A stretch of 64,000 bases of DNA. Origin: an uncultured bacterium (lineage in GTDB: Bacteria > Patescibacteriota > Microgenomatia > Levybacterales > UBA12049). The stretch covers positions 64,809 to 128,808 of the forward strand of contig CAWGXL010000011.1 in NCBI GenBank assembly GCA_963826535.1, read 5' to 3'. Of this stretch, positions 1-64,000 are shown one piece after another. Made by a program: the position numbers and the translations under genes. A model generated the notes under the pieces. The model ran no database searches. It was not told the DNA's origin and saw nothing but the letters and a program-made list of their open reading frames with translations. The number at the start of each line of letters is the position of its first letter. Position 1 is the first letter of the stretch.

Positions 1-484
1 TCAACAAGAAATTATCGAACAAATTAGTGACCTTTATCAACAAATGGGACGAATTCCTCTTAAAAGAGAATATCATCATGCAAGAGCCGCCCGTGAACGT
101 TTTGGCAGTTGGAACAATGCAATAAAAGCAGCAGGGTACAAACCCAATCCCGTTATGTTTGCTAGAAAGCATATCTCAAATGATGGGCATAAGTGTGATT
201 CATTGGCTGAAAAAATCATTGATGATTGGTTGTATAAGCGAAAAATTAATCATAAAAGGAGTATGGAGTATCCTGGAAATTCATTATTCACTGTAGATTT
301 TGTAGTCGGTGATTATTGGATTGAGTTTTTTGGCTTATCTGGCGAACATAAAAGATATGATGAGTTGTTGAAGGAAAAAATAGAATTGGCAAAACAGTAT
401 CATCTGAAATTAATCCAAATTTATCCGCACCACCTCTTTCCAAAAAACCAACTTGCTCAAATTTTGCCGCCAATTCAAAAATAA
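1..484 (+). CDS. Homing-endonuclease-associated repeat plus restriction-endonuclease-like (DUF559/Vsr-like) domain protein, 5' partial
   Basis: ORF is open from nt 2 with no upstream stop. Motif LGRIPLKREY...RFGSWNNAIKAAGY matches the homing-endonuclease-associated repeat pattern. C-terminal TVDFVV...EFFG...KxxY resembles a PD-(D/E)XK/Vsr-like fold. Confidence 0.45.
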   Translation, partial: QQEIIEQISDLYQQMGRIPLKREYHHARAARERFGSWNNAIKAAGYKPNPVMFARKHISNDGHKCDSLAEKIIDDWLYKRKINHKRSMEYPGNSLFTVDFVVGDYWIEFFGLSGEHKRYDELLKEKIELAKQYHLKLIQIYPHHLFPKNQLAQILPPIQK

Positions 485-919
485 TTGTGAGAGTTCGATT
501 CTCAACACCCCGACAAAAAATAGCTTCTATGTTATTTTATCGATAAAGTTACTTCTTGGCTTTGGACCTTTGATCCCATGTTTCTCACGAAATGAATCAT
601 CGCACATTGGATCCTCTCCTAATAGTGTTTTTAGGCCCGTGATAGGCGTTGTAAAATATCTAACCGCATCACCCACTGGATCAGGTTCTCTCCATTTTGT
701 TTCTTTATTCATATATCTCACCCCCTCTAATTTTATATTCACGATGGATTCTACCATCTTTTTAATAGATCAGCAAATTAAACTAACGGTTGCGTGGGGC
801 ACTTTTTTTTCCTAAATTTCTATTAACAGAACGTTCTCAAGCGCTTGTCTTTCCATAAAGGTTTTACTAAGTCAAAGGCTGTTTGATGTTTTTCCACAAG
901 GATATGTTTGGTTAAATTT

Positions 920-1192
920 TTAATTCCTCTTTTTTCCCGACTGTAAATGTCCCTCAGTCATTGCCAAAAGTTTTCCCATTTCAGCGAGAAATTTTTTAGC
1001 ATGTGATCTGCTCATGCCTATGCGGGCAACAATCCGGACCTGGTTTGTGTTAAATACTTTTTGTCCGATATCAAGCACAATCCCGTCTTCATTGGCGTTC
1101 ATAAAAACATTATCCGTATAGACGATTGGTGTTGTATCTAAATTAATATTTAATCCGACTTGTTGGCCTTGTTTTGGTTTAACTTTGTCCAT
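920..1192 (-). CDS. DUF3467 family small protein
   Basis: 90 aa. Layout (N-terminal K/Q-rich, NINLD...VFxNxxE, central hydrophobic core) is typical of DUF3467 proteins common in CPR genomes. Confidence 0.5.
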   Translation of the reverse strand: MDKVKPKQGQQVGLNINLDTTPIVYTDNVFMNANEDGIVLDIGQKVFNTNQVRIVARIGMSRSHAKKFLAEMGKLLAMTEGHLQSGKKRN

Positions 1193-1348
1193 CCCTTCTC
1201 ACCTCCTTCTACGATTATAATCGAGGCTTTCCTTATTGACAATATTATAAAATTTTTGTTAACCTGAATATATATTGTAATTTTTTAAGCTTTATTTTAG
1301 CTTTAAACGAGGTCGAATATTTCGGGCCACATTATAGTATTTATTTTT

Positions 1349-3169
1349 ATGGTTAAGATAGTTGGTATTGCTCAAAAAGATGACGAAGTTATTCTGTATT
1401 ATTCTTTTCAGAGGGGCGGGATAACATTCTTTAAAGAAGTTTCTAGTAAAGATGGATTTTCGTTTGAGGGAAAATCAAATTATATTATCGTAACCGATGA
1501 AAAGAATAAAGAAGATAAGAATTATAAATGGAAGAATATCAAATCCGTAAAGCAAAAAGAAAACTATTATGTTACTTATACGCTTGAGGGAAAAGCAAGT
1601 ACTGAAGCAAACGTGGCTGTTTCACACGACCTTATCCGCTTTACAAAGATAGGAAAAATATCTGCAATTAAAGGTGAATACGCGGTTGTACCACAAATGA
1701 AGTTTAGAAATAGGTTTGTCTGTTATTTTGGCGAGAAAACAATTCAATTAGCATATTCCGGAGACTTTAAAACATGGAAGCTACAAGAAAAAGTTCTTCT
1801 TGAACCTAGAAACGAATTTTTTGATGACACTAATTTAGAAGTCGGCGGTGTATTTACAGAGCAGAATCATATTCTGTTAATTTACTATGTAAAAAAACGG
1901 GATGGTAATTCTATTCGCTACGAAGTGGGAGCGGCTACTTTTAATAAAAAAAATCCAATGGAATTGTTAGATCGAGCTGACGAGCCTATTTGGCAGATCC
2001 CAGAGCAAATGCATACCAAAAAAATAGAGCCTCTTGGTTGTGTATTATTGAAAGATCAATTGATTTTATACTGGCTATTGGGTGAAGATAATATTTATGC
2101 TGTATCATGTCCGGTTCCATTTAAACAAGCAGGTTTAAAAAATAAAATTTTTGCGACACTTAATCGTTTTAAAAATAACCCCATTATCAAGCCGATTTCG
2201 CATCATCCCTGGGAATCCCGAGCTACTTTTAATACAGCAGCTATTTACGCAGACGGTAAAGTGCATTTTGTTTACCGGGCGCTGGGAGATAGCGACTTAT
2301 CGGTATTAGGCTATGCCAGCAGCAAGGACGGAGTGAATATTGATGAGCGGTCAGACTCGCCGATTTATATTCCCCGGGAACCTTTTGAAACTCCGGGACA
2401 GGGTGTACTGGCAAGTATTGCTGACCATTATGCTTGTGGAGGCGGTTATGGAGGCGTGGAGGATCCAAGAATTACGAAAGTTGATGATAAGTTTTATATG
2501 ACATATGTTGCCTTTGATGGCGCAAACCCTCCGCGGGTGGCGCTAACTTCAATAAAGGTAGATGATTTTCTAGGTAAAAAGTGGGATAAATGGGAACGGC
2601 CGAAGCTTATTTCCGCACCGGGCATGGTGAATAAAAACGCGGTTATTTTTCCTGAGAAAGTAAATGGGAAATATGTGGTATTTCATAGAGTATTTCCTAA
2701 TGTTCTAATTGACTTTGTTGATGATTTGAATTTTGATGATTATCTTAAAGGTCAGTATGTTATCACGCCTCGAAAAGGACATTGGGATAGTAAAAAAATC
2801 GGCGCGGGAGCACCCCCAATAAAAACAAAAGACGGATGGCTATTTATATATCAGGCAGTTGGCCAGCATGACTCAAGTAAATATAAAATAGGAGCTATGT
2901 TACTCGATTCCCAAGACCCGACGAAGGTTCTATATCGCTGTAATAAACCGCTTATTACGCCTGATATGGCCTATGAAAATGACGGGCATAAAGCCGGAGT
3001 TGTATATCCATGCGGAGCAGTTGTGAAGGACAATAATCTCATTGTCTATTATGGAGGAGCAGATACGGTTACATGTGCAGCTTCGGAAAATTTAGATAAA
3101 TTCTTGTATGAATTGAAACATAGTCATGAACCAAAACTCCATCGCGTAAGAAGTCAGTTATTTAATTAA
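1349..3169 (+). CDS. Two-domain glycoside hydrolase family 130 (DUF377) protein, beta-mannoside phosphorylase/hydrolase-like
   Basis: Two tandem GH130 modules, each with GxEDPRIT, YYGGAD and PPIKTKDGWL motifs. 606 aa. Confidence 0.7.
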   Translation: MVKIVGIAQKDDEVILYYSFQRGGITFFKEVSSKDGFSFEGKSNYIIVTDEKNKEDKNYKWKNIKSVKQKENYYVTYTLEGKASTEANVAVSHDLIRFTKIGKISAIKGEYAVVPQMKFRNRFVCYFGEKTIQLAYSGDFKTWKLQEKVLLEPRNEFFDDTNLEVGGVFTEQNHILLIYYVKKRDGNSIRYEVGAATFNKKNPMELLDRADEPIWQIPEQMHTKKIEPLGCVLLKDQLILYWLLGEDNIYAVSCPVPFKQAGLKNKIFATLNRFKNNPIIKPISHHPWESRATFNTAAIYADGKVHFVYRALGDSDLSVLGYASSKDGVNIDERSDSPIYIPREPFETPGQGVLASIADHYACGGGYGGVEDPRITKVDDKFYMTYVAFDGANPPRVALTSIKVDDFLGKKWDKWERPKLISAPGMVNKNAVIFPEKVNGKYVVFHRVFPNVLIDFVDDLNFDDYLKGQYVITPRKGHWDSKKIGAGAPPIKTKDGWLFIYQAVGQHDSSKYKIGAMLLDSQDPTKVLYRCNKPLITPDMAYENDGHKAGVVYPCGAVVKDNNLIVYYGGADTVTCAASENLDKFLYELKHSHEPKLHRVRSQLFN

Positions 3170-3172
3170 GCA

Positions 3173-5107
3173 ATGATACAACTGCAACGTTTTTCCGGAA
3201 ATCCAATATTTTTACCTAATGCTGAGAACTCATGGGAACATGAAGCCACTTTCAATGGCTGTGTTGTTAAAAAGGATAAGACTTATCATATGGTTTACCG
3301 CGCGCTCTCCGAGACCCAAAATTATCAGGGAACCTCTATGAAAGTTTCTTCTATAGGATACGCTCAAAGTCCTGACGGACACAATTTTGGTTCCCGCAAA
3401 CTCCTTTTTTCCCCTACGGAAGAATGGGAAATATATGGTTGTGAAGATCCTAGAATTACCTATTTTGATGGGAATTATTATATCTTTTATACCGCTCTGT
3501 CTGTTTTCCCTTTTACAGCATATGGTATAAAGTTAGGCTTGGCTAAAACTAAAGATTTTAAGACATTCGAAAAACATCCTGTTACTACTTTTAATTCAAA
3601 AGCTATGGGGCTTTTTCCTGAAAAAGTGGGGGGTAAAATGGGGGCATTACTTACAGCACACACTGATCTTCACCCGGCAAAAATCGCATTGGCTCTCTTT
3701 GACCGGGAAGAAGATATGTGGTCGCCATATTTTTGGGAAGATTGGTATGAAAATATTAATGAACACATTATTCATCTCCTGCGTGATCTGCGTGATCAAA
3801 TAGAGCTAGGTGCCCCCCCGATTAAAACAAAAGACGGATGGCTTGTAATTTATTCTTATATTAAAAATTATCTGTCTGAAAATAAAAATTTTGGGATTGA
3901 AGCGGTATTACTGGATGGAGATGATCCGAGAAAAGTTCTTGGCAGAACAGAATATCCCATTTTGATTCCTGAGGCTGAATATGAATTGAAGGGTGAGGTA
4001 TCGAATGTTGTTTTCCCTTCGGGAGCTTTGGTGGAGAATGACACGCTCTCAGTTTATTATGGGGCGGCAGATACAAGGATCTGTGTTGCCACTTGTTCTT
4101 TATCCGTATTACTGGATAGTATACGTCCGGAAAAAAAATCGTTCAGTATAAATTATAATGAACATGAAGGTAAATTAGTTCGCTTTGAAGGTAATCCAAT
4201 TATTAGTCCTGTATTGGAACTGGATTGGCAAGCCAGTGGTACTTTTAATCCGGCGGCAATTTATGAAGACGGGAAAGCACATATTCTCTATCGGGCTCAA
4301 TCAAGAGATGGTACTTCGACTTTTGGCTATGCTTCAAGCCGCGACGGGCTTCATATTGATGAGAATCTAGATTATCCTGTGTATTTCCCGCGTGTTGATT
4401 TTGAAAAAAAACCACATCCTTTTGGCAATTCCGGCTGTGAAGATCCGCGTCTTACTAAGATCGGAAACCGTTATTATGTACTATATACAGCTTATAACGG
4501 TGTTAGTTCGCCACGAGTCGCGCTTTCTTCTATAGGCGTTGATGATTTTTTAGCAAAGCGCTGGAATTGGGATCTGCCAAAACTTATTTCGCTTCAGGGA
4601 GTTGACGACAAAGATGCTTGTGTTGTTGAAGGAAAAACGAAAAATACTTATATTTGGTTTCACCGGTTGGGTGACTCTATTTGGATCGAAATTACAGATC
4701 ACATAAATCTTGATGAGAATAATGCGCTTGCCGGAAGCGTTCTTGTCTATCCCAGACCCGATAAATGGGATAGTCTCAAACTTGGCATTGCGGGGCCACC
4801 ATTTGAGACAAAGGAGGGTTGGTTACTTCTTTATCATGGTGTGTCAAAGGAGGGTTCCGTATATAAAGTCGGTACGTTACTTTTGGACTTGCATAATCCT
4901 ACAAAGGTTCTGGCGAGAATTGATGAGCCTATTTTTGAGCCGGAAATGCCTTATGAGCTTGAAGGGCAAATTCCAAACGTTGTTTTTCCCTGCGGTCAGG
5001 TTATTATTAAAGACATGCTGTATGTTTATTATGGAGGAGGAGATAAAGTTGTTGGTGTAGCGACAAGCCCAGTTGAGAATTTGCTAAAAAAACTTTTGAA
5101 GAGATAA
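3173..5107 (+). CDS. Two-domain glycoside hydrolase family 130 (DUF377) protein, paralog of the upstream gene
   Basis: GCEDPRITYFDGNYYIFYTA, YYGAADT and GAPPIKTKDGWL repeated twice. 3-nt spacing from the upstream paralog implies an operon. Confidence 0.7.
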   Translation: MIQLQRFSGNPIFLPNAENSWEHEATFNGCVVKKDKTYHMVYRALSETQNYQGTSMKVSSIGYAQSPDGHNFGSRKLLFSPTEEWEIYGCEDPRITYFDGNYYIFYTALSVFPFTAYGIKLGLAKTKDFKTFEKHPVTTFNSKAMGLFPEKVGGKMGALLTAHTDLHPAKIALALFDREEDMWSPYFWEDWYENINEHIIHLLRDLRDQIELGAPPIKTKDGWLVIYSYIKNYLSENKNFGIEAVLLDGDDPRKVLGRTEYPILIPEAEYELKGEVSNVVFPSGALVENDTLSVYYGAADTRICVATCSLSVLLDSIRPEKKSFSINYNEHEGKLVRFEGNPIISPVLELDWQASGTFNPAAIYEDGKAHILYRAQSRDGTSTFGYASSRDGLHIDENLDYPVYFPRVDFEKKPHPFGNSGCEDPRLTKIGNRYYVLYTAYNGVSSPRVALSSIGVDDFLAKRWNWDLPKLISLQGVDDKDACVVEGKTKNTYIWFHRLGDSIWIEITDHINLDENNALAGSVLVYPRPDKWDSLKLGIAGPPFETKEGWLLLYHGVSKEGSVYKVGTLLLDLHNPTKVLARIDEPIFEPEMPYELEGQIPNVVFPCGQVIIKDMLYVYYGGGDKVVGVATSPVENLLKKLLKR

Positions 5108-5143
5108 CTATCCCCTTTCGTGTTATAATTTGCAGTTAGAATT

Positions 5144-6055
5144 ATGACATTTCTTGAAAAATATCAACTTCTGAAAAAATCTGTTCCCGTTCAGTCGGTG
5201 ATGATTAGAGAGGGTACAATTGAATGTGAGTATGTGGATTTACTTACTAACAGCAGAAATTGCAACTATTGCTTCGATTCATCTTATCTTATAGATAGTA
5301 TTTATACTTCTGTTGGAGCGTGGAGTAAGAAACTAGTAGATTGTACTTTTGTAACAGAATCGGAAAAGTGTTACAAATGTATTGATTCCAATAAATGTTA
5401 TAACTGTACCTATTTGATGGATTGCAATAGTTGTACAGATTGTCATTTCTCTGCCTTTTTAAACTCGTCCTCTGATTGCTTCGGCTGCGTTAGTCTGACT
5501 CATAAGAAACATTGTCTCTTTAATAAGCAATACACCAAAGAGGGGTATTTTAAAAAATTAAATGAGTTGAAAAAAGAAAGTCCGGAAAAGATATTTGCTC
5601 AAATGCTTGAGTTAAAAAAACAGATACCGCATCCAGCAAGTCAGCAAAAAAATAATGAGAATTGTCCTTATGGTGATTATATATATGATTCAAAAAATAG
5701 TTTCTGGTGTTTTAATAGCTACTCCGTTGAAAATTCTGGCTATACCTTTAGTAGTGTGAACGCAAAGAATTGCTGGGATATATGGTGGTCAGGAAGTGGG
5801 GATAAAAAACTTATTGCAGAGCGATGTTATGAATTAGTTGATTCAGGACGTTCTACTTATGATTGTGCCTTTTTAGCATATTGTTTATTTTGTATGAACT
5901 GCTACTACGGTGCATACCTCAAGAACTGTACAGACTGCTTCGGTTGCGTGGGGTTAACAAATAAAAATACTGCGTTTTAAATAACCAACTAACTAAAGTC
6001 CAGTACGAAAAAGCAGTAAGAGATTTTAAGAGAGAACTTGGGTGGAAATTTTAAG
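5144..6055 (+). pseudogene. Cysteine-rich MTFLEKY-family paralog, frameshifted near the 3' end
   Basis: 278-aa ORF ends at GLTNKNTAF*. The conserved family C-terminus (YCVLNNQLTKVQYEKAVRDFKRELGWKF) continues in the +1 frame to about 6055. This is consistent with a 1-nt deletion relative to paralogs (aataaaaagtactg). Confidence 0.6.
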
Positions 6056-6083
6056 TGTATAAGTTTGAATGAATTAAGTTGGA

Positions 6084-6635
6084 CTAAATAGGATCGTCTT
6101 TTAATCTTAGGAGCCATCCGATAAAAGTTGACAATGGATGGAGAAAGAACCAAATAATAAAAAGTATTAGATATAACTCCATACTTAACCTTATATATAG
6201 AGCAGTAAAGAATATGCCTCCTAGGATATAATCAATTTGATCTGCAGGGAACCATGATTTACCGGAGGGAATTTTCAGTTGTCTTTTTAAAAAGCTTTTG
6301 AGAGCATCTCCGAATAACGCACCAAAAGAAGCCAGAAATCCAAAATAAATCGGATTTATAGTATTGTAATTAACAAAAGATACATCTCTGAAAAATTGAA
6401 AGTTATTATATAAAATCGTTTGTAAATATACTGTCACAATACCCGCCACAATTCCAGCTATAAGACCACGTATTGTTTTATGATCGCCCAATATTCTTCG
6501 TTGACGGAACTTCTTATAGAAATCCATTGGATAAGAAAGCTTTTCCAAAACGGGAATCTTTCTCGCAAGAATAGGGGCCAAGTTTCCGAGTCCGGCCGGA
6601 AGAAAGAACCATAGAACAGAGAGGATGATTTTCAT
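6084..6635 (-). CDS. CdsA/CarS-like CTP-transferase family integral membrane protein (CDP-alcohol/CDP-archaeol synthase-like)
   Basis: 183 aa with 5-6 TM helices. GDHKTIRG motif resembles the KTxEG/KTxRG signature of phosphatidate cytidylyltransferase and DUF46 enzymes. Confidence 0.4.
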   Translation of the reverse strand: MKIILSVLWFFLPAGLGNLAPILARKIPVLEKLSYPMDFYKKFRQRRILGDHKTIRGLIAGIVAGIVTVYLQTILYNNFQFFRDVSFVNYNTINPIYFGFLASFGALFGDALKSFLKRQLKIPSGKSWFPADQIDYILGGIFFTALYIRLSMELYLILFIIWFFLHPLSTFIGWLLRLKDDPI

Positions 6636-6805
6636 AACTTAACTATATACTAAATGAGGTGCATTTTATACCCCTATGCTTTCAATATATAATAAGTATA
6701 ATACCTAACGAAGTCCTGCTAGGCGGCGCGGTATAAATCCTTCTGTGGTTTTATTGATAGATATAGTATAATAAACCCGATAATCTTACTTAGAGTTTTA
6801 AACTT

Positions 6806-7381
6806 ATGAAAAAAGTAATTATTGGAATAATAGGAATAATTCTGTTTCTCTTCGGTATCGTAACTTTTTTTAATATATCCAAGGAAGAATCACAGGCTCT
6901 GTCATTGGATAGCGAAAAGGAAATATTTGCTATGATGGATGAAAATAGCCCTCCTCCTTGTTCCTGGGAAGTGAAACCGCCGGAGCGCGTTATGGCTGAA
7001 GATAAATCCCAAGCAATTGTTATTCAAACAACAAATTCGGAGAAAAAGCAATGCGAATCATTCCTAACACTTCGAGCGCCGGGTTTTGAATTGAGCCCTC
7101 CCAAAGAAGAGCAAGCTATAAAATTACCGGCGAAAGGAAAAGGATCGCTTTCGTGGATTCTTACTCCGCACAGAGCCGGAACATTTGAAATCGCGGTCTC
7201 CGATATTATTAATACAAAGGTTTTAGGGATTACGGTAACTAATATATTTGGACTTACTGCTATTCAGGCGAAATTTTCTTCTATACTCTTCAGCCTCTTT
7301 GGCCCAATGCTGACAGTCCCCTGGTGGTGGGATAAATTGCGCCAAAGAAAACAGAAACAAGAGCTTCAGAAAGATGGATAA
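6806..7381 (+). CDS. Hypothetical membrane-anchored protein
   Basis: N-terminal TM/signal anchor, C-terminal hydrophobic helix with WWW. No recognisable domain. Confidence 0.4.
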   Translation: MKKVIIGIIGIILFLFGIVTFFNISKEESQALSLDSEKEIFAMMDENSPPPCSWEVKPPERVMAEDKSQAIVIQTTNSEKKQCESFLTLRAPGFELSPPKEEQAIKLPAKGKGSLSWILTPHRAGTFEIAVSDIINTKVLGITVTNIFGLTAIQAKFSSILFSLFGPMLTVPWWWDKLRQRKQKQELQKDG

Positions 7382-7397
7382 GAAACAAACAAAAGAA

Positions 7398-7685
7398 TTA
7401 AGCTCCAGCGGGATGGATGTTTTTCCTATTAATTTTCTCCATAATCCACATTCTAATCAATTGCGTTGGCCCCAATCCTTTTTCTTTTGCTTCATTTCTA
7501 ACAACATTAAGAGTTTGGGAATCTAAACGGATATTTATTGTTTCTGATAAGTTTTTAGCAAACCTAACTTTTACGGGCTTACCAGCTTTCCAAGCATTAT
7601 CAAAATTTTCTTCCCAAAACTTTGCTTCTTTTTCTCTGTCTTTAAATATTGATTCATTTGGTACAGACTGTTTTGTTTTTTTCAT
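7398..7685 (-). CDS. brnA: BrnA-like antitoxin (CopG/RHH-like C-terminus)
   Basis: 95 aa. Ends with the GKPVKVRFAKNLSETINIRLDSQTLNVVRNEAKEKGLGPTQLIRMWIMEKI pattern typical of BrnA. 3-nt gap to brnT. Confidence 0.55.
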   Translation of the reverse strand: MKKTKQSVPNESIFKDREKEAKFWEENFDNAWKAGKPVKVRFAKNLSETINIRLDSQTLNVVRNEAKEKGLGPTQLIRMWIMEKINRKNIHPAGA

Positions 7686-7687
7686 CT

Positions 7688-7948
7688 TTACACCTCCTTT
7701 TCAAATGCTGTAATTACGTAATAGATACCTTTATCATAAGGCTTTAAATTTCTGTCCTCAGGCGAAAGTACAATCGCTATCTTCTTACCTCTTTTTGTTT
7801 TCCCAACGACCAAAACTCGCTTTCTATAACTTTCAGTTATTGAATACTTACTGTTGCAAACTCCTTCAACTTCCTCAGGTGAAATATTATGTCCTGCAAG
7901 ATGATTTTTATTCCATTCATCCCACACAAGACCATTCACCACAATCAT
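7688..7948 (-). CDS. brnT: BrnT-like toxin (DUF497) of a type II TA pair; ORF extends to 8101 but the family start is probably the internal Met
   Basis: LVWDEWNKNHLAGHNISPEEVEGV matches the BrnT FEWDxxKNxxNxxKHGISFEEA N-terminal signature. Immediately upstream of and co-oriented with the BrnA-like gene. Confidence 0.55.
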   Translation of the reverse strand: MIVVNGLVWDEWNKNHLAGHNISPEEVEGVCNSKYSITESYRKRVLVVGKTKRGKKIAIVLSPEDRNLKPYDKGIYYVITAFEKEV

Positions 7949-8116
7949 ATTTTTTCTTATTGTAGCATGATGTGGCACAAAGTCAAGAAAATTTACAGAA
8001 TGTTTTCTCAAGATGAGCTTGCAATCGCTCCCATCAGAGTGAGAAAATAAAAGTCTGAAATGATTATTAGAAATTACAAAAATCAATCTGGCAAAAAGCA
8101 ATAAATTTGGGCGATA

Positions 8117-9028
8117 TTAGCTAATGAACGGCTGGTAGAAGGTGTCTATATTTTCTTTACTGTTACGAAGAAATGTCAATTGGTGAGGAAGAATTTCTAC
8201 TTCAAATATCTGAGTACTGATTGCAGGATCTCCATCAATTTGTACAAAAGGCTCTCCTTCGATACGAATATGTTTTGCTTTGAAATGTACTTTACCAAGT
8301 TCAGAGTAAAACGGATGCTTGAATCCTTTAAGCCTCAGATTGGTAAGATACGCGTATTTGGTAGAAAATACTGTGCAATCAAGTAGGCCATCATTGAGTT
8401 TAGCCGCCTGTGCAACCACATAATTTTGTCCAATAATTGGACAATTAGCAATTACAAGTGAAGAGGCGGTTGCGTTGAGACTAACCGTCCGATCAATTGT
8501 AAATTTCATTTCTGTCTCAGGATGCATAAAAAATCCCCTAATCGCTGATAGCAAATATGAACGAAGTCCAATATAACGAAAATTATCGCGGATATGAATT
8601 ATTCTGGCATCATAACCCACACTTATATTGAAGATGCCAATCTCCTTTTGCGGGAGGTTTGTTTTTAAAATATCTATGGTGATAGTATTTGGTTTTTTAG
8701 TTAATACATTTACGGCTTTCTCAATACTTTCAACACCAAGACAATAAGCCAGCGCGTTGCCGTATCCAAATGGCAAAATAGTAAGTAATGGCTTCTGGTG
8801 TAATTTTAATACGGTATTGCAGACAGCATTAATTGTCCCATCTCCGCCGGCGACGGCGATTATTTTTGGCTTATGATCATTTATAATTTTTGTAAAATCA
8901 CTTTCAGCAGTCACTTCAACTGGCGGGCTCGAAATGGATTGGAAACGTTTGGTAAATTTTTGCCATTTATTTTTGGCACGGCCTTCATCGGAATGCGGAT
9001 TGAGAAGATACAAAATATTATCAGACAT
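8117..9028 (-). CDS. Diacylglycerol/lipid kinase catalytic-domain protein (YegS/BmrU-like)
   Basis: KIIAVAGGDGTINAV is the DAGK_cat ATP-binding motif. 303 aa. Confidence 0.65.
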   Translation of the reverse strand: MSDNILYLLNPHSDEGRAKNKWQKFTKRFQSISSPPVEVTAESDFTKIINDHKPKIIAVAGGDGTINAVCNTVLKLHQKPLLTILPFGYGNALAYCLGVESIEKAVNVLTKKPNTITIDILKTNLPQKEIGIFNISVGYDARIIHIRDNFRYIGLRSYLLSAIRGFFMHPETEMKFTIDRTVSLNATASSLVIANCPIIGQNYVVAQAAKLNDGLLDCTVFSTKYAYLTNLRLKGFKHPFYSELGKVHFKAKHIRIEGEPFVQIDGDPAISTQIFEVEILPHQLTFLRNSKENIDTFYQPFIS

Positions 9029-9683
9029 AGTTAAAAAATTTATGTTTTATTCTGTTTATAGCCGGACATAGATATGAAATTGGGGAGGAGTACTGCTTAA
9101 TTAGGTTGCCCTTACTTATTAAACTAACCAGACTTTTCATAGTTGGCATTTCATTTATTAACACATACGAGCTACCCATCGCCATTAGACAATGCGAGTC
9201 ACTTGCTGCAGCTATTGCTTTTTCGTTTTTTTGAGCAAACGCCAATGCTTGTGTTGATTTTCCTCTCCATTTAGACCTAGCGTTGAAGACTTCAACGATA
9301 TCAATTGCCGGAATTATTCTTTTTAAAGTATCTATTTTTAATCCTTGTCGTAAAATTTCAAAAGGATGAGGAATATAAACTGTACCACCCTGATCATGGA
9401 TCAATTTAGCTGTATGTAACGCCGGTAAATTATTTGGAACAGTTTTTTGTAAAAATAATCCGATTATTTCTCCTTCAATTGTTGAGATTTCTTCTCCTAC
9501 TATAATTTTCGGTCCAAGTTCCGCAGCCATCTCAAGCGCAAATTTTGTTTCGTTATGATCTGTTATTGCAATACAATCCAGCTTTTCTTTTTCGAGTAGC
9601 GAGGCATATTGATCACGGGATATCCCGCCGTCCGGCGATAAGATTGAATGGGTATGCAAGTCTACTTTGTACTGTTTACTCAT
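9021..9683 (-). CDS. PHP-domain metal-dependent phosphoesterase
   Basis: N-terminal VDLHTHSILSPDG and DHNE motifs are PHP family histidine/aspartate ligands. Overlaps the lipid kinase gene by 8 nt, suggesting an operon. Confidence 0.6.
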   Translation of the reverse strand: MSKQYKVDLHTHSILSPDGGISRDQYASLLEKEKLDCIAITDHNETKFALEMAAELGPKIIVGEEISTIEGEIIGLFLQKTVPNNLPALHTAKLIHDQGGTVYIPHPFEILRQGLKIDTLKRIIPAIDIVEVFNARSKWRGKSTQALAFAQKNEKAIAAASDSHCLMAMGSSYVLINEMPTMKSLVSLISKGNLIKQYSSPISYLCPAINRIKHKFFNYV

Positions 9684-9762
9684 GTTAAGTTCAATTAAAG
9701 TATACCACCACTTCTGATTTTTTGTCTTTGTAATCTAGATTATATATTTTTATAAATTTCTC

Positions 9763-10905
9763 ATGTATAATGTGTTTATGAAAAGGATATTTCCTTTTTC
9801 TGTAATCTTACTTTTAGTACTTCTTATTTCTTCGGGTTTCTATTCTATTGTTCACGCAGCAGATATTAGAAGCAATAATGATCTCTATATTTTCAATAAG
9901 AGTATTCAGGTTGAGACGCCTGTTACAAATGATTTGGTAGCGGCCGGTGGAGATATTGTAGTTGATAATAATGTTAGCGGAAACATTATGGCTGCAGGCG
10001 GCAATTTGCGGATAAATGGAAATACCGAGGGGAGTGTTAGAGTTGCCGGTGGAAATATTGTTATTGAAGGAAACATTGGACGTGATTTAGTGATTGCCGG
10101 GGGATCTGTAAATATTACAGAAACCGCAACAATCGGAGGAGATCTGCTCTTTACAGGAGGAGAACTTACAATGGAGGGTACTGTAAATGGAAAAGCCATG
10201 ATAAACGGAGGTCAAGCGCGAATCGAAGGAACAGTCAATAAACAAGTAGAAGGAAGTTTAGGTAAGTTAGCCTTGGGGTCTCAATCTGTAATTGGCGGAG
10301 ATCTCCGCTACTCATCCCCCGAAAAAGCGATTATTGAAGAAGGCGCAGTTATTAGAGGCACTCAGCAATATACGCCTGTTGAACGACCTAAAAGTAATGC
10401 TGAACAATTTGGCGGCTTCATATCCGCTTTTTCTTTTTATAAATTGATCACCGATATTATTTTAAGCCTTGCGTTTATTTACTTTTTTGGCGCGTTTCTC
10501 CGGCGTTGTCTCACTAGCATTGGGGTATCACCTTTCAGAAACGCAGCATACGGCTTAGCGTTCCTCATCCTTATACCTTTGGTAAGCGTTTTCCTTTTCA
10601 TCCTTATTTGGTTAGGAATTGCCTCATTCCTCTTTTACATTTTAGTACTTATTATTTCTGTTTTTGTTGCCAAAGTTTTTCTGGGTTGGTTTCTTGTCCG
10701 TTGGTGGTACAGGCGCAGTAAAAAAGAATATGTACTTGACTGGAGAGCCGGGGTTATAGGTCCAATCGCACTCTTTCTTATTATTCTAATTCCGCTTATT
10801 GGATGGTTATTTATCGCGATTTTGTATCTGATAAGTATTGGAGCGGTAATCCGCGAACTTGCAATAGTAGCTCAGACACAACAAATATCCCGCAAAAAGA
10901 AATAG
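9763..10905 (+). CDS. Membrane protein with bactofilin-like beta-helical repeats and a C-terminal polytopic domain
   Basis: Signal/TM at the N-terminus. Repeated AAGG(D/N)IxIxGNxxG units. Four to five C-terminal TM helices. Confidence 0.4.
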   Translation: MYNVFMKRIFPFSVILLLVLLISSGFYSIVHAADIRSNNDLYIFNKSIQVETPVTNDLVAAGGDIVVDNNVSGNIMAAGGNLRINGNTEGSVRVAGGNIVIEGNIGRDLVIAGGSVNITETATIGGDLLFTGGELTMEGTVNGKAMINGGQARIEGTVNKQVEGSLGKLALGSQSVIGGDLRYSSPEKAIIEEGAVIRGTQQYTPVERPKSNAEQFGGFISAFSFYKLITDIILSLAFIYFFGAFLRRCLTSIGVSPFRNAAYGLAFLILIPLVSVFLFILIWLGIASFLFYILVLIISVFVAKVFLGWFLVRWWYRRSKKEYVLDWRAGVIGPIALFLIILIPLIGWLFIAILYLISIGAVIRELAIVAQTQQISRKKK

Positions 10906-10974
10906 TCAGAAGTAAGGCCTTTGTTATAATGGGAGTATAAATAACCTACGTTTCTAAGTAGGTTATTAAAGCTT

Positions 10975-11883
10975 ATGACTTTTCTTGAAAAATATGAACT
11001 CCTTATAAAATCTATTCCGGTTCCAGCTGTGACGATTGGCCCAGATACCATTGATTGTGAATACGTTGATAATACCTATAGAAGTAAAAACTGCCATTAC
11101 TGTATCAACGGATCAGACCTCATAGGAGGTATATATACAAATTTGGGATTGGGGATTAAACTTGTAGATTGTGCTTCAGTGGTAGAGTCAGAAAAATGTT
11201 ATGAGTGTAATGATTGCAATAAGTGCCACAGCTGCACATACCTAATGGATTGTAACAGCTGTACGGATTGCCATTTTTCTGCTTTTTTAAATTCTTGTAC
11301 TGAATGCTTCGGTTGTGTAGCGTTAACTCATAAGAAGTATTGTATTTTCAATAAACAATACACAAAAGAAGAATATCTAAAAATGATAATAGAATTAAAA
11401 AAAGAAAAGCCGGAAAAAAATCTTGAAAAAATGGTTGAATTGAAACACAAGATACCGCATCCGGCAAGTCAACAAATAAATAACGAGAATTGTCCTTACG
11501 GGGACTATATATATAATTCTAATAATTGTTATTGGTGTTTTAATAGTTACTATTGTGAAAATTCCGGCTATAATTACGTGAGCGGTAGGGTGAATAACTG
11601 TTGGGATCTCTTTTTCTCAGGTGGAAACATAATTAAAAAAACTATTTCTGAGCGTTGTTATGAATTTGTGGATTCTGCTAATTGCTACGATTGTGCATTT
11701 TTAAACCTTTGTGAAAGTTGCACAAATTGCGACTATGGTACGTGGCTTTTAAACTGTTCCGATTGCTTTGGTTGTGTTGGGTTAAAAAATAAAAAGTACT
11801 GTGTTTTAAATAATCAGCTTACGAAAGTGCAATATGATAAAACTGTTAGAGAGATTAAGAATGAGCTTGGATGGAAATCTTAG
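10975..11883 (+). CDS. Cysteine-rich MTFLEKY-family protein (period-3 CxxC repeats), intact copy
   Basis: 302 aa. Shares the N-terminus MTFLEKYxLLxKSIPVPA, central CTDCHFSAFLNSCTxCFGCV...HKKYCIFNKQYTKEEY and C-terminus CVLNNQLTK..EIKNELGWK with five other copies in the window. A TGTTATAAT extended -10 sits at 10921. Confidence 0.7.
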   Translation: MTFLEKYELLIKSIPVPAVTIGPDTIDCEYVDNTYRSKNCHYCINGSDLIGGIYTNLGLGIKLVDCASVVESEKCYECNDCNKCHSCTYLMDCNSCTDCHFSAFLNSCTECFGCVALTHKKYCIFNKQYTKEEYLKMIIELKKEKPEKNLEKMVELKHKIPHPASQQINNENCPYGDYIYNSNNCYWCFNSYYCENSGYNYVSGRVNNCWDLFFSGGNIIKKTISERCYEFVDSANCYDCAFLNLCESCTNCDYGTWLLNCSDCFGCVGLKNKKYCVLNNQLTKVQYDKTVREIKNELGWKS

Positions 11884-11911
11884 AGCTTATTACTTTCAGG
11901 TTTAATGGAGA

Positions 11912-14900
11912 TTAATTTACTTTCCCATCCGGCTGCATAGCAGTGCCCCCTCCGCCAAAATTTACAGTCCCATTTACTCCATTAGGTGCTTGATATGGAG
12001 GCTGAATACCAGGCTGGTTATTCATTGGCGGTGGTGGAGGTTGGTTTTGAGGTGTACCATTGGCTGGCTGTGGAACATTATTTTGTACAGGAGAGTAGTT
12101 GCCTTGAACCAGAGGCGGATTTTGCCCAGTACCAGACGGTTCAGGATTTTGCGCCGGTGGATTGTTGGGTTGTGAAGGAGGCTGACCTGACTGTCCGTCG
12201 GTAGGATTTTGCTGTCCCTGGCCAAACGGATAGTTCTGACTTGGGTCTGCGGGATTTGTCTGTGGGTTTACCGGCTGACCTACTTCTCCGGCAGGTGGGT
12301 TTTGCCCGGTACCAGGTGGCACCTGGTTATTTGTTTGCTGCGACGCATCCTGGGGTTGAGCTTGCAATTCAGCGGCGGAAGTATTGTTTGATACGTTGTC
12401 AATTGCATTTAAAATCATGATCGCTGTTTCGTCATTTTGTGTTTTTGCTTGATTGAGCTGCTCGATCAATTGCTGAATTTCTTCACTTGTTACCGCATCT
12501 GTCAAATTAAGCAAAGACGTTGCTAATTTATTACCTTTTTGGCTGGCTTCATCTACTTTGGTATGTAAATTCGTATACAACTCTTTTTCATCAGCATTTT
12601 CCGCGGTGATTGGATTGGCAATAAGAAGTAATGGCACTTTTATTTTCATTATTTCATTTTGCTTGATTGCATCCTGAATTGTGGCCAGTATCTCGGCAGC
12701 CAATGGATCGCCTTGATCTTTGGCCTGTTGTAGTTGGGTTTGTAATTGTTCTATGTCGTCATCAGATGTAATATCTGTAATATTTAAAATTTGTTCCGCG
12801 AGGGGATGATTCTGTTTCCCTGCTTCGCTCAGTTTGTCATAAAGATCTGAGAATTTCCTTTTATTTTCAGGTTCGGCTAAATAAAGCGGGTTGCCGAGTT
12901 GCTTCATGAACTTTTTAAATTTAGTTGTGGGATTGGCTTCTAATGCTTCTTCCGAAGCTTTGCTAATTTCACTATTCATGAGTGCGAGAATGTCGGTTGC
13001 CAGTTCGTTTTCAGTATCTTTCCCTTTGTTCAAATCTTCCATTATTTTTTCAATTGCCGATTGAGGCGAATCGGGTTTTAGTTGAAGAATTGCGGTGGCA
13101 ATCACATTGTTGTTCTGGCTTTCAACTACAACTTTATCATGCAGTTCTTTGAATTTATCGCGGGTAGCTACCGATGCTACTGTTTCCGGATTAACTATTG
13201 ATAAGAGAATTTTCTTTTCCCGCTCGATTGCTTTCAGCTGTTGGGCTATACCCGCTGCCAGGTCGAGTATTTCTTTTGCTAACTCGTCACCTTTCTCTTT
13301 CGCATCATTAAGTTTTTGTCTTATATCGCTAATCTCCTTGTCAGGCGTAGACGCGTTTACGGCAAGAATTGCGGCATAAACCGGATTTGCTCCAGTGCCT
13401 GCTGTGACTGTTTCTTTAGTTGCTTTATCTACTTCTGTGCCTGCTGCGGCAGCTTCTGTTTTTGCTTTATCTGCCTCTGTGGGCGCAGGAGTTACATCTG
13501 CGGTTGCTTTATCTATTCCAGTGCTTGCTGAGTTTGTTGCATTGCTTGCTGCGACAACTTTATCGTGTAATTTCTTGAATATTTCCAGGTCGAATCCAGC
13601 TGTTACATCTTCAGGCTTGGCAATTTTCTGTAAAATTACCTTGAATTCGCTATCGGTTAACAGCGTTACATCGCCTGCTTGTCCACCCTTGTTGAAAATG
13701 AATGCATTGATATTTTCATTATAGTCAATAACGATTGTATCCCCCGGCACGAATTTTTTGGAAATGATGGCGAGTGCGATCGGATTTTCTATGGTTGTTT
13801 GGATAAGACGGCGCAGGGGTCTGGCTCCATAGACAGGATCGTATCCATCTTTGGCTAGTTTAGCAATTGCTTTCTCAGTAATTTGTAAATGGAAGCCTTG
13901 CTCCTTTAATAGCCCGGCAGTCTTGGCGATACCAAGCCGCACTATGCCCGCCATGTGCTCAGGGCGAAGCGGCTTAAATATAACTACCTCATCGAAACGG
14001 TTGAGAAGCTCGGGACGTAAGAACTTAATCAGCTCATCTTTGACGATTTTTTGCAGTTCTGTAAATTGCTTGTTTAATTGTTCAGTTGTTAGTTTGACCT
14101 CTTTACCTTGTTTACTTAGGAATTGCTGGATGATAGCGCTCCCGATATTTGAGGTACATATAACTATAGTATTTTTAAAGGAAATAACATTTCCCTTGTT
14201 GTCTGTTAGTCTACCGTCTTCCAGAAGTTGTAATAGAATATTAAAAACGTCGGGATGAGCTTTTTCAATTTCATCAAACAAAACGATTGAGTATGGCTTC
14301 TTTCTAACCGCTTCTGTCAGTACGCCTCCTTCTTCATATCCAACATAGCCCGGAGGCGCGCCTATAAGCTTGGCAACTTCATGCTTTTCCATAAACTCGG
14401 ACATATCCAGACGAGCCATGGCATCATCGCGCCCGAATAATAATTCGGCTAAGGTTTTGGCAAGTTCAGTTTTTCCTACTCCAGTGGGACCAAGAAAGAC
14501 AAAAGAGGCGGTTGGTCTCTGGCCTGATGCGAGTCCAATTCTTCCACGTCGCACTGCTTCGGAAACCGCTACTACAGCTTCTTCTTGGTCGATAAGTCTC
14601 TGATGAATGCGTTCTTCGAGTTTTAGCAATTTTTCACTCTCGTCTTCAGTCAATTTGGTAATGGGAATTCCTGTCCAAGCGCTGACGACTTTCTCAATAT
14701 CGGCTTTTTTCACATCGCTGTCACCCCGTTTGCCTGTGTCTACCTGCAGTTTAACTTCAGCGCATCCCTCATCAAGCAAATCAATAGATTTATCAGGTAG
14801 AAAACGTTCTCCGATATATTTCTTGGCTAGTTTGATTGATTCTTTGAGCGCGTCATCCGGAATTTTAACACGATGGAATTTTTCATATTTTGTACGCAGC

Positions 14901-16276
14901 ACCTTCATCATTTCGAAGGCATTTTCATCACTTGGTTCTTCAGCGGTTACAGGTTGGAAACGGCGCTCAAATGCTTTATCTTTTTCAAAATGCTTGCGGT
15001 ATTCGGTTGTTGTGGTCGCGCCTATAATTTGCAACTGGCCGCGGGCCAGATATGGCTTTACGATATTGGCCGCGTTCATGCCCTCGCTTTCTCCCGCACC
15101 CATAAGAGAATGAATTTCATCTATAAACAGAATAATTGTTCCATTACTACCTAGGACTTCTGTAATTACCCCTTTGATTCTTTCTTCGAATTCGCCTCTA
15201 TGACTTGCACCAGCGACTAATGATGCAACATCCAGTTGAAAGATTCTTTTATTTAATATATCTTTGGGGACAGCATTAGCAACGATTTTTTGCGCTAACC
15301 CTTCGACTATTGCAGTCTTTCCCACACCTGTCTCGCCAATAATAATCGGATTGTTTTTGGTCCTGCGTAAAAGGATATGGAGGATGCGGTCAATTTCTTT
15401 TTCGCGCCCTGCGACAGGATCAAGTTTGCCTTCGCGGGCTTCAGCCGTTAAGTCAATGGCGTATTTTTCTAAAGTTGATTTCCTACCATAACCGCCGGTA
15501 GTTGATTTTGAAAGTTTATCTACAACTACTTCTTTTTTCAGACCAAGTGTTTGCAAAGTTTGTGCGGTTGAGTAATTAGGACCAAAAAGGACTACCAGAA
15601 TATCTTCCGGTGAAATGAAAGTTGATCCACGCATTTTCGCGTCCCGATAAGCTTGGTCAAAAACCTGCTGGGACACATTACTAAGTACCGGCTGACCTTT
15701 GTATGTTCCGACTCTTTCTTTGGCTTGAATTTCTTTGGAAAGCCTGCCTACATCAACCGCAAGTTCACCCAGTAATTTACTTATTTGTTGATCATATAAC
15801 AATCCAAATAATAACTGGTCAGGTTCAATAGATTGCTGATGGATTCTTCTAGATTCTTCTTGTGCGTGCGTTAATACCAGACTTGCTCTTGGATCCAGAT
15901 GTGAAAGGGCTGACGTATCTACTTTTGCAGAGGTGTTACCAAGGGCCGGATTTGTCTGTCCTTTTGGTAATCCGGCGCCAGGATGTCCTTCCGGAGGAGC
16001 TTGTCCTGCTTGTCCTGGGGGTGGATTCCCTGCACTAACAGGTGCTTGATTTTGTTGAGGACCGGCACCCGGTTGAGGAGGCGGTTGTTGTGCTGAATCT
16101 GGCGGTGGTGGCTGCTGATTATTTTGCTGAGGTTGATTTGACCCCTGTGGCGTATTTGCTTGGGCATCCTGGTTATTATATTGTTGATTTGGATCTTGAG
16201 GCGCCGATTGAACAGGTGGCGCCTGGGCTCCTTGTGCTTCCCCGTCTTTTTTTTGATTGAATAATTTTCCAAACAT
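11912..16276 (-). CDS. ClpA/ClpB-type double-AAA+ unfoldase with Pro/Gln-rich disordered tails and a C-terminal about 90-aa helical-repeat region
   Basis: Clp_N-like domain. D1 has Walker [16 protein letters not shown] and Walker [10 protein letters not shown]2 has [35 protein letters not shown] and GARPLRR sensor-2. The linker between D1 and D2 is too short for a ClpB M-domain. No [IVL]G[FL] ClpP-docking loop is seen after [11 protein letters not shown]. Residues about 900-1290 form repeats homologous to the neighbouring giant protein. N- and C-terminal roughly 125-160 aa are P/Q/N/G-rich. Confidence 0.75.
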
Positions 16277-16306
16277 ATTGGCTATATATTAATTAAATAC
16301 TATTAT

Positions 16307-19300
16307 TTACTTCTTTGCAATCTCTTCTTCTTCAGAAAGCGCTTTTGGTTCTTCTTCTTTTTTTATTCCCACTTCAACTTTTTCCTCTTTTTCATCTCCC
16401 AGCTTCAACACTGAAATTACTGTTTTTGCGGCTTTAAGTTTGACGTTGAGATAATCACTTATTTCCTGATAAGAGAATCCTCCCAAAAGCAGGAAAGGTA
16501 GAATGGTTCCCACTTTCTTGAGTCCATCATTTTTCTTATCTGTCTCAGGTGCGAGTAAAAGTGCGAGGGTTTCTTTTATTTCCTCAATCTCTTTCGTAAT
16601 CCATTCTATCCTTCCTTGTTTGTCGTCATTGAAGCCGAAAGGTACAGGAAGAGTCCGATAATTTTCTTCCCACATCTTTTCGATTTCCGTATAATCTTTT
16701 TGCGTAACGGATTGCAGTTTATTACTTTGGGGTACATCAGTTGCATTAATTTGAGAATGTGGCGAAACAGAATGTTTTGCTGCGGTTAAAATACTATCCG
16801 CAGTCTTGTCGCCTTTTTGACTTTTTTCGATAAGCTTCTGGCGTAGATTTTCTATTTTTTGCCGATCAGCCGGTATTTGGACATTTGTTGGGGTGGCGAG
16901 GTTTGCAAGTATTACATGCTCTTTGTGCATTTCTGTGATTTGAGATTTATCCCTAGCCAGAGACATGGCTTCATAACGGACTATATCTTTCATGGTCGGG
17001 AGCTTTAGTTCAACCATAGCCAGGATTTCATTGGAGACCTCGGGTGTGACAATGTTGGTGGCCGCAAATGAGGGGGTTGATATTTCAACTGAAGGCGCTT
17101 CTATATTGACTGCCATGGTTTGGGCTGCTTCCGCGTGTTTGGTTGCAACAGATACTTTGGTTTCTTCGTCAAGGGAAATGGATTTGAGAACATCTTTGGC
17201 TGCATCTTGTTTGGTTTGTAGATAAGAGACGATTTCGGATTGAGAGAAGCCTCCGACTAAAAGGAAGGGCAGAATGTTGGCTACTTCAGAGAGTCCCTGA
17301 TTTACTTTATCCTGATCAGCAGAGTTTAAGAGATTGGTTAAATTACCAATTTTCTCAATATCATCCTTAATCCATTCAGTTCTTGTTCCGGCCATGCCTT
17401 CAGGGACTTCCATATTATTGTAGTTTTCTGTCCACATTTTCTTGACATCTGCTAATTCTTCGGGGGTGACAGTTTGGATGCGGTTGGTTGAGGGAAGAGA
17501 TATTGCCTGTGGCAAAGCCCCTAAAACAGAAGTAGCTACAGATTCACCTTTAAGTTTTTCTTCTTTTAATTTATCACTTAATTTTTGGATATCTGCGCTG
17601 GTTGTTGATTTGTTCACGCTCAAGAGAGAAGTGGCAAGCTCATTGCCGCTTTGACTGGATTTGGCTATGGAATCATGTAATTTGGTCAGGCGCTCACGAT
17701 CAACCGGCGAGGAGATAGAGGCCGGATTGGCGATTTGTTGCAAAACTTGTCTAACTTTGTTGGTCTGTACAGATTTATTAACTGTTGACATAACAGAGGT
17801 AGCTAGAAGATTTGCGCCCTGCTGGCCTTTGTCAAGTTGTTCTCGGATCTTTTGCAGATCTGCATTTGAGGTACTATCGTTTACAGAAAGAATAGTACTG
17901 GCAAGTTCATTCTTCTTATCTTTTTCCTTAACTAGTATCTCATGTAACTTTGTGAATGCAACACGTTCCGATTCAGAAGTGACTGAAGCCGGATTGACGA
18001 TTTGCAGGAGAACGTTTTTGAAGTCTGATGATTGAGTTGCGCTAAAAGCCGCTTTTTGCATAGCAGAACTGGCTGCATTTAAAACTATATCCGCAGTTGC
18101 GTTGCCTTTTTGGCTTTCTTCGAGGAGTTTTTCCCGGAGCTTATCAAATCTAACTCTTTCTGTACTGACAGTAGCTGACGCAGGGTTGGCAATTCTTTCA
18201 AGTGTTTCGCGAACTTTTTGCACCTCTCCAAGTTGCGATTTGTCTCGGGACATTGACATGGTCTCAAAGCGGGCAATATCACGCATTCTGGGTAATTTCA
18301 ATTCAACCATAGCCAGGATTTCATTGGAGACCTCGGGTGTGACAATGTTGGTGGCCGCAAATGAGGGGGTTGATATTTCAACTGAAGGCGCTTCTATATT
18401 GACTGCCATGGTTTGGGCTGCTTCCGCGTGTTTGGTTGCAACAGATACTTTGGTTTCTTCGTCAAGGGAAATGGATTTGAGAACATCTTTGGCTGCATCT
18501 TGTTTGGTTTGTAGATAAGAGACGATTTCGGATTGAGAGAAGCCTCCGACTAAAAGGAAGGGCAGAATGTTGGCTACTTCAGAGAGTCCCTGATTTACTT
18601 TATCCTGATCAGCAGAGTTTAAGAGATTGGTTAAATTACCAATTTTCTCAATATCATCCTTAATCCATTCAGTTCTTGTTCCGGCCATGCCTTCAGGGAC
18701 TTCCATATTATTGTAGTTTTCTGTCCACATTTTCTTGACATCTGCTAATTCTTCGGGGGTGACAGTTTGGATGCGGTTTAAGGAAGGGACACTGATGCTT
18801 GCCTGCTGGGCGGCTGTTGCAAGTACATCTGCGGCAACCGATTCACCTTTAGTCTTGGCTTCATTTAATTTGTCACTTAATTTTTGGATATCTGCGCTAG
18901 TGGTTGATTTATTTACAGATAACAGCGAGGTCGCAAGTTCATTTCCCTTCTGACTTTCTTTTGTCAGGGCTTCATGCAGTTTAGTCATTTTTTCTTTATT
19001 AATAGCTGTAGCTGTGGCGGGGTTGGCGATTTGTTGGAGAACGTCTTTGACTTTGGTCATGTTTTGTGATTTTTGTAAACTGCTACTAATTGTTGTAAGT
19101 ACTTGTGAAGACATAGCAGAGTCTTTTGATTGCTGGAGTTTTTCGCTGATTTTTTCAAGCTCTGTTTGTGTTGTGATATCTTTTACTTGCAAGATTTGGC
19201 CTGCTAATTGGTTGTTATTCTCTTTACTTTCGTGTGCAAGCATGTCGTGGAGTTTGGTCATCTTTTCACGATCAGATGAATTGGTAGCTGAAGCCGGGTT

Positions 19301-21523
19301 GGCGATTTGCTGGAGTACGCTTTTAACTTTGGTCATGTTTTGTGCTTTCTGCAGGCTACCATTGATTGTAGAAAGCAACTGCGAGGACATGGTAGATTCT
19401 TTTGATTGCTGGAGTTTTTCGCTGATTTTTTCAAGTTCTGCTTGTGAAGTAGTATCTTTTACTTGCAATATAGAGGATGCAAGTTGATTATTATTCTCTT
19501 TACTTTCATGTGCAAGCATGTCGTGGAGTTTGGTCATCTTTTCACGATCAGATGAATTGGTAACTGAAGCCGGGTTGGCGATTTGCTGGAGTACGCTTTT
19601 AATTTGGGTAGCTCTGACTGCATTGCTTACCTGAGAGGCTGCTGAGTTGCCAACTGTGCTCTCTTTTACTAATTGATCCCTTATTTTGTCAAGTTCATTT
19701 GCTGTGGTTTTGTCGTTAACAGAGAGAATTGAGCTGGCTAATTGATTACTCTTTTCTTTACTTTCCTTCGAGAGCATGTCATGGAGTTGAGACATTCTCT
19801 CACGATCTACAACATTTGATGTTTGGGCCGGATTGGCAATTTGTTTTAGTATGTTTCTCAAATGTGAATCTGAGGCTTGAACGTTTCTTTGTGATTGATT
19901 ATTGGCGGCTGAATTTATAGCATTTAAGATAGTTGTCGCTACGAGATTTCCCTGTTGAGCCTCTCTGACTATTCTTTCATTCATATTTGCATATCTTTCA
20001 CGTTCTATCGTTGAGGTAACCGCGACCGGGTTACCAATTTTTTCAAGCATTTCACTCATCTTCATTACTTCTTGTCTTTGGCTTGCGTTATTGGATGAAA
20101 GCGCGGTGTCGTATCTGGCGATATCCCGCATTGTAGGAAGCGGGATACTTGCAAAACTTAAAACTTCGGCATTTATTTGAGCATGTGGAACAGAATATGT
20201 TAGAGCGGTACCAGCTCCCTGAGTTTCTCTAATTATTTCTTTGGCTGCGCCGCCAGGCCTCATAGTAGGAGTGAGTGCAATTGGAATATTCACCGACTTT
20301 TTTGTAAATGGTAAAGTCAAGGCAGTGCCTCCAGGCTGAGATCCGGGCGGATATCCTGTAGGTGAAGATGGCGGAACCATCTTATTGCCTAATAAAGTAA
20401 CAAGGTTTTTCATCATTGCGTTATCACCGGAAAAGTTAGCAGCGTAGTCTAAAAAGATTTGCAATAAAATCCAGGGAAGTAGAATAACGATCCATAACAT
20501 TATTAGCGCAACAACATAAAGCATGAAAGTCTCTGTAAGATTAACACTGTTGGTCGGAGTAACGAACTGCCTGGGTCCTCCAAGGAGAATATTTACAGCG
20601 GTGGGATATATAATTTTAGTCGGGTCTTGAATAGCGGGATTGACGAACTGTAAGGGAATTGCCTGTCTCCACATAAATACTAAACCCTGGAGGAAAATCG
20701 CGAAGAGCGGACCATATAATAGCCAGCGGAAGAATTCTCCAATCCAAATCTTGCCAGTATTGCGAACCGGATAAAATAAAAGCAGGAGTGGGAATACCGG
20801 GGATACTATTATAAAGAACCATAAAATTATTTTTCTAATCAATAATATGCCTACCATAACATAGTACGTAAGCGCGGTTAATTTAGTCAGTAATAATGAA
20901 ATAAAGGCTGATTCAGCGTTATAATCACCAAGCAGGCGTAATCCGACAAAGTCCTGGTAGTTCCAACCTACAAAGAGTAAGTCTTGATTGGATATGCAGT
21001 CAGGGGGACAATTAGTGGTGCCTGAACGTAAGAAGAATCCTTGTATTAGATCGGTGAATTGATATAGAAATTGCAGTATTGCGTATGACAAGGCAATTAA
21101 TATCAGTACAGCAGTAAATCTGGGAATAAAACGCATAATAGTGAGACTTCTTCCTCTAGAAATTATAATTATCATGGAGGTTGCTAAAATAACCAATATT
21201 AGAAGAGGCAAAACAATATAGAGGACTATTGTCCACCAAAATTGTGCCAATGGATTAGCCGCGTTGTCGCAATTACGATCGGCTACCTTGGTTACACAAA
21301 CCCATTGGTAATTTAGCAATGTCCAGTTTAGGACGTAACCTGATCGAGCAGCGTTTTTGCCAATAAAGGTTACTTCAGGGTCTACTACCCATAACCCTGC
21401 GGCGGGGGATGCTGTTTGTTGTTGGGCCGGGGCGGGAGCTTGTGCATTGGTAACTGCTACCGGATAAACCAAGGAAACAAAACAATATATTATTGCAAGA
21501 AAAATGGGCAGAAATTTTTTCAT
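16307..21523 (-). CDS. Giant (1738 aa) polytopic membrane protein with an array of about 92-aa helical repeats; N-terminal region VirB6/TrbL-like in topology
   Basis: Signal peptide, then at least 6 TM helices in the first roughly 400 aa. Then about 10 repeats of QIANPAxxTNSSDREKMTKLHDMLAHESKENNNQLASSIL...KISEKLQQSK. A large module (IQTVTPEELADVKKMW...LPFLLVGGFSQSEIVSYL) is present 3 times, two of them identical at nucleotide level. Confidence 0.7.
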   Translation of the reverse strand: MKKFLPIFLAIIYCFVSLVYPVAVTNAQAPAPAQQQTASPAAGLWVVDPEVTFIGKNAARSGYVLNWTLLNYQWVCVTKVADRNCDNAANPLAQFWWTIVLYIVLPLLILVILATSMIIIISRGRSLTIMRFIPRFTAVLILIALSYAILQFLYQFTDLIQGFFLRSGTTNCPPDCISNQDLLFVGWNYQDFVGLRLLGDYNAESAFISLLLTKLTALTYYVMVGILLIRKIILWFFIIVSPVFPLLLLFYPVRNTGKIWIGEFFRWLLYGPLFAIFLQGLVFMWRQAIPLQFVNPAIQDPTKIIYPTAVNILLGGPRQFVTPTNSVNLTETFMLYVVALIMLWIVILLPWILLQIFLDYAANFSGDNAMMKNLVTLLGNKMVPPSSPTGYPPGSQPGGTALTLPFTKKSVNIPIALTPTMRPGGAAKEIIRETQGAGTALTYSVPHAQINAEVLSFASIPLPTMRDIARYDTALSSNNASQRQEVMKMSEMLEKIGNPVAVTSTIERERYANMNERIVREAQQGNLVATTILNAINSAANNQSQRNVQASDSHLRNILKQIANPAQTSNVVDRERMSQLHDMLSKESKEKSNQLASSILSVNDKTTANELDKIRDQLVKESTVGNSAASQVSNAVRATQIKSVLQQIANPASVTNSSDREKMTKLHDMLAHESKENNNQLASSILQVKDTTSQAELEKISEKLQQSKESTMSSQLLSTINGSLQKAQNMTKVKSVLQQIANPASATNSSDREKMTKLHDMLAHESKENNNQLAGQILQVKDITTQTELEKISEKLQQSKDSAMSSQVLTTISSSLQKSQNMTKVKDVLQQIANPATATAINKEKMTKLHEALTKESQKGNELATSLLSVNKSTTSADIQKLSDKLNEAKTKGESVAADVLATAAQQASISVPSLNRIQTVTPEELADVKKMWTENYNNMEVPEGMAGTRTEWIKDDIEKIGNLTNLLNSADQDKVNQGLSEVANILPFLLVGGFSQSEIVSYLQTKQDAAKDVLKSISLDEETKVSVATKHAEAAQTMAVNIEAPSVEISTPSFAATNIVTPEVSNEILAMVELKLPRMRDIARFETMSMSRDKSQLGEVQKVRETLERIANPASATVSTERVRFDKLREKLLEESQKGNATADIVLNAASSAMQKAAFSATQSSDFKNVLLQIVNPASVTSESERVAFTKLHEILVKEKDKKNELASTILSVNDSTSNADLQKIREQLDKGQQGANLLATSVMSTVNKSVQTNKVRQVLQQIANPASISSPVDRERLTKLHDSIAKSSQSGNELATSLLSVNKSTTSADIQKLSDKLKEEKLKGESVATSVLGALPQAISLPSTNRIQTVTPEELADVKKMWTENYNNMEVPEGMAGTRTEWIKDDIEKIGNLTNLLNSADQDKVNQGLSEVANILPFLLVGGFSQSEIVSYLQTKQDAAKDVLKSISLDEETKVSVATKHAEAAQTMAVNIEAPSVEISTPSFAATNIVTPEVSNEILAMVELKLPTMKDIVRYEAMSLARDKSQITEMHKEHVILANLATPTNVQIPADRQKIENLRQKLIEKSQKGDKTADSILTAAKHSVSPHSQINATDVPQSNKLQSVTQKDYTEIEKMWEENYRTLPVPFGFNDDKQGRIEWITKEIEEIKETLALLLAPETDKKNDGLKKVGTILPFLLLGGFSYQEISDYLNVKLKAAKTVISVLKLGDEKEEKVEVGIKKEEEPKALSEEEEIAKK
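17009..17487. repeat. Perfect about 479-bp direct repeat inside the giant gene, copy 1
   Basis: Region 17009-17487 is identical to 18302-18780 (offset 1293 nt). This was checked line by line. Antisense ORFs 16992..17225 and 18102..18518 translate identically. Confidence 0.85.
18302..18780. repeat. Perfect about 479-bp direct repeat inside the giant gene, copy 2
   Basis: See copy 1. Encodes the duplicated module VTPEELADVKKMWTENYNNMEVPEGMAGTRTEW.... Confidence 0.85.
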
Positions 21524-21529
21524 GTTTTT

Positions 21530-21829
21530 TTACTTAGCAAAACCCGGAATGTTTAAAATGTCGACTGCGAGAAATTGGAAAAAAACAAATCCAAAAATTG
21601 CGAGCAATAAACCGGCGATCGCGCAGACTATATAGCTTTTTCCAACATTGAGCTGGTGTGGTTCTCCGCGGGAAGTTAAGATTGTATATCCGCCCCAAAT
21701 TATCATTATCAATGATAGACCGGCAACAAAACCTATTCCGTAACCGTAAAATTTTTGCACAAATCCGATTGGGTCATTTGGCCAGCAGCCAAAGTCTGTT
21801 TGGATTTCATTTAATGCGCAGGCAGCCAT
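21530..21829 (-). CDS. Small two-helix membrane protein, VirB2/TrbC- or VirB3-like (pilin-like)
   Basis: 99 aa with two hydrophobic helices (GFVAGLSLIMIIWGGY and SYIVCAIAGLLLAIFGFVFF) separated by a short polar loop. 6-nt gap to the giant gene. Confidence 0.4.
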   Translation of the reverse strand: MAACALNEIQTDFGCWPNDPIGFVQKFYGYGIGFVAGLSLIMIIWGGYTILTSRGEPHQLNVGKSYIVCAIAGLLLAIFGFVFFQFLAVDILNIPGFAK

Positions 21830-21927
21830 ATTTTAACAGTAACATAATTAAATTTTAAAAACAACTATGCATTTTAAAGATTGTAATATGTCTATACATT
21901 TTTGTTCAACTGTAAGTAAAAAAAGCA

Positions 21928-22305
21928 TTAAGAATGCACATTATGTGAAAGGAGCTTTTTCACATTATCCACTATATCCTCGGGCGTATTATTTGACTTG
22001 AGAAGAAAGGCTTTTGCCCCCCAATTTTTTAAGAGATCTTCGGCATTGGCGTAAATATTCGTTAATACAAGAATAGGAATTTTATTTAGTACAGGATCAT
22101 TCTTTGCAAGCTTGAGAACATCAAAACCACTTACTCTCGGCATTATGAGGTCAAGAAGGACGACATCAGGCTTAAAAGACTTCATCTTTTTAATTCCATC
22201 CTGACCATCAACTGCTGTTTGAACGTCAAATCCCTCATGCACAAATTTATCACGATACATCTCAAGTAGAATTACATCATCCTCTACCAATAAAATCTTA
22301 TTCAT
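21928..22305 (-). CDS. Stand-alone CheY-like receiver-domain response regulator
   Basis: 125 aa REC domain only (LVEDD, DLIMP phospho-acceptor region). Overlaps the upstream paralog by 8 nt. Confidence 0.7.
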   Translation of the reverse strand: MNKILLVEDDVILLEMYRDKFVHEGFDVQTAVDGQDGIKKMKSFKPDVVLLDLIMPRVSGFDVLKLAKNDPVLNKIPILVLTNIYANAEDLLKNWGAKAFLLKSNNTPEDIVDNVKKLLSHNVHS

Positions 22306-22690
22306 ATTTGTCCTTTTTAGAATTACTTAAAACTTCATTTGCTTTTTTTACCACATCTTCAGGTGTTGTATTGGCTTTGATCAAGCAATAAACCGGGCTA
22401 TACTCCATAATCGCTTCAAGTACTTTCCCATCCACATTTAGATTAGTTAATACCATAATCGGAACAGTTTCGCCCCAACTGTCAGCACGCAACTTCTTCA
22501 TCATTTCCATTCCGTTCAATTTCGGTAAAGCAAGATCCAGTAAGATAATATCCGGTTTACGATCCAGTGCCAGCATTAATCCCTTCTCACCGTCTTCCGC
22601 GTTAACAGGATTAAAGTTGCTAAATTGAAATTTATCCTTATACATGTCAGCCAGCACCTGGTCATCTTCTACTATTAATACACTCTTCAT
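22298..22690 (-). CDS. Stand-alone CheY-like receiver-domain response regulator (paralog)
   Basis: 130 aa REC domain only (IVEDD, DLALP). No output domain. Confidence 0.7.
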   Translation of the reverse strand: MKSVLIVEDDQVLADMYKDKFQFSNFNPVNAEDGEKGLMLALDRKPDIILLDLALPKLNGMEMMKKLRADSWGETVPIMVLTNLNVDGKVLEAIMEYSPVYCLIKANTTPEDVVKKANEVLSNSKKDKYE

Positions 22691-22770
22691 AAAAATAACA
22701 TTAAAATCTTACTCCATTTTATACCACTCCACTTTCAAAATGCAAAATGTATAATATTGTGAAGTCCCGC

Positions 22771-25212
22771 TTAGCGTGGCGATGTGGTATTTCCAGTTTC
22801 CTGAACAAATGCAATTTCGCGTCCATTTTCAAGCTCTGTTTTTGCTTTTTTAGCAGTAGGTGTTTCAGCTTTCGGAAGAATAAAAGTAAACGTGCTTCCG
22901 CGACCTGTACTCGATTTTTCTAGTCGCACATCTCCCCCCATCTTGCGGGCAAGTTCGCGTGAAATGTAAAGTCCCAGTCCGGAACCGGCAGGCCTAGTAG
23001 ATTTATATGTACTTAGTTGGGCAAATTTTCGGAATAATTTGCTTTGATCAGCCGGATCTATTCCTGTACCGGTATCGGTAAAAGCAATATACACAAAGTC
23101 ACGCACGCGGTAATATTTGATAGAAATCTTACCCTTATCGGTAAATTTCAATGCATTACCAAGAAGATTATTAAATATATGCCTTACCCACTCAATATCT
23201 GCCTGAACTAAGACTTCCTGCTTACTTTCAACATTTATAACTACCTCTTTTTGCTGCGCAATTGGTTGCAGCGATTTAGTGACATCGTCCAGCACCGGCC
23301 AAAGAGTGAAATTAGTCAACCGAAATTCAATTCTGCCCGTTTGAAGGCGGGAAACATTTAACAGATCATTTATTAAATGAATTTGACGCTTTGCAGAAAC
23401 AGATATATTCTCAAGCGGTTTCTTAAGCTTAGAATTTACAGGTCCATAATCACCATGAAGGATCATTGAAAGGAATCCGTTAATGGCAGTCATGGGAGTC
23501 CTTAGTTCATGTGATGCCATTGAGATAAATTCATCTTTCATTCGACTAACTTCTTTCTCTTTCGTAATATCATGGAAAACCTCTATTGCTCCAAAAAGTT
23601 TATCTTCGAGAGTAATTGGTGTAACAGTAAAGCGCACAGGGAGTTTTGTTTTATCTTTTTTTACATAGTAATTAGTTTTGGATGTTACAATTTTTTTACG
23701 CTGTGAAAGCACTTTGGTCATAGGCCGCGCGTCAAGGGGCAAAATTTTACCGGTCTCATCCTCCATGGGGATTGTATCTACAAGAAGTTTGCCAACCAGC
23801 TCTTTTTCTTTCCATCCAAGAGTTTCGCAGGCAACTTGGTTGACCATTGTAATCTTCCCGTAATTGTCTGTCGCAATAATTCCATCCCCGATACTTGCAA
23901 GCATTGCCTCATCAGTTGTTGTTTCCTGAAGCATTGTTTCTTCTAAAATCTTGCTTTCTGTTATATCATGAAAGTTAATCACAACCGCGTTGACATCCGG
24001 TTCAAAGAGCAAATTTGTGCCGGTTGCTTCGACCCAAATAGTCTTTTTATCTTTCCGGATACTTTGGTATTCCACCGTTACAACACCCCTTGGTTTAACA
24101 ACCAACTCAGCAAGTTTACCCATAGTCATCTTTCTATTTGCGGCAGCTACAAGATCAAATCCGTTTTTTCCAATTAATTCTTCCGGCGAATAGCCCAAAA
24201 TTCGCTTAACCGACGGGCTTGCAAAGCTTATTTTTGAAGTCGCGTCAATGAGAACAACGCCATCAGAACTGTTTTCAATAAGCGCTTGAAATCGTTGCTC
24301 ATGCGACACCAGAGCTTTTTCACTTTTGCGGATTGCGAGAACTGTTGCGGCAAATGTCAATCCTGTAAGTGAAAAAATACCCAAAAACAGCTGTAATAAG
24401 ATGAGTGATTGATTGATAGTTGGTGCATTTGAAAATGGTCCTTGTCCGCCCAACGTAGCAAATATAGCAATTCCCGCCATAAACAGAGTTGTAACCGTAG
24501 CTCCTTTTTGTCCAAACCAAAACGCAATCCAGACAGCAATCGGAATACTCAAATAAGGATAGGGGAGAATTCCGGTAAAGACAATTACAGCAATTATAAA
24601 AAGAATAATTAGCGTGAGAAAAAAATGAAGCGCTTTTTTAAAATCAAGACGTATCCTCAGAGCACGTCCCCAAACTAAAAGTAACGGAGCCACAACAAGT
24701 GCTCCTCCCATATCTCCGAGCCACCATGTTGTCCACACCGACCAAAATTCACTCCAGCTCGCGAGCCCGCCAATAATAAGCGTTACAACACCTATATCAG
24801 CGCTCACCATCGTACTTAGCATTGCTCCAAAAAAAGTAAACTTAAATATATTTGAAACACTATCAAAAGCATGGAGGCCATTGGCAAGTTTATTTACTAA
24901 ATATGCACCAACTACGCCTTCCAAGCTGTTTCCCAGCGCAATTCCAAGAGAAGTTGCTATAGTCCCAGCTGTAGTAAAATTGACAAAAAAAGCGCCCAGA
25001 AAAATTGCAGGGACAACCCGGTTTCCAAAAAGAAGAATTGATGCCAGTGCGATGCCTGTCGGCGCCCAAATTGCTGTCGCACTTGGATTTACAGAAGCAA
25101 GTGACAGGCCTAATTTGCCCGCGGCTATATATGCTAATGCAATAATGATATTAAGAAGGATTATCTTAATCAAAGTGAGTGGCCAAAATTTGTGATGGAT
25201 CTTTTCTATCAT
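22771..25212 (-). CDS. Sensor histidine kinase with N-terminal polytopic (MASE1-like) membrane domain, two PAS domains, HisKA and HATPase_c
   Basis: About 8 TM helices, then PAS-like segments (SDGVVLID..., GDGIIATDNYGKITMVNQ). H-box FISMASHELRTPM. G-boxes GTGIDPAD and GSGLGLYISRELA. Confidence 0.8.
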   Translation of the reverse strand: MIEKIHHKFWPLTLIKIILLNIIIALAYIAAGKLGLSLASVNPSATAIWAPTGIALASILLFGNRVVPAIFLGAFFVNFTTAGTIATSLGIALGNSLEGVVGAYLVNKLANGLHAFDSVSNIFKFTFFGAMLSTMVSADIGVVTLIIGGLASWSEFWSVWTTWWLGDMGGALVVAPLLLVWGRALRIRLDFKKALHFFLTLIILFIIAVIVFTGILPYPYLSIPIAVWIAFWFGQKGATVTTLFMAGIAIFATLGGQGPFSNAPTINQSLILLQLFLGIFSLTGLTFAATVLAIRKSEKALVSHEQRFQALIENSSDGVVLIDATSKISFASPSVKRILGYSPEELIGKNGFDLVAAANRKMTMGKLAELVVKPRGVVTVEYQSIRKDKKTIWVEATGTNLLFEPDVNAVVINFHDITESKILEETMLQETTTDEAMLASIGDGIIATDNYGKITMVNQVACETLGWKEKELVGKLLVDTIPMEDETGKILPLDARPMTKVLSQRKKIVTSKTNYYVKKDKTKLPVRFTVTPITLEDKLFGAIEVFHDITKEKEVSRMKDEFISMASHELRTPMTAINGFLSMILHGDYGPVNSKLKKPLENISVSAKRQIHLINDLLNVSRLQTGRIEFRLTNFTLWPVLDDVTKSLQPIAQQKEVVINVESKQEVLVQADIEWVRHIFNNLLGNALKFTDKGKISIKYYRVRDFVYIAFTDTGTGIDPADQSKLFRKFAQLSTYKSTRPAGSGLGLYISRELARKMGGDVRLEKSSTGRGSTFTFILPKAETPTAKKAKTELENGREIAFVQETGNTTSPR

Positions 25213-25320
25213 GGTGCAGTAATTTAACTATAGTAAAATAATGTCATAAAAAGCAATTTATTTTTGTGAATATTTACTAATTTAGTAACTATTTATTTCT
25301 TTAATATGTCAATTCGGGTA

Positions 25321-25349
25321 TTGACGGGTAGAATAAAATATTGTATTAT
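25321..25349 (+). promoter_or_regulatory. Sigma70-like promoter upstream of tuf (TTGACG-N17-TATTAT)
   Basis: Sequence ttgacgggtagaataaaatattgtattat lies 54 nt upstream of the tuf start. This is pattern-based only. Confidence 0.4.
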
Positions 25350-25402
25350 ACAATTATTCTCATAGAAGGAATGAGATTTCTTTTTTTTGTAAAAACTAAT
25401 TT

Positions 25403-26581
25403 ATGGCAGTATTTAAGAGAGACAAGCCACATGTAAATATTGGAACTATCGGTCATGTAGATCACGGAAAAACAACGTTAACTGCTGCAATCACTACCGT
25501 CCTTTCAAAAAAAGGATTTGCTCAGGCTAAAAAATACGAGGATATTGATAATGCCCCTGAGGAAAAGGCGCGTGGAGTCACGATTAACATTTCTCACATG
25601 GAATATGAGACCGAGAAGCGTCACTATGCTCATATTGATGCTCCGGGACACGCTGATTATATTAAGAACATGATCACAGGCGCCGCTCAAATGGATGGCG
25701 CGATACTTGTTGTCTCAGCTCCCGACGGACCTATGCCGCAAACCCGGGAACATATTTTATTAGCTTATCAAGTAGGAGTTCCTTCAATTGTTGTTTTTCT
25801 CAACAAAACCGATATGGTTCAAGACGCGGAACTTCTTGAACTTGTTGAAATGGAAGTGCGCGAACTACTAACCAAGTATCACTTCCCAGGTGACAAAACT
25901 CCAATAATCCGAGGGTCAGCCCTCAAAGCTCTTGAAGGAGATGCAGAAGCCGAAAAACAAATCCTGGAACTTATGAAGACAGTAGACGAATATATCCCAA
26001 CGCCGGTAAGACCATTGGACAAGCCGTTACTTATGCCGGTTGAAGATGTCTTTTCTATAAAGGGACGCGGAACTGTAGTTACCGGAAGAATTGAAAGAGG
26101 GCTTGTCAAAGTCAATGATACTGTAGAGATCGTCGGAATCCGCGATACCAAACCAACAGTAGTAACCGGAGTTGAGATGTTTAAGAAGCAACTTAATGAT
26201 GGACAGGCAGGCGACAATGTAGGTCTTCTACTTCGAGGACTCGAAAAAGATGATGTTGAACGCGGGCAAGTTGTTGCTAAACCCGGATCCATTACACCGC
26301 ACACTGAATTTGAAGCTGAAGCTTATGTGCTTACGAAAGAAGAAGGCGGGCGTCACACACCATTCTTTACCGGTTATCGTCCACAATTTTATATTCGCAC
26401 AACAGATGTGACCGGAAACGTTGCTCTTCCACAAGGTGTTGAGATGGTTATGCCGGGAGACAGTACAAAGATGACAGTGAAGCTAATTGTACCCGTCGCT
26501 TTAGAAGAAGGACAAAGATATGCAATCCGCGAAGGTGGAAGAACAGTTGGAGCAGGAGTTATAACCAAGATAATTAAATAA
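25403..26581 (+). CDS. tuf: Elongation factor Tu
   Basis: [23 protein letters not shown]1 motif, DAPGH and NKTD motifs. 392 aa. Confidence 0.95.
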
Positions 26582-26629
26582 ATAGTACTTTAACAGTCTG
26601 TTTGTCCTGATTAAATCGGGTTTGGATAT

Positions 26630-26938
26630 ATGCCAAAAGGAAGAATTAGAGTTAGATTAAAAAGCTATGATGCACGCGTGCTTGACGTATGTTGTCAGCA
26701 AATTCTAGACTCAGTTATAAGAACAGGCGCGAAAGTAGTAGGACCTGTCCCCCTTCCGACAGACAGAAGTGTTTATGCAGTCAACAAATCGCCTTTTATT
26801 GACAAGGACGCAAGAGATCATTTCGAGATCCGTGTCCATAAACGTTTGGTAGATATTATATCTCCAACAGACAAAACAATTGACAGTTTAACAAATTTGC
26901 AATTACCAGCCGGTGTCGATGTGGAGCTGAAAATGTGA
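26630..26938 (+). CDS. rpsJ: 30S ribosomal protein S10
   Basis: IRVRLKSYDARVLD...GPVPLPT S10 signature. Confidence 0.9.
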   Translation: MPKGRIRVRLKSYDARVLDVCCQQILDSVIRTGAKVVGPVPLPTDRSVYAVNKSPFIDKDARDHFEIRVHKRLVDIISPTDKTIDSLTNLQLPAGVDVELKM

Positions 26939-27018
26939 TGCCCAAACAATCATTAATGCAATTCATGATTTTGATGATGTAGAGCCTAATTAGGGAGTGC
27001 GGAGAGCATATATTTTAC

Positions 27019-27046
27019 GCAAGATAGCCTAAGGCTATCTTTTTTT
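27019..27046 (+). terminator. Intrinsic-terminator-like hairpin plus T8 between rpsJ and rplC
   Basis: Sequence agatagcc-taa-ggctatct is followed by tttttttt, ending 7 nt before the rplC start. It could act as an attenuator. Confidence 0.45.
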
Positions 27047-27052
27047 TGTCTT

Positions 27053-27925
27053 ATGATTCAAACACTATTTGGAGAGAAAATTGAGCAAACACAAATGTTT
27101 TTGGTTGACGGAACACGTATTCCTGTTACGGTAATCGCTGTGCCGGACAATACTATTGTACAAGTAAAGACTCAGGAGAAAGATAAATATACCGCTGTTC
27201 AAATTGGCGTAGGCAAAAAGAAAAAACCAAGTAAGCCTGCGCTCGGACATGCAAAAAAAGCCGGCTTGGATTTTGCGCCTTATGTAATTAAGGAAATAAA
27301 AATTAATCAAGAAGATTCCTCAGCTCAGATCAAAGCGGATTCAGCTGATCCCGATTTAATCGGGACAGATGGGGAAAGTTCATCAAAAGTGGGGGGGTAT
27401 TTAAAAATTGAAGAAGTTTTCAAACCCGGCGATATTGTTGATGTAACAGGAACATCCAAAGGCAAAGGTTTTGCAGGAGTGGTAAAAAGACATGGTTTTA
27501 AAGGCGGGCCTAAAACACACGGGCAGTCAGACCGAGAGCGCGCACCAGGTTCAATCGGCCAAACAACCACACCGGGAAGAGTTTATAGAGGAAAGCGTAT
27601 GGCCGGTCGTATGGGTCACGAAGTAGTGACTGTTAAAAATCTGAAAGTTGTCAGCGTTGACGAAGTCAATAAAAAACTGTATGTTGCCGGGCTTATACCC
27701 GGCGTAAAAAATTCTATCGTCTTTATCACCCGCAAAGGAGAAAGCAAAAAAATCGTTCCATTATATAAAGAGGAACCAAAAGAGGTGCCTAAAGAAAAAG
27801 AAGCCCTTAATCCAGTTCCCGATAGTGCCGAAACAACAGAGCCAAAAGCGGTCGAGGTAAAATCTGAGGAAAAGAAAAAAAACAAAGTAATAAAAGCAGA
27901 TAAGAAGGAGGGAGAGGAAAAATAG
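27053..27925 (+). CDS. rplC: 50S ribosomal protein L3 with internal insertion and K/E-rich C-terminal extension
   Basis: GTSKGKGFAGVVKRHGFKGGPKTHGQS L3 core. Extra segment ADSADPDLIGTDGESSSK and roughly 70-aa lysine/glutamate-rich tail. Confidence 0.9.
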   Translation: MIQTLFGEKIEQTQMFLVDGTRIPVTVIAVPDNTIVQVKTQEKDKYTAVQIGVGKKKKPSKPALGHAKKAGLDFAPYVIKEIKINQEDSSAQIKADSADPDLIGTDGESSSKVGGYLKIEEVFKPGDIVDVTGTSKGKGFAGVVKRHGFKGGPKTHGQSDRERAPGSIGQTTTPGRVYRGKRMAGRMGHEVVTVKNLKVVSVDEVNKKLYVAGLIPGVKNSIVFITRKGESKKIVPLYKEEPKEVPKEKEALNPVPDSAETTEPKAVEVKSEEKKKNKVIKADKKEGEEK

Positions 27926-27985
27926 CTATTAGCTGTCGGCTATCAGCTGTCTGATAGCTATAAGCTGAATGCTTTAAGCTAAATT
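27924..27985 (+). repeat. Structured intergenic repeat in the r-protein cluster, copy 1 (before rplD)
   Basis: Contains agctattagctgtcggctatcag-ctgt-ctgatagc, a hairpin with stem GCTATCAG/CTGATAGC. Confidence 0.5.
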
Positions 27986-28777
27986 ATGGTTAGAATAAAA
28001 AAAACAGAAGAAAAAGTAAAAAAAAGCGTAACTGTGTCAGGCAAAACAAGGGTAACTAAACCTAAAAAGGCAACTATTGTTGCAAAATCAGTAGAAGGGA
28101 TAAAAAAATCAAATAAGCTGATGGCAGAAGTCTTTGATTTGGATGGCAAAATAGTAGAAAAAATTTCGCTTCCGGAGGAAATTTTCGGAGTCAAAATAAA
28201 TAAGGTGTTAATCGCACAGGCAGTAAGAGTTTATCGCGCTAATCAAAGGCAGGGTAACGCCTCAACCAAGACTCGCGGTGAAGTCCAGGGGTCAACACGG
28301 AAAATTTACCGCCAAAAAGGAACCGGCAGGGCTAGGCATGGATCAATACGCGCTCCAATTTTTGTGCATGGCGGAATTGTCGGCGGTCCCAAGCCCCGCG
28401 ATTACAGTTTGCATCTACCACAAAAAATGAAAAGGGCAGCGCTATTCTCTGCTCTGACTGATAAATTCGGCAAAGGAGAAATTAAGTTTCTGCAAGGATT
28501 TGAGAAGATCGAACCGAAAACTAAAAAGTTTATAAATGCTATGGACAAATTAGGTTTAAACGGAAAGAGGAAGAAAATTCTTATTATCACAGGTGCAGAA
28601 ATTGAAAATCTAAAAAGAGGTGCAAGGAACGTTGAAGGAGTAAGCATAACTGCAGCTATTAGATTAAATACATATGATATACTCAGCCATTGGCAAGTAC
28701 TATTTATGAAAGATGCGATAGTGGAATTAAAAAATCGTTTCTTAGATAAAGCGAAAATAGAGAGTAAAAAAATATGA
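27986..28777 (+). CDS. rplD: 50S ribosomal protein L4 with N-terminal K-rich extension
   Basis: [44 protein letters not shown]4 signature. Confidence 0.9.
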
Positions 28778-29109
28778 ACAATCAGCAAGTTATTATTAGT
28801 CCAATTATTACTGAAAAGGCAATGAAGGCAACTGAAGGTGGAAAATATAGCTTCATAGTTGCAATTAAAGCTTCAAAATCAGATATAAAATTAGCTGTAG
28901 CAAGTATGTTTAAAGTAAGCGTTATAAATGTACAAACCAGCATCGTCAAAGGCAGGCAAAAAAGAAATGGCAGCCGGAGGATTGAAACTACTGAGCCGCA
29001 ATGGAAAAAAGCGATTGTTAAACTAAAAAAGGGAGAAAAAATAGGTATCTTTGAACCAGGAGGCGGGGACGAAGAAAAAGAGAAGAAAGACAAGAAAAAG
29101 AAGAAATAA
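28774..29109 (+). CDS. rplW: 50S ribosomal protein L23 with K/E-rich C-terminal tail
   Basis: IISPIITEKAMK...KYSFIV L23 pattern. 4-nt overlap with rplD. Confidence 0.85.
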   Translation: MNNQQVIISPIITEKAMKATEGGKYSFIVAIKASKSDIKLAVASMFKVSVINVQTSIVKGRQKRNGSRRIETTEPQWKKAIVKLKKGEKIGIFEPGGGDEEKEKKDKKKKK

Positions 29110-29137
29110 CGAGTTTTTAAAAAAATGATATAATGCT

Positions 29138-29887
29138 ATGAAACTAAAAATAATTCGAAAAAAACATGGAGGTCGTGATGCGCAAGGTAAAGTAGCAGTA
29201 AGGCATCAAGGAGGAGAGCACAAGCGATTTATCCGCAATATAGATTTTAAGCGTAACAAATTCAATATTGTCGGCAGGATTGAATCGATAGAATATGATC
29301 CAAATCGAACTTGCGACATAGCTCTTGTGCATTATGTTGACGGTGATAAGCGATATATTCTCGCGCCAGAGGGATTAAAGATAAATGATTCTATTCTTGC
29401 CGGGAAAGAAGTTGAGCCGAAAATCGGCAATGCCCTTCCTCTAGCCCAAATGCCTATTGGAACAATTGTTCATAATATTGAACTAACACCGGGAAGAGGC
29501 GGACAAATGGCCCGAAGCGCAGGTACGGCTGCGTCAGTCACGGCCCGGGAGAATGGGTTTGCCCATATCAAACTACCTTCAGGGGAATTACGAAGAATCA
29601 GAGAGGAAGCTCTTGCAACAGTCGGCCAATTAGGCAACGTTGAATGGAAAAACGAAAGTCTTGGTAAAGCCGGACGTTCCAGGAATATGGGTATTCGCCC
29701 GACAGTAAGAGGTGTCGCGCAAAATCCCCGCTCGCATCCGCATGGAGGAGGAGAAGGTCGTAGCGGAATCGGTATGCCCTCTCCTAAAACCTTTGCAGGA
29801 AGAAAAGCAGTAGGCAAAACACGCAAAAGGAATAAGCATTCGAATAAATATATTTTACAAAGAAGAAACAGCAAAAGAGATAAATAA
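29138..29887 (+). CDS. rplB: 50S ribosomal protein L2 (appears to lack the canonical N-terminal about 35 residues)
   Basis: VRHQGGEHKRFIRNIDFKRNK...YDPNRTCDIALV and GRSGIGMPSPKT L2 motifs. An in-frame stop 12 nt upstream precludes a longer N-terminus. Confidence 0.85.
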   Translation: MKLKIIRKKHGGRDAQGKVAVRHQGGEHKRFIRNIDFKRNKFNIVGRIESIEYDPNRTCDIALVHYVDGDKRYILAPEGLKINDSILAGKEVEPKIGNALPLAQMPIGTIVHNIELTPGRGGQMARSAGTAASVTARENGFAHIKLPSGELRRIREEALATVGQLGNVEWKNESLGKAGRSRNMGIRPTVRGVAQNPRSHPHGGGEGRSGIGMPSPKTFAGRKAVGKTRKRNKHSNKYILQRRNSKRDK

Positions 29888-29893
29888 TAAAAT

Positions 29894-30178
29894 ATGTCAA
29901 GAAGCAGTAAAAAAGGACCATACATTGACCCAAGAATATTAAAAAAAGTCCTGAAGCAAAAAGAAACGGGCAATAACGATCCAATTAAAACCTGGTCACG
30001 ACCATGTCAAATTCCACCAGAATTTGTAGGTCATACGTTCCACGTGCATAACGGGAAGAATTTTATTAAAGTCTTTGTACTTGAAAACATGGTAGGTTAT
30101 AGGCTTGGAGAATTTGCGCCTACCCGGATATTCAGAGGTCACGGAAAAGTAGTAGCAAGAGAAATTAGTAAAACTTAA
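29894..30178 (+). CDS. rpsS: 30S ribosomal protein S19
   Basis: [15 protein letters not shown]...[17 protein letters not shown]. Confidence 0.9.
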
Positions 30179-30191
30179 TAAAAAATATTAT

Positions 30192-30644
30192 ATGGAAATC
30201 AGAGCAGTTGCCAAATCAGTCAGAATGAGCCCAAGAAAAATCCGACTAGTCGCGGATATGGTTAGGAATCTCTCAATTGATAATGCCTTACTCGCGTTGC
30301 AGGCAACGCCAAAAAGAGCCGCACTACCGCTTGCAAAAACGCTCAAAAGCGCGGTTGCAAATGCAGTAAACAATGCCGGACTCGATAAAAATGGCCTGAT
30401 AATTGAAAGCATAAATATCACGGAAGGCAGCAGTCTTAAACGCTTCTGGCCATCCACAAGAGGAAGAATTCATCCGTATAAAAAGAGAAGTAGTAACATT
30501 AGAATTGTCTTAAAAGCAAAAGAAATAAAAGCAACGCCAAAAAAGAAAGAGGAGAAAAAAGGTAAAGAAGCTAAAAATCCGCCAGCTGGCCCCGATTTAA
30601 TCGGGACGGGCGGAGAAAAAGTGAGTAAGAAAGGGAAAAAATAA
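30192..30644 (+). CDS. rplV: 50S ribosomal protein L22 with about 45-aa K-rich C-terminal extension
   Basis: AVAKSVRMSPRKIRLVADMVRN L22 start. Extension contains PAGPDLIGTGGEK. Confidence 0.85.
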   Translation: MEIRAVAKSVRMSPRKIRLVADMVRNLSIDNALLALQATPKRAALPLAKTLKSAVANAVNNAGLDKNGLIIESINITEGSSLKRFWPSTRGRIHPYKKRSSNIRIVLKAKEIKATPKKKEEKKGKEAKNPPAGPDLIGTGGEKVSKKGKK

Positions 30645-31294
30645 TGGGGCAGAAAGTTAATCCACATATTATAAGAATAGGAACTGTTTACAACTGGGAC
30701 AGTCGCTGGTTTGATGAAAAGCGATATAAAGAAACTGTGTTAGAAGATTACCAGATTCGGAAAAATTTAATGGAGAGACTAAAGATCGCCGGAATAGCCA
30801 AAACAGAAATTGAGCGGTCAATCAATAGTTTACGAATAATAGTTTATGTTTCACGCCCGGGTATTGTAATTGGGCGAGCCGGTACGGGTCTTGAAGATCT
30901 GAAAAAATTTATTACACAACTATTCCGGAAAATTCGAAATGGCAAAAATCTGCCTAAGCTTGATATCCGGGTAGAGCCGGTTAAGGAGCCAAACCTTGAT
31001 GCATATTTAGTAGCAACTAATGTTGCGGATCAGCTCTTGAGACGTCTTCCTTTCAAAAGAATACTGGCAACCACAGCAGATAAAGTAATGACCGCCCGCG
31101 CAAAAGGGGTAAAAATCGTACTTTCCGGTCGTATAGGAGGATCAGAAATAGGCAGACGCGAAAAAATTCATATTGGTACAGTACCACTTTCAACAATCCG
31201 GGAAGATATCAGTTACGCCCAGGTTCCTGCGTTAACCAAAAAGGGCTATATTGGGGTAAAAGTATGGATAAATAGAGCACAAGAGAAAAAATAG
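30644..31294 (+). CDS. rpsC: 30S ribosomal protein S3
   Basis: MGQKVNPHIIRIGTVYNWDSRWF KH-domain start. Confidence 0.9.
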   Translation: MGQKVNPHIIRIGTVYNWDSRWFDEKRYKETVLEDYQIRKNLMERLKIAGIAKTEIERSINSLRIIVYVSRPGIVIGRAGTGLEDLKKFITQLFRKIRNGKNLPKLDIRVEPVKEPNLDAYLVATNVADQLLRRLPFKRILATTADKVMTARAKGVKIVLSGRIGGSEIGRREKIHIGTVPLSTIREDISYAQVPALTKKGYIGVKVWINRAQEKK

Positions 31295-31360
31295 CTGTCA
31301 GCTATTAGCTATCAGCTTTTAGATGTATGATAGCAGAAAACTGAAAGCGAAAAGCTAACT
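31292..31360 (+). repeat. Structured intergenic repeat in the r-protein cluster, copy 2 (before rplP)
   Basis: Sequence tagctgtcagctattagctatcagcttttagatgtatgatagcagaaa is near-identical to copy 3. Confidence 0.55.
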
Positions 31361-31361
31361 T

Positions 31362-31769
31362 ATGTTAGAGCCAAGAAAACAAAAATATAGAAAGCAGATG
31401 CGAGATAACATGAAGGGGCGGGCAACCCGCGGGTTAAGTTTGGCATTCGGCGAATTTGGTTTATCCACCCAAGATATGGGATGGATCTCAAGTAAACAAA
31501 TTGAGGCTGCTCGCCGTGCTATAGCGCACTATACACAAAGAGGAGGAAGAATCTGGATTAGAATTTTTCCTGATAAGCCAATCAGTAAAAAGCCGCCGGA
31601 GGTAAGAATGGGTGGCGGAAAAGGAGACTTACACGAATTTGTCGCACCGGTCAAACCCGGAAGAATGCTTTTTGAAATGAGCGGAGTGACACTGGAGATT
31701 GCGAAAGAGGCATTAAGATTGGCCTCTCATAAATTACCGGTTAAAACAAAATTTGTAGTAAAAGAATAA
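31362..31769 (+). CDS. rplP: 50S ribosomal protein L16
   Basis: [25 protein letters not shown]16 start. Confidence 0.9.
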
Positions 31770-31821
31770 CATACAACTGGAGTCCTGACTAAGTCGGGAT
31801 GATAAGGAAAATAAAAATAAT

Positions 31822-32031
31822 ATGAAAGCGAAAGATAAAAAAGAATTACACGGAAGAACGGAAAACGAATTATTAAAAATGGTTAAAGACGGGGAAGAGA
31901 TCTTATTGACGTACAGACTCGACAAAGTGCAGAATAAATTGAAAAATACGCGCGATTTGTTTAATACACGCAAAAAAATTGCTATTTTGCGCACAATTTT
32001 AAGAGAAAAGGAGTTGATCAAAAATGTCTAA
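31822..32031 (+). CDS. rpmC: 50S ribosomal protein L29
   Basis: 69-aa helical protein at the conserved position between rplP and rpsQ. Confidence 0.7.
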   Translation: MKAKDKKELHGRTENELLKMVKDGEEILLTYRLDKVQNKLKNTRDLFNTRKKIAILRTILREKELIKNV

Positions 32032-32341
32032 AATATTGCAAGGAAAAGTTATATCTAATAAAATGAAAGGGACTGCGGTTGTCGAAGTATCCCGAATTTT
32101 TCCTCATCCGTTGTATAAAAAACTTCTAAAAAGAAGCAAAAAATATAAAGTTGATACCAAGGGCGAGAAACTGGAAGTTGGCAAAATAGTGAAAATAATC
32201 GAAACCAGGCCAATTGCCAAAGACAAACACTTTGCGATTTATACAAACGCAAAGAAACCTGTTGTGTCAGCAACAAAAGAAAAAACAACTAAGAGTTTGT
32301 TTGAAAAGCCAAAAAAGTTGTTATCTCGACCGAAGCGATAG
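32024..32341 (+). CDS. rpsQ: 30S ribosomal protein S17
   Basis: KVISNKMKGTAVVEV...KYKVD...ETRPI S17 pattern. Confidence 0.85.
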   Translation: MSKILQGKVISNKMKGTAVVEVSRIFPHPLYKKLLKRSKKYKVDTKGEKLEVGKIVKIIETRPIAKDKHFAIYTNAKKPVVSATKEKTTKSLFEKPKKLLSRPKR

Positions 32342-32453
32342 CGTAGTGGAGAGATCTCACCCCACAAAGTTGCTAGGTGGTATGAGATTCACCCAAAGGG
32401 TACTATCCACTTTGTGGTGTCGCCTAGACTCCTGTTGGTCGCTCGGAATGACA
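32342..32453. repeat. MITE-like palindromic element, copy 1 (truncated left end), family with GTCATT...AATGAC termini
   Basis: Region 32342-32453 is a near reverse-complement match to 46229-46341 (shared cgtagtggagRgatctca and ggtcgctcgRaatgaca blocks). It starts at the rpsQ stop codon. Confidence 0.55.
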
Positions 32454-32493
32454 AATTTTAAACAGACTCTAAGATAAAAAAGGAGAAAAAAGT

Positions 32494-32868
32494 ATGATAC
32501 AAATGCGAACGATTCTTACCGCAGCAGATAATAGCGGGGCAAAACAACTAACAGTTATCCATGTTTTCGGTGGCTCGAAGAGAAGATTTGGACACATTGG
32601 AGACATTGTTAATGTTGTGGTTAAAACAGCCATGCCGCATGGCCAGGTAAAAGATGGTGAGATATGCAAGGCTGTTGTAGTCCGAACCAGAAAAGAATAT
32701 CGCCGGTCTGACGGATCATACATTAGATTTTCAAATAATGCGGCAGTAATTATCGATAATGCCAAAGACAAAAATCCTAAAGGCACGCGTATTTTTGGTC
32801 CGATTGCCCGTGAAGTCCGTGAAGCTGGGTTTGCCAAAATTGCCAGTATGGCAACGGAGGTAGTGTAG
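32494..32868 (+). CDS. rplN: 50S ribosomal protein L14
   Basis: [17 protein letters not shown]...[11 protein letters not shown]14 signature. Confidence 0.9.
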
Positions 32869-32914
32869 ATGAGGGTAAAAGGTAAAGGGTTAAGGGTAAA
32901 GAAAAATAAACAGT

Positions 32915-33232
32915 ATGAAACTCAAAAAAGGTGACGAAGTAAAAATAACAATTGGAAAAGATGCCGGTAAAACCGGAAAGATCGAAAAAGTATTTACCAA
33001 AGAACAAAAAGTGCTTGTCTCAGGTGCGAACCAGTATAAAAGGCATGTGAAGGCGCGCGTTCCGGGCAAAAAGTCGGAAATTATAACAATTACTAAACCT
33101 TTACCCGTAGGCAATGTTGCGCTCATTTGTCAAAAATGCAAGCAACTAACCAGAGTTGGATACAAATTTATTAAAGATGATAAAATAAGAATTTGTAGAA
33201 AATGTAACGAGGAAATAAGTGAGAAAAAGTGA
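32915..33232 (+). CDS. rplX: 50S ribosomal protein L24 (KOW) with C-terminal CxxC...CxxC zinc-ribbon-like tail
   Basis: KKGDEVKITIGKDAGKTGKI KOW motif. C-terminal CQKC...CRKC. Confidence 0.8.
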   Translation: MKLKKGDEVKITIGKDAGKTGKIEKVFTKEQKVLVSGANQYKRHVKARVPGKKSEIITITKPLPVGNVALICQKCKQLTRVGYKFIKDDKIRICRKCNEEISEKK

Positions 33233-33816
33233 CATATATGGAAAGCAAAACTTTACAAGAACAATTTAAAACAACGATAGCCAAGAAATTGCAGGAGAAG
33301 CTGAAAATGAAAAACTTACTGGCTCTACCGCATATGACTAAAATAGTTGTCAATATCGGAGTAAAAGATGCTGTCGTAGACAAGAAAAATATTGAACGGA
33401 TGGAAAAGGCACTATCCTTAATTACAGGCCAAAAACCAAAAATCACTAAAGCCAAAAAGGCTATTGCTACTTTTAAGCTACGCCAAGGCGATCCGATCGG
33501 TCTGGTCGTTACAATTCGCGGTAAAAGAATGTATGCATTTTTTGAAAAAATTGTTAAAATTGTACTTCCCCGCATGAGAGATTTTCGCGGCATCAATAGA
33601 AAAAGTTTTGACGGACATGGAAATTATACTCTTGGGCTGCATGAATATTCGGTTTTTCCGGAGATTGATCCGGCTAGCGTAGATAGGTTACAAGGACTGG
33701 AAATTATATTTGTTACAACCGCGCCAGACAATAATACAGGCATTATATTACTTGAAGCAATGGGGATGCCATTCGCAAAAGAACTCGCACAGCGAAAAGC
33801 TGGAGATATGGTATAA
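33229..33816 (+). CDS. rplE: 50S ribosomal protein L5
   Basis: Conserved position. NRKSFDGHGNYTLGLHEYSVFPEI L5 motif. Confidence 0.85.
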   Translation: MTYMESKTLQEQFKTTIAKKLQEKLKMKNLLALPHMTKIVVNIGVKDAVVDKKNIERMEKALSLITGQKPKITKAKKAIATFKLRQGDPIGLVVTIRGKRMYAFFEKIVKIVLPRMRDFRGINRKSFDGHGNYTLGLHEYSVFPEIDPASVDRLQGLEIIFVTTAPDNNTGIILLEAMGMPFAKELAQRKAGDMV

Positions 33817-33983
33817 TTCCAAAGCTGATAAAAATATGACATTAAATTCGAATATCGAAGCACGAAATTCGAAACAAATTCAAATGTTCAAAATACAAAT
33901 GACAAAAACGTTTTGAATTTGAAAATTAGAATTTTGAAAATTGTTTAGGATTTCGATATTCGGATTTCGGATTTATTTAGGAT

Positions 33984-34169
33984 ATGGCTAAATTATCAAA
34001 CATTGTAAAATTTAAAAGAAAACAAAAATTTGCGGTCCGCATGATGAGCCGCTGTGGTATTTGCGGGAGAAACCGTGCGTATATGCGTAGGTTCGGTTTA
34101 TGCAGAATTTGTTTTCGCGAAAGAGCAATGAAGGGCGAATTGCCCGGAGTACTTAAAGCAAGTTGGTAA
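33984..34169 (+). CDS. rpsZ: 30S ribosomal protein S14 type Z (zinc-binding)
   Basis: 61 aa with [23 protein letters not shown] zinc-ribbon S14 signature. Confidence 0.9.
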
Positions 34170-34215
34170 GCCCGGTTAAACTCCGATTAAATTGGAGAAT
34201 TCGGGATAAAAATAT

Positions 34216-34608
34216 ATGATGAATTATACGACAGGAGATTTTATTATACAGTTGAAAAATGCATCCCGAGCTAGAATTAGAGAGGTATATATGCCCTTTT
34301 CCAATACCAAAAAAGCTATCGGGAAAGTATTAATAAAAGAAAGATTTCTAGAAGAAGTTAAAGAGGAAGAAATTGAAGGGAAAAAAGTATTATATGTAAA
34401 ACTTCGATATCAGGCAAGGCGCCCAGTATTAACTGACGTTGCTATAGTTTCCAAGCCATCTCTGCGGGTATATGTTGGCGCAAATGAAATAGTTAAGTAT
34501 CAAAGAGGGGCACAAACAGCCATCCTATCAACTAATAACGGTATAATGACCGGAAAGGAGGCCTTAAAAAAAGGGGTCGGTGGCGAACTCCTCTTTAAGA
34601 TTTGGTAG
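34216..34608 (+). CDS. rpsH: 30S ribosomal protein S8
   Basis: TGDFIIQLKNA...ILSTNNGIMTGKEA S8 pattern. Confidence 0.85.
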   Translation: MMNYTTGDFIIQLKNASRARIREVYMPFSNTKKAIGKVLIKERFLEEVKEEEIEGKKVLYVKLRYQARRPVLTDVAIVSKPSLRVYVGANEIVKYQRGAQTAILSTNNGIMTGKEALKKGVGGELLFKIW

Positions 34609-34612
34609 TAAT

Positions 34613-35164
34613 ATGTCAAAAATAGGAAAAGCGTCAATTGAAATAAAAAGCGGTATAACAACATCAATACAAGGAAGTATCGTAAAAATAGCAGGCCCAA
34701 AAGGGCAATTTGAATATCATGTTCCAGTTGGATTTGAAATTGTTATAAATGAGGGGAAAATACAGGTATTGCCAAAAGGGAAAACGGATAAAAATAGCAG
34801 CGCGATGTATGGATTAGTAAGAGCAAGTATTGCTAATATGGTAAAAGGCGTAGAAAAAGAATTCGAAAAAAAACTTGAACTATCCGGAGTTGGCTACAAA
34901 GCGCAAATGCAGGGACAAGATTTGATGCTCTCGCTTGGCTTCGCGCGTCCTGTGAATTACAAATCCAAGCCCGGTATAAAAATTGCAGTTGTTGATAACG
35001 TTGTTGTTATTACGGGAATAGATAAGTCGCTGGTTGGTGAGGCTGCGGCAAAAATCCGCGCAATCAAACCGCCTGAGCCATATAAAGGAAAAGGGATTAA
35101 ATATAAAGGCGAAAAAATAAGAAGAAAAGCTGGAAAAGCTGCCAAAGCAGTCGGAACTAAATGA
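34613..35164 (+). CDS. rplF: 50S ribosomal protein L6 (start placed at the ATG after the rpsH stop; the longer ORF from 34580 overlaps rpsH)
   Basis: MSKIGKASIEI...two-domain L6 pattern. Confidence 0.8.
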   Translation: MSKIGKASIEIKSGITTSIQGSIVKIAGPKGQFEYHVPVGFEIVINEGKIQVLPKGKTDKNSSAMYGLVRASIANMVKGVEKEFEKKLELSGVGYKAQMQGQDLMLSLGFARPVNYKSKPGIKIAVVDNVVVITGIDKSLVGEAAAKIRAIKPPEPYKGKGIKYKGEKIRRKAGKAAKAVGTK

Positions 35165-35243
35165 GACGAAGACGCAAGACTTAAGATGTAAGGCTTAAGG
35201 TTTGCGAACATATATCGTATATCGTAAGTCTAAAGTCATAAAT

Positions 35244-35573
35244 ATGAGCAGAATAAAAAGAGAAAAAAGAATAAGAAAGAAGATTGAACATGTCTCGAAT
35301 AGGCCAAGGTTGAGCGTTTTCAGGTCCAACAAATATGTGTATGCGCAAATCGTCGACAAATTTGGCAAAACTCTTTTGGGTCTGACGGAAAAAAGCTTAG
35401 AAAAAAAAGGGGCAACCAGAATTGAAAACGCAAAAGAATTAGGGAAAGCTATTGCGAAAATCGCGCTTGATAAAAAAATTAAAGAAGTCGTCTTTGACAA
35501 GGGTAGATTTGCATATCACGGAAAAGTCAAGGCCGTGGCTGAAGGAGCAAGAGAAGGAGGATTACAGTTTTAA
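35244..35573 (+). CDS. rplR: 50S ribosomal protein L18
   Basis: RKKIEHVSNRPRLSVFRSNKYVYAQIVD L18 signature. Start chosen at MSRIKREK. Confidence 0.85.
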   Translation: MSRIKREKRIRKKIEHVSNRPRLSVFRSNKYVYAQIVDKFGKTLLGLTEKSLEKKGATRIENAKELGKAIAKIALDKKIKEVVFDKGRFAYHGKVKAVAEGAREGGLQF

Positions 35574-35579
35574 AAGACT

Positions 35580-36068
35580 ATGAATTATAACAGACGAGAC
35601 CAAGCGCAATCAGAATACGAAGAACAAATTGTGGAAATCAACCGGGTCTCCAAAAAAACCAAGGGGGGTAATAAAATCGGCTTTTCCGCTTTAGCTGTTG
35701 TCGGAGACAAGAAAGGCAAAGTAGGCGTGGGACTCGGAAAAGCGCCTGATGTCTCGGCCGCGATTAAAAAAGGGATCAGCCGGGCAAAAAAGCACTTAAT
35801 TGAAGTACCGCTAACCCGCGGAACAATTCCTTTTAGAATAGATATCAAACTCGGTGCAGCTAAGATTATGCTCAAGCCGGCGCCTCCCGGGAGTGGTATT
35901 ATTGCAGGAGGCGCAGTGAGAAGCGTTGTTGCAGCAGCGGGAATTCAAAATATCTCAACTAAAGTTCTTGGTACAACCAATCCCGCCAGCAATGTAGCGG
36001 CGACTATAGAAGCCCTGAAGAGATTAAGTGACCTGGCTCAACGGGATATAGCGCGAAGAAAGTTATGA
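35580..36068 (+). CDS. rpsE: 30S ribosomal protein S5
   Basis: VSKKTKGGNKIGFSALAVVGDKKGKVGVGLGKA S5 motif. Confidence 0.9.
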   Translation: MNYNRRDQAQSEYEEQIVEINRVSKKTKGGNKIGFSALAVVGDKKGKVGVGLGKAPDVSAAIKKGISRAKKHLIEVPLTRGTIPFRIDIKLGAAKIMLKPAPPGSGIIAGGAVRSVVAAAGIQNISTKVLGTTNPASNVAATIEALKRLSDLAQRDIARRKL

Positions 36069-36514
36069 ATTTAACTGATCTAACCAAAATAACAGCTAAA
36101 AGTAAAAAAAGAGTCGGCCGTGGGCATGGTAGTGGCCGAGGTAAAACATCCGGCAGAGGCACAAAGGGTCAACTTGCAAGGAATAATCCGAAGCTTGATT
36201 TTGACGGCGACGGAACTCCTTTAATTAGAAAACTTCCCTTCCTGCGTGGAAAAGGAAGAAATAATTCATTACAACAAAAACCATTAATTATCAATATCGA
36301 CAGCCTCAATATATTTTCTGAAGGAGCAGTTGTAGACATCGAAGCTCTTGTCAAGCACAGGTTGGTTCGTCTCAATGAAGCAAAAGAATATGGAGTAAAA
36401 ATTTTAGGAGACGGGGAAATCCAAAAATCTTTAACTATAAAACTACCCATCTCCAAAAACGCTGCCAAAAAAATTGAAGTAGCAGGAGGCAAAATCGAAT
36501 TGTTACATGAATAA
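36065..36514 (+). CDS. rplO: 50S ribosomal protein L15 (no L30 gene between rpsE and rplO)
   Basis: [23 protein letters not shown]15 motif. 4-nt overlap with rpsE. Confidence 0.9.
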
Positions 36515-37799
36515 ATTTCTCGATATCCTGAAAAACAGCTTTAAATCGCCGGAAATTCGTAAAAAGATCTTATTTACTCTTTTCATCCTTTTCATAGTCA
36601 GAATTTTCGCGCATATCCCAGTTGCCGGTGTAAATCTGGAAGCCCTCAAAAATTTATTTGACAGCAATCAATTTCTCAGTTTGCTTAATATTTTTTCAGG
36701 AGGCACACTGGCAAATTTTTCAATTATAGGTCTTGGGCTCAATCCATATATTAACGCTTCGATTATAATTCAATTACTAACCATGGTTTTCCCAAAGCTC
36801 GAAGAACTCTCGAAAGAAGGAGACTCGGGAAGAAGAAAGATTAATCAATATACTAGATTTTTGACAATTCCCTTAGCTGTGCTCCAGGGCATCGGCATGT
36901 ATGCACTCCTTAATAGCCAAGGAATTATAGGCGCTCTTAGTCCGGTGGCGTTTATCTCATTTGTAGCAATCATGACTTCCGGTACAGTTTTTCTAGTCTG
37001 GCTGGGTGAACTAATTACTGAACGCGGAATTGGCAACGGAATTTCGCTCTTAATTGCGGCGGGTATCTTAGGCGGGATTCCGGTTATAATCGGACAAACA
37101 CTTACAACTGCTACAGCTGAAACCGCAGCGAACACTTTGATACTTATCGCATTATCCCTAGTCGTTATCGCAGGTATTATAGTTGTCAATGAAGCAACGC
37201 GACAAATTACTGTCTTTTACGCCAAACGTGTACGGGGAAACAAAACGTATGGCGGACAGACCACGCATTTGCCCCTTCGCCTCAATCAGGCAGGCGTTAT
37301 TCCGATCATTTTCGCGGTTTCAATAGTTCTACTACCGGCCTTGCTGGCGAATTTCCTGCGTACTTCAAATAATCAAATTCTACGCAGCATATCAGAGAAT
37401 GTTAATATCTGGTTTGATCCAAGCGGCGTTATATACAATGTTTTTTACTTCCTGCTTGTTGTTGGTTTTACTTATTTCTACACGGCAATTATTTTCAACC
37501 CAAAAAAAATTGCCGAAGAAATCCAAAAGTATGGCGGCTTTATTCCGGGAATCAGGCCAGGGAAGCCTACCTCCGTATACCTTAATTACATTCTAGTCAG
37601 AATTACACTGGTTGGTGCAAGCTTTTTGGGAATTATTGCCATCATGCCATCCTTTGCCGGTACAGCAACCGGTATTCAGACATTATTCCTCGGAGGCACA
37701 GGAGTTCTTATCGTGGTAAGTGTCATCCTTGAGACTTTCAAATCCATTGAAGCCAGTTTAGTCATGAGAAACTATGAATCATTTTTACAAACTAAATAA
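36507..37799 (+). CDS. secY: Preprotein translocase subunit SecY
   Basis: 430 aa with 10 TMs. Conserved operon position after rplO. Confidence 0.9.
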
Positions 37800-37863
37800 C
37801 ATTTAAAAGACCTCACCCTACCCTCTCCTATGAGGAGAGGGAAAATGAGGATGGAATAATTAT

Positions 37864-38421
37864 ATGAAGTTAATTTTACTGGGTATACAGGGAGCGGGCA
37901 AATCAACACAAGGAAACCTGCTCAAGAAAAAATTCAACATTCATTACCTTTCAACGGGTCACATCTTCCGTGATCTAGCCAAAGAGCATACTATTATTGG
38001 AAGAAGAATAAAAGAAACCATGAACGCGGGCTATCTTATACCTGACAAGCAAACTTTGAAAATAGTCTCCGAGTATTTAAGCCGCCCTGAATATCAAAAA
38101 GGCTATATTATGGATGGATTCCCTAGAACTGTCAAACAAGCCGAGAGTTTCGAAAACGGTATTGATAAGGTAATTTATCTTAAGGTTTCAGATCCTGAAG
38201 CACTATGGCGGCTCTCCTTCCGTAACCATGATGACGGTAGGCAAGACGAAACGCTTGCTGCAATTCGCAAACGGATTATGTTATATCATAAATATACTGA
38301 CCCGGTGCTGGATTTCTACAGAAAGCATAGGAAGCTTGTAGAAATTGACGGGGAACAAAAGATAATAGATATTCACAGGGAAATCCTCGACAAACTAGGA
38401 ATAAAAAACCATAAAAAATAA
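37864..38421 (+). CDS. adk: Adenylate kinase (short form without zinc lid)
   Basis: GIQGAGKSTQ P-loop, YIMDGFPRTVKQAE NMP-binding motif. Confidence 0.85.
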   Translation: MKLILLGIQGAGKSTQGNLLKKKFNIHYLSTGHIFRDLAKEHTIIGRRIKETMNAGYLIPDKQTLKIVSEYLSRPEYQKGYIMDGFPRTVKQAESFENGIDKVIYLKVSDPEALWRLSFRNHDDGRQDETLAAIRKRIMLYHKYTDPVLDFYRKHRKLVEIDGEQKIIDIHREILDKLGIKNHKK

Positions 38422-38428
38422 ATCCTCT

Positions 38429-38983
38429 ATGAAATATATTATTGCGCTTGTCGGAATGCCAGGATCCGGAAAAAGCGAAGCGGCGGCTTACCTGCAAAAG
38501 AAAGATATACCATTTATAAGGTTCGGAGACTTAACAGATGCAACTATTAAGGAGATGGGCCTGCCGCTTACTCCCGAAAACGAACAGATTGCAAGAGAAA
38601 AATTAAGAAAAGAATTTGGCATGGATATATATGCCATAAAAGCAAATCCTAAAATACAACCTTTATTAGAAATCCATCCGGTTATAGGGTTAGATGGGTT
38701 ATATTCCTGGGAGGAATATGTTTATTTAATTAAGCGTTTTCCACAACTGATAATTCTACATATTTTTGCGCAACCTAAGATACGATATGAACGCCTGTCA
38801 AAAAGAACTATCAGACCGCTTACCCTCGACCAAGCCCGAGCAAGAGATATTGCTGAAATTAATAAATTACACAAAGCCGGGCCAATTGCAATTGCCGATT
38901 ATATGATTGAAAATAATAGCGAGGACCTTAATATATTATACGGTAAGCTTGATAACCTACTCGCCCGTTTAGAAATAAAATAA
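38429..38983 (+). CDS. UPF0200/AAA_17-like P-loop nucleotide kinase
   Basis: IALVGMPGSGKSEAAAYL P-loop. Overall similarity in layout to archaeal-type adenylate/dephospho-CoA kinase-like UPF0200 proteins. Confidence 0.45.
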   Translation: MKYIIALVGMPGSGKSEAAAYLQKKDIPFIRFGDLTDATIKEMGLPLTPENEQIAREKLRKEFGMDIYAIKANPKIQPLLEIHPVIGLDGLYSWEEYVYLIKRFPQLIILHIFAQPKIRYERLSKRTIRPLTLDQARARDIAEINKLHKAGPIAIADYMIENNSEDLNILYGKLDNLLARLEIK

Positions 38984-39005
38984 CTTTAAGATATGCAAAA
39001 TAATT

Positions 39006-39116
39006 TGTCATTCCCCTGGACAGGGGAATCCAGAAGATATAAATAACTCTTCCTTATAAAGGTTAAATAGAAAAACTTATTTTTACCTACTGGATTCCCG
39101 CGTTCGCGGGAATGAC
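39006..39116. repeat. MITE-like palindromic element with termini tgtcattccc / gggaatgac and internal hairpins
   Basis: Terminal inverted repeats at 39006-39015 and 39108-39116. Internal hairpins attcccctg-gac-aggggaat and attcccgcg-ttc-gcgggaat. Intergenic between the kinase gene and map. Confidence 0.55.
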
Positions 39117-39135
39117 GTTGGTCTGCTTTAGACGA

Positions 39136-39930
39136 GTAAATCTTATGATTCATATTAAGTCAGCGGAGGAAATTAAAATAATGATAGCCGGAGGACGTAT
39201 CTTAAGTGATGTTCTTTTTGAGGTTTTGGATGCAGTACGTCCTGGCATCAAGGAAATAGAAATAGACCGGCTGGCTGAAAAATTGATCCGCGAAAAAGGT
39301 GGAGAACCGGGCTTTATGCGCGTCAAGGGTTACCGTCATACGACCTGCATGTCCACCAATGATATTATCGTTCATGGTATTCCGGGTAATTATATATTTA
39401 AAGAAGGTGATGTGGTGGGAATTGACTGTGGCGTCTACTATCAGGGTTTCCATTCGGATATGTCTGAAAGTATAAGTATCAAAAACGGTAAACCTCATTA
39501 TTATACAGGCCGAGAAACAGGTGGTACGGAGATTGATAAATTTCTAACAATTGGTAAAAAAGCATTAAACGAAGCGATCAAGGTCGCCATCCCCGGAAAT
39601 CGCGTAGGGGCAATCTCAAAGACTATCCAAGATATTGTTGAAATAAAAGCAGGATACTCAATCGTAAGAAGTTTAATTGGCCATGGAGTAGGACGAGAAT
39701 TACACGAAGAACCTGAAGTACCCGGCTACCTATTAGGGGATATCAAACATACTCCACCTCTTCAAGAAGGGATGACGATCGCTGTCGAAATTATTTATAA
39801 TATGGGCACACCGGAAGTTGTAATTGACAAAGATGGCTGGACAATTCGTACCAAAGATGGCAAATTGGCAGGTCTCTTTGAAAGATCTATCGCGATAACT
39901 AAAAATAGCCCGCTAATTTTGACAAAATAA
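39136..39930 (+). CDS. map: Methionine aminopeptidase type I
   Basis: MIHIKSAEEIKIM...metal ligands in GIDCG, HGVGRELHEEP and EI(I)YN blocks. Confidence 0.85.
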   Translation, partial: VNLMIHIKSAEEIKIMIAGGRILSDVLFEVLDAVRPGIKEIEIDRLAEKLIREKGGEPGFMRVKGYRHTTCMSTNDIIVHGIPGNYIFKEGDVVGIDCGVYYQGFHSDMSESISIKNGKPHYYTGRETGGTEIDKFLTIGKKALNEAIKVAIPGNRVGAISKTIQDIVEIKAGYSIVRSLIGHGVGRELHEEPEVPGYLLGDIKHTPPLQEGMTIAVEIIYNMGTPEVVIDKDGWTIRTKDGKLAGLFERSIAITKNSPLILTK

Positions 39931-39985
39931 ACTACATCTAAATATTTCGGTTGCCCTATGGAGCGTAGTTTGATATAATGTTTGG

Positions 39986-40207
39986 ATGGCTCACCAAGGC
40001 TCATTCGAAAAAGATGGGGTTGTAAAGGAGGCTTTGCCAAATACATTATTTCGGGTTGAGCTTGAAGATGGGACAATTGTTCTTTGTCATCTATCAGGCA
40101 AAATGAGAATGAATTTTATAAAAATTTTACCGGGAGACAAGGTGCGGATTGAAATGACACCATACGACCCGAATAGAGGCAGGATAATACTGCGCTACAA
40201 TAGGTAG
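39986..40207 (+). CDS. infA: Translation initiation factor IF-1
   Basis: S1-like [31 protein letters not shown]...RIILRY. Confidence 0.85.
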
Positions 40208-40222
40208 ATAGGAAATAAACTT

Positions 40223-40396
40223 ATGAAAGTACAAGCAAGTGTAAAAAAAAGGTGCATGAAATGTAAGATAATCAGACGCAAAGGGGTTGTACGCGTCACG
40301 TGTGAGAATCCCAGACACAAACAGAGACAAGGGTGAAGAAAGTTTAAAGTGCAAAGTGCAAAATTCAAAGTTACATAAGGAAATTTTTTATAATTA
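40223..40396 (+). CDS. rpmJ: 50S ribosomal protein L36 with atypical extended C-terminus (possible 1-nt indel)
   Basis: [32 protein letters not shown] matches L36. The canonical ...HKQRQG* ending is replaced by ...[26 protein letters not shown]. An extra A in cacaacag would restore HKQRQG-stop. Confidence 0.6.
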
Positions 40397-40442
40397 ATCC
40401 CTTAACTTTAAACTTTGCGATTTGAGAATTTAGTTTTTATTT

Positions 40443-40856
40443 ATGAGAATTGCAGGAGTTAATATACCGGACGAAAAAAGAATTGAAATTTCGCTAGCTT
40501 ACATTTACGGTATTGGACGAAGTAATGCCAAGGGCGTGTTAGAAAAGTCCAAAATTGATGGCGGAAAACCCACAAAGACATTGACAGAAGAAGAAATAAA
40601 ACGGCTCACAGGGGTGTTGGACAAATATAAAATCGAGGGAGATTTGAGAACTGAAATAGCAGGTAATATTCGCAGATTAAAAGAAACTGGTGCATACCGC
40701 GGAATAAGGCATACGCGTAATCTTCCTTCCCGCGGCCAAAGGACACGTTCCAATGCGCGTACCAAAAGAGGCAAGAGAGTGACTATTGGCGCAATCAAGA
40801 AAGAGATAATGGCAAAGACCACGGCAGCACAAGGCGCAAAGCAGCCGGGAAAGTAA
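40443..40856 (+). CDS. rpsM: 30S ribosomal protein S13
   Basis: MRIAGVNIPDEKRIEISLAYIYGIG S13 start. Confidence 0.9.
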   Translation: MRIAGVNIPDEKRIEISLAYIYGIGRSNAKGVLEKSKIDGGKPTKTLTEEEIKRLTGVLDKYKIEGDLRTEIAGNIRRLKETGAYRGIRHTRNLPSRGQRTRSNARTKRGKRVTIGAIKKEIMAKTTAAQGAKQPGK

Positions 40857-40859
40857 CAT

Positions 40860-41273
40860 ATGGCAGAAAAAGAGACAAAGAAAACTACTAAAACCAGGCA
40901 CAAGCCGAAAGCAGTGAAGAACCGTTACACACAGCATGGAAGAATCTATATTACTTCAACTTTTAATAATACCTTAATCACTGTCACAAATGACAAAGGC
41001 GATACACTAGGCTGGAGTTCATCAGGTCATCGTGGTTTTAAAGGCACTCGTAAATCAACACCCTATGCAGCGTCCCTGAGTGTTGAAGATGTTACCAAAA
41101 GACTCATTGAAAAAGGACTTAAGACTGTGGATGTCTATGTCAAAGGCCCGGGTAGTGGTCGGGATTCATCACTTCGGGCAATTAAAACATCAGGATTATC
41201 AATTGTATCTATTGCGGACATTACGCCAATACCACACAATGGACCAAGGGCGAAAAAGAAGAGTAGAGTGTAA
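40860..41273 (+). CDS. rpsK: 30S ribosomal protein S11
   Basis: GRIYITSTFNNTLITVTNDKGDTLGWSSSG S11 motif. Confidence 0.9.
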   Translation: MAEKETKKTTKTRHKPKAVKNRYTQHGRIYITSTFNNTLITVTNDKGDTLGWSSSGHRGFKGTRKSTPYAASLSVEDVTKRLIEKGLKTVDVYVKGPGSGRDSSLRAIKTSGLSIVSIADITPIPHNGPRAKKKSRV

Positions 41274-41278
41274 AAATG

Positions 41279-41346
41279 TAGCTGTCAGCTATTGGCTATC
41301 AGCTTTTAGATGTCTGATAGCAGAAAGCTTACAACAGAGAGCTAAA
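41279..41346 (+). repeat. Structured intergenic repeat in the r-protein cluster, copy 3 (before rpsD)
   Basis: Sequence tagctgtcagctattggctatcagcttttagatgtctgatagcagaaa has the same palindrome tagctg-t-cagcta and hairpin gctatcag...ctgatagc. Confidence 0.55.
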
Positions 41347-41348
41347 TT

Positions 41349-41951
41349 ATGGCAAGATATAGAGGACCAAAACATAAACTAGCAAGGCGCGCCGGAGTAA
41401 ATTTGTTAGAAAAGACATCGGCAAGCTTGATGCGCAGGCTCAATACGCCACCGGGTCTGCATGGCAAAAAAAGGAAAAGGAGACTTTCCGAATTCGGACA
41501 ACAATTAAAGGAAAAACAGAAAGCAAAGTCCGTGTATGGATTGCTAGAAAAGCAATTTAAGAAATTGCTCCAACACGTATCCAAACAAAAAGGAGATACA
41601 GAGGAACTACTCTTATCGCTTCTTGAACGAAGACTTGATAATATTGTGTATAGACTTGGTTTTGCCAAATCCAGATTTATGGCCCGCCAGTTAGTAACTC
41701 ATGGGCACATCATACTAAATAACAAAAAAATGACGATCCCCTCTTATGAATTGAAAGCAGGTGATGTAGTGTCGCTAGGTGCCAAAATGCAAAAAAATGC
41801 GCTGGTTATTAAAACAATAGATGAAATGAAAGATACGATCGCGTTTCTTGAAAGACAAGGGGGAGCGGGTAAATTAGTCAGGATGCCAACACCTGACGAT
41901 ATTAAGCCTCCTTTTAATACAAGACAAATTATTGAATATTATTCCAGATAA
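41349..41951 (+). CDS. rpsD: 30S ribosomal protein S4
   Basis: MARYRGPKHKLARR start and S4-domain RLDNIVYRLGFAKSR. Confidence 0.9.
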   Translation: MARYRGPKHKLARRAGVNLLEKTSASLMRRLNTPPGLHGKKRKRRLSEFGQQLKEKQKAKSVYGLLEKQFKKLLQHVSKQKGDTEELLLSLLERRLDNIVYRLGFAKSRFMARQLVTHGHIILNNKKMTIPSYELKAGDVVSLGAKMQKNALVIKTIDEMKDTIAFLERQGGAGKLVRMPTPDDIKPPFNTRQIIEYYSR

Positions 41952-41972
41952 TGATACAATCATACACATAAT

Positions 41973-42905
41973 ATGGATGACTTTAATTTTAAAGTAAAAG
42001 AAGTAACTATTTCTCCTGATTACGGAGAGTTTGCTATTGAACCATTGGAGCCGGGTTACGGACATACAATGGGAAATGCGCTTCGCCGCGTCTTATACAC
42101 TTCTATTCCGGGTGCGGCAATAACAACGGTTCGCATTAACGGTGTAAAACATAAATTTTCAACCCACAAAGGCCTTAAGGAAAATATTGTTGACTTGCTA
42201 CTTAATCTGAAAGAGGTGACTTTTCGTCTTAGTGAAAACAAACCAAGCGCGACAATCAAGCTTTCTGTCAAAGAGTCAAAGAAAATTACCGCAAATGATC
42301 TGGAAGTAACCGATGGTGTTGAAGTAATTAATAAAGATCAATATATTGGCTCCTTATCCGGAAATAACGTAAAGCTGGATGTAGAAATGACTATTGAAAA
42401 AGGTTTCGGCTATTCTCTGGCAGAAGAAAGAAAAGCGGATGCTTTAGGTGTTATTACAACCGACTCGGTCTTCTCGCCTGTTAAACGTGTTAATTACAAT
42501 GTAGTTGCTACCCGGGTCGGAAGACAAACTAATCTTGACAAGCTTATACTCAAGATTTGGACCAATGGAACAATTGCTCCTGGCGAAGCGCTCAATCAAG
42601 CTTCCAAAATTTTAGCTTCCTACTTCCTGCAGATTTACGAACCAAAAGGTGAGGAGGGAACAGTTGTTGAAAATAAAACTCAGACTCTCAAATTTCCAGA
42701 AGGAGTACTTAAAATGACTATAGATGAACTTGACCTTCCGACCCGTATTTATAATAGTCTGCGCAATGGTGGAATAGAGACTATAGAACAGTTAATTAAC
42801 ACTCCCCGAAAAGATCTAATTTCTATGCGCAATATGGGCGGTAAATCAATCTCCACTATTAAAGAGAAACTTGTGGAAAGAGGCATCGACTTGGCAAACG
42901 CATAA
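41973..42905 (+). CDS. rpoA: DNA-directed RNA polymerase alpha subunit
   Basis: NTD GYGHTMGNALRRVL and CTD LDLPTRIYNSLRNGGIETIEQL motifs. Confidence 0.9.
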   Translation: MDDFNFKVKEVTISPDYGEFAIEPLEPGYGHTMGNALRRVLYTSIPGAAITTVRINGVKHKFSTHKGLKENIVDLLLNLKEVTFRLSENKPSATIKLSVKESKKITANDLEVTDGVEVINKDQYIGSLSGNNVKLDVEMTIEKGFGYSLAEERKADALGVITTDSVFSPVKRVNYNVVATRVGRQTNLDKLILKIWTNGTIAPGEALNQASKILASYFLQIYEPKGEEGTVVENKTQTLKFPEGVLKMTIDELDLPTRIYNSLRNGGIETIEQLINTPRKDLISMRNMGGKSISTIKEKLVERGIDLANA

Positions 42906-42919
42906 TCCCCCCTTAATTT

Positions 42920-43360
42920 ATGAGAAAAAATGTTTTTGGAAGACAACTGAAAAGAGATTCAAATGAGCGAAAAGCGCTTTTTAAAAACTTGCTAAGCTCA
43001 TTAGTGCTGCATGAAAGTATTACAACATCACATGCCAAAGCAAAAGCGATCAAGCCTAGTGCCGACAAACTCATTACCTATACAAAAAAAGGTGGCCTTC
43101 ACGCCTATCGAATGCTTGAACCGGAATTATCAACTGAGGCGGTCAAAAAGCTATTAAATACAATTGCGCCAAGATTTACAAACCGACATGGAGGTTATAC
43201 GAGAATTATCAAAGTAGGGAATAGACTCAAAGATAATTCCAGTGAGGTTATTCTTGAATGGACAGAAAAAGGCATAAATCCAAAGACGGCAAACCTAGAA
43301 TCAGCAAGTGAGAATCCCCAAAAAACCGCTAAGAAAGAAACGAAGGTAAAGAAAAAATGA
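42920..43360 (+). CDS. rplQ: 50S ribosomal protein L17
   Basis: GRQLKRDSNERKALFKNLLSSLVLHESITTS L17 pattern. Confidence 0.85.
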   Translation: MRKNVFGRQLKRDSNERKALFKNLLSSLVLHESITTSHAKAKAIKPSADKLITYTKKGGLHAYRMLEPELSTEAVKKLLNTIAPRFTNRHGGYTRIIKVGNRLKDNSSEVILEWTEKGINPKTANLESASENPQKTAKKETKVKKK

Positions 43361-43794
43361 ACAGAGTAGCAACACAACCAACAAAAGCAAATCAAATAAA
43401 AAGAGAATGGCATTTAGTTGATGTCAAAAATGAAACGCTTGGTAGAATTTCGACCAAGATTGCACTAATGCTTATGGGCAAAAGCAAGCCCTACTTTGTC
43501 CGCAATCTTGACTGCGGTGATTATGTCGTTGTCCTCAATTCCAAAGCTGTCCGGCTCACCGGCAAAAAAGAAGAAAATAAGGCATATAAGCGTCACTCCG
43601 GCTATCCCGGTGGTTTCAGATCTGAGACAGTGCGTGAATTACGTGACCGCAGGCCTGAAGATATAATTAAAAAAAGCGTAAAAGGGATGTTGCCGGATAA
43701 TCGTCTCAAAGACAAAATGTTAGCCAGATTATTTGTTTTTCCCGGAGAAGAACACACTTATAAAGATAAATTAAAAATTCAAAGCACCAAATAA
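43357..43794 (+). CDS. rplM: 50S ribosomal protein L13
   Basis: REWHLVDVKNETLGRISTKIALMLMGK L13 start. 4-nt overlap with rplQ. Confidence 0.9.
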   Translation: MNRVATQPTKANQIKREWHLVDVKNETLGRISTKIALMLMGKSKPYFVRNLDCGDYVVVLNSKAVRLTGKKEENKAYKRHSGYPGGFRSETVRELRDRRPEDIIKKSVKGMLPDNRLKDKMLARLFVFPGEEHTYKDKLKIQSTK

Positions 43795-43898
43795 CAAATA
43801 ATATCAAAATTCAAATAATTAAATCCAAAACATGTTTTGATATTTGAATTTAAATATTTGTATTTATTTGGAATTTGTAATTTATATAATACAACTAT

Positions 43899-44381
43899 AT
43901 GGTAGATACAGAACAAAAGACAACGAGTACAAAGAAACCTCTTAAGAGGGAGTTTGTCTCTGCAACCGGCAAACGCAAAGAAGCGGTCGCTCGTGTGCGG
44001 TTATATCAATTTGTCAAAGAAAGCCTTACATGGGCAAACGTACCTGTTAAAAAGGGTGAAATGTTAGTAAATCAAAAACCGATTGCAGAATATTTTCCAA
44101 GCACAGCTGAACAGCATCGGTATACAGAACCACTGCGTATTACTAACGCACATCAAAATAATTACGCCTTTACGATCAAAGTCGTAGGCGGCGGGCATGC
44201 AGGACAACTTGATGCGGTAATTGCGGGGATTTCTAATGTGCTACAAAAACTTGATCCTGAAAAATACCGCCCGATTTTAAAGAAAAAAGGGTTTCTTACC
44301 CGCGACGCGCGGATCAGACAGCGCCGAAACATAGGCACCGGGGGTAAGGCACGGCGTCAGAAACAGTCTCCAAAACGGTAA
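43899..44381 (+). CDS. rpsI: 30S ribosomal protein S9 with N-terminal extension
   Basis: C-terminal GGGHAGQ...RRNIGTGGKARRQKQSPKR S9 signature. Confidence 0.85.
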   Translation: MVDTEQKTTSTKKPLKREFVSATGKRKEAVARVRLYQFVKESLTWANVPVKKGEMLVNQKPIAEYFPSTAEQHRYTEPLRITNAHQNNYAFTIKVVGGGHAGQLDAVIAGISNVLQKLDPEKYRPILKKKGFLTRDARIRQRRNIGTGGKARRQKQSPKR

Positions 44382-44390
44382 AGAATAGCC

Positions 44391-46205
44391 ATGGCTTCTA
44401 CAAAAGCAATTAAAGCAGGATACTCTGCAAAACTCGACGGCAAGGCTGCTTATATTCGCAATTATCTTTCAGATAGTAGTTTAAATAAAATAAAAGTTTT
44501 GCGAACTCATCAAGGGATTGCTGATTTTTGTTACAAAAATAGCTCCACTTTCAAGAAAGATTTTTTAAGCCGTATTGGAGTAAAAAAATTAAAAACTTAC
44601 CGCAGCCATGTTGATAAAAAGGAACTCGAAGATTTTATAATGCGATTATCCCAGTTCGATGGCGAGTGCGTTTTCCTGCTAAAAGATACTTTTGATTTAC
44701 TCAATTCTTATCAAGAAAAAACAGGTAAGGGTTCCGGCATTTTGGTAAATAGAAACTTTCTTTGCAGAAGAGAAGAGGATTATTTTTCGTTGATTGAGAT
44801 TATCTATAAATCCCTAGCTCAATCAGTTAACATAAATGATTTTTCAGAAAAATATTTTGCTCTATTCCATCAATTACTACAAAAAAACCCACATTTTCTA
44901 GATAAAGCAAAAAAGCTCTTTGAGTACGTATTAGCCCACACGAGCAAGCAAAAGATTATTTTTGTTGACATGGGATTTCAGTTTACCTTCTCACTTTTCT
45001 GTGTTGCAGCAAGCAGGTATTTCGGTAATGGGAAAATATGCACTGATTTTTATAGTTTTTCGACTTATACCTGGTTACAAGAGTTTTTTAAAAATAAATA
45101 TTTTTCCGCAAAGAGTGAGGTTGTTTTAGAATTAGAACTTGAAGCAATTGAGAATTTTCAAAACTCTTTACAGAACAAGGCATCCGGGGCAATGGTTGGA
45201 TTTGCAATTGGCGATGCCCTTGGTTTTCCGGTCGCAGGAATTGATAAAAGAGATATTTTAAAATTCGTTAAAGGAGAAATTGGCTCGTTTTTAGAAAATA
45301 AAAAGCACCCATTTTTTAATAATCTAAAGAAAGGGCAGTACACGGATAATACTAAATTATTGATGATTTCTGCAAAGCATCTAATTAAAAATGGTGATTT
45401 TGTGATTGAAAAATATCAGAATAATTTAGCAAACTGGGGTAAAAAAATTTTGCGCAATCCTCACACTGAAAGGTGGGCAGGGCCTACAGCGATAAAAGCT
45501 GTTAAAAATTTGATCGACGGAAAAAGTTATCTTGATTCCGGCTCAACTACAACCGAATCATGTTCTGCAACGTATCGAGTAATTCCTTTGGGCATTTTCA
45601 ATCATCCTTTTGCAAAGAATGGAATTGATAAGCTAAAAAATTCTGCTGAAATTTCGGCTATGATTACTCATAATTCCGAAATTTCTAAGACAGGAGCAGC
45701 AATAACAGCTTTTATTATTGGAGATTTGATGTGCGGCATAATTCCTGAAAAAGCGGTTAATGCTTCCCTATTGGAAGTTGGCGAGACGGGTAAAAATAAA
45801 CTCTTGATTGAGAAAATACGGCAAGCTGTAGATTTCAGTAAAACTAAAGGGGTTGAATTTGGCAGAAATGAATTCGGAACAGGATCCCCTATTTATCAAA
45901 CACTACCGCTTGCTATTTTCTGTTTTCTTAAATTTCAGAATGATTTTGAAAAAGCAGTTATTGCAGCGGCAAATTCATTTCGGGACGATTCGCTAGAGGA
46001 GAAAAAGCGATTGCAAAAATATTCCTGGGAGGAACAATTGCAGAATGCAAAAGGTGGAAATACAGATGGTATAGCCGGTTTGACGGGCGCTTTTGTTGGC
46101 GCACATCTTGGTGTCAGTAAAATACCAAGAAAATTTTTGGGTATCGAAGACGAAAAAATGCTCGAGACACTTGGCAAGAAACTATTGTACATTAAGATAA
46201 TCTGA
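44391..46205 (+). CDS. Two-part protein: unknown N-terminal about 250 aa plus C-terminal ADP-ribosylglycohydrolase (ARH/DraG-like) domain
   Basis: GFAIGDALGFPVAG and YTDNTKLLMIS match the ARH family GDALG and TDDT metal-site motifs. Starts 10 nt after rpsI. Confidence 0.55.
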   Translation: MASTKAIKAGYSAKLDGKAAYIRNYLSDSSLNKIKVLRTHQGIADFCYKNSSTFKKDFLSRIGVKKLKTYRSHVDKKELEDFIMRLSQFDGECVFLLKDTFDLLNSYQEKTGKGSGILVNRNFLCRREEDYFSLIEIIYKSLAQSVNINDFSEKYFALFHQLLQKNPHFLDKAKKLFEYVLAHTSKQKIIFVDMGFQFTFSLFCVAASRYFGNGKICTDFYSFSTYTWLQEFFKNKYFSAKSEVVLELELEAIENFQNSLQNKASGAMVGFAIGDALGFPVAGIDKRDILKFVKGEIGSFLENKKHPFFNNLKKGQYTDNTKLLMISAKHLIKNGDFVIEKYQNNLANWGKKILRNPHTERWAGPTAIKAVKNLIDGKSYLDSGSTTTESCSATYRVIPLGIFNHPFAKNGIDKLKNSAEISAMITHNSEISKTGAAITAFIIGDLMCGIIPEKAVNASLLEVGETGKNKLLIEKIRQAVDFSKTKGVEFGRNEFGTGSPIYQTLPLAIFCFLKFQNDFEKAVIAAANSFRDDSLEEKKRLQKYSWEEQLQNAKGGNTDGIAGLTGAFVGAHLGVSKIPRKFLGIEDEKMLETLGKKLLYIKII

Positions 46206-46228
46206 AAAGGCCCTATTATGCATCAATT

Positions 46229-46341
46229 GTCATTTCGAGCGACCAAAGGGAGTCGAGAAATCTCATCGTACATGCAAAATCAAATTCTGTCTTTTCGGTC
46301 TAATCAGTGGTATGAGATCCCTCCACTACGGTCGGGATGAC
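46229..46341. repeat. MITE-like palindromic element, full copy (tgtcatttcgagcgacc ... ggtcgggatgaca)
   Basis: Imperfect terminal inverted repeats. Reverse-complement match to 32342-32453. Confidence 0.55.
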
Positions 46342-46350
46342 AAAAGGAGA

Positions 46351-47256
46351 CTATTCCACCCACCCTAATTCTATTTTGATCTCTTTTACAGACTTTTCAT
46401 ATTGGTCTTTGGTCAACTGATTGTTTAAGATACAATATTTTTTATTTTTTAATCCCACACAACCGAAGCAGTCGGAGCAATTTTTAAGATACGCGCCATA
46501 GTGGCAATTTGTACAACTAAAAGAAAAACTTAGAAAGACACAATTATAGCAACAGTCTGTCCATACATGTTCATAGCATTGCTCTGAAATTTTTTTTGAT
46601 TCTGTGTCCCCTCCGGCAAAATACATATCCCAACAGTTTTTCATCATGCCAGCTTGATAACTATAACCGGAGTTTTCAGCGTAATAAACCGCAAAGCACC
46701 AATAACAATTTTTTGAATCATAGATATAATTTCCATATATACAATTCTCGCTATTGAACTGCTGGTTTGCCGGATGCGGTATCTTTTCTTTTAATTCAAG
46801 CAGTTGAGCAAGGATCTTTTCCGGTTTTTCTTTCTTTAATTCTTCTAACTTTTTCAGATATTCCTCTTTCGTATATTGTTTGTTGAAAATACAATATTTT
46901 TTATGAGTAAGACCAACGCAACCGAAGCAGTCAGTACAAGAGTTTAAAAAGGCAGAGTAATGGCAATCTGTACAATTATTACATTCGATAAGGTATGTGC
47001 AACTATGAGATTTTGTACATTCAATACTTTGAAAACACTTCTCCGATTCAAAAACGGACGTACAATCTACGAGGCTCGTACCCATACTACGATTCGCATA
47101 AATACTGTCATAAAGTCTGTATGAATCAAAGCAGTAATAACTGTTCTTACTAATATCGACCATATCTACATATTCACAAGCAACATTATCTCTAATCATT
47201 ACAGCCGGCACGGGAACAGATTTTTTTAGGAGCGCATATTTTTCAAGGAAGGTCAT
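46351..47256 (-). CDS. Cysteine-rich MTFLEKY-family protein (array position A)
   Basis: 301 aa. Family N- and C-termini. 3' end and upstream region are nucleotide-identical to paralogs. Confidence 0.7.
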   Translation of the reverse strand: MTFLEKYALLKKSVPVPAVMIRDNVACEYVDMVDISKNSYYCFDSYRLYDSIYANRSMGTSLVDCTSVFESEKCFQSIECTKSHSCTYLIECNNCTDCHYSAFLNSCTDCFGCVGLTHKKYCIFNKQYTKEEYLKKLEELKKEKPEKILAQLLELKEKIPHPANQQFNSENCIYGNYIYDSKNCYWCFAVYYAENSGYSYQAGMMKNCWDMYFAGGDTESKKISEQCYEHVWTDCCYNCVFLSFSFSCTNCHYGAYLKNCSDCFGCVGLKNKKYCILNNQLTKDQYEKSVKEIKIELGWVE

Positions 47257-47288
47257 TGATCGATATTATAGCAGTAATTTATTGTTGA

Positions 47289-48197
47289 TTATATTTTCCA
47301 CCCTAATTCTATTTTGATCTCTTTTACAGACTTTTCGTATTGTTCTTTGGTTAGCTGATTATTTAAAATACAATATTTTTTTTTGGAGAGTCCTACGCAT
47401 CCGAAGCAGTCGGTGGAGTTCCTAAGATCTGCGCTATAGTAGCAATGCGTGCAATACTCAGAATTGTTTAAATACGCACATTCATAATTAGCATCAGAAT
47501 CAGTAATTTCATAACAGCGTTCAGAAAAAATTCTTTTGTTTACATCTCCTCCGTTATAAAAGCCATCCCAGCAGTTTTTCAACAGTCCTCCTATTGTTAA
47601 ATAACCAGAATTTTCACTTTCGTAACTGTTAAAGCACCAATAGCAGTTTTTTGAATCATACATGTAATTTCCATATAGGCAATTTTCACTATTGAACTGC
47701 TGGCTTGCTGGATGGGGGATTTTTTGTTTTAAATCAAACATTTTCTTGAGTAAGTTATCATGCTTCTCTTTTTTCAATTCATCAACCTTTTTCAGATATT
47801 CCTCTTTAGAGTACTGCTTATTAAAAATGCAATATTTTTTGTGTGTTAAGCCAATACAGCCGAAGCAATTTGTGCAATTGTTTAAATAAGCCGATAAATG
47901 ACAATCAGTAGAATTGTTTGAATCAAAAATATAAGTGCAGCTATGGCATTTAGTTGAGTCAACTGACTCGTAGCATTTTTCTGATTCCATTTGTACAAAA
48001 GTACAATCTACAAGTTTATTCCCCCAGCAATAGTAACAATATATACTATCTACGAGCAAATAACAGCCGATGCTATAATAGCAATTTTTACTGCTATAAC
48101 AATAATCTACGTAGTGACAATCAATTGAATGGGTACCAATTGCAGCCGGGACAGGAATTGATTTTTTAAGGAGTTGGTATTTTTCAATGAATGTCAT
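47289..48197 (-). CDS. Cysteine-rich MTFLEKY-family protein (array position B)
   Basis: 302 aa. Shares the upstream block ttaagaagtatgccttatttaaac with copy B'. Confidence 0.7.
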   Translation of the reverse strand: MTFIEKYQLLKKSIPVPAAIGTHSIDCHYVDYCYSSKNCYYSIGCYLLVDSIYCYYCWGNKLVDCTFVQMESEKCYESVDSTKCHSCTYIFDSNNSTDCHLSAYLNNCTNCFGCIGLTHKKYCIFNKQYSKEEYLKKVDELKKEKHDNLLKKMFDLKQKIPHPASQQFNSENCLYGNYMYDSKNCYWCFNSYESENSGYLTIGGLLKNCWDGFYNGGDVNKRIFSERCYEITDSDANYECAYLNNSEYCTHCYYSADLRNSTDCFGCVGLSKKKYCILNNQLTKEQYEKSVKEIKIELGWKI

Positions 48198-48345
48198 AAT
48201 TCAGTTAAGAAGTATGCCTTATTTAAACATACAAGTTGGGTATTTACAAGCAAAAATAATAAGTGCATGAAAGTTTTGCTTGACTAGAGTTTAGGATGGG
48301 TAAAAACTTTGTAGTTTATTATAAATTACTAATTATTTGCAATAA

Positions 48346-49258
48346 TTAATATTTCCACCCAAGCTCTTTTTTTATAATTTTTACTGCTTTTTCGTATTGT
48401 TCTTTTGTAAGCTGATTATTCAAAATACAGTATTTTTTATTCTTAAGTCCCACACAGCCGAAGCAGTCTGTGCAGTTTGTAAGATCTGCGCTATGGTAAC
48501 AATTCGTGTTATTCTCAGAATTATATAAATAGGCGCATTCATAATTACATCTGGATTCAGTCAATTCATAACATCGCTCTGACTTTGTTTTGGTACCAGG
48601 AATCCCACCAGAGCGAAACATATCCCAACATTTTATTGCACTAGCAATAACAAATATATAGCCGGAATCTTCGCTATAAAATGCGCTAAAACTCCAAAAA
48701 CAATTTTTGGAGTCATATAAATAATTCCCATAAGGAGAATTTTCAGTGTTGGACTGCTGGCTTGCGGGATGTGGGATTTGTTTTTTTAATTCATTCATTC
48801 GCTCAAGAATTTTTTCCGGCTTTTCTTTTTTTAATTCAGAAAGTTTTTTAAAATACTCATCTTTTTTATATTGTTTATTAAATATGCAATACTTCTTGTG
48901 GCTTAGAGCAACACAACCAAAGCAATCTGTGCATGAGTTTAATAAAGCGGAAAAATGACAGTCTGTACTGTTATTGCATTCTATAAGATATGTAGAGCTA
49001 TAGCACTTTGTACATGCAACACATTCATAGCAGTTTTCAGACTCATACAAATATGAGCATTCAACAAGATTATTACTGGCGGCACAGAAATAAGTATAAA
49101 TACAGTACTCGAAGAGTGCTCCCGTCAAAACAGTAATAGCAATTTTTACTTCTGTATGTACCGTCTACATATTCACTGTCAACGGTATACGGACCAATCG
49201 ACACAGATTGAACGGGGATGGATTTTTTTAGGAGTTGGTATTTTTCAAGAAAGGTCAT
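48346..49258 (-). pseudogene. Cysteine-rich MTFLEKY-family paralog (array position A'), frameshifted near the 5' end
   Basis: Family N-terminus MTFLEKYQLLKKSIPVQSV lies in ORF 49073..49258. The remainder lies in ORF 48346..49128 in another frame. Confidence 0.6.
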
Positions 49259-49290
49259 AGATCGATATTATAGCAGTAATTTATTGATGA

Positions 49291-50199
49291 TTATATTTTC
49301 CACCCTAATTCTTTTTTTATTTCTTTTACAGATTTTTCATATTGTTCTTTGGTTAACTGATTATTTAATATACAATATTTTTTTTTGGAGAGTCCTACGC
49401 AACCAAAACAGTCTGTGCAGTTTCTGAGATCGGCGCTGTAATTACAATTCGTGTTATATTCGGAATTGTTTAAATACGCACATTCATAATTAGCATCTGA
49501 ATCAATACATTCATAACAGCGCTCAGAGAAAATTTTCTTGTTCCAATCGCCTCCACAATAAAAGAGTTCCCAACTATTTTTCATTAAGCCGCTCATGCTA
49601 AAATATCCGGAATTTTCACACTCATAACTATTAAATGCCCAGTAACAATTTTTTGAATCATAAATATAATTTCCATAAAGACAGTTCTCAGTGTTGAATT
49701 GTTGGCTTGCTGGATGCGGTATACTTTTCTTCAATTCAAACATTCTCTTGAGTAGTATTTCAGGATTTTCTTTTTTTAACTCTCGGACCCTTTTAACATA
49801 CTCTTCTTTACTGTACTGTTTATTAAAGATGCAGTATTTTTTGTGTGTCAGCGCAACACAACCGAAGCAATCTGTACATTTGTTTAAATATGCCGAGAAA
49901 TGACAATCAGTAGAATTGTTTGAATCAAAAATATAAGTGCAGCTATGGCATTTAGTTGAGTCAACTGACTCGTAGCATTTTTCTGATTTCACCTGTACAT
50001 AAGTACAATCTACAAGTTTATTTCCCCAGCAATAGTACGAATATAAACCATCTACTTGTAAAAAACAGCCAATACTATAATGACAATTTTTACTACTGTA
50101 GCAATAATCCACATAGTCACAATCAACCGAATGAGAACCTATATAAGCCGGCACAGGAATGGATTTTTTTAGGAGTTGGTATTTTTCAAGGAAGGTCAT
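49291..50199 (-). CDS. Cysteine-rich MTFLEKY-family protein (array position B')
   Basis: 302 aa. Highly similar to 47289..48197, including the flanking non-coding sequence. Confidence 0.7.
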   Translation of the reverse strand: MTFLEKYQLLKKSIPVPAYIGSHSVDCDYVDYCYSSKNCHYSIGCFLQVDGLYSYYCWGNKLVDCTYVQVKSEKCYESVDSTKCHSCTYIFDSNNSTDCHFSAYLNKCTDCFGCVALTHKKYCIFNKQYSKEEYVKRVRELKKENPEILLKRMFELKKSIPHPASQQFNTENCLYGNYIYDSKNCYWAFNSYECENSGYFSMSGLMKNSWELFYCGGDWNKKIFSERCYECIDSDANYECAYLNNSEYNTNCNYSADLRNCTDCFGCVGLSKKKYCILNNQLTKEQYEKSVKEIKKELGWKI

Positions 50200-50290
50200 A
50201 TTTTGATTAAGAAGTATGCCTTATTTAAACACACAAGGCGGGTATTTACAAGCAAAAATTAAATAACTACTCACTTAGTAACCAAAAATT

Positions 50291-50383
50291 GTCATTGCGA
50301 GGAGCACCCCGCTGAGCGGGGGCGACGAAGCAATCTCCATTAACAATGGGATTGCCGCGCTCTCCCGATTTAATCGGGATCGC
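50291..50383. repeat. MITE-like palindromic element (gtcattgcgag ... ctcgcaatgac) containing the cccgatttaatcggg hairpin
   Basis: 11-nt perfect terminal inverted repeats. Internal hairpins cccgctgagcggg and cccgatttaatcggg. Lies 69 nt upstream of metG. Confidence 0.55.
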
Positions 50384-50451
50384 TCGCAATGACATCCAGT
50401 GAGCAGGTAGAATATGAAACCTTGTGTATCTAGCTTCAGTCTGATAAAATT

Positions 50452-51906
50452 TTGCAAATGGCCAAGTTTTATATTACCAATGCTATCCCCTACGTAAACG
50501 CTCGTCCTCATATCGGTCATGCGCTGGAATTTGTGCAGTCGGATTGTTTGGCACGCTATCATTCGTTGCTGGGGGATGAAGTTATGCTTTTATGCGGGGG
50601 CGACGAGAATGCTTTAAAAAATGTCCAGGCAGCTGAAAAAGCGGGAAAACCTATTCAGGAATTTGTCGATACTAATACGAAAGTTTTTTTAGATTTATCC
50701 AAAAAACTCCATGTGCAATTTGATGCCTGGCAAAAAGGCAGTGATATGAAACACCACGCCGCAAGTCAGGACTTGTGGGAACTCTGTGCAAAGAGCGGAG
50801 ATATTTATAAAAAATCCTATAAAGGGTTGTATTGTGTGGGCTGTGAGGCATTTTATACGGAAAGTGAGTTAGATGAGAATGGGGAATGCTTTGAACATCC
50901 CGGAAAAAAGCTTGAAATTGTTGAAGAGGAAAATTATTTTTTCCGGCTCTCAAAATATGAAAGCCAGATCCGCGGTTTAATTGAAACAGATAAATTAAAA
51001 ATAGTGCCATTAGCTCATAAAAATGAAGTTCTAGCTTTCTTAAAAAGAGGGCTGCAAGACTTTAGCATCTCCCGAAGTGATGAGCGAGCTAAAAATTGGG
51101 GAGTGCCTGTTCCCGGAGATAACTCGCAAAGAATGTATGTTTGGTTTGATGCATTGAATATATATATGAGCGGGATAGGTTTTCCAAGTGATGAAAAAAC
51201 TTATAAAAAATGGTGGCCTGCCGATGTCCATGTGATCGGAAAAGGAATTATCCGATTCCATGCCTTATATTGGCCGGGAATTTTACTTTCGGCAAAACTG
51301 GCTTTGCCCAAATCACTTTTTGTGCATGAATACTTTACAGTAAATGGACAAAAGATGTCCAAAACGCTTGGGAATGTAATTGATCCTTTCGAACTAATAC
51401 GGAAATATGGGGCCGAATCATTAAGATATTATTTTCTCGCGAAATTTTCACCTTTTTCCGATGGGGATTTTTCAGAAGAGAAATTTATTGATGTATATAA
51501 TGCTGATTTAGCAAATGGACTGGGGAATCTGATTGCCCGCGTAGCTAAATTGTGCGAAACTATTGATTACCAACAAATGGGTTCGGAAAGTCGCGTAAGC
51601 GAACATGTAATTGAGGACAGCGAATATACCAAAGCATTACAAGAATTCAAGTTTAATGAAGCGGTTAGCTCAGTATGGAGAAAAATTACGGCACTTGATC
51701 AATACATAAATCAAGAAAAACCTTGGGACTTAATAAAAACAAATAGTCAGAAATTGCCGACAATACTAGCACACTGCGTCGATCAAATACAAGAAATTAG
51801 TCTACTTCTAAAACCTTTTATGCCCCAAACATCGGAAAAGATTCTGGAGCAATTCAAGGGGCCGAAAATAGTTGCCCAGAAACCTCTGTTTCCAAGAATA
51901 AAATGA
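50452..51906 (+). CDS. metG: Methionyl-tRNA synthetase (short form, no C-terminal tRNA-binding domain)
   Basis: NAIPYVNARPHIGHALE (HIGH region), zinc knuckle CVGCEAF...C, KMSKTLGN. Confidence 0.9.
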   Translation: MQMAKFYITNAIPYVNARPHIGHALEFVQSDCLARYHSLLGDEVMLLCGGDENALKNVQAAEKAGKPIQEFVDTNTKVFLDLSKKLHVQFDAWQKGSDMKHHAASQDLWELCAKSGDIYKKSYKGLYCVGCEAFYTESELDENGECFEHPGKKLEIVEEENYFFRLSKYESQIRGLIETDKLKIVPLAHKNEVLAFLKRGLQDFSISRSDERAKNWGVPVPGDNSQRMYVWFDALNIYMSGIGFPSDEKTYKKWWPADVHVIGKGIIRFHALYWPGILLSAKLALPKSLFVHEYFTVNGQKMSKTLGNVIDPFELIRKYGAESLRYYFLAKFSPFSDGDFSEEKFIDVYNADLANGLGNLIARVAKLCETIDYQQMGSESRVSEHVIEDSEYTKALQEFKFNEAVSSVWRKITALDQYINQEKPWDLIKTNSQKLPTILAHCVDQIQEISLLLKPFMPQTSEKILEQFKGPKIVAQKPLFPRIK

Positions 51907-52763
51907 TCGATGCGCACTGCCATCTCAATTTCCACTCATTTGAAAAAGATTACGACGAGGTAGTCAAGAATGCTATTGCTGCAGGCGTCACAAAAATAAT
52001 TAATGCAGGCACTCAAATAAGCTCAAGCAAATGGGCTGTTGATTTGGCAGAAAAGTATGAAAATTTATATGCGGTGGCCGGTGTTCACCCGCATCACGCG
52101 GATAAAATCCCCCCAACCCCCTTTACTAAAGGGGGCAAGAGGGATTTGGGGGCTGCCGAAGGTAATTGGTTGGAAGACCTTGAGAATATTGCCAGACACC
52201 CAAAGGTTGTTGGAATTGGTGAATGCGGACTGGATTATTTTAACTATCAATCAAACGGGATCGTTGAACCAAGAATACAAAAAAAAATATTTATTGATCA
52301 TTTAGAACTTGCCCATAAATTAAAACTTCCTTTGCAAATTCATAGTAGGGATGAGAGTGCAAGACAGGATATTTTAGAAATACTTAAATACCATTATGAT
52401 TTGCTGCAACCTGTGCCTGGGATGTTCCATTGTATGGCTGGGTCAATAGATTCGTTAAAAAGAGTACTTGAATTAGGATTTTATGTGGGTTTTGATGGCA
52501 ATATTACATATAAAGGAATACCATCCGGTGAACCGGAGCCGTTAGTAAAGTTAGTAGAATACGCACCACTTGACCGAATAGTAATTGAAACAGACAGCCC
52601 TTATCTCCCACCTATTCAATATAGAGGCCAAAGAAATGAGCCTAAATATGCTATAATAACAGGAGAATTCGTTGCTAAAGTCAAAGGTGTTCCATTTGAA
52701 AAAGTAGTGGAGCAAACAGACAAGAACGTATATACTGTCTTTAGTAAGTTAAAAACATTATGA
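51903..52763 (+). CDS. tatD: TatD-family metal-dependent hydrolase with an internal about 13-aa insertion
   Basis: MIDAHCHLN, GVHPHHA and GECGLDY TatD motifs. Extra segment IPPTPFTKGGKRD is encoded by a GC-rich hairpin. Confidence 0.8.
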   Translation: MIDAHCHLNFHSFEKDYDEVVKNAIAAGVTKIINAGTQISSSKWAVDLAEKYENLYAVAGVHPHHADKIPPTPFTKGGKRDLGAAEGNWLEDLENIARHPKVVGIGECGLDYFNYQSNGIVEPRIQKKIFIDHLELAHKLKLPLQIHSRDESARQDILEILKYHYDLLQPVPGMFHCMAGSIDSLKRVLELGFYVGFDGNITYKGIPSGEPEPLVKLVEYAPLDRIVIETDSPYLPPIQYRGQRNEPKYAIITGEFVAKVKGVPFEKVVEQTDKNVYTVFSKLKTL

Positions 52764-54253
52764 CTTCCTTTTTTTCAAAAATATTCCAGCGGTATCCGAT
52801 AAAAACACGGCGTTCATTGGAATTATTGCCTGGGTTTTTGGTTTGGACCGTTATATTATTTCCTATTTGGGGATCATTTCTAATTCCGACAACTGTTGCC
52901 TATTTTATTCTCTTTTTCGATATCTTCTTCTTCTATAAATCATTTTCCCTGAGCATAACAGCCTCAATTGCATCCAAAAAAATAAGAGAGACAGAAAAAC
53001 AAAACTGGTTTGAAAAAGTTAAACAACTCCCAAATGAGAATCAGGTCCACCACGTTTTGGTAATTCCCAACTATAAGGAGAAGACGGAAAAAATCCGGAC
53101 AACATTACAAGCATTAGCCCGACAATCATATCCAGCAACGCGTCTACATGTTGTTCTTGCAATGGAATTGCGGGAAAAAGAAGCACATGCCCGAGCGGCT
53201 ATACTTATTAAAGAATACAAACACGTCTTTGGCAGTATTTTTGCGACTTATCATCCGGATTTACCCATGGAAGTAAAAGGCAAATCATCCAACGAGGCAT
53301 TTGCCGGCAGAGCTGCTTATCATGAGCTTTTCGAAAAGGGGCATTTAGATATTAATTATGCAACTGTATCCTCGGTTGATGCTGATTCAATTTTTGATAA
53401 AGAATTTTTTGCTCATTTGGCGTATAAATTTCTAACTGACAACAAACGATATAACAAATTCTGGCAATCAGCAACTGTATACCACAATAATGTGTGGCAA
53501 GTACCTGCTCCTACGCGAATTATTTCTTTTTTTGGGAGCCTATGGCGTACAGCGTTATTAGTCCAAGGAGACAGGCTTATTCCCAATTCTACCTATTCGC
53601 TTTCATTTAAATTGCTTAAAGAAATAGACTTCTGGGATGTAGATGTTATTCCGGAAGATTACCGCATATTCTTTAAAGCTTTTTTCCGGATGAAGGGCCA
53701 GATTTGGGTTGAACCAATTTTTCTCAAAACTTCCATGGACACGGCGCAGTCTGTAGGGTATATAAACAGTTTAAGGAATAAATATGATCAGGAACGAAGA
53801 TGGGCATGGGGCGTATCGGATGACCCATTATTTATTCAATGGTGGCTGACTGTCCCCGGCTTACCGTTCGTGAGAAAAACTCTGCTCCTATACCATGTTC
53901 TACTCGACCATATTCTCTGGCCGACTAATTGGTTCATAGTAACTATTGCAGCCAATATCATGGCTCTGTTAAATCCTGTATTTTCAAGGACATCGCTCGG
54001 ATATTACTTGCCGCAGTTAGCAGGGGTTCTTTTAAATACATGCCTGATAGCTCTGGTTGTAATGTTGTATATTGATTATAAGAACCGGCCGGAAAATGCT
54101 AAGTTACCACTCAGGCGCAAATTGTTATTTCCGCTCGAATTTCTGCTCATGCCGGTTGTGGGTTTTTTCCTGTCAGCTCTACCAGCTCTAATATCTCATA
54201 CCCAACTTATGCTCGGAAAAAGGATGGAATATAAAGTGACTGAAAAAGTGTAA
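52760..54253 (+). CDS. Integral-membrane processive family-2 glycosyltransferase (cellulose/chitin-synthase-like)
   Basis: VDADS (DxD) and QERRWAWG (QxxRW) motifs, flanked by N- and C-terminal TM helices. Confidence 0.6.
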   Translation: MTSFFSKIFQRYPIKTRRSLELLPGFLVWTVILFPIWGSFLIPTTVAYFILFFDIFFFYKSFSLSITASIASKKIRETEKQNWFEKVKQLPNENQVHHVLVIPNYKEKTEKIRTTLQALARQSYPATRLHVVLAMELREKEAHARAAILIKEYKHVFGSIFATYHPDLPMEVKGKSSNEAFAGRAAYHELFEKGHLDINYATVSSVDADSIFDKEFFAHLAYKFLTDNKRYNKFWQSATVYHNNVWQVPAPTRIISFFGSLWRTALLVQGDRLIPNSTYSLSFKLLKEIDFWDVDVIPEDYRIFFKAFFRMKGQIWVEPIFLKTSMDTAQSVGYINSLRNKYDQERRWAWGVSDDPLFIQWWLTVPGLPFVRKTLLLYHVLLDHILWPTNWFIVTIAANIMALLNPVFSRTSLGYYLPQLAGVLLNTCLIALVVMLYIDYKNRPENAKLPLRRKLLFPLEFLLMPVVGFFLSALPALISHTQLMLGKRMEYKVTEKV

Positions 54254-54469
54254 GCTTCTTTGTTTTGGAAATTGCGTTATAGTTATTTATGATACTAACT
54301 CTCCTTTTGGCAGTGGAGCCCAGGCTGTAGTAGTCTTTCCTCAAAACTGATTTTACTATTTACTTTATGACCTCGACCAAATCGCCCAATCCATCCGCTA
54401 CACCCCCTGAAAACTAGTAATTATATACTTCTTACTTTTTTATATTTGTTTTGGTAAAATACACGAGCT

Positions 54470-55393
54470 ATGGCTATATATAAACAATCTGGAAATAAGC
54501 TAATTTTGATTAAAGAAAAGAAAATTGATTTAGAAAAAACAATACAAAATCTTGTCGAAGAAAATTTAGAAGAGCTTTTTAATTTAAGTTTTGTATCAAC
54601 TGAATTTCCTCTTAACAATTTAAGAATTGATACCTTGGCATTTGACGAAGAGCTTAAGTCTTTTGTAATTATTGAATATAAGAAAGATAGAAGTATAAGT
54701 ATTATTGACCAAGGATACGCCTATTTAGCCATCCTTCTCAATAATAAAGCGGATTTCGTATTAGAATATAACGAGAGATGTAAAAAAAATTTAAGAAAAG
54801 ACGATATCGACTGGTCCCAATCAAAAGCTATATTCATCGCATCGTCCTTTACCACTTATCAGCAAGAAGCTATTGGCTTTCAGAATTTACCTATAGAACT
54901 GTGGGAAGCAAAGAAATATGATAGTGATTTGGTAACGTTAAATCAAATAAAGGCCTCAGAAAAAAGCGCAAGTATAAAAACTATTGCGAAAAACCAAGAT
55001 GTTGAAAGAGTATCTAGGGAAATAAAACAATATTCTATAGAAGATCACGTAAAACCGACATGGAATAAAGCTAGGGAATTATTTAACATTTTTTCCCAGC
55101 GAGTTCTAGAGCTTGATCCCCGTTTTGAAATGCATCCAGTAAAATATTACATCGGGTTTAATATTGAAAACAAGGTAGTATTTAATGTAAAAATTAGATC
55201 ATCAAAACTACTTCTTGAACTGTACAGAGTGAAGCCAGAAGATTTGAAAGACCCGGAAAAAAGAACAAGATATAGAAAAAATAGTTTTGAATACTACAAC
55301 AAACACGTAACGCAGTTTGATATTGATAACGAAGATGATATTGATTATGCAGTATCGTTAGTGAAGCAAGTTTACAAGAAATTTATAGAGTAA
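54470..55393 (+). CDS. PD-(D/E)XK nuclease-superfamily protein, function unknown
   Basis: IDTLAFDEELKSFVIIEYKKD conforms to the D...(D/E)xK core. Confidence 0.4.
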   Translation: MAIYKQSGNKLILIKEKKIDLEKTIQNLVEENLEELFNLSFVSTEFPLNNLRIDTLAFDEELKSFVIIEYKKDRSISIIDQGYAYLAILLNNKADFVLEYNERCKKNLRKDDIDWSQSKAIFIASSFTTYQQEAIGFQNLPIELWEAKKYDSDLVTLNQIKASEKSASIKTIAKNQDVERVSREIKQYSIEDHVKPTWNKARELFNIFSQRVLELDPRFEMHPVKYYIGFNIENKVVFNVKIRSSKLLLELYRVKPEDLKDPEKRTRYRKNSFEYYNKHVTQFDIDNEDDIDYAVSLVKQVYKKFIE

Positions 55394-55503
55394 AAAAATT
55401 AAGAACAATATTTCACTTTAAAGGTTCGGTGTCAAGCCGATACATCCGGAGCCGCAATTAGGGTGACAATCACAATGAAGAAAAAACTTATCAATCAAAA
55501 AGT

Positions 55504-56013
55504 ATGAGTAGAACAACGGAACAAGAAATAGATGAAATAAAACTTGCGCTTGAAGGGTTAGAGGACACACATCCTGATTACATGCCTCCTGAATTGAAAG
55601 AGATTCAGACGAGAGTGCTAGCCGTACACGCTCATCTGGAAAACACTCTTGAGACTAGGATCCTTCTTCAACTCAAAAAAGAAGTGCCCAACCTGGATGA
55701 TAAAACAAGACATGCAATCGCCTGGTCAATCCGACCTGTACTTGAATCACTCTAATATAAAGGAAAACTAGAAATCGTGAAAAACTATAAAGATGGCGCG
55801 ATTGAAAACTCACTCTCAAAAGTAAACAAGTATAGAATCGAGTTTGCACACCCACGCGGTATGGAACTTCGTAACAAGTACAACGCCGCAACCTCACAGG
55901 GTTTAGAGAATATAAGGAACGTCTATCGGTGTTTATTACAAGCATATCGAGAGATGGACAATTACTTTATCAAAATTGATGGCGTGCCGAAGATGAAGGA
56001 AAAACAATCATGA
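55504..56013 (+). pseudogene. HEPN-like small protein gene interrupted by a single in-frame TAA (ORFs 55504..55755 and 55777..56013 share one frame)
   Basis: The two ORFs share one frame and are separated only by the TAA at 55756-55758. The downstream part contains RIEFAH, an Rx4H HEPN-like motif. Confidence 0.4.
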
Positions 56014-56164
56014 TTGCAGATCTTTTCAAAGGATTTGATGAGTGAATTTACCAGCTTCGTGTAAATTAACTTCGCGCATTTTCTTTATGGAAATTCTTTA
56101 AGTTTTATTTGCAAACTTTTACATAAATTTGCCAAATTGAGGTTAGAATTGTTATAATCAGCTT

Positions 56165-56365
56165 ATGAAACAGAATAAAATAAATTTTGCAGAACTGCTT
56201 AAAAACTATAAAACAGGATGGGTTGGGATTTCATCGGATTTCAACTCTGTTGTCCTTAGCGGGAAAACACTTAAAGATGTCATGAATAAAGCTAAAAAAA
56301 TAAAAGGAAAAATCTATTTTTTCCCCGCCGGGCAATCTTATTCTGATTTTATAGGACAAAAATAG
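56165..56365 (+). CDS. Small protein, putative antitoxin-like partner of the downstream aspartyl protease
   Basis: 66 aa. Stop is 1 nt before the downstream start. No recognisable catalytic motif. Confidence 0.3.
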   Translation: MKQNKINFAELLKNYKTGWVGISSDFNSVVLSGKTLKDVMNKAKKIKGKIYFFPAGQSYSDFIGQK

Positions 56366-56366
56366 A

Positions 56367-56777
56367 ATGAGGTTCAAATATAGTCAGCTTCCTTCAGTAA
56401 AAAGCAAAGTAGTTCTAGCTCCTATCGTACCAATAACTTTTAAACACAAGGATAATGAATTTTCGACCTTCGCCCTAGTTGATTCAGGTGCTTCCAGCGC
56501 AATGATCTCAACAGTTATCGCAGAAGTTTTAGGAATCGATTGGGACAAAATCCCAACAGAAGTTGGTTTTACTCCTAGTGGACAATTTAGATTTCACACG
56601 GCAAAAAATATTGAGGCAGAGATAAACGGAAATAAATTTTCAATTAACCTCAGCATTGCAGAGGGAATATCTCCTTATCAGTGCATTTTTGGCCAAAAAG
56701 ATATATTTCAAAAAGCGAAAATCATCTTCGAAGCATATAATCAGGAATTCGAAATAATATTCAGAGATTATAATTAA
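56367..56777 (+). CDS. Retropepsin-like (clan AA) aspartic protease
   Basis: ALVDSGAS matches the D(S/T)GA active-site motif. 136 aa single-domain. Confidence 0.55.
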   Translation: MRFKYSQLPSVKSKVVLAPIVPITFKHKDNEFSTFALVDSGASSAMISTVIAEVLGIDWDKIPTEVGFTPSGQFRFHTAKNIEAEINGNKFSINLSIAEGISPYQCIFGQKDIFQKAKIIFEAYNQEFEIIFRDYN

Positions 56778-56801
56778 CCCTATAGACACTTTTAAATCAA
56801 T

Positions 56802-57116
56802 GTGAAAAGCATCCATAAAGAGAGAAAACAAAATAACATCCAAATACCCATAGACGACTTGAAATTTATTTTAGGTAAAGAATGGGAGGAATTCGAGAAT
56901 AAAATAACTACGCACTGTTATTGTGGACGCTGTAAATCAGATTATGTTTCTACAATAACAAACTACACAGTCACCTTTAATGACCTTAATGACATAGTCC
57001 TAAAAGGGTTCTGCAAAAGATGTAATTCTCCCATCGGCAGGTACGTCGAAACTGGTGAAGTCAAAAAATATATAAATTCAATTAAAGAATTAAGAAATAG
57101 ATATACAAAAAATTGA
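56802..57116 (+). CDS. Zinc-ribbon hypothetical protein
   Basis: HCYCGRC...CKRCNSP four-Cys arrangement. Confidence 0.3.
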   Translation: MKSIHKERKQNNIQIPIDDLKFILGKEWEEFENKITTHCYCGRCKSDYVSTITNYTVTFNDLNDIVLKGFCKRCNSPIGRYVETGEVKKYINSIKELRNRYTKN

Positions 57117-57174
57117 TCGGGATTTATAATCTTTACGAGTTGGCAGAGTAGAGATAAAAATCGTGGAGGTAAGG

Positions 57175-57579
57175 CTAATAGGTTTTCTCAAACACTTTCG
57201 TTCCCTTTTTTATCTTTATAATTTTGTCAGTTGTGACTTTTAGTAAAGAATTAGAAACCATATTTTCACTTATCTCATTCAATAACTTAGCGCAGACGTT
57301 GTTAACTCGAATTGGGGTTGACGAACTTACAGATATGACTATAACACCAGGATGGTTTGTTAAGTTTGCCTCATTATAATAAATAAAATCGCGATCTAGC
57401 GTTATAAGAACTTTTTTTAGCTTCTTGCTTACGGCAAGATGTATTTGATCTCTCTTATTAATTTGTTTCTTATCATATGCGTGGATTATGGAATAGCCTA
57501 ATGATTTTAAGTAAGTAACGCTTGGGACTGGAAAACATTCGTCTGCATAAAACTGAATACGAAGTTTTCTAGAGGGCAT
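57175..57579 (-). CDS. DUF5615 (PIN-like/Mut7-C) toxin-like protein; probable start at MPSRK internal to the longer ORF
   Basis: IQFYADECFP and LDRDFIYY motifs. Classic DUF433-DUF5615 pairing with short overlap. Confidence 0.5.
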   Translation of the reverse strand: MPSRKLRIQFYADECFPVPSVTYLKSLGYSIIHAYDKKQINKRDQIHLAVSKKLKKVLITLDRDFIYYNEANLTNHPGVIVISVSSSTPIRVNNVCAKLLNEISENMVSNSLLKVTTDKIIKIKKGTKVFEKTY

Positions 57580-57769
57580 AAGAAGAAGCAAAATCCCTCT
57601 TCTTAATTTCATCTATAGCAGATTCTATATCTTTTCTTTTCAACCACGGATAAGATGCCAAAAAATCGCTTATTCCATAACCTTCTTTGATGTAATCAAG
57701 TAGATATTTAATTGGGACTTTACTTCCTCGAATTACGTCATTATTTTCTTTAATTGCGGTAGTTTTCAT
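57569..57769 (-). CDS. DUF433 antitoxin-like protein
   Basis: IRGSKVPIKYLLDYIKEGYGISDFLASYPWLKRKDIESAIDE fits the DUF433 pattern. Sits upstream of its DUF5615 partner. Confidence 0.55.
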   Translation of the reverse strand: MKTTAIKENNDVIRGSKVPIKYLLDYIKEGYGISDFLASYPWLKRKDIESAIDEIKKRDFASSYAL

Positions 57770-58086
57770 AATAAATCCTCTTATCCGACCCTATATCTTA
57801 TCCAAATGTACGCTTGGAACGAGCACGCAAAGGCGCCAATTCGGATATAGGGTCTTTGTAAGGTAATTATAGATTATCTATGTAAATATATCAATATATA
57901 TCAAGAATACTAAATTAATCAAAGTGGCTCAAAATTCTATGTCTCAATATTATAATCCGGATCGCAAATTAAATCCCTCCCAACTTCCCTTTAGAAAAGG
58001 CAGAGGAAGGATTGCAAGTTCCTTAAGCCTTGATTGTTTTCTGAATCGGTAGAAGCTATAATAAATTTGATTGATTATAAGTCTGA

Positions 58087-59589
58087 ATGAATACCCTACA
58101 AAAAATCGAGAAAAGGAAAGAAACCTGGTTTCTTCTTTTAATAGTTTTTATTTTTTTTCTGTTACAACTACCGTCCCTGATTGAGCCACTCTGGTATGGT
58201 GATGAAGGAATATATGAAGTTGTCGCAATGGCCTTGAATAACGACAGACAATTGTACAGCCAAATATGGGACAACAAGCCTCCTTTGCTATATATTATTT
58301 ATGCTGCCGCTCACGCAGATCAATTTACCGTCCGGTTTCTTTCACTATTAATCGGCGCTGTATCCGTAATTCCTTTTTATTACCTCTCGAAAAATCTTTT
58401 TCGTGTGCCAAAAATAAACAGTATTACAACAGCCGTTTATGTGCTTTTTATTGCGACACCATTTCTCGAAGGTAACGTCGCCAATGCTGAAAACTTCATG
58501 CTTTTACCGATCATAGCATCTGCGTTTTTGGTTTATAAAGTTTCAGAAATTCAAGTATCTAATCATAAACGTATATCAGCAAACTTAATTCTTAATACTA
58601 AAGATTCCATAATTTTTATTGCGGGTCTTCTACTTGGAATAGCCTTTTTGTTAAAAACAGTTGCAATATTTGATTTTGCGGCGTTTTTTCTTTTTATAAG
58701 TTTTATTAAACCATTCAATAAACAATTAATAAGAATCCTTGGAATTTATACTCTTGGACTACTATTGCCGATTCTGGTAACAGTTGGCTTTTTTGCAGCA
58801 CAGGGTAATCTTGCAGATTTTATTCAAGCAACTTTTTTTGGCAATATTGACTATGTCAGTTATGCGAATATTTTAATAATACCGCAGGGGTTTTTAATCG
58901 TAAAATTACTTATATTGTTTGTTGCGGTAATGCTAATTTATAAGAGAAGAAAATTACTTCCTCACTCTGTCATTTTTATATTTCTCTGGTTTTTATTTTC
59001 ATTATTTAACTTAATTTTTTCCGGAAGAATATGGACACATTATCTGCTTATAATAGCCCCATGTGCAGTATTAATGCTGGGCTTATTATATTACGAAAAA
59101 GCTAAAAAATTAAAAAATGTTGCGTTTGGGCTTTTACTTCTTCTGATCTTTATATCGATTGCGCATTTCAGAATAAATATAGAGACAATAACAAATACGG
59201 CAATGTATTATCAAAACTTCGTGTTTTTTATTGCCGATAAAAAGAGTACAGTCGCCTACCAAGACTACTTTGACAAAAGTGTATCCCGTGATTATGAAAT
59301 TGCGCAATTCATAGCAAATAAAACCGAACCCGAAGACACAATATTTATCTGGGGAAATAATCCGCAAATCTATGTGTTGTCTAACAAATTGCCTCCGGGT
59401 AAGTATACGGTCGAGTACCATATAAACCAAAACCCTAAACACATTGCAGAAACTGCCGAAGATATCAGAAGAACCAAGCCAAAATACGTAATTATTTTAC
59501 CGGAAATGAACAATTTTCCATTTACAATAAGGGAATATACAAATAAATATAGCTTAAAAGGTACCGATATTTATGAAAGGACTCTTTAA
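58087..59589 (+). CDS. GT-C fold glycosyltransferase (ArnT/PMT-like, GT39/GT83)
   Basis: At least 11 TM helices. N-terminal loop PLWYGDEGIYEVVAMAL (DE motif) typical of polyprenyl-phosphate-sugar-dependent GT-C enzymes. Confidence 0.55.
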   Translation: MNTLQKIEKRKETWFLLLIVFIFFLLQLPSLIEPLWYGDEGIYEVVAMALNNDRQLYSQIWDNKPPLLYIIYAAAHADQFTVRFLSLLIGAVSVIPFYYLSKNLFRVPKINSITTAVYVLFIATPFLEGNVANAENFMLLPIIASAFLVYKVSEIQVSNHKRISANLILNTKDSIIFIAGLLLGIAFLLKTVAIFDFAAFFLFISFIKPFNKQLIRILGIYTLGLLLPILVTVGFFAAQGNLADFIQATFFGNIDYVSYANILIIPQGFLIVKLLILFVAVMLIYKRRKLLPHSVIFIFLWFLFSLFNLIFSGRIWTHYLLIIAPCAVLMLGLLYYEKAKKLKNVAFGLLLLLIFISIAHFRINIETITNTAMYYQNFVFFIADKKSTVAYQDYFDKSVSRDYEIAQFIANKTEPEDTIFIWGNNPQIYVLSNKLPPGKYTVEYHINQNPKHIAETAEDIRRTKPKYVIILPEMNNFPFTIREYTNKYSLKGTDIYERTL

Positions 59590-59926
59590 AAAGATAAATG
59601 CCGACAAGATCATTAGATTAGCTACTTTTTTTTCTTTTGGCTTTCAAATATTTCATCTAGTCTACTTAGTTATTACCTATCCATACTTGCCACCATTCTT
59701 ACCTCTATTTAATCAAATGCCCTGGGGCGAAGAGCGCCTTGGGACAAAAATTGAAATCTTTCTTCCATTTTTAATAACGATATCATTTTTTTCACTTAAT
59801 CTATTTCTAACGCTTCGAATTCATGAAAAAATGCCGCTATTAGCACGTATTCTAAGTATTATTGGTTTACTTATCGCTATTCTAAGTTTTATTTTTATAA
59901 TACGTACAATTCAGTTAGTAATATAA
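59573..59926 (+). CDS. Small polytopic membrane protein
   Basis: 117 aa with 3-4 TM helices. Overlaps the GT-C gene end. Confidence 0.3.
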   Translation: MKGLFKKINADKIIRLATFFSFGFQIFHLVYLVITYPYLPPFLPLFNQMPWGEERLGTKIEIFLPFLITISFFSLNLFLTLRIHEKMPLLARILSIIGLLIAILSFIFIIRTIQLVI

Positions 59927-59928
59927 AT

Positions 59929-61023
59929 ATGACTCTTTTTCCTTCACTTGTTTTAGTTCCTTTCCTTCTGGCATTTATTATAACTGCCTGTCTTACGCCT
60001 TTAGCCATTAAGTACATGAAAAAATTCGGTATGATAGATCATCCAAAAGTGCATAAACATCCGGCAATTGTTCATACTAAGCCAACCCCGCGCGGCGGCG
60101 GAATTCCTCTTTTTTGCGGAGCGTTAATTACCGGATTATTAGTTCTACCGATTACAAAAATTACGGTGAGCATCTTTTTTGCAGCGCTACTTGCGCTGGT
60201 AATTGGTATCATCGATGACAAATTAAATGCAAAGTCAAAAGATGTATCGCCTTATCTGCGCTTTCTTGTCAACATATTAACTGCAATTATTGTTGTCGGT
60301 AGCGGGGTTAGCATCAAGTTTATAACAAATCCATTCGGAGGAATATTTCAGTTAGACGTAATAAATATTCCACTGCTTATATTACCATTTTCAATATTGT
60401 TATCTGATCTTGTTTCAATTATTTGGTTAATTTGGATCATGAATATGCTGAATTGGAGTAAGGGAATTGACGGACAAATGCCGGGTATAGTTGCAATTTC
60501 CGCAATTGTAATTGGAATTCTTAGCTTAAGATTTATTCCCTCAGGAGATCTTGCTTTGCTAGATGTGAAATTATCATTTATCATCGCGGGCTGCGCTGTA
60601 GGTTTTTTGATTTTTAATTTCTATCCTGCAAAAATATTTCCGGGCTATGGTGCGACTGCGTTATATCTACTCCTGGGAGTTGTTTCAATTCTTTCCGGCG
60701 CCAAACTTGCGACAGCAATTCTAGTGATGGGTGTTCCTACAGTAGATGCGCTTTTTACAATTGGCAGGAGGATCTATCAAAGACAACACCCCTTTAAAGG
60801 AGACAATAAGCATTTACATCACATTCTTTTGCGCCTAGGTTACAGCCAACGGCAAATAGCCTTGTTTTATTGGGTCATCTCTGCTATATTGGGTATAATT
60901 TCTTTAACATTGCAGAGTCCCAGCAAAGTATTTGCTATTATAATGTTATTAGTAATAACAATAGGTGCACTTTTTTTCCTGCACGTTATTGCCAAAAATG
61001 ATACCGATAAAATTACTTCGTGA
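59929..61023 (+). CDS. Polyprenyl-phosphate N-acetylhexosamine-1-phosphate transferase (WecA/MraY family)
   Basis: About 10 TM helices. DDKLNA...NMLNWSKGIDG and IFPGYGAT blocks resemble the MraY/WecA DDxxD and NxxNxxDGIDG motifs. Confidence 0.6.
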   Translation: MTLFPSLVLVPFLLAFIITACLTPLAIKYMKKFGMIDHPKVHKHPAIVHTKPTPRGGGIPLFCGALITGLLVLPITKITVSIFFAALLALVIGIIDDKLNAKSKDVSPYLRFLVNILTAIIVVGSGVSIKFITNPFGGIFQLDVINIPLLILPFSILLSDLVSIIWLIWIMNMLNWSKGIDGQMPGIVAISAIVIGILSLRFIPSGDLALLDVKLSFIIAGCAVGFLIFNFYPAKIFPGYGATALYLLLGVVSILSGAKLATAILVMGVPTVDALFTIGRRIYQRQHPFKGDNKHLHHILLRLGYSQRQIALFYWVISAILGIISLTLQSPSKVFAIIMLLVITIGALFFLHVIAKNDTDKITS

Positions 61024-61936
61024 TTATCTGAGGCTCTTACGTCCGCGACAATGGACGAAAAATCTTGCTATTTTTGCAGCTATTACATTCAGCGGCAATC
61101 TCTTCAATTTCCAGATAATTGATAAAGTGTTTTATGGTTTTATTATATTCTGCTGTCTTTCTTCGGCGATATATATTATTAATGACATTTTTGATATCAA
61201 AAAAGATAAGCTGCATCCATTTAAGAAATACCGTCCCCTAGCCCAAGGTGATATTCCGCTCATGTCTGCGGGGATTTTAGCATTTCTTTTAGGAATGTTT
61301 TCCTTAATTGGCAGCTATATGGTATCCCCGGCCTTTTTTGTAATTACTTTTTGCTATTTAATGCTCCAACTTTCTTACACTACAATTTTTAAACATCTTA
61401 TGATTCTGGATATTCTAGTGCTCGCTGGAGGGTATATTTTACGTGTTTATGCGGGTGAAATTGTGAGCGGTTCACATATCTCAGCTTGGCTACTTTTGAC
61501 AACGATTTCATTATCACTCTTTCTGGTCATAGGGAAAAGAAAATCGGAATTAACGTTGCTCAGTTCTTATACAGGTTCCCAGGTTACTGCCACACGCAAA
61601 ACACTTTCACATTATTCTGAAAATTTACTTGACGTGTATGCCTCAATTTTTGCAACTTCAACATTCATCTCATATGCGCTATTTACTTTTTTAGAGTACC
61701 CCAAAGGGCCTCCATTATTCGATGAAATACTGCCGGTGTATGTAAATGAATATCTGCAAAAAAAATGGCTGATGCTAACTATCATTCCGGTAGTATATGG
61801 TCTTATGCGTTATTTGCAGGATATTTACGAGAAACATGAAGGCGAAAGTCCTGAAAGAGTTATTTTTTCCGATAAGCAACTCCTAACAGCCCTAATTATC
61901 TGGACAGTATTAGTTATAGCAATAATTTATTCGTAA
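60998..61936 (+). CDS. UbiA-family prenyl/phosphoribosyl transferase (decaprenyl-phosphate phosphoribosyltransferase-like)
   Basis: NDIFDIKKDKLHPFKKYRPLAQG matches the UbiA NDxxDxxxD motif and RPLxxG. Overlaps the upstream gene. Confidence 0.55.
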   Translation: MIPIKLLRDYLRLLRPRQWTKNLAIFAAITFSGNLFNFQIIDKVFYGFIIFCCLSSAIYIINDIFDIKKDKLHPFKKYRPLAQGDIPLMSAGILAFLLGMFSLIGSYMVSPAFFVITFCYLMLQLSYTTIFKHLMILDILVLAGGYILRVYAGEIVSGSHISAWLLLTTISLSLFLVIGKRKSELTLLSSYTGSQVTATRKTLSHYSENLLDVYASIFATSTFISYALFTFLEYPKGPPLFDEILPVYVNEYLQKKWLMLTIIPVVYGLMRYLQDIYEKHEGESPERVIFSDKQLLTALIIWTVLVIAIIYS

Positions 61937-61989
61937 AAAGTTTAATCTACTATTGACAAGATGTACATAATATGCCATTATAACGATAT

Positions 61990-62280
61990 ATGAATACCAT
62001 TAGACTATCCGCTACCGCAGCGAGAAATAAATTTTTTCAACTTTTAGACCAGGTAGCTCAGGGCGCGGAAGTGGTTATTGAAAAAGACAAGAAAGAGGTC
62101 GCGGTGCTCTCTCCAAGAAAGACAAAAACCGACTGGGAGGGGTTAAGAAAAGCCTCTGCGGCAGCGCATGGTATTTTTAAAGATTACAGTATTGAAGAAA
62201 TTGCTCCTTTAAGAAAAAAAAGTGCTTGGAAAAGATTTGGAGAATGGGACAAAGGACTTTATCTTTCTAAAAAGAAATGA
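61990..62280 (+). CDS. Phd/YefM-family antitoxin
   Basis: N-terminal SATAARNKFFQLLDQVAQGAEVVIEK pattern. 4-nt overlap with the PIN gene. Confidence 0.6.
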   Translation: MNTIRLSATAARNKFFQLLDQVAQGAEVVIEKDKKEVAVLSPRKTKTDWEGLRKASAAAHGIFKDYSIEEIAPLRKKSAWKRFGEWDKGLYLSKKK

Positions 62281-62660
62281 AAATAGTTCTTGATACCAGC
62301 ATTTTGATTGATAATCTTAGAGGTGGAAAACTGTGGAACAAACTCCTTGATAGAACTGAAGAACAAGATGCGAAGCTTTATATCCCCACAATCGTCATTT
62401 ACGAGTTATATGCAGGCAAGAGCACAAGAAATACTAAGATAAGGAATCTTATTACGAGTCTGATAAAAAATTTTAGGAGAATAGAACTAACTGAAGAAAT
62501 TGCCAAACGCAGCGGAGAAATGCACAGAGACCTGGGAATGCGGTTTGGACCTCAAGATTATATTATTGCCTCTTCAGCAATAGAATTAAATGCAACTCTG
62601 GTGACTCTTAATAAAAAACATTTTAAACAAATTCCCAATCTTACATTATATCCATTGTAA
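62277..62660 (+). CDS. vapC: PIN-domain VapC-like toxin
   Basis: MKIVLDTSILID start with acidic PIN residues. 127 aa. Confidence 0.6.
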   Translation: MKIVLDTSILIDNLRGGKLWNKLLDRTEEQDAKLYIPTIVIYELYAGKSTRNTKIRNLITSLIKNFRRIELTEEIAKRSGEMHRDLGMRFGPQDYIIASSAIELNATLVTLNKKHFKQIPNLTLYPL

Positions 62661-62667
62661 TTTATTC

Positions 62668-63144
62668 ATGAAACCAAAGTTATACTTAATGTGCGGACTT
62701 CCAGGTTCAGGAAAAACAAAATTTGCAAGAAATTTTAATGAGGAGAAAAGCGGGATTGTTTTTTCAAGTGATGAATGGTTGATAAAAATGTTTGGTCGCA
62801 ATTTTCCACCTGCACAATTCAAAGATAAACAAACTCAAGCACGGGAAGCTATTGATAAACAAGCAGAAAAGACTATTAAACAAGGTAAAGATGTAATACT
62901 TGACTTTGGATTTTGGAAAAGGGAGGATAGAAAAAAATATATTGAAAAAGGAAAATCGTGGGGAGCTGAAGTTGTAATATATTATTTCACCAAGGATTTT
63001 AATATTCTGCTTGAAAGGCTAATGAGACGAGGAGAAAATTTACCTAATGATGCATTAGTGGTAAGCGAAGAAATGCTCCTTAAATTTTCAGAAGAATTTG
63101 AACCACCCGGTGAATCGGAAACCGAAATTGTCATAATTAGTTGA
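62668..63144 (+). CDS. P-loop kinase (AAA_33/zeta-toxin-like)
   Basis: LMCGLPGSGKTKFA Walker A. 158 aa. Confidence 0.45.
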   Translation: MKPKLYLMCGLPGSGKTKFARNFNEEKSGIVFSSDEWLIKMFGRNFPPAQFKDKQTQAREAIDKQAEKTIKQGKDVILDFGFWKREDRKKYIEKGKSWGAEVVIYYFTKDFNILLERLMRRGENLPNDALVVSEEMLLKFSEEFEPPGESETEIVIIS

Positions 63145-63224
63145 ATATCAACTTGCTACTACTTCCCCTCCGCATCTATTGCCCTTGCCATAGCGCGGAT
63201 GGAAATAGTACAATTAGCCTACGA

Positions 63225-64000
63225 ATGAAGAAAATATTGATTACAGGGGGTACGGGATTTCTTGGGGTTCATTTGGCCAGACGGTTGTTAAAAGATAATC
63301 ATATTGTAACACTTTTTGACTTAGCAGACTTGGATGCGGAGGATCTTAAGGGTAAAGTTAACGTCATAAAAGGCGATATCCGCAATAAAACAGCTATTGA
63401 TAAAGCAATAAAAAAGCATGAATACGTAGTGCACGCAGCGGCAGCTTTGCCGATTCAGGTTACTAAAAAAAGTATTTTTAGCGTGAATATCGACGGGACG
63501 CGCAATGTTTTAGAAGCATGCCTGCACCATAAAGTAAAAAGGGTTATTTTTATTTCCTCAACGGCGGTTTATGGCGTACCCAAACACTTACCCGAAGAAG
63601 AAACGAGTCCACTCGATCCAATTGGATATTATGGAGAGTCAAAAATAGCAGGTGAAAAACTTTGTCAAGAATATGGAGAAAAGGGATTATCAATAAATAT
63701 TTTCCGGCCCAAAACTTTTTTGGGCACTGAGCGTTTGGGAGTATTTGAGTTGTGGTTTGAAGCAATTTACAATAATAGAAGAGTATATATTTTAGGAAAA
63801 GGCCACAATAAATATCAACTCTTGGCTGTAAGCGATGTGGTTGACGCGATTGAAAAAGCGCTCTTCACAAAAGTAAGCGGAGAAATTTTTAATATCGGAG
63901 CCGGCGAATTCGGAACCTGGCGGGAAGATTTAGGCTCAGTTATTTCCCATGATAAATCCAGTTCAAAAATTACCTCTCTTCCAACGCTTCCTGCGCAATT
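63225..64000 (+). CDS. NAD-dependent epimerase/dehydratase (SDR family), 3' partial at window end
   Basis: ILITGGTGFLGVHLARRLL Rossmann GxxGxxG. YGESK catalytic Tyr-Lys. The ORF runs off the window. Confidence 0.7.
   Translation, partial: MKKILITGGTGFLGVHLARRLLKDNHIVTLFDLADLDAEDLKGKVNVIKGDIRNKTAIDKAIKKHEYVVHAAAALPIQVTKKSIFSVNIDGTRNVLEACLHHKVKRVIFISSTAVYGVPKHLPEEETSPLDPIGYYGESKIAGEKLCQEYGEKGLSINIFRPKTFLGTERLGVFELWFEAIYNNRRVYILGKGHNKYQLLAVSDVVDAIEKALFTKVSGEIFNIGAGEFGTWREDLGSVISHDKSSSKITSLPTLPAQ

Follow-up and report, generated by a model that had tools for sequence, protein, structure and literature searches.

A cysteine-rich protein family of Patescibacteria, with about 30 copies in one genome, predicted to form paired thin beta-helices

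Introduction

Patescibacteria have tiny genomes with few paralogs. In a stretch of 64,000 nt from one such genome (the window, below), an initial annotation had described four adjacent minus-strand genes of about 300 codons each, with further copies at 5144 and 10975, whose products carry cysteine at every third residue and resembled no family that it could name. What kind of protein has such a sequence, and what might a genome of this size do with so many versions of it?

Results

Six paralogs, two of them frameshifted

Exactly six paralogs were recovered when the window was searched with tblastn. Four of these are adjacent and all on the minus strand, forming an array of a duplicated two-gene unit in the order B-A'-B'-A: paralog B (49291..50199) is intact, with 302 aa and 26 cysteines, and has the same sequence as database protein P0035; A' occupies 48346..49258; B' (47289..48197) and A (46351..47256) are intact, with 302 and 301 aa. 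On the plus strand are a solitary intact paralog (10975..11883, 302 aa, 31 cysteines, a 100% match to P0001), which was the copy used for modeling, and a broken one at 5144..6051. The number and placement of the copies were therefore as annotated, but two of the six are frameshifted, which had been missed. In A' the frame opened by the ATG at 49258 ends after 61 codons, and the remainder is a 260-aa open reading frame (48346-49128); the frameshift, near 49112-49125, is the sign of a pseudogene or else of an assembly error. The 5144 copy has lost 1 nt in an A-run near 5957-5965, leaving an open reading frame of 278 aa (5144-5980), and its C terminus (NNQLTKVQYEKAV...GWKF) carries on in another frame to 6048. 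Two GH130 genes precede this copy, and the same arrangement is seen at locus L003 of a related genome.

Alignment of the window copies, which share 63-67% identity with the 10975 copy, bears out the shared N and C termini already described. The proteins have 8-10% cysteine and many Tyr, Phe, and Trp residues. Neither a signal peptide, whose absence had been noted before, nor a transmembrane segment was found, the maximum of a 19-residue Kyte-Doolittle window being 1.39, and for this reason we take them to be soluble and probably cytoplasmic. A DNA mimic of the pentapeptide-repeat kind was considered and rejected, given a pI of about 6.5 and no strong net negative charge.

Origin of the array

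The two-gene unit has indeed been duplicated, although not recently, as had been proposed. The coding DNA of B and B' is 83% identical and that of A and A' 67%; for B/B', dN is 0.09, dS is 1.02, and ω is 0.09, and dS is saturated in every other pair, which argues that the duplication is old. Within the B and B' genes on the minus strand, 91 nt are identical (49898..49988 and 47896-47986), and the chance of such a run in genes of 83% identity is estimated at about 7e-6. This candidate tract makes local gene conversion between B and B', which the initial annotation had offered as an option, plausible.

The strings reported as identical between A and A' (27 nt) and between B and B' (25 nt) are both real, but they lie in 5' promoter-like regions and not at the 3' ends of the genes. 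The minus-strand spacer from B to A' (49259..49290) and its twin (47257-47288) share the 27-nt exact match CAATAAATTACTGCTATAATATCGATC. In these spacers of ~33 nt each, TGCTATAAT stands eight nt before the ATG, and it is therefore read as a putative extended -10 promoter that would give a leaderless or near-leaderless A-type mRNA. The region upstream of B (50200..50262, minus strand) is 86% identical to its twin (48198-48260), includes two perfectly matching stretches (TGTTTAAATAAGGCATACTTCTTAA, 25 nt; ATTTTTGCTTGTAAATACCC, 20 nt), and likewise appears promoter-like. The array would then be the product of an old duplication of a two-gene unit, with a promoter for each gene, occasional patches of gene conversion, and decay of some of the family's copies. 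Palindromic elements flank the array on both sides. One of about 106 nt (50290..50395; TGTCATTGCGAG...CTCGCAATGACA) lies between the array and a methionyl-tRNA-synthetase-like gene and has a predicted folding energy of -60.8 kcal/mol (z -6.7), and a related element (46228..46335; TGTCATCCCGACC...GGTCGCTCGAAATGACA) lies just downstream of the last array gene.

The window proteins are the bare core of a large family

The host contig of 894,453 bp encodes at least 28 family proteins, at least 22 of them beyond the window, and the roughly 30 copies take up some 27 kb of the 894-kb genome, or about 3% of its coding capacity. Homologs form 2114 clusters at 50% identity, the long form alone at least 7940 clusters at 90% identity, and at least 542 loci were found in GTDB species genomes, where many Patescibacteria lineages and few other taxa are named. 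By these counts the family appears to be huge and almost exclusive to Patescibacteria. Most members have about 570 aa, the long forms spanning about 550-600 aa, and carry treble-clef zinc fingers near the N and the C terminus (zf_Tbcl and zf_Tbcl_2; PF13451 and PF23477). They are true homologs, because the window protein can be aligned throughout its 300 aa with the long proteins, at about residues 100-395 of the latter and with E values of 1e-27 to 1e-43 (phmmer, over query residues 2-298). Neither PF13451 nor PF23477 was found in any of the six window copies or elsewhere in the window. Judged from these alignments, the 300-aa form is a bare core subfamily of the larger zinc finger-flanked family; this relation had escaped the first reading.

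That the family is uncharacterized was upheld. The short forms have no match in Pfam, NCBIfam, or PADLOC, and nothing was found in the PDB by sequence or by profile search; in PHROGs they have a single weak match, at E 2e-6, to phrog_15341, a group with no assigned function. The long forms match only zinc finger models in Pfam and NCBIfam and nothing in PADLOC, so that neither form matches a profile of a known anti-phage defense component in that collection. No relatives were found among IMG/VR viral contigs, and a full-text literature search found no description of the family.

Tandem same-strand arrays of two to seven members occur in most of 80 loci, the four in a row in the window being one such case. 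A census of 144 adjacent open reading frames found no constant operon partner and speaks against a fixed one. The commonest neighbors are a TrmB-type regulator (12 of 144) and a TraD/VirD4-like ATPase (8 of 144), and most are ordinary housekeeping genes; no TrmB, TraD-like, or zinc finger gene was found near the window copies.

A predicted double beta-helix with a cysteine core

Each window copy has 23-31 cysteines, with spacings of 3, 6, 9, and 12 enriched over shuffled sequences (z up to 8.3) and spacings of 1, 2, 4, and 5 essentially absent. The period of three holds, but to call it strict, as had been done, is too strong, because several copies have serine at ladder positions; across 427 homologs the period-3 columns are occupied by Cys, Ser, Leu, Val, or Ile. 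In an AF2 model of the 10975 copy (pLDDT 74, pTM 0.74, with moderate confidence within the helices of 59-87 per block), strands recur about every 12 residues. In the modeled chain, one beta-helix half covers roughly residues 28-127 and the other roughly 173-277; there are also a helical hairpin at 131-156 and a C-terminal helix at 284-297. The halves share 38% identity (E 1e-26), and the protein is, by this comparison, an internal duplication, a point not picked up earlier.

The predicted fold is thus a pair of thin right-handed beta-helices with 12 residues/turn and cores lined with stacked cysteines. Whether the CxxC ladder forms a beta-helix was a question already posed, and the model and its structural match both answer it in the affirmative. 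In each module the thin helix would end in a C-x2-C-x2-C-x8-(C/H) cap followed by an alpha-helix. Every third residue would face a narrow core that takes only small or medium side chains, here mostly cysteine, and this inward orientation would explain the period-3 pattern; the core cysteines would stack in ladders, coil upon coil.

The best structural match of the model is the antifreeze protein of Tenebrio molitor (PDB 1ezg), at 16% identity, and weak matches include other ice-binding beta-helices. These matches are what would favor a protein of the insect antifreeze type, secreted to the surface with its disulfides formed, where it would bind ice or a lattice or serve as an adhesin. In the beetle protein, disulfides join cysteines i and i+6, one across each coil. 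In the present family, the presence of cysteine is positively correlated between columns 12 apart (+0.15) and negatively between columns six apart (mean phi -0.12 over 33 column pairs). Used as a proxy for disulfide spacing, this mutual avoidance argues against a beetle-type disulfide ladder. The proteins also have no signal peptide or membrane anchor, no Thr-x-Thr face, and no Pfam match, the insect antifreeze repeat included, and full-length relatives start with a zinc finger. Contradicted by most of the tests made, a secreted protein of this type is extremely improbable.

Only the caps resemble metal sites

The initial annotation had suggested a metal-binding or iron-sulfur repeat protein. 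In its fullest form this would be a metal store, buffer, or Fe-S carrier, in which the ladders bind many ions (zinc, copper, iron, or clusters), in the manner of metallothioneins or copper-storage proteins, and additional copies add capacity. The cysteine content and the CxxCxxC runs fit such a role, as does the positive co-occurrence of cysteines at spacings of 3, 9, 12, and 15, which is what CxxC-x8-CxxC quartets on adjacent coils would give. In other genomes, moreover, a winged-helix regulator with a weak ArsR-type HTH_5 match (E 2.6e-4) is often divergently adjacent. The co-occurrence, however, is weak (phi at most 0.5, with means of about 0.05-0.15), and the ladder cysteines are only 15-80% conserved across homologs, being replaced by serine and by leucine, valine, or isoleucine, which cannot ligate metal. 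B-type paralogs have lost four ladder cysteines and are nevertheless under purifying selection.

The only strongly conserved elements are the two terminal caps, CxxCxxC-x8-(C/H). Cys-108, Cys-111, and Cys-114 are conserved at 92-96% and Cys-267 at 97%; positions 123 and 276 exchange cysteine for histidine, an exchange that a metal store would also predict, and homologs without Cys-261 and Cys-264 have Cys-258 instead. On this conservation pattern the caps appear to be the only parts that resemble ligand sets, and each probably binds one zinc-type ion. A 4Fe-4S ferredoxin-type site was looked for, but there is no Fer4 or other metal-domain match in Pfam and no CxxCxxCxxxCP motif; the fourth ligand of the caps lies eight residues away, with no proline. 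A general metal-binding or iron-sulfur repeat is thus not borne out, and we consider a metal store, buffer, or Fe-S carrier unlikely.

A stripe that varies between paralogs and is kept between likely orthologs

The segment just after the N terminus is hypervariable between copies, as reported, and the variation has a regular form. Among 26 paralogs of the same genome, sequence entropy has a lag-12 autocorrelation of 0.40 and 0.43 in the two halves. One half of each coil is constant (N-C-x-x-C in all paralogs), and the other, positions 6-11, is variable, most of all in the four or five coils with which each helix begins. This variable stripe is 27% identical between paralogs versus 57-68% in the four best cross-genome pairs, orthology being assigned by best hit alone in these four pairs, and the rest of the protein is 72% identical between paralogs versus about 80% in the same pairs. 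A stripe that differs between paralogs and is kept between likely orthologs would be a paralog-specific recognition stripe, and it has no role in the bulk storage of metal.

Diversifying selection in the dN/dS sense, which had also been suggested, was not found: ω is 0.03-0.54 in every region and pair for which it could be estimated. No value indicates positive selection, and saturation makes the dN/dS test a weak one. Because ω never exceeds 1, the stripe could also be a surface of low constraint. Such a tolerant surface belongs to another possible account, that of a conserved housekeeping factor specific to these bacteria (such as a nucleic acid- or ribosome-associated protein) whose paralogs are largely redundant. 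The presence of the family across nearly all of the sampled Patescibacteria lineages, its very stable architecture, the strongly purifying selection, and the mostly housekeeping neighbors are all in keeping with it, and one database source labels the zinc fingers "Zn ribbon nucleic-acid-binding protein." The window form, however, is without these fingers; if the copies were redundant, one would not expect about 30 of them to be retained in a 0.9-Mb genome, or arrays of two to seven in most lineages; and likely orthologs resemble one another in the stripe much more closely than paralogs do. We therefore regard a redundant housekeeping factor as rather improbable.

The constant face on each helix is a possible interface and, with the high copy number, would suit a self-assembling structural or cytoskeletal element, in which beta-helices join at their ends or along their sides into filaments in the manner of bactofilins or curli. 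Both ends of the helix are capped, however, and are followed by alpha-helices that would block end-to-end stacking; there is no bactofilin match in Pfam, and the long forms have globular zinc finger ends. A filament is very unlikely on these grounds.

Discussion

Given a constant coil half and a stripe that is variable among paralogs and kept in likely orthologs, the reading that we favor, with something close to an even chance of being correct, is that the approximately 30 copies serve as a repertoire of rigid binding scaffolds within the cell, each paralog presenting a recognition stripe of its own. Since the full-length relatives have treble-clef zinc fingers at the N and C termini, what is bound could be nucleic acid or protein; the window proteins are without these fingers, and a nucleic acid role may not carry over to them. 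A bolder version of the repertoire reading, which we put forward as doubtful, is that candidate-phyla-radiation bacteria have in this family a recognition system of their own, one that works inside the cell with the zinc-capped, cysteine-ladder beta-helices as germline-encoded specific binders. Such a system would, for example, sense or neutralize proteins or nucleic acids of foreign origin, whether from a host, a phage, or a competitor, and in this genome the bare recognition core would have been expanded to its present share of coding capacity. An exotic possibility is a linear chain of metal ions held by the stacked thiols.

With about 30 copies in an 894-kb genome and arrays in most lineages, the family is probably important to the biology of Patescibacteria, and we found neither a name, a curated model, nor a paper for it. 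Its fold would give bacteria a cytoplasmic version of the insect antifreeze beta-helix, held together by stacked free or metal-bound thiols and not by disulfides, which would be of interest for protein design and for how very thin solenoids hold together. The pattern of constant face and variable stripe offers a testable handle on function, and the 300-aa core is a convenient minimal construct.

The closest comparison is with the long Patescibacteria zinc finger family, in which the order is zinc fingers, double beta-helix, C-terminal region, and more zinc fingers; examples are P0129, P0175, and the Liptonbacteria protein MBI2888866.1. The window proteins have the same cap motifs and the same habit of tandem arrays. 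In contrast to the long proteins, they lack both the N-terminal pair of zinc fingers and a C-terminal stretch of some 170-200 aa, are richer in cysteine in the shared module (about 28.6 versus 23.5), and occur as about 30 scattered copies rather than as one array. The Tenebrio antifreeze protein resembles the model in being a cysteine-rich right-handed beta-helix with 12 residues/turn; it differs in that identity is low and there is no profile match. The window family, for its part, has up to four inward cysteine positions per coil, stacked coil on coil, and is apparently cytoplasmic, internally duplicated, and capped by CxxCxxC-x8-(C/H), with no Thr-Cys-Thr ice-binding face. Metallothioneins and other cysteine-rich metal stores are similarly high in cysteine and have CxxC runs, whereas the window family would form a regular folded solenoid, is rich in aromatic residues, and can dispense with most of its cysteines, having serine, leucine, or valine in their place. 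With leucine-rich-repeat variable receptors and pentapeptide-repeat proteins there is no kinship of sequence or fold family, and neither evidence of positive selection nor diversification machinery is seen here; what is shared with these recognition repertoires is a rigid solenoid with a constant face, a stripe at the repeat period, and many paralogs.

Gene Copies and Age of the Array

A tblastn search found six family copies, and no more, in the window. Four form a minus-strand array of two B-A units, namely B (49291-50199, 302 aa), A′ (48346-49258, broken frame), B′ (47289-48197, 302 aa), and A (46351-47256, 301 aa), and two solitary copies are on the plus strand, at 10975-11883 (intact) and 5144-5980 (frame lost). 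The shared N- and C-terminal sequences were as the initial annotation described. Its period-3 cysteine spacing was also borne out, with cysteine pairs at spacings of 3, 6, 9, and 12 residues far above shuffles (z up to 8.3) and those at 1, 2, 4, and 5 nearly absent, as was the lack of a signal peptide, no hydrophobic segment suggesting export being found in the family proteins. Frameshifts affect two of the six copies (at 5957-5965 and 49112-49125). The A′ reading frame opens with an ATG at 49258 and stops after 61 codons, the remainder being a 260-aa ORF in another frame (48346-49128), and in the 5144 copy the frame is lost within an A-run near 5957-5965, the normal C terminus running on in another frame to 6048. 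This A-run codes for the conserved Lys-Lys in the cap, the CxxCxxC-x8-(C/H) motif that closes each helix; it is A5 in the 5144 copy versus A6 in intact copies, with A9 at the site in B and B′. An assembly error in the homopolymer, real decay, or phase variation by strand slippage could account for the frameshift there.

Alignment of the two B-A units gave coding DNA identities of 83% for B/B′ and 67% for A/A′, with 94% for the 33-nt B-to-A spacers (27 nt exact) and 86% upstream of B and B′, where exact stretches of 25 and 20 nt occur. The two identical strings from which a recent duplication had been proposed do exist, but they are promoter-like stretches upstream of the genes. By the Nei-Gojobori method, B/B′ has a dN of 0.09, a dS of 1.02, and an omega of 0.09; dS is saturated in all other pairs, and regional omega values are 0.03-0.54. 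The duplication is therefore old rather than recent, and the genes are under purifying selection rather than the diversifying selection first supposed. Gene conversion, also raised at that stage, best explains an identical 91-nt tract (49898-49988 and 47896-47986) amid the 83% B/B′ background, because the chance of such a run was estimated at ∼7e-6. There is thus good support for an array that arose by old duplication of a two-gene unit, carries patches of conversion, and includes copies that have decayed.

Directly upstream of each copy (47257-47288, 49259-49290, and before 5144 and 10975) is an extended -10-like motif, TGnTATAAT; none of these sites was picked up by a generic promoter scan. 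With TGCTATAAT in the B-to-A spacer, 8 nt ahead of the ATG, and TGTTATAAT upstream of the solitary copies, each gene seems to have its own extended -10 promoter. The motif of the A-type genes ends 8 nt before the ATG, and their mRNAs may be leaderless. A palindromic element of ∼105-140 nt, its termini being TGTCATyyCGAs...sTCGrrATGACA, occurs three times, at 46228-46335, 50290-50395, and 32319-32453 (4 matches to the seed pattern versus 0.09 expected). The first two lie directly outside both ends of the four-gene array, and the copy at 50290-50395 has a folding energy of -60.8 kcal/mol (z -6.7). They may act as terminators or recombination sites, or be elements of the MITE or REP type.

Other Genes in the Window

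The gene directly adjoining the array (44391-46205, plus strand) encodes 604 aa with an ADP-ribosylglycohydrolase domain at residues 266-530 and an unannotated N-terminal half of ∼260 aa. Just upstream of the solitary 10975 copy, 9763-10905 (plus strand, 380 aa) encodes a protein with Gly-rich repeats (GG-I-V-N-V-G) resembling those of bactofilins and, after them, hydrophobic segments toward the C terminus; Pfam gave no match to it at E 0.01. Two very large minus-strand ORFs follow, 11912-16276 (1454 aa) and 16307-21523 (1738 aa), the first of which, from its translation by eye, resembles an AAA+ ATPase of the Clp type whose tails are long and rich in Gln and Pro and whose C-terminal extension is repetitive. 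The sole Rfam match within the window is a DUF3800-IX RNA at 57783-57854 (minus strand; 39.2 bits, E 8e-5, above the gathering score), and no tRNA genes were found there.

Fold, Cysteine Ladders, and Caps

Searches of Pfam, NCBIfam, PADLOC, and the PDB returned no sequence match to the family, in keeping with its first description as uncharacterised. An AlphaFold2 model of the 10975 product (43 homologs in the input; pLDDT 74, pTM 0.74) does fold the cysteine ladder as a beta-helix, with two beta-solenoid halves at about residues 28-127 and 173-277, a helical hairpin (131-156), and a C-terminal helix. The halves share 38% identity (E 1e-26), which marks the protein as an internal duplication, and the period-3 cysteines arise because every third residue of the 12-residue coil faces inward.

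When 427 homologs were aligned to one profile, Cys, Ser, Leu, Val, and Ile proved interchangeable at the period-3 columns (Cys frequency 15-80%). Strong conservation was confined to cap positions Cys-108, Cys-111, and Cys-114 (92-96%), Cys-267 (97%), and Cys-276 (86%); the alternatives at Cys-123 (65% Cys) and Cys-276 are mainly His or Tyr. C-C-C-(C/H) patterns are the most frequent in the caps, and Cys-258 is present where Cys-261 and Cys-264 are lost. This pattern and replacement suggest a maintained ligand set, of which the simplest reading would be one zinc-type site closing each helix. The metal-binding role first proposed may hold for these caps, probably with zinc; for the ladder, a metal-binding or iron-sulfur role was not supported, and metal storage or Fe-S carriage is weakened as a function because the ladder cysteines are dispensable.

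Disulfides in the beetle protein (1ezg) join cysteines six residues apart. Here, in contrast, spacing 6 is avoided: mean phi is -0.12 at 6, +0.15 at 12, and about +0.06 at 3, 9, and 15, against a background of 0.03. Co-variation of Cys presence along the ladders is weak overall (phi at most 0.5). With this weak co-variation and the anticorrelation at spacing 6, the ladders look like stacked core residues whose thiols would be free or loosely metal-bound, rather than like a disulfide or an obligatory metal chain; we rejected a disulfide ladder of the beetle type. Taken together, the proteins are well supported as cytoplasmic, internally duplicated, capped cysteine-ladder beta-helices.

Paralog Variation and Copy Number

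Among 26 intact paralogs of the same genome, identity is 53-83% (median 61%), and variation is concentrated at residues 20-37, 44-49, 55-62, and 67-70 and at 200-227, 231-237, 244-248, and 256-259, which bears out the hypervariable segment noticed at the outset after the N terminus. Entropy autocorrelation at lag 12 (0.40 and 0.43 in the two halves) indicates that one half of each coil is constant (N-C-x-x-C) and the other variable, the variation lying chiefly in the initial coils of both helices. This variable stripe is 27% identical between paralogs versus 72% for the remainder of the protein. In the four best cross-genome pairs, likely orthologs by best match only, it is 57-68% identical versus about 80% elsewhere, so paralog-specific information appears to be retained between species. 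For these four pairs, a specificity surface fits better than free drift.

One 894,453-bp contig of the window's genome carries at least 28 of the family's database proteins, four window ORFs included; the products of 46351-47256 and 47289-48197 were not among the matches listed, and four of the 28 are shortened (213, 251, 260, and 278 aa). The family amounts to roughly 30 genes, ∼3% of the genome. This copy number is exceptional. A redundant housekeeping factor is weakened by both this number and the stripe conservation. In the fetched loci (207 family ORFs in 79 of 80 loci), same-strand arrays of 2-7 are the rule. Among named relatives, Microgenomates-type bacteria (Beckwithbacteria, Roizmanbacteria) are the closest. 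Two tandem genes, 1349-3169 and 3173-5107, each match GH130 (beta-1,4-mannooligosaccharide phosphorylase) over two stretches, and the family copy after them is syntenic with a locus of a related genome (L003), which again points to old paralogs.

The only recurrent neighbours among 144 ORFs adjoining family genes were a TrmB-type winged-helix regulator (12, usually divergent from the array), a TrwB/TraD/VirD4-like ATPase (8), Fic (4), and ORF6N (3); the others were ordinary genes, and none of the four types occurs within the window. The TrwB/TraD/VirD4-like, HerA-like ATPase often stands beside arrays (loci L014, L027, L038, L042, L063, L071, and others), and one that was scanned has zf_Tbcl_2, like the long forms, and a PADLOC 'mad8' match (E 2e-16).

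Family Breadth and Probable Function

HMMER retrieved 2114 clusters at E up to 1e-3 from 1.84 billion cluster representatives. The majority are long forms of 540-600 aa, to which the window protein aligns end to end at about residues 100-395, with treble-clef zinc fingers at both ends (PF13451 zf_Tbcl, PF23477 zf_Tbcl_2, roughly TIGR04272). A confident model of the long form (pLDDT 81, pTM 0.83; zinc fingers and C-terminal region mostly 87-96 per block) had no informative PDB neighbour. A search seeded with one long form matched at least 7940 clusters, and the named matches among those listed were all 'hypothetical protein' except one 'Zn ribbon nucleic-acid-binding protein'. A set of genomes, one for each GTDB species, gave at least 542 confirmed loci, in Peregrinibacteria, Peribacteria, Gracilibacteria, Saccharibacteria, WWE3, and Gottesman-, Ryan-, Lipton-, Nomura-, Magasanik-, and Kerfeldbacteria, among others; the few records labelled non-Patescibacteria we suspect to be binning errors. 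A search of IMG/VR found no relatives of the family.

On the likeliest reading, the proteins would be rigid scaffolds for binding inside the cell, a repertoire in which each paralog has its own stripe and the caps probably hold zinc; in most lineages the scaffolds would be joined to zinc fingers with a possible nucleic-acid-binding role. Filament formation is weakened by the capped ends, and most of the points tested contradict a secreted antifreeze-like protein. The beta-solenoid is a known fold class, and databases already contain the proteins as hypotheticals; as a family they are uncharacterised and unmodelled, and no published description was found in the full-text literature. What belongs to the family itself is the cytoplasmic location, the zinc-finger flanks, the doubled helix, the arrays throughout Patescibacteria with expansion to ∼30 copies in the window's genome, and the stacking of cysteines without the beetle disulfide pattern.

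Follow-up and report, generated by a model that had tools for sequence, protein, structure and literature searches.

A probable decayed palindromic mobile element in frame within tatD of an uncultured Patescibacteria bacterium

Introduction

Why does the tatD gene of an uncultured bacterium of the Patescibacteria contain a perfect hairpin in the middle of its reading frame? The original prediction took this hairpin for an inserted element that lengthens a loop of the encoded protein by about 13 aa, and set it apart from a second hairpin, CCCGATTTAATCGGG, in the same stretch of DNA. We examined the locus within the window, i.e. the whole stretch of 64,000 nt that was analysed, to which all positions refer unless a sequence handle is given, and compared it with orthologous genes, other genomes and viral contigs. 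Palindromic DNA inside coding sequences has precedents, as both intragenic REPs and RPEs have been documented (PMC3733652, PMC10969869). The Rickettsia palindromic elements, RPEs (Ogata et al. 2000, 2002), were first described as elements of about 150 bp in Rickettsia, as outlined in PMC10969869.

The hairpin is the core of a 43-nt palindrome in the tatD reading frame

The tatD ORF extends over positions 51903..52763 on the plus strand and encodes a TatD-family hydrolase of 286 aa (Pfam PF01026 TatD_DNase, E=2.7e-74), whose named close homologues are from Patescibacteria, e.g. Candidatus Roizmanbacteria; the window protein itself is listed on a contig of 894 kb. Its start overlaps the end of the upstream metG (50452-51906), and a family-2 glycosyltransferase ORF (52760-54253) begins inside the last tatD codons, again with a stop/start overlap. 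The hairpin is present in frame within tatD exactly as described: the 19-mer CCCCCTTTACTAAAGGGGG at 52117-52135, to which no strand is assigned, reads CCCCCTTT-ACT-AAAGGGGG and forms an 8-bp stem with a 3-nt loop. Other copies, for which a genome-wide search had been suggested, were sought within the 64-kb window, where the 19-mer occurs just once; none of 100 dinucleotide shuffles contained a match within 3 mismatches.

Such a hairpin might be a mere coincidence of Pro and Gly codons in a loop that shows ordinary lineage-specific variation. Perfect hairpins with a stem of ≥8 bp are indeed common in the window (20 entries, about 16 of them distinct, in 64 kb), so that a bare 8-bp hairpin is not rare, and some orthologs carry long loops that are not palindromic. 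The significance of the structure must therefore come from its extended arms and from its match to a repeat family. The 19-nt unit had been taken for the whole element; it exists, but is only the core of an imperfect palindrome of 43 nt (52105..52147, no strand), the boundaries of which are uncertain by a few bases. Its 21-nt arms at 52105-52125 and 52127-52147, AAATCCCCCCAACCCCCTTTA and TAAAGGGGGCAAGAGGGATTT, are complementary at 17 of 21 positions (81%). The complete sequence is AAATCCCCCCAA-CCCCCTTT-ACT-AAAGGGGG-CAAGA-GGGATTT, which can also be written as AAATCCCCCC-AA-CCCCCTTT-ACT-AAAGGGGG-CAAGA-GGGATTT, and has a G+C content of 51% compared to 38% for the window. Arms of 21 nt with ≥17 matches are found in one inverted repeat of the window and on average in 0.03 per shuffle (40 dinucleotide shuffles), which argues against coincidence.

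When folded as RNA, the element at 52105-52147 gives a two-tier hairpin composed of an outer stem, an internal loop, an inner stem and the 3-nt loop, with a folding energy of -26 kcal/mol. This raises the question whether the hairpin acts as a nucleic acid in the metG-tatD-glycosyltransferase operon, by pausing, processing or attenuation or as an antisense terminator. Apart from the two-tier fold itself, such a role would fit a weak alternative stem on the minus strand, which resembles a terminator and precedes ATTTTAT, as well as the intergenic copies of the family described below, which often form inverted dimers between genes, as REPs do. We nevertheless consider it very unlikely. The element is absent from the orthologous operons, it has no T run on the sense strand, and the fold of the surrounding region is unremarkable when compared with dinucleotide shuffles (z = -1.26). 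A scan of positions 51700-52900 gave no intrinsic (Rho-independent) terminator at the element on the plus strand, and at gathering thresholds Rfam contains no family for any of the palindromic elements discussed here.

At the protein level, the palindrome encodes in frame the peptide IPPTPFTKGGKRD, i.e. I69-P-P-T-P-F-T-K-G-G-K-R-D81, which stands between the conserved HPHHADK motif (K68) and the invariant W89.

Comparison with orthologs points to an insertion in tatD

Of 80 metagenomic orthologs, 41 have 22 aa in the segment from HPHH to GIGE. With 38 aa, the window TatD exceeds these by 16 aa. A short loop of the form K-x3-4-W is typical of most orthologs, including P0003, P0004 and P0006-P0008 with identities of about 75%. 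The closest ortholog, P0002 (76% identity), is 11 aa or 33 nt shorter than the window tatD at the insert site, where KVSEGGEEGNW of P0002 is aligned with KIPPTPFTKGGKRDLGAAEGNW of the window. Since P0002 has 5 extra residues of its own and a GGGGG run at this site, the exact ancestral state is ambiguous. According to the most economical parse, 13 codons (I69-D81, positions 52107..52145 on the plus strand) would have been added between K68 (AAA) and L82 (TTG) to a prior loop of roughly K-L-G-A-A-E-G-N-W, with the exact boundary deduced from the ORF translation and the DNA alignment with P0002/L201. The proposed gain of about 13 aa equals these 13 codons, but the value depends on the reference and ranges from 11 aa (P0002) to 16 aa (most orthologs). 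When P0002 was instead aligned by hand so as to retain the right arm of the element alone, the result was no better than a simple insertion.

Of the best 120 hits in a search of 5.8 billion sequences, the other 119 lack the insert of the window. Together with the short loop of most orthologs, including the relatives with about 75% identity, this bears out the proposed insertion: on the evidence of the alignments, the palindrome at 52105-52147 is identified as a sequence inserted in tatD.

The palindrome matches a widespread repeat family

Sequences of the same architecture were found in numerous genomes and viral contigs. They follow the consensus AAATCCCCCC-N3-CCCCCCTTT-N3-AAAGGGGGG-N2-3-GGGGGGATTT with a length of about 44-47 nt, share a conserved two-tier hairpin and end in terminal inverted repeats (AAATCCCCCC / GGGGGGATTT). 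With one genome taken per species, the short form with two flanks was detected at no fewer than 120 loci, with 122 copies among the matches listed. These belong to Nitrospirota, Thermodesulfobacteriota/Syntrophales, Methylomirabilota, Dehalococcoidia (Chloroflexota), Nitrospinota, Planctomycetota, Proteobacteria, Poribacteria, Methylococcales, Hyphomicrobiales, one Promethearchaeota MAG and others, and the host G+C content of the listed copies ranges from 30% to 69%. All family counts given here are lower bounds, and the taxon lists are samples.

In viral contigs, mostly those of Mu-like phages, the bare core CCCCCTTTNNNAAAGGGGG was present at a minimum of 120 loci, with 151 cores among the matches listed. 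Of these 151 cores, 117 (77%; about 0.2% would be expected by chance) are accompanied within 18 nt by AATCCCC on the left side or GGGGATT on the right, while both flanks are present in only 3. As cores with one flank dominate, the common unit is asymmetric and consists of AAATCCCCC, a short spacer and then the hairpin. Pairs of units in inverted orientation surround a spacer that often contains GGCTTCGCCGCC, as in L151 (988/1076, 1647/1693, 4667/4718), L114 and L156.

In its architecture the window element resembles the two-flank short form. Its core at 52117-52135 fits the core pattern of the family, CCCCC(C)TTT-N3-AAAG(G)GGGG, with runs one base shorter than in the consensus. On the left, where AAATCCCCC(C) is expected 1-6 nt from the core, positions 52105-52114 are identical to AAATCCCCCC (10/10) and are separated from the core by the 2-nt spacer AA. 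On the right, where GGGGGGATTT is expected 2-6 nt from the core, CAAGA-GGGATTT agrees with it at 8 of 10 positions and fits a relaxed two-flank pattern, not the strict consensus. By this comparison the window sequence is assigned to the AAATCCCCCC...GGGGGGATTT family, and it looks like a decayed member, as the shortened C and G runs and the four mismatches between the arms suggest that this copy is probably old and inactive.

That the hairpin is an element of its own and not ordinary loop sequence, as originally held, accords with the occurrence of the same family, flanks included, in many unrelated genomes and phage contigs. The pattern AAATCCCCC-N3-CCCCCTTT-N3-AAAGGGGG has 25 fixed bases and is part of a family; the flank statistics, the genome matches and the shuffle test effectively refute a coincidence of Pro/Gly codons, which we regard as hardly conceivable. 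The same match bears on the idea that the palindrome was made locally, in a loop that was already variable, through template switching or hairpin-primed repair. The slightly extended loop of P0002 with its GGGGG run would suit such an origin, and so would a short hairpin that is encoded just upstream by the HPHHAD codons. Local duplication, however, cannot explain why left flank (10/10) and spacing coincide with the consensus found in at least 120 unrelated genomes, and we judge an origin on the spot to be highly improbable. An inserted copy of the family is the reading that we follow below.

No Patescibacteria genome is represented among the two-flank genome loci listed (at least 120), and 82 TatD loci from Patescibacteria (253 kb) gave 0 matches to the unit and core patterns scanned, which miss a variant with a T inside each run that occurs in P0067. 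Literature searches with DNA strings of the family (AAATCCCCC, GGGGGATTT, GTCATTGCGA and others) and with encoded peptides (PPFVKGG and others) returned no match, and a search for palindromic elements or MITEs in CPR/Patescibacteria returned nothing relevant. The AAATCCCCCC...GGGGGGATTT family thus appears to be unnamed in the literature searched, which is not proof of its being undescribed.

Copies of the family are also found inside genes

Stop-free frames of ≥200 aa hold 43% of the 122 listed copies, compared with 78% of random 46-nt windows from the same loci. The family is thus depleted in genes, yet far from excluded. We ran Pfam on five host ORFs, all of which proved to be genuine proteins with the element within or between domains: RecJ (DHH domain), LeuRS (editing domain), CobQ (GATase_3), CbiE/T and a P-type ATPase. 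In PurL of L221, a gain of 18 aa relative to 14 orthologs coincides exactly with the element. Depending on the frame, the family encodes peptides of the type NPPxPPFxKGGxGGF, IPPxPPLxKGGWGDL or KSPxxPLxxRGxxGD, and Pro and Gly together account for 45% of the encoded residues.

Apart from this Pro/Gly-rich coding, the idea that the family is specially built for ORFs was dropped, as on average 4.1 of the six frames are open, compared to 3.9 in random 46-mers. There is also no bias towards multiples of 3 in the length of copies in ORFs (element lengths 44-47 nt). Survival in genes hence looks like the outcome of filtering, not of design.

The TatD loop has received different palindromes in different lineages

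Among 120 TatD orthologs the loop between HPHHADK and W is the sole internal site with insertions of ≥4 aa, and about 39 of the sequences have one. The extensions, from 4 to 44 aa long, show no relationship in either sequence or length. In other Patescibacteria, the DNA of many of them consists of palindromic repeats of other kinds: GTCATTGCGAGG...CCTCGCAATGAC in L001, L002 and L009, GTCATCCTGA...TCAGAATGAC in L022, L031, L005, L060 and L045, GTCATTCTGG...CCAGAATGAC in L073, CTGCCTGCCGGCAGGCAG in L030, L079 and L066, and TTGTCATTTC...GAGATGACAA in L027. Most of them fold at z of about -3 to -6 relative to shuffles, with a few exceptions such as L045 (-0.58). The loop of P0067 contains the variant unit of the window's own family mentioned above, AAAATCTCCCC-TAA-CCCCTCTTT-AAT-AAAGAGGGG. 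The element of L001 includes a CTGCC...GGCAG hairpin that is seen alone in L030 and L079, and in L009 the palindrome is nested within an older, non-palindromic extension.

As a possible refutation of the insertion, it had been suggested that orthologs might have loops of similar length without a palindrome. The objection holds only in part. Such loops do exist, namely in the 'PEVVEETEG' clade and in L013, but these are not the nearest relatives, and many of the other long loops are palindromic. Six or more palindromic sequence types in one loop imply at least as many independent events and hence a recurrent use of the loop. Tolerance would be the simplest explanation for this. Target-site choice, for example via the hairpin of the HPHHAD codons, may also have played a part; the sites at which the GTCAT families entered TatD showed no target motif in common. 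With its six or more types of palindrome, this single loop offers a natural test of tolerance alone against site targeting.

An AlphaFold2 model of the window TatD is a confident TIM barrel (mean pLDDT 91.3) except for residues 69-88 (52107..52166 on the plus strand), the expanded loop after strand 3 of the barrel. These residues are modelled as coil without secondary structure and with low confidence, pLDDT falling below 50 at residues 73-76 and 79-86, and the insert is accordingly predicted to lie in a disordered loop. In a TIM barrel, the loops that follow the beta strands face the active site. It is therefore conceivable that the insert has been domesticated, which would be compatible with its origin by insertion: a Pro/Gly/Lys-rich peptide on the catalytic face could aid TatD in substrate access or partner binding. 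Besides this position, which follows from general barrel geometry, the retention of some extension at this loop in about a third of the orthologs would fit domestication, as would the frame of the window copy, still open despite its four arm mismatches. On the other hand, the extensions are unrelated and vary from 4 to 44 aa, the nearest relatives do without them, AlphaFold2 assigns the insert neither structure nor confidence, and like peptides occur in unrelated proteins. We regard domestication as unlikely, and keep to an insert that is tolerated by the loop.

Origin and relation to known palindromic elements

Taken together, we consider it likely that the 43-nt palindrome is a decayed, non-autonomous mobile element of the REP, RPE or MITE kind that was inserted in tatD and is tolerated there without a function in TatD. 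Mobility of the family is suggested by its presence and absence among orthologs, its spread across phyla, its occurrence in phage contigs and its foreign G+C content. For the copies in genes we infer a selective filter, and for the insert in TatD neutrality. In this scenario, a small palindromic repeat that has spread across phyla and rides phage genomes would land anywhere, and the survivors in genes would be those copies that happen to be in frame, free of stops and located in a surface loop that is permissive. Translation of the C and G runs would give a Pro/Gly-rich coil (PPxPF/LxKGG), which a loop may absorb. As the only permissive internal site of TatD, the loop after strand 3 would accumulate different palindromic families independently in each lineage. 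In the lineage studied here, a single insertion in tatD would have been followed by decay, most likely without any role for TatD.

With regard to the means of transposition, neither a target-site duplication nor a fixed element length could be defined, and no flanking direct repeat is common to the 122 listed copies. When 3307 ORFs of 240 loci with an element (about 8 kb each) were clustered, no transposase family recurred beside the copies. The neighbors that did recur were structural genes of Mu-like phages among the viral loci and, among the genome loci, generic paralogous families.

Among the known systems, RPEs as portrayed in the account cited above show a number of parallels. Palindromes are located in frame in unrelated housekeeping genes, where they add a peptide that is apparently compatible with the fold, and several families are present per genome. 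In contrast to the RPEs of about 150 bp in Rickettsia, the family of the tatD element measures 43-47 nt and is found in many phyla and phages, the host of the window being a member of the Patescibacteria. The two do not seem to have sequence in common, and here different families converge on one TatD loop in different lineages.

Size and shape are reminiscent of REPs and REPINs, G+C-rich stem-loops of 20-40 nt with a conserved unpaired part at one end (PMC3733652, PMC3116915), to which the asymmetric unit AAATCCCCC-N-hairpin is comparable. Inverted dimers with a spacer are likewise shared (L151, L114 and L156 in our set). REPs are also mainly intergenic, with a minority in genes that adds residues to the protein (Di Nocera et al. 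2013, PMC3733652; Bertels & Rainey 2011, PMC3116915). However, REP superfamilies are defined by an unpaired tetranucleotide, GTAG or CGTC, at one end of the stem-loop (PMC3733652), whereas the tatD element ends in AAAT and ATTT and has no GTAG or CGTC in or beside 52105-52147 or in the family consensus. An associated RAYT (HUH tyrosine transposase) did not emerge from the ORF clustering over about 8 kb per locus. Near-identical sequence across phyla would also be unusual, given that many REP families are limited to one or few species.

Finally, MITEs such as Correia/CREE, ERIC and the Coxiella QMITE1 are non-autonomous, hairpin-forming elements with terminal inverted repeats, at times translated as part of a host protein (PMC10969869, PMC5896051). 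For these MITEs, which typically measure 100-400 bp, target-site duplications are defined and a parent IS is known or suspected, while the tatD element has <50 nt and neither a duplication nor a parent could be defined for it. By analogy, the tatD element is closest in behavior to RPEs and closest in size and shape to intragenic REPs. All in all it probably represents a new family of a known kind of intragenic palindrome, one that falls into no named family.

In-frame palindromic 'selfish DNA' in proteins was first seen as a peculiarity of Rickettsia and later extended to some REPs; the tatD insert would now add the Patescibacteria. It ties them to a family that is common, nearly base for base, to Nitrospirota, Thermodesulfobacteriota (the former Deltaproteobacteria), Chloroflexota, Methylomirabilota, Planctomycetota and phages. 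In practical terms, inserts of this kind inflate and distort protein alignments and create spurious small 'hypothetical proteins' with peptides of the PPFxKGG type. They also mark permissive loops that could be used in protein engineering.

Other palindromes in the window

The distinction between the tatD hairpin and the CCCGATTTAATCGGG hairpin stands, as the latter is a module of an element with different sequence. Together with two other inner hairpins it belongs to a 105-nt GTCATTGCGAG...CTCGCAATGAC element (also written GTCATTGCGAGG...CTCGCAATGAC), which is located intergenically upstream of metG at 50291-50395. The inserts that L001 and L009 carry in their TatD loops can be aligned with this element.

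A more far-reaching view would be that tiny, modular and nestable palindromes actively colonize surface loops of housekeeping proteins as well as intergenic DNA in many uncultivated phyla including Patescibacteria, with Mu-like and other phages as carriers, a novel mechanism of movement, and the TatD loop as a true target hot spot (e.g. through the HPHHAD-codon hairpin). The colonizing set would then comprise the AAATCCCCCC...GGGGGGATTT family, the GTCAT...ATGAC families and small hairpins such as CCCGATTTAATCGGG and CTGCCTGCCGGCAGGCAG, alone or nested. We hold this view to be possible but doubtful, and prefer that of a tolerated and decayed insertion. Discovery of the means of mobilization would extend the range of mobile DNA by a new, very small kind.

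The CCCGATTTAATCGGG hairpin is also found alone in the ribosomal protein genes L3 (27350) and L22 (30591), and a variant follows directly after an ORF (26606). Further GTCAT...ATGAC elements are located at 39006-39118, ~32318-32455 and ~46227-46349, all of them between ORFs. Small hairpins thus occur both alone and nested in bigger palindromes.

Nested palindromes and small hairpins

The intergenic region upstream of metG carries a nested palindromic element of 105 nt (50291-50395, GTCATTGCGAGG...GAAGCAATC...GATTGCCGCG...CTCGCAATGAC). It encloses three hairpins, among them CCCGATTTAATCGGG at 50364, and the region that includes the element (50270-50410, 141 nt) folds with -62.8 kcal/mol. The TatD-loop inserts of three metagenomic orthologs (loci L001, L002 and L009) belong to the same family as this element. 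Three palindromic elements of the window, each located between ORFs (39006-39118, ~32318-32455 and ~46227-46349), share the ends GTCAT...ATGAC and bring the total of such elements to four in 64 kb. One of the three reads GTCATTCCCC...GGGAATGAC, and the other two are related copies of the pattern TTGT(T/C)ATC(T/C)CGACC...GGTCGCTCG(G/A)AATGACAA.

The small hairpin CCCGATTTAATCGGG is also present in-frame in ribosomal protein genes, once in L3 (27350-27364, encoding ...DSADPDLIGTDGES...) and once in the C-terminal tail of L22 (30591-30605, ...NPPAGPDLIGTGGEK...), and a variant lies directly past the end of ORF 25403-26581, at 26606-26620. Its behaviour is paralleled in the TatD loops by another small hairpin, CTGCCT(C/G)GCCGGCAGGCAG, which stands alone in some of the loops compared with that of L001 (ortholog loci L030, L079 and L066) and is nested within the GTCATTGCGAG element in the loop of L001 itself. 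As CTGCCT(C/G)GCCGGCAGGCAG thus occurs either alone or nested, like CCCGATTTAATCGGG in the window, the small hairpins seem to act as modules that can nest within the larger palindromes.

Viral contigs and repeat-derived inserts in other proteins

Viral contigs carrying units of AAATCCCCC, the core hairpin of the repeat family matched by the tatD element (L081-L200, for example L151 1-6500 and L188 1-5000), probably represent largely Mu-like phages, an assignment made by reading ORF translations and not by HMM search. The products read from these translations include a major head protein, a protease/scaffold, a MuB-like and a Mu transposase-like protein, and a portal-like protein is recurrent, with 33 loci among the viral matches listed. 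The units are located between structural genes and frequently form inverted dimers; on L188 one unit lies in-frame in a 387-aa scaffold/protease-like protein (...NPPCPPLEKGG...).

In Nitrospirota-type genomes several different repeat-derived inserts occur together in single proteins (L218, L238, L216 and L204). CobQ of L218 carries KNPPPPPFDKGGNTHLTPLDRGEESPPLKKGDIGGL and ENPPIPPLEKGGKGGF, CbiE/T of L238 carries DVIARSKATKQSEVFEIASPSSRNDS of the GTCATTGCGAG family together with QIPSIPPLLKGGWRGF, and the protein of L216 is restriction/methylase-like. Runs such as KSEVRSQKSEVRSQ and GSGVRSQN in RecJ of L202 and CobN of L248 resemble the translation of short DNA repeats in tandem, which would be a further type of repeat-derived insert in these genomes.

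Other features of the window and of the closest ortholog's contig

The sole Rfam match in the window at the gathering threshold is a DUF3800-IX RNA (57783-57854, minus strand, 39.2 bits, E=8e-05). A long A+T-rich inverted repeat (43772-43886, 46-nt arms, 74% complementary, 23-nt spacer) is located between ORFs 43357-43794 and 43899-44381. Within ORF 16307-21523 (minus strand, 1738 aa), identical 29-nt stretches recur at a spacing of 1293 nt (17072/18365 and 17462/18755), which indicates that a long segment is duplicated in tandem inside the ORF. Whereas metG and tatD directly overlap in the window, two small genes, the second with a HicB antitoxin domain, are inserted between them at 1970-2552 of L201, the contig that encodes P0002, the closest TatD ortholog.
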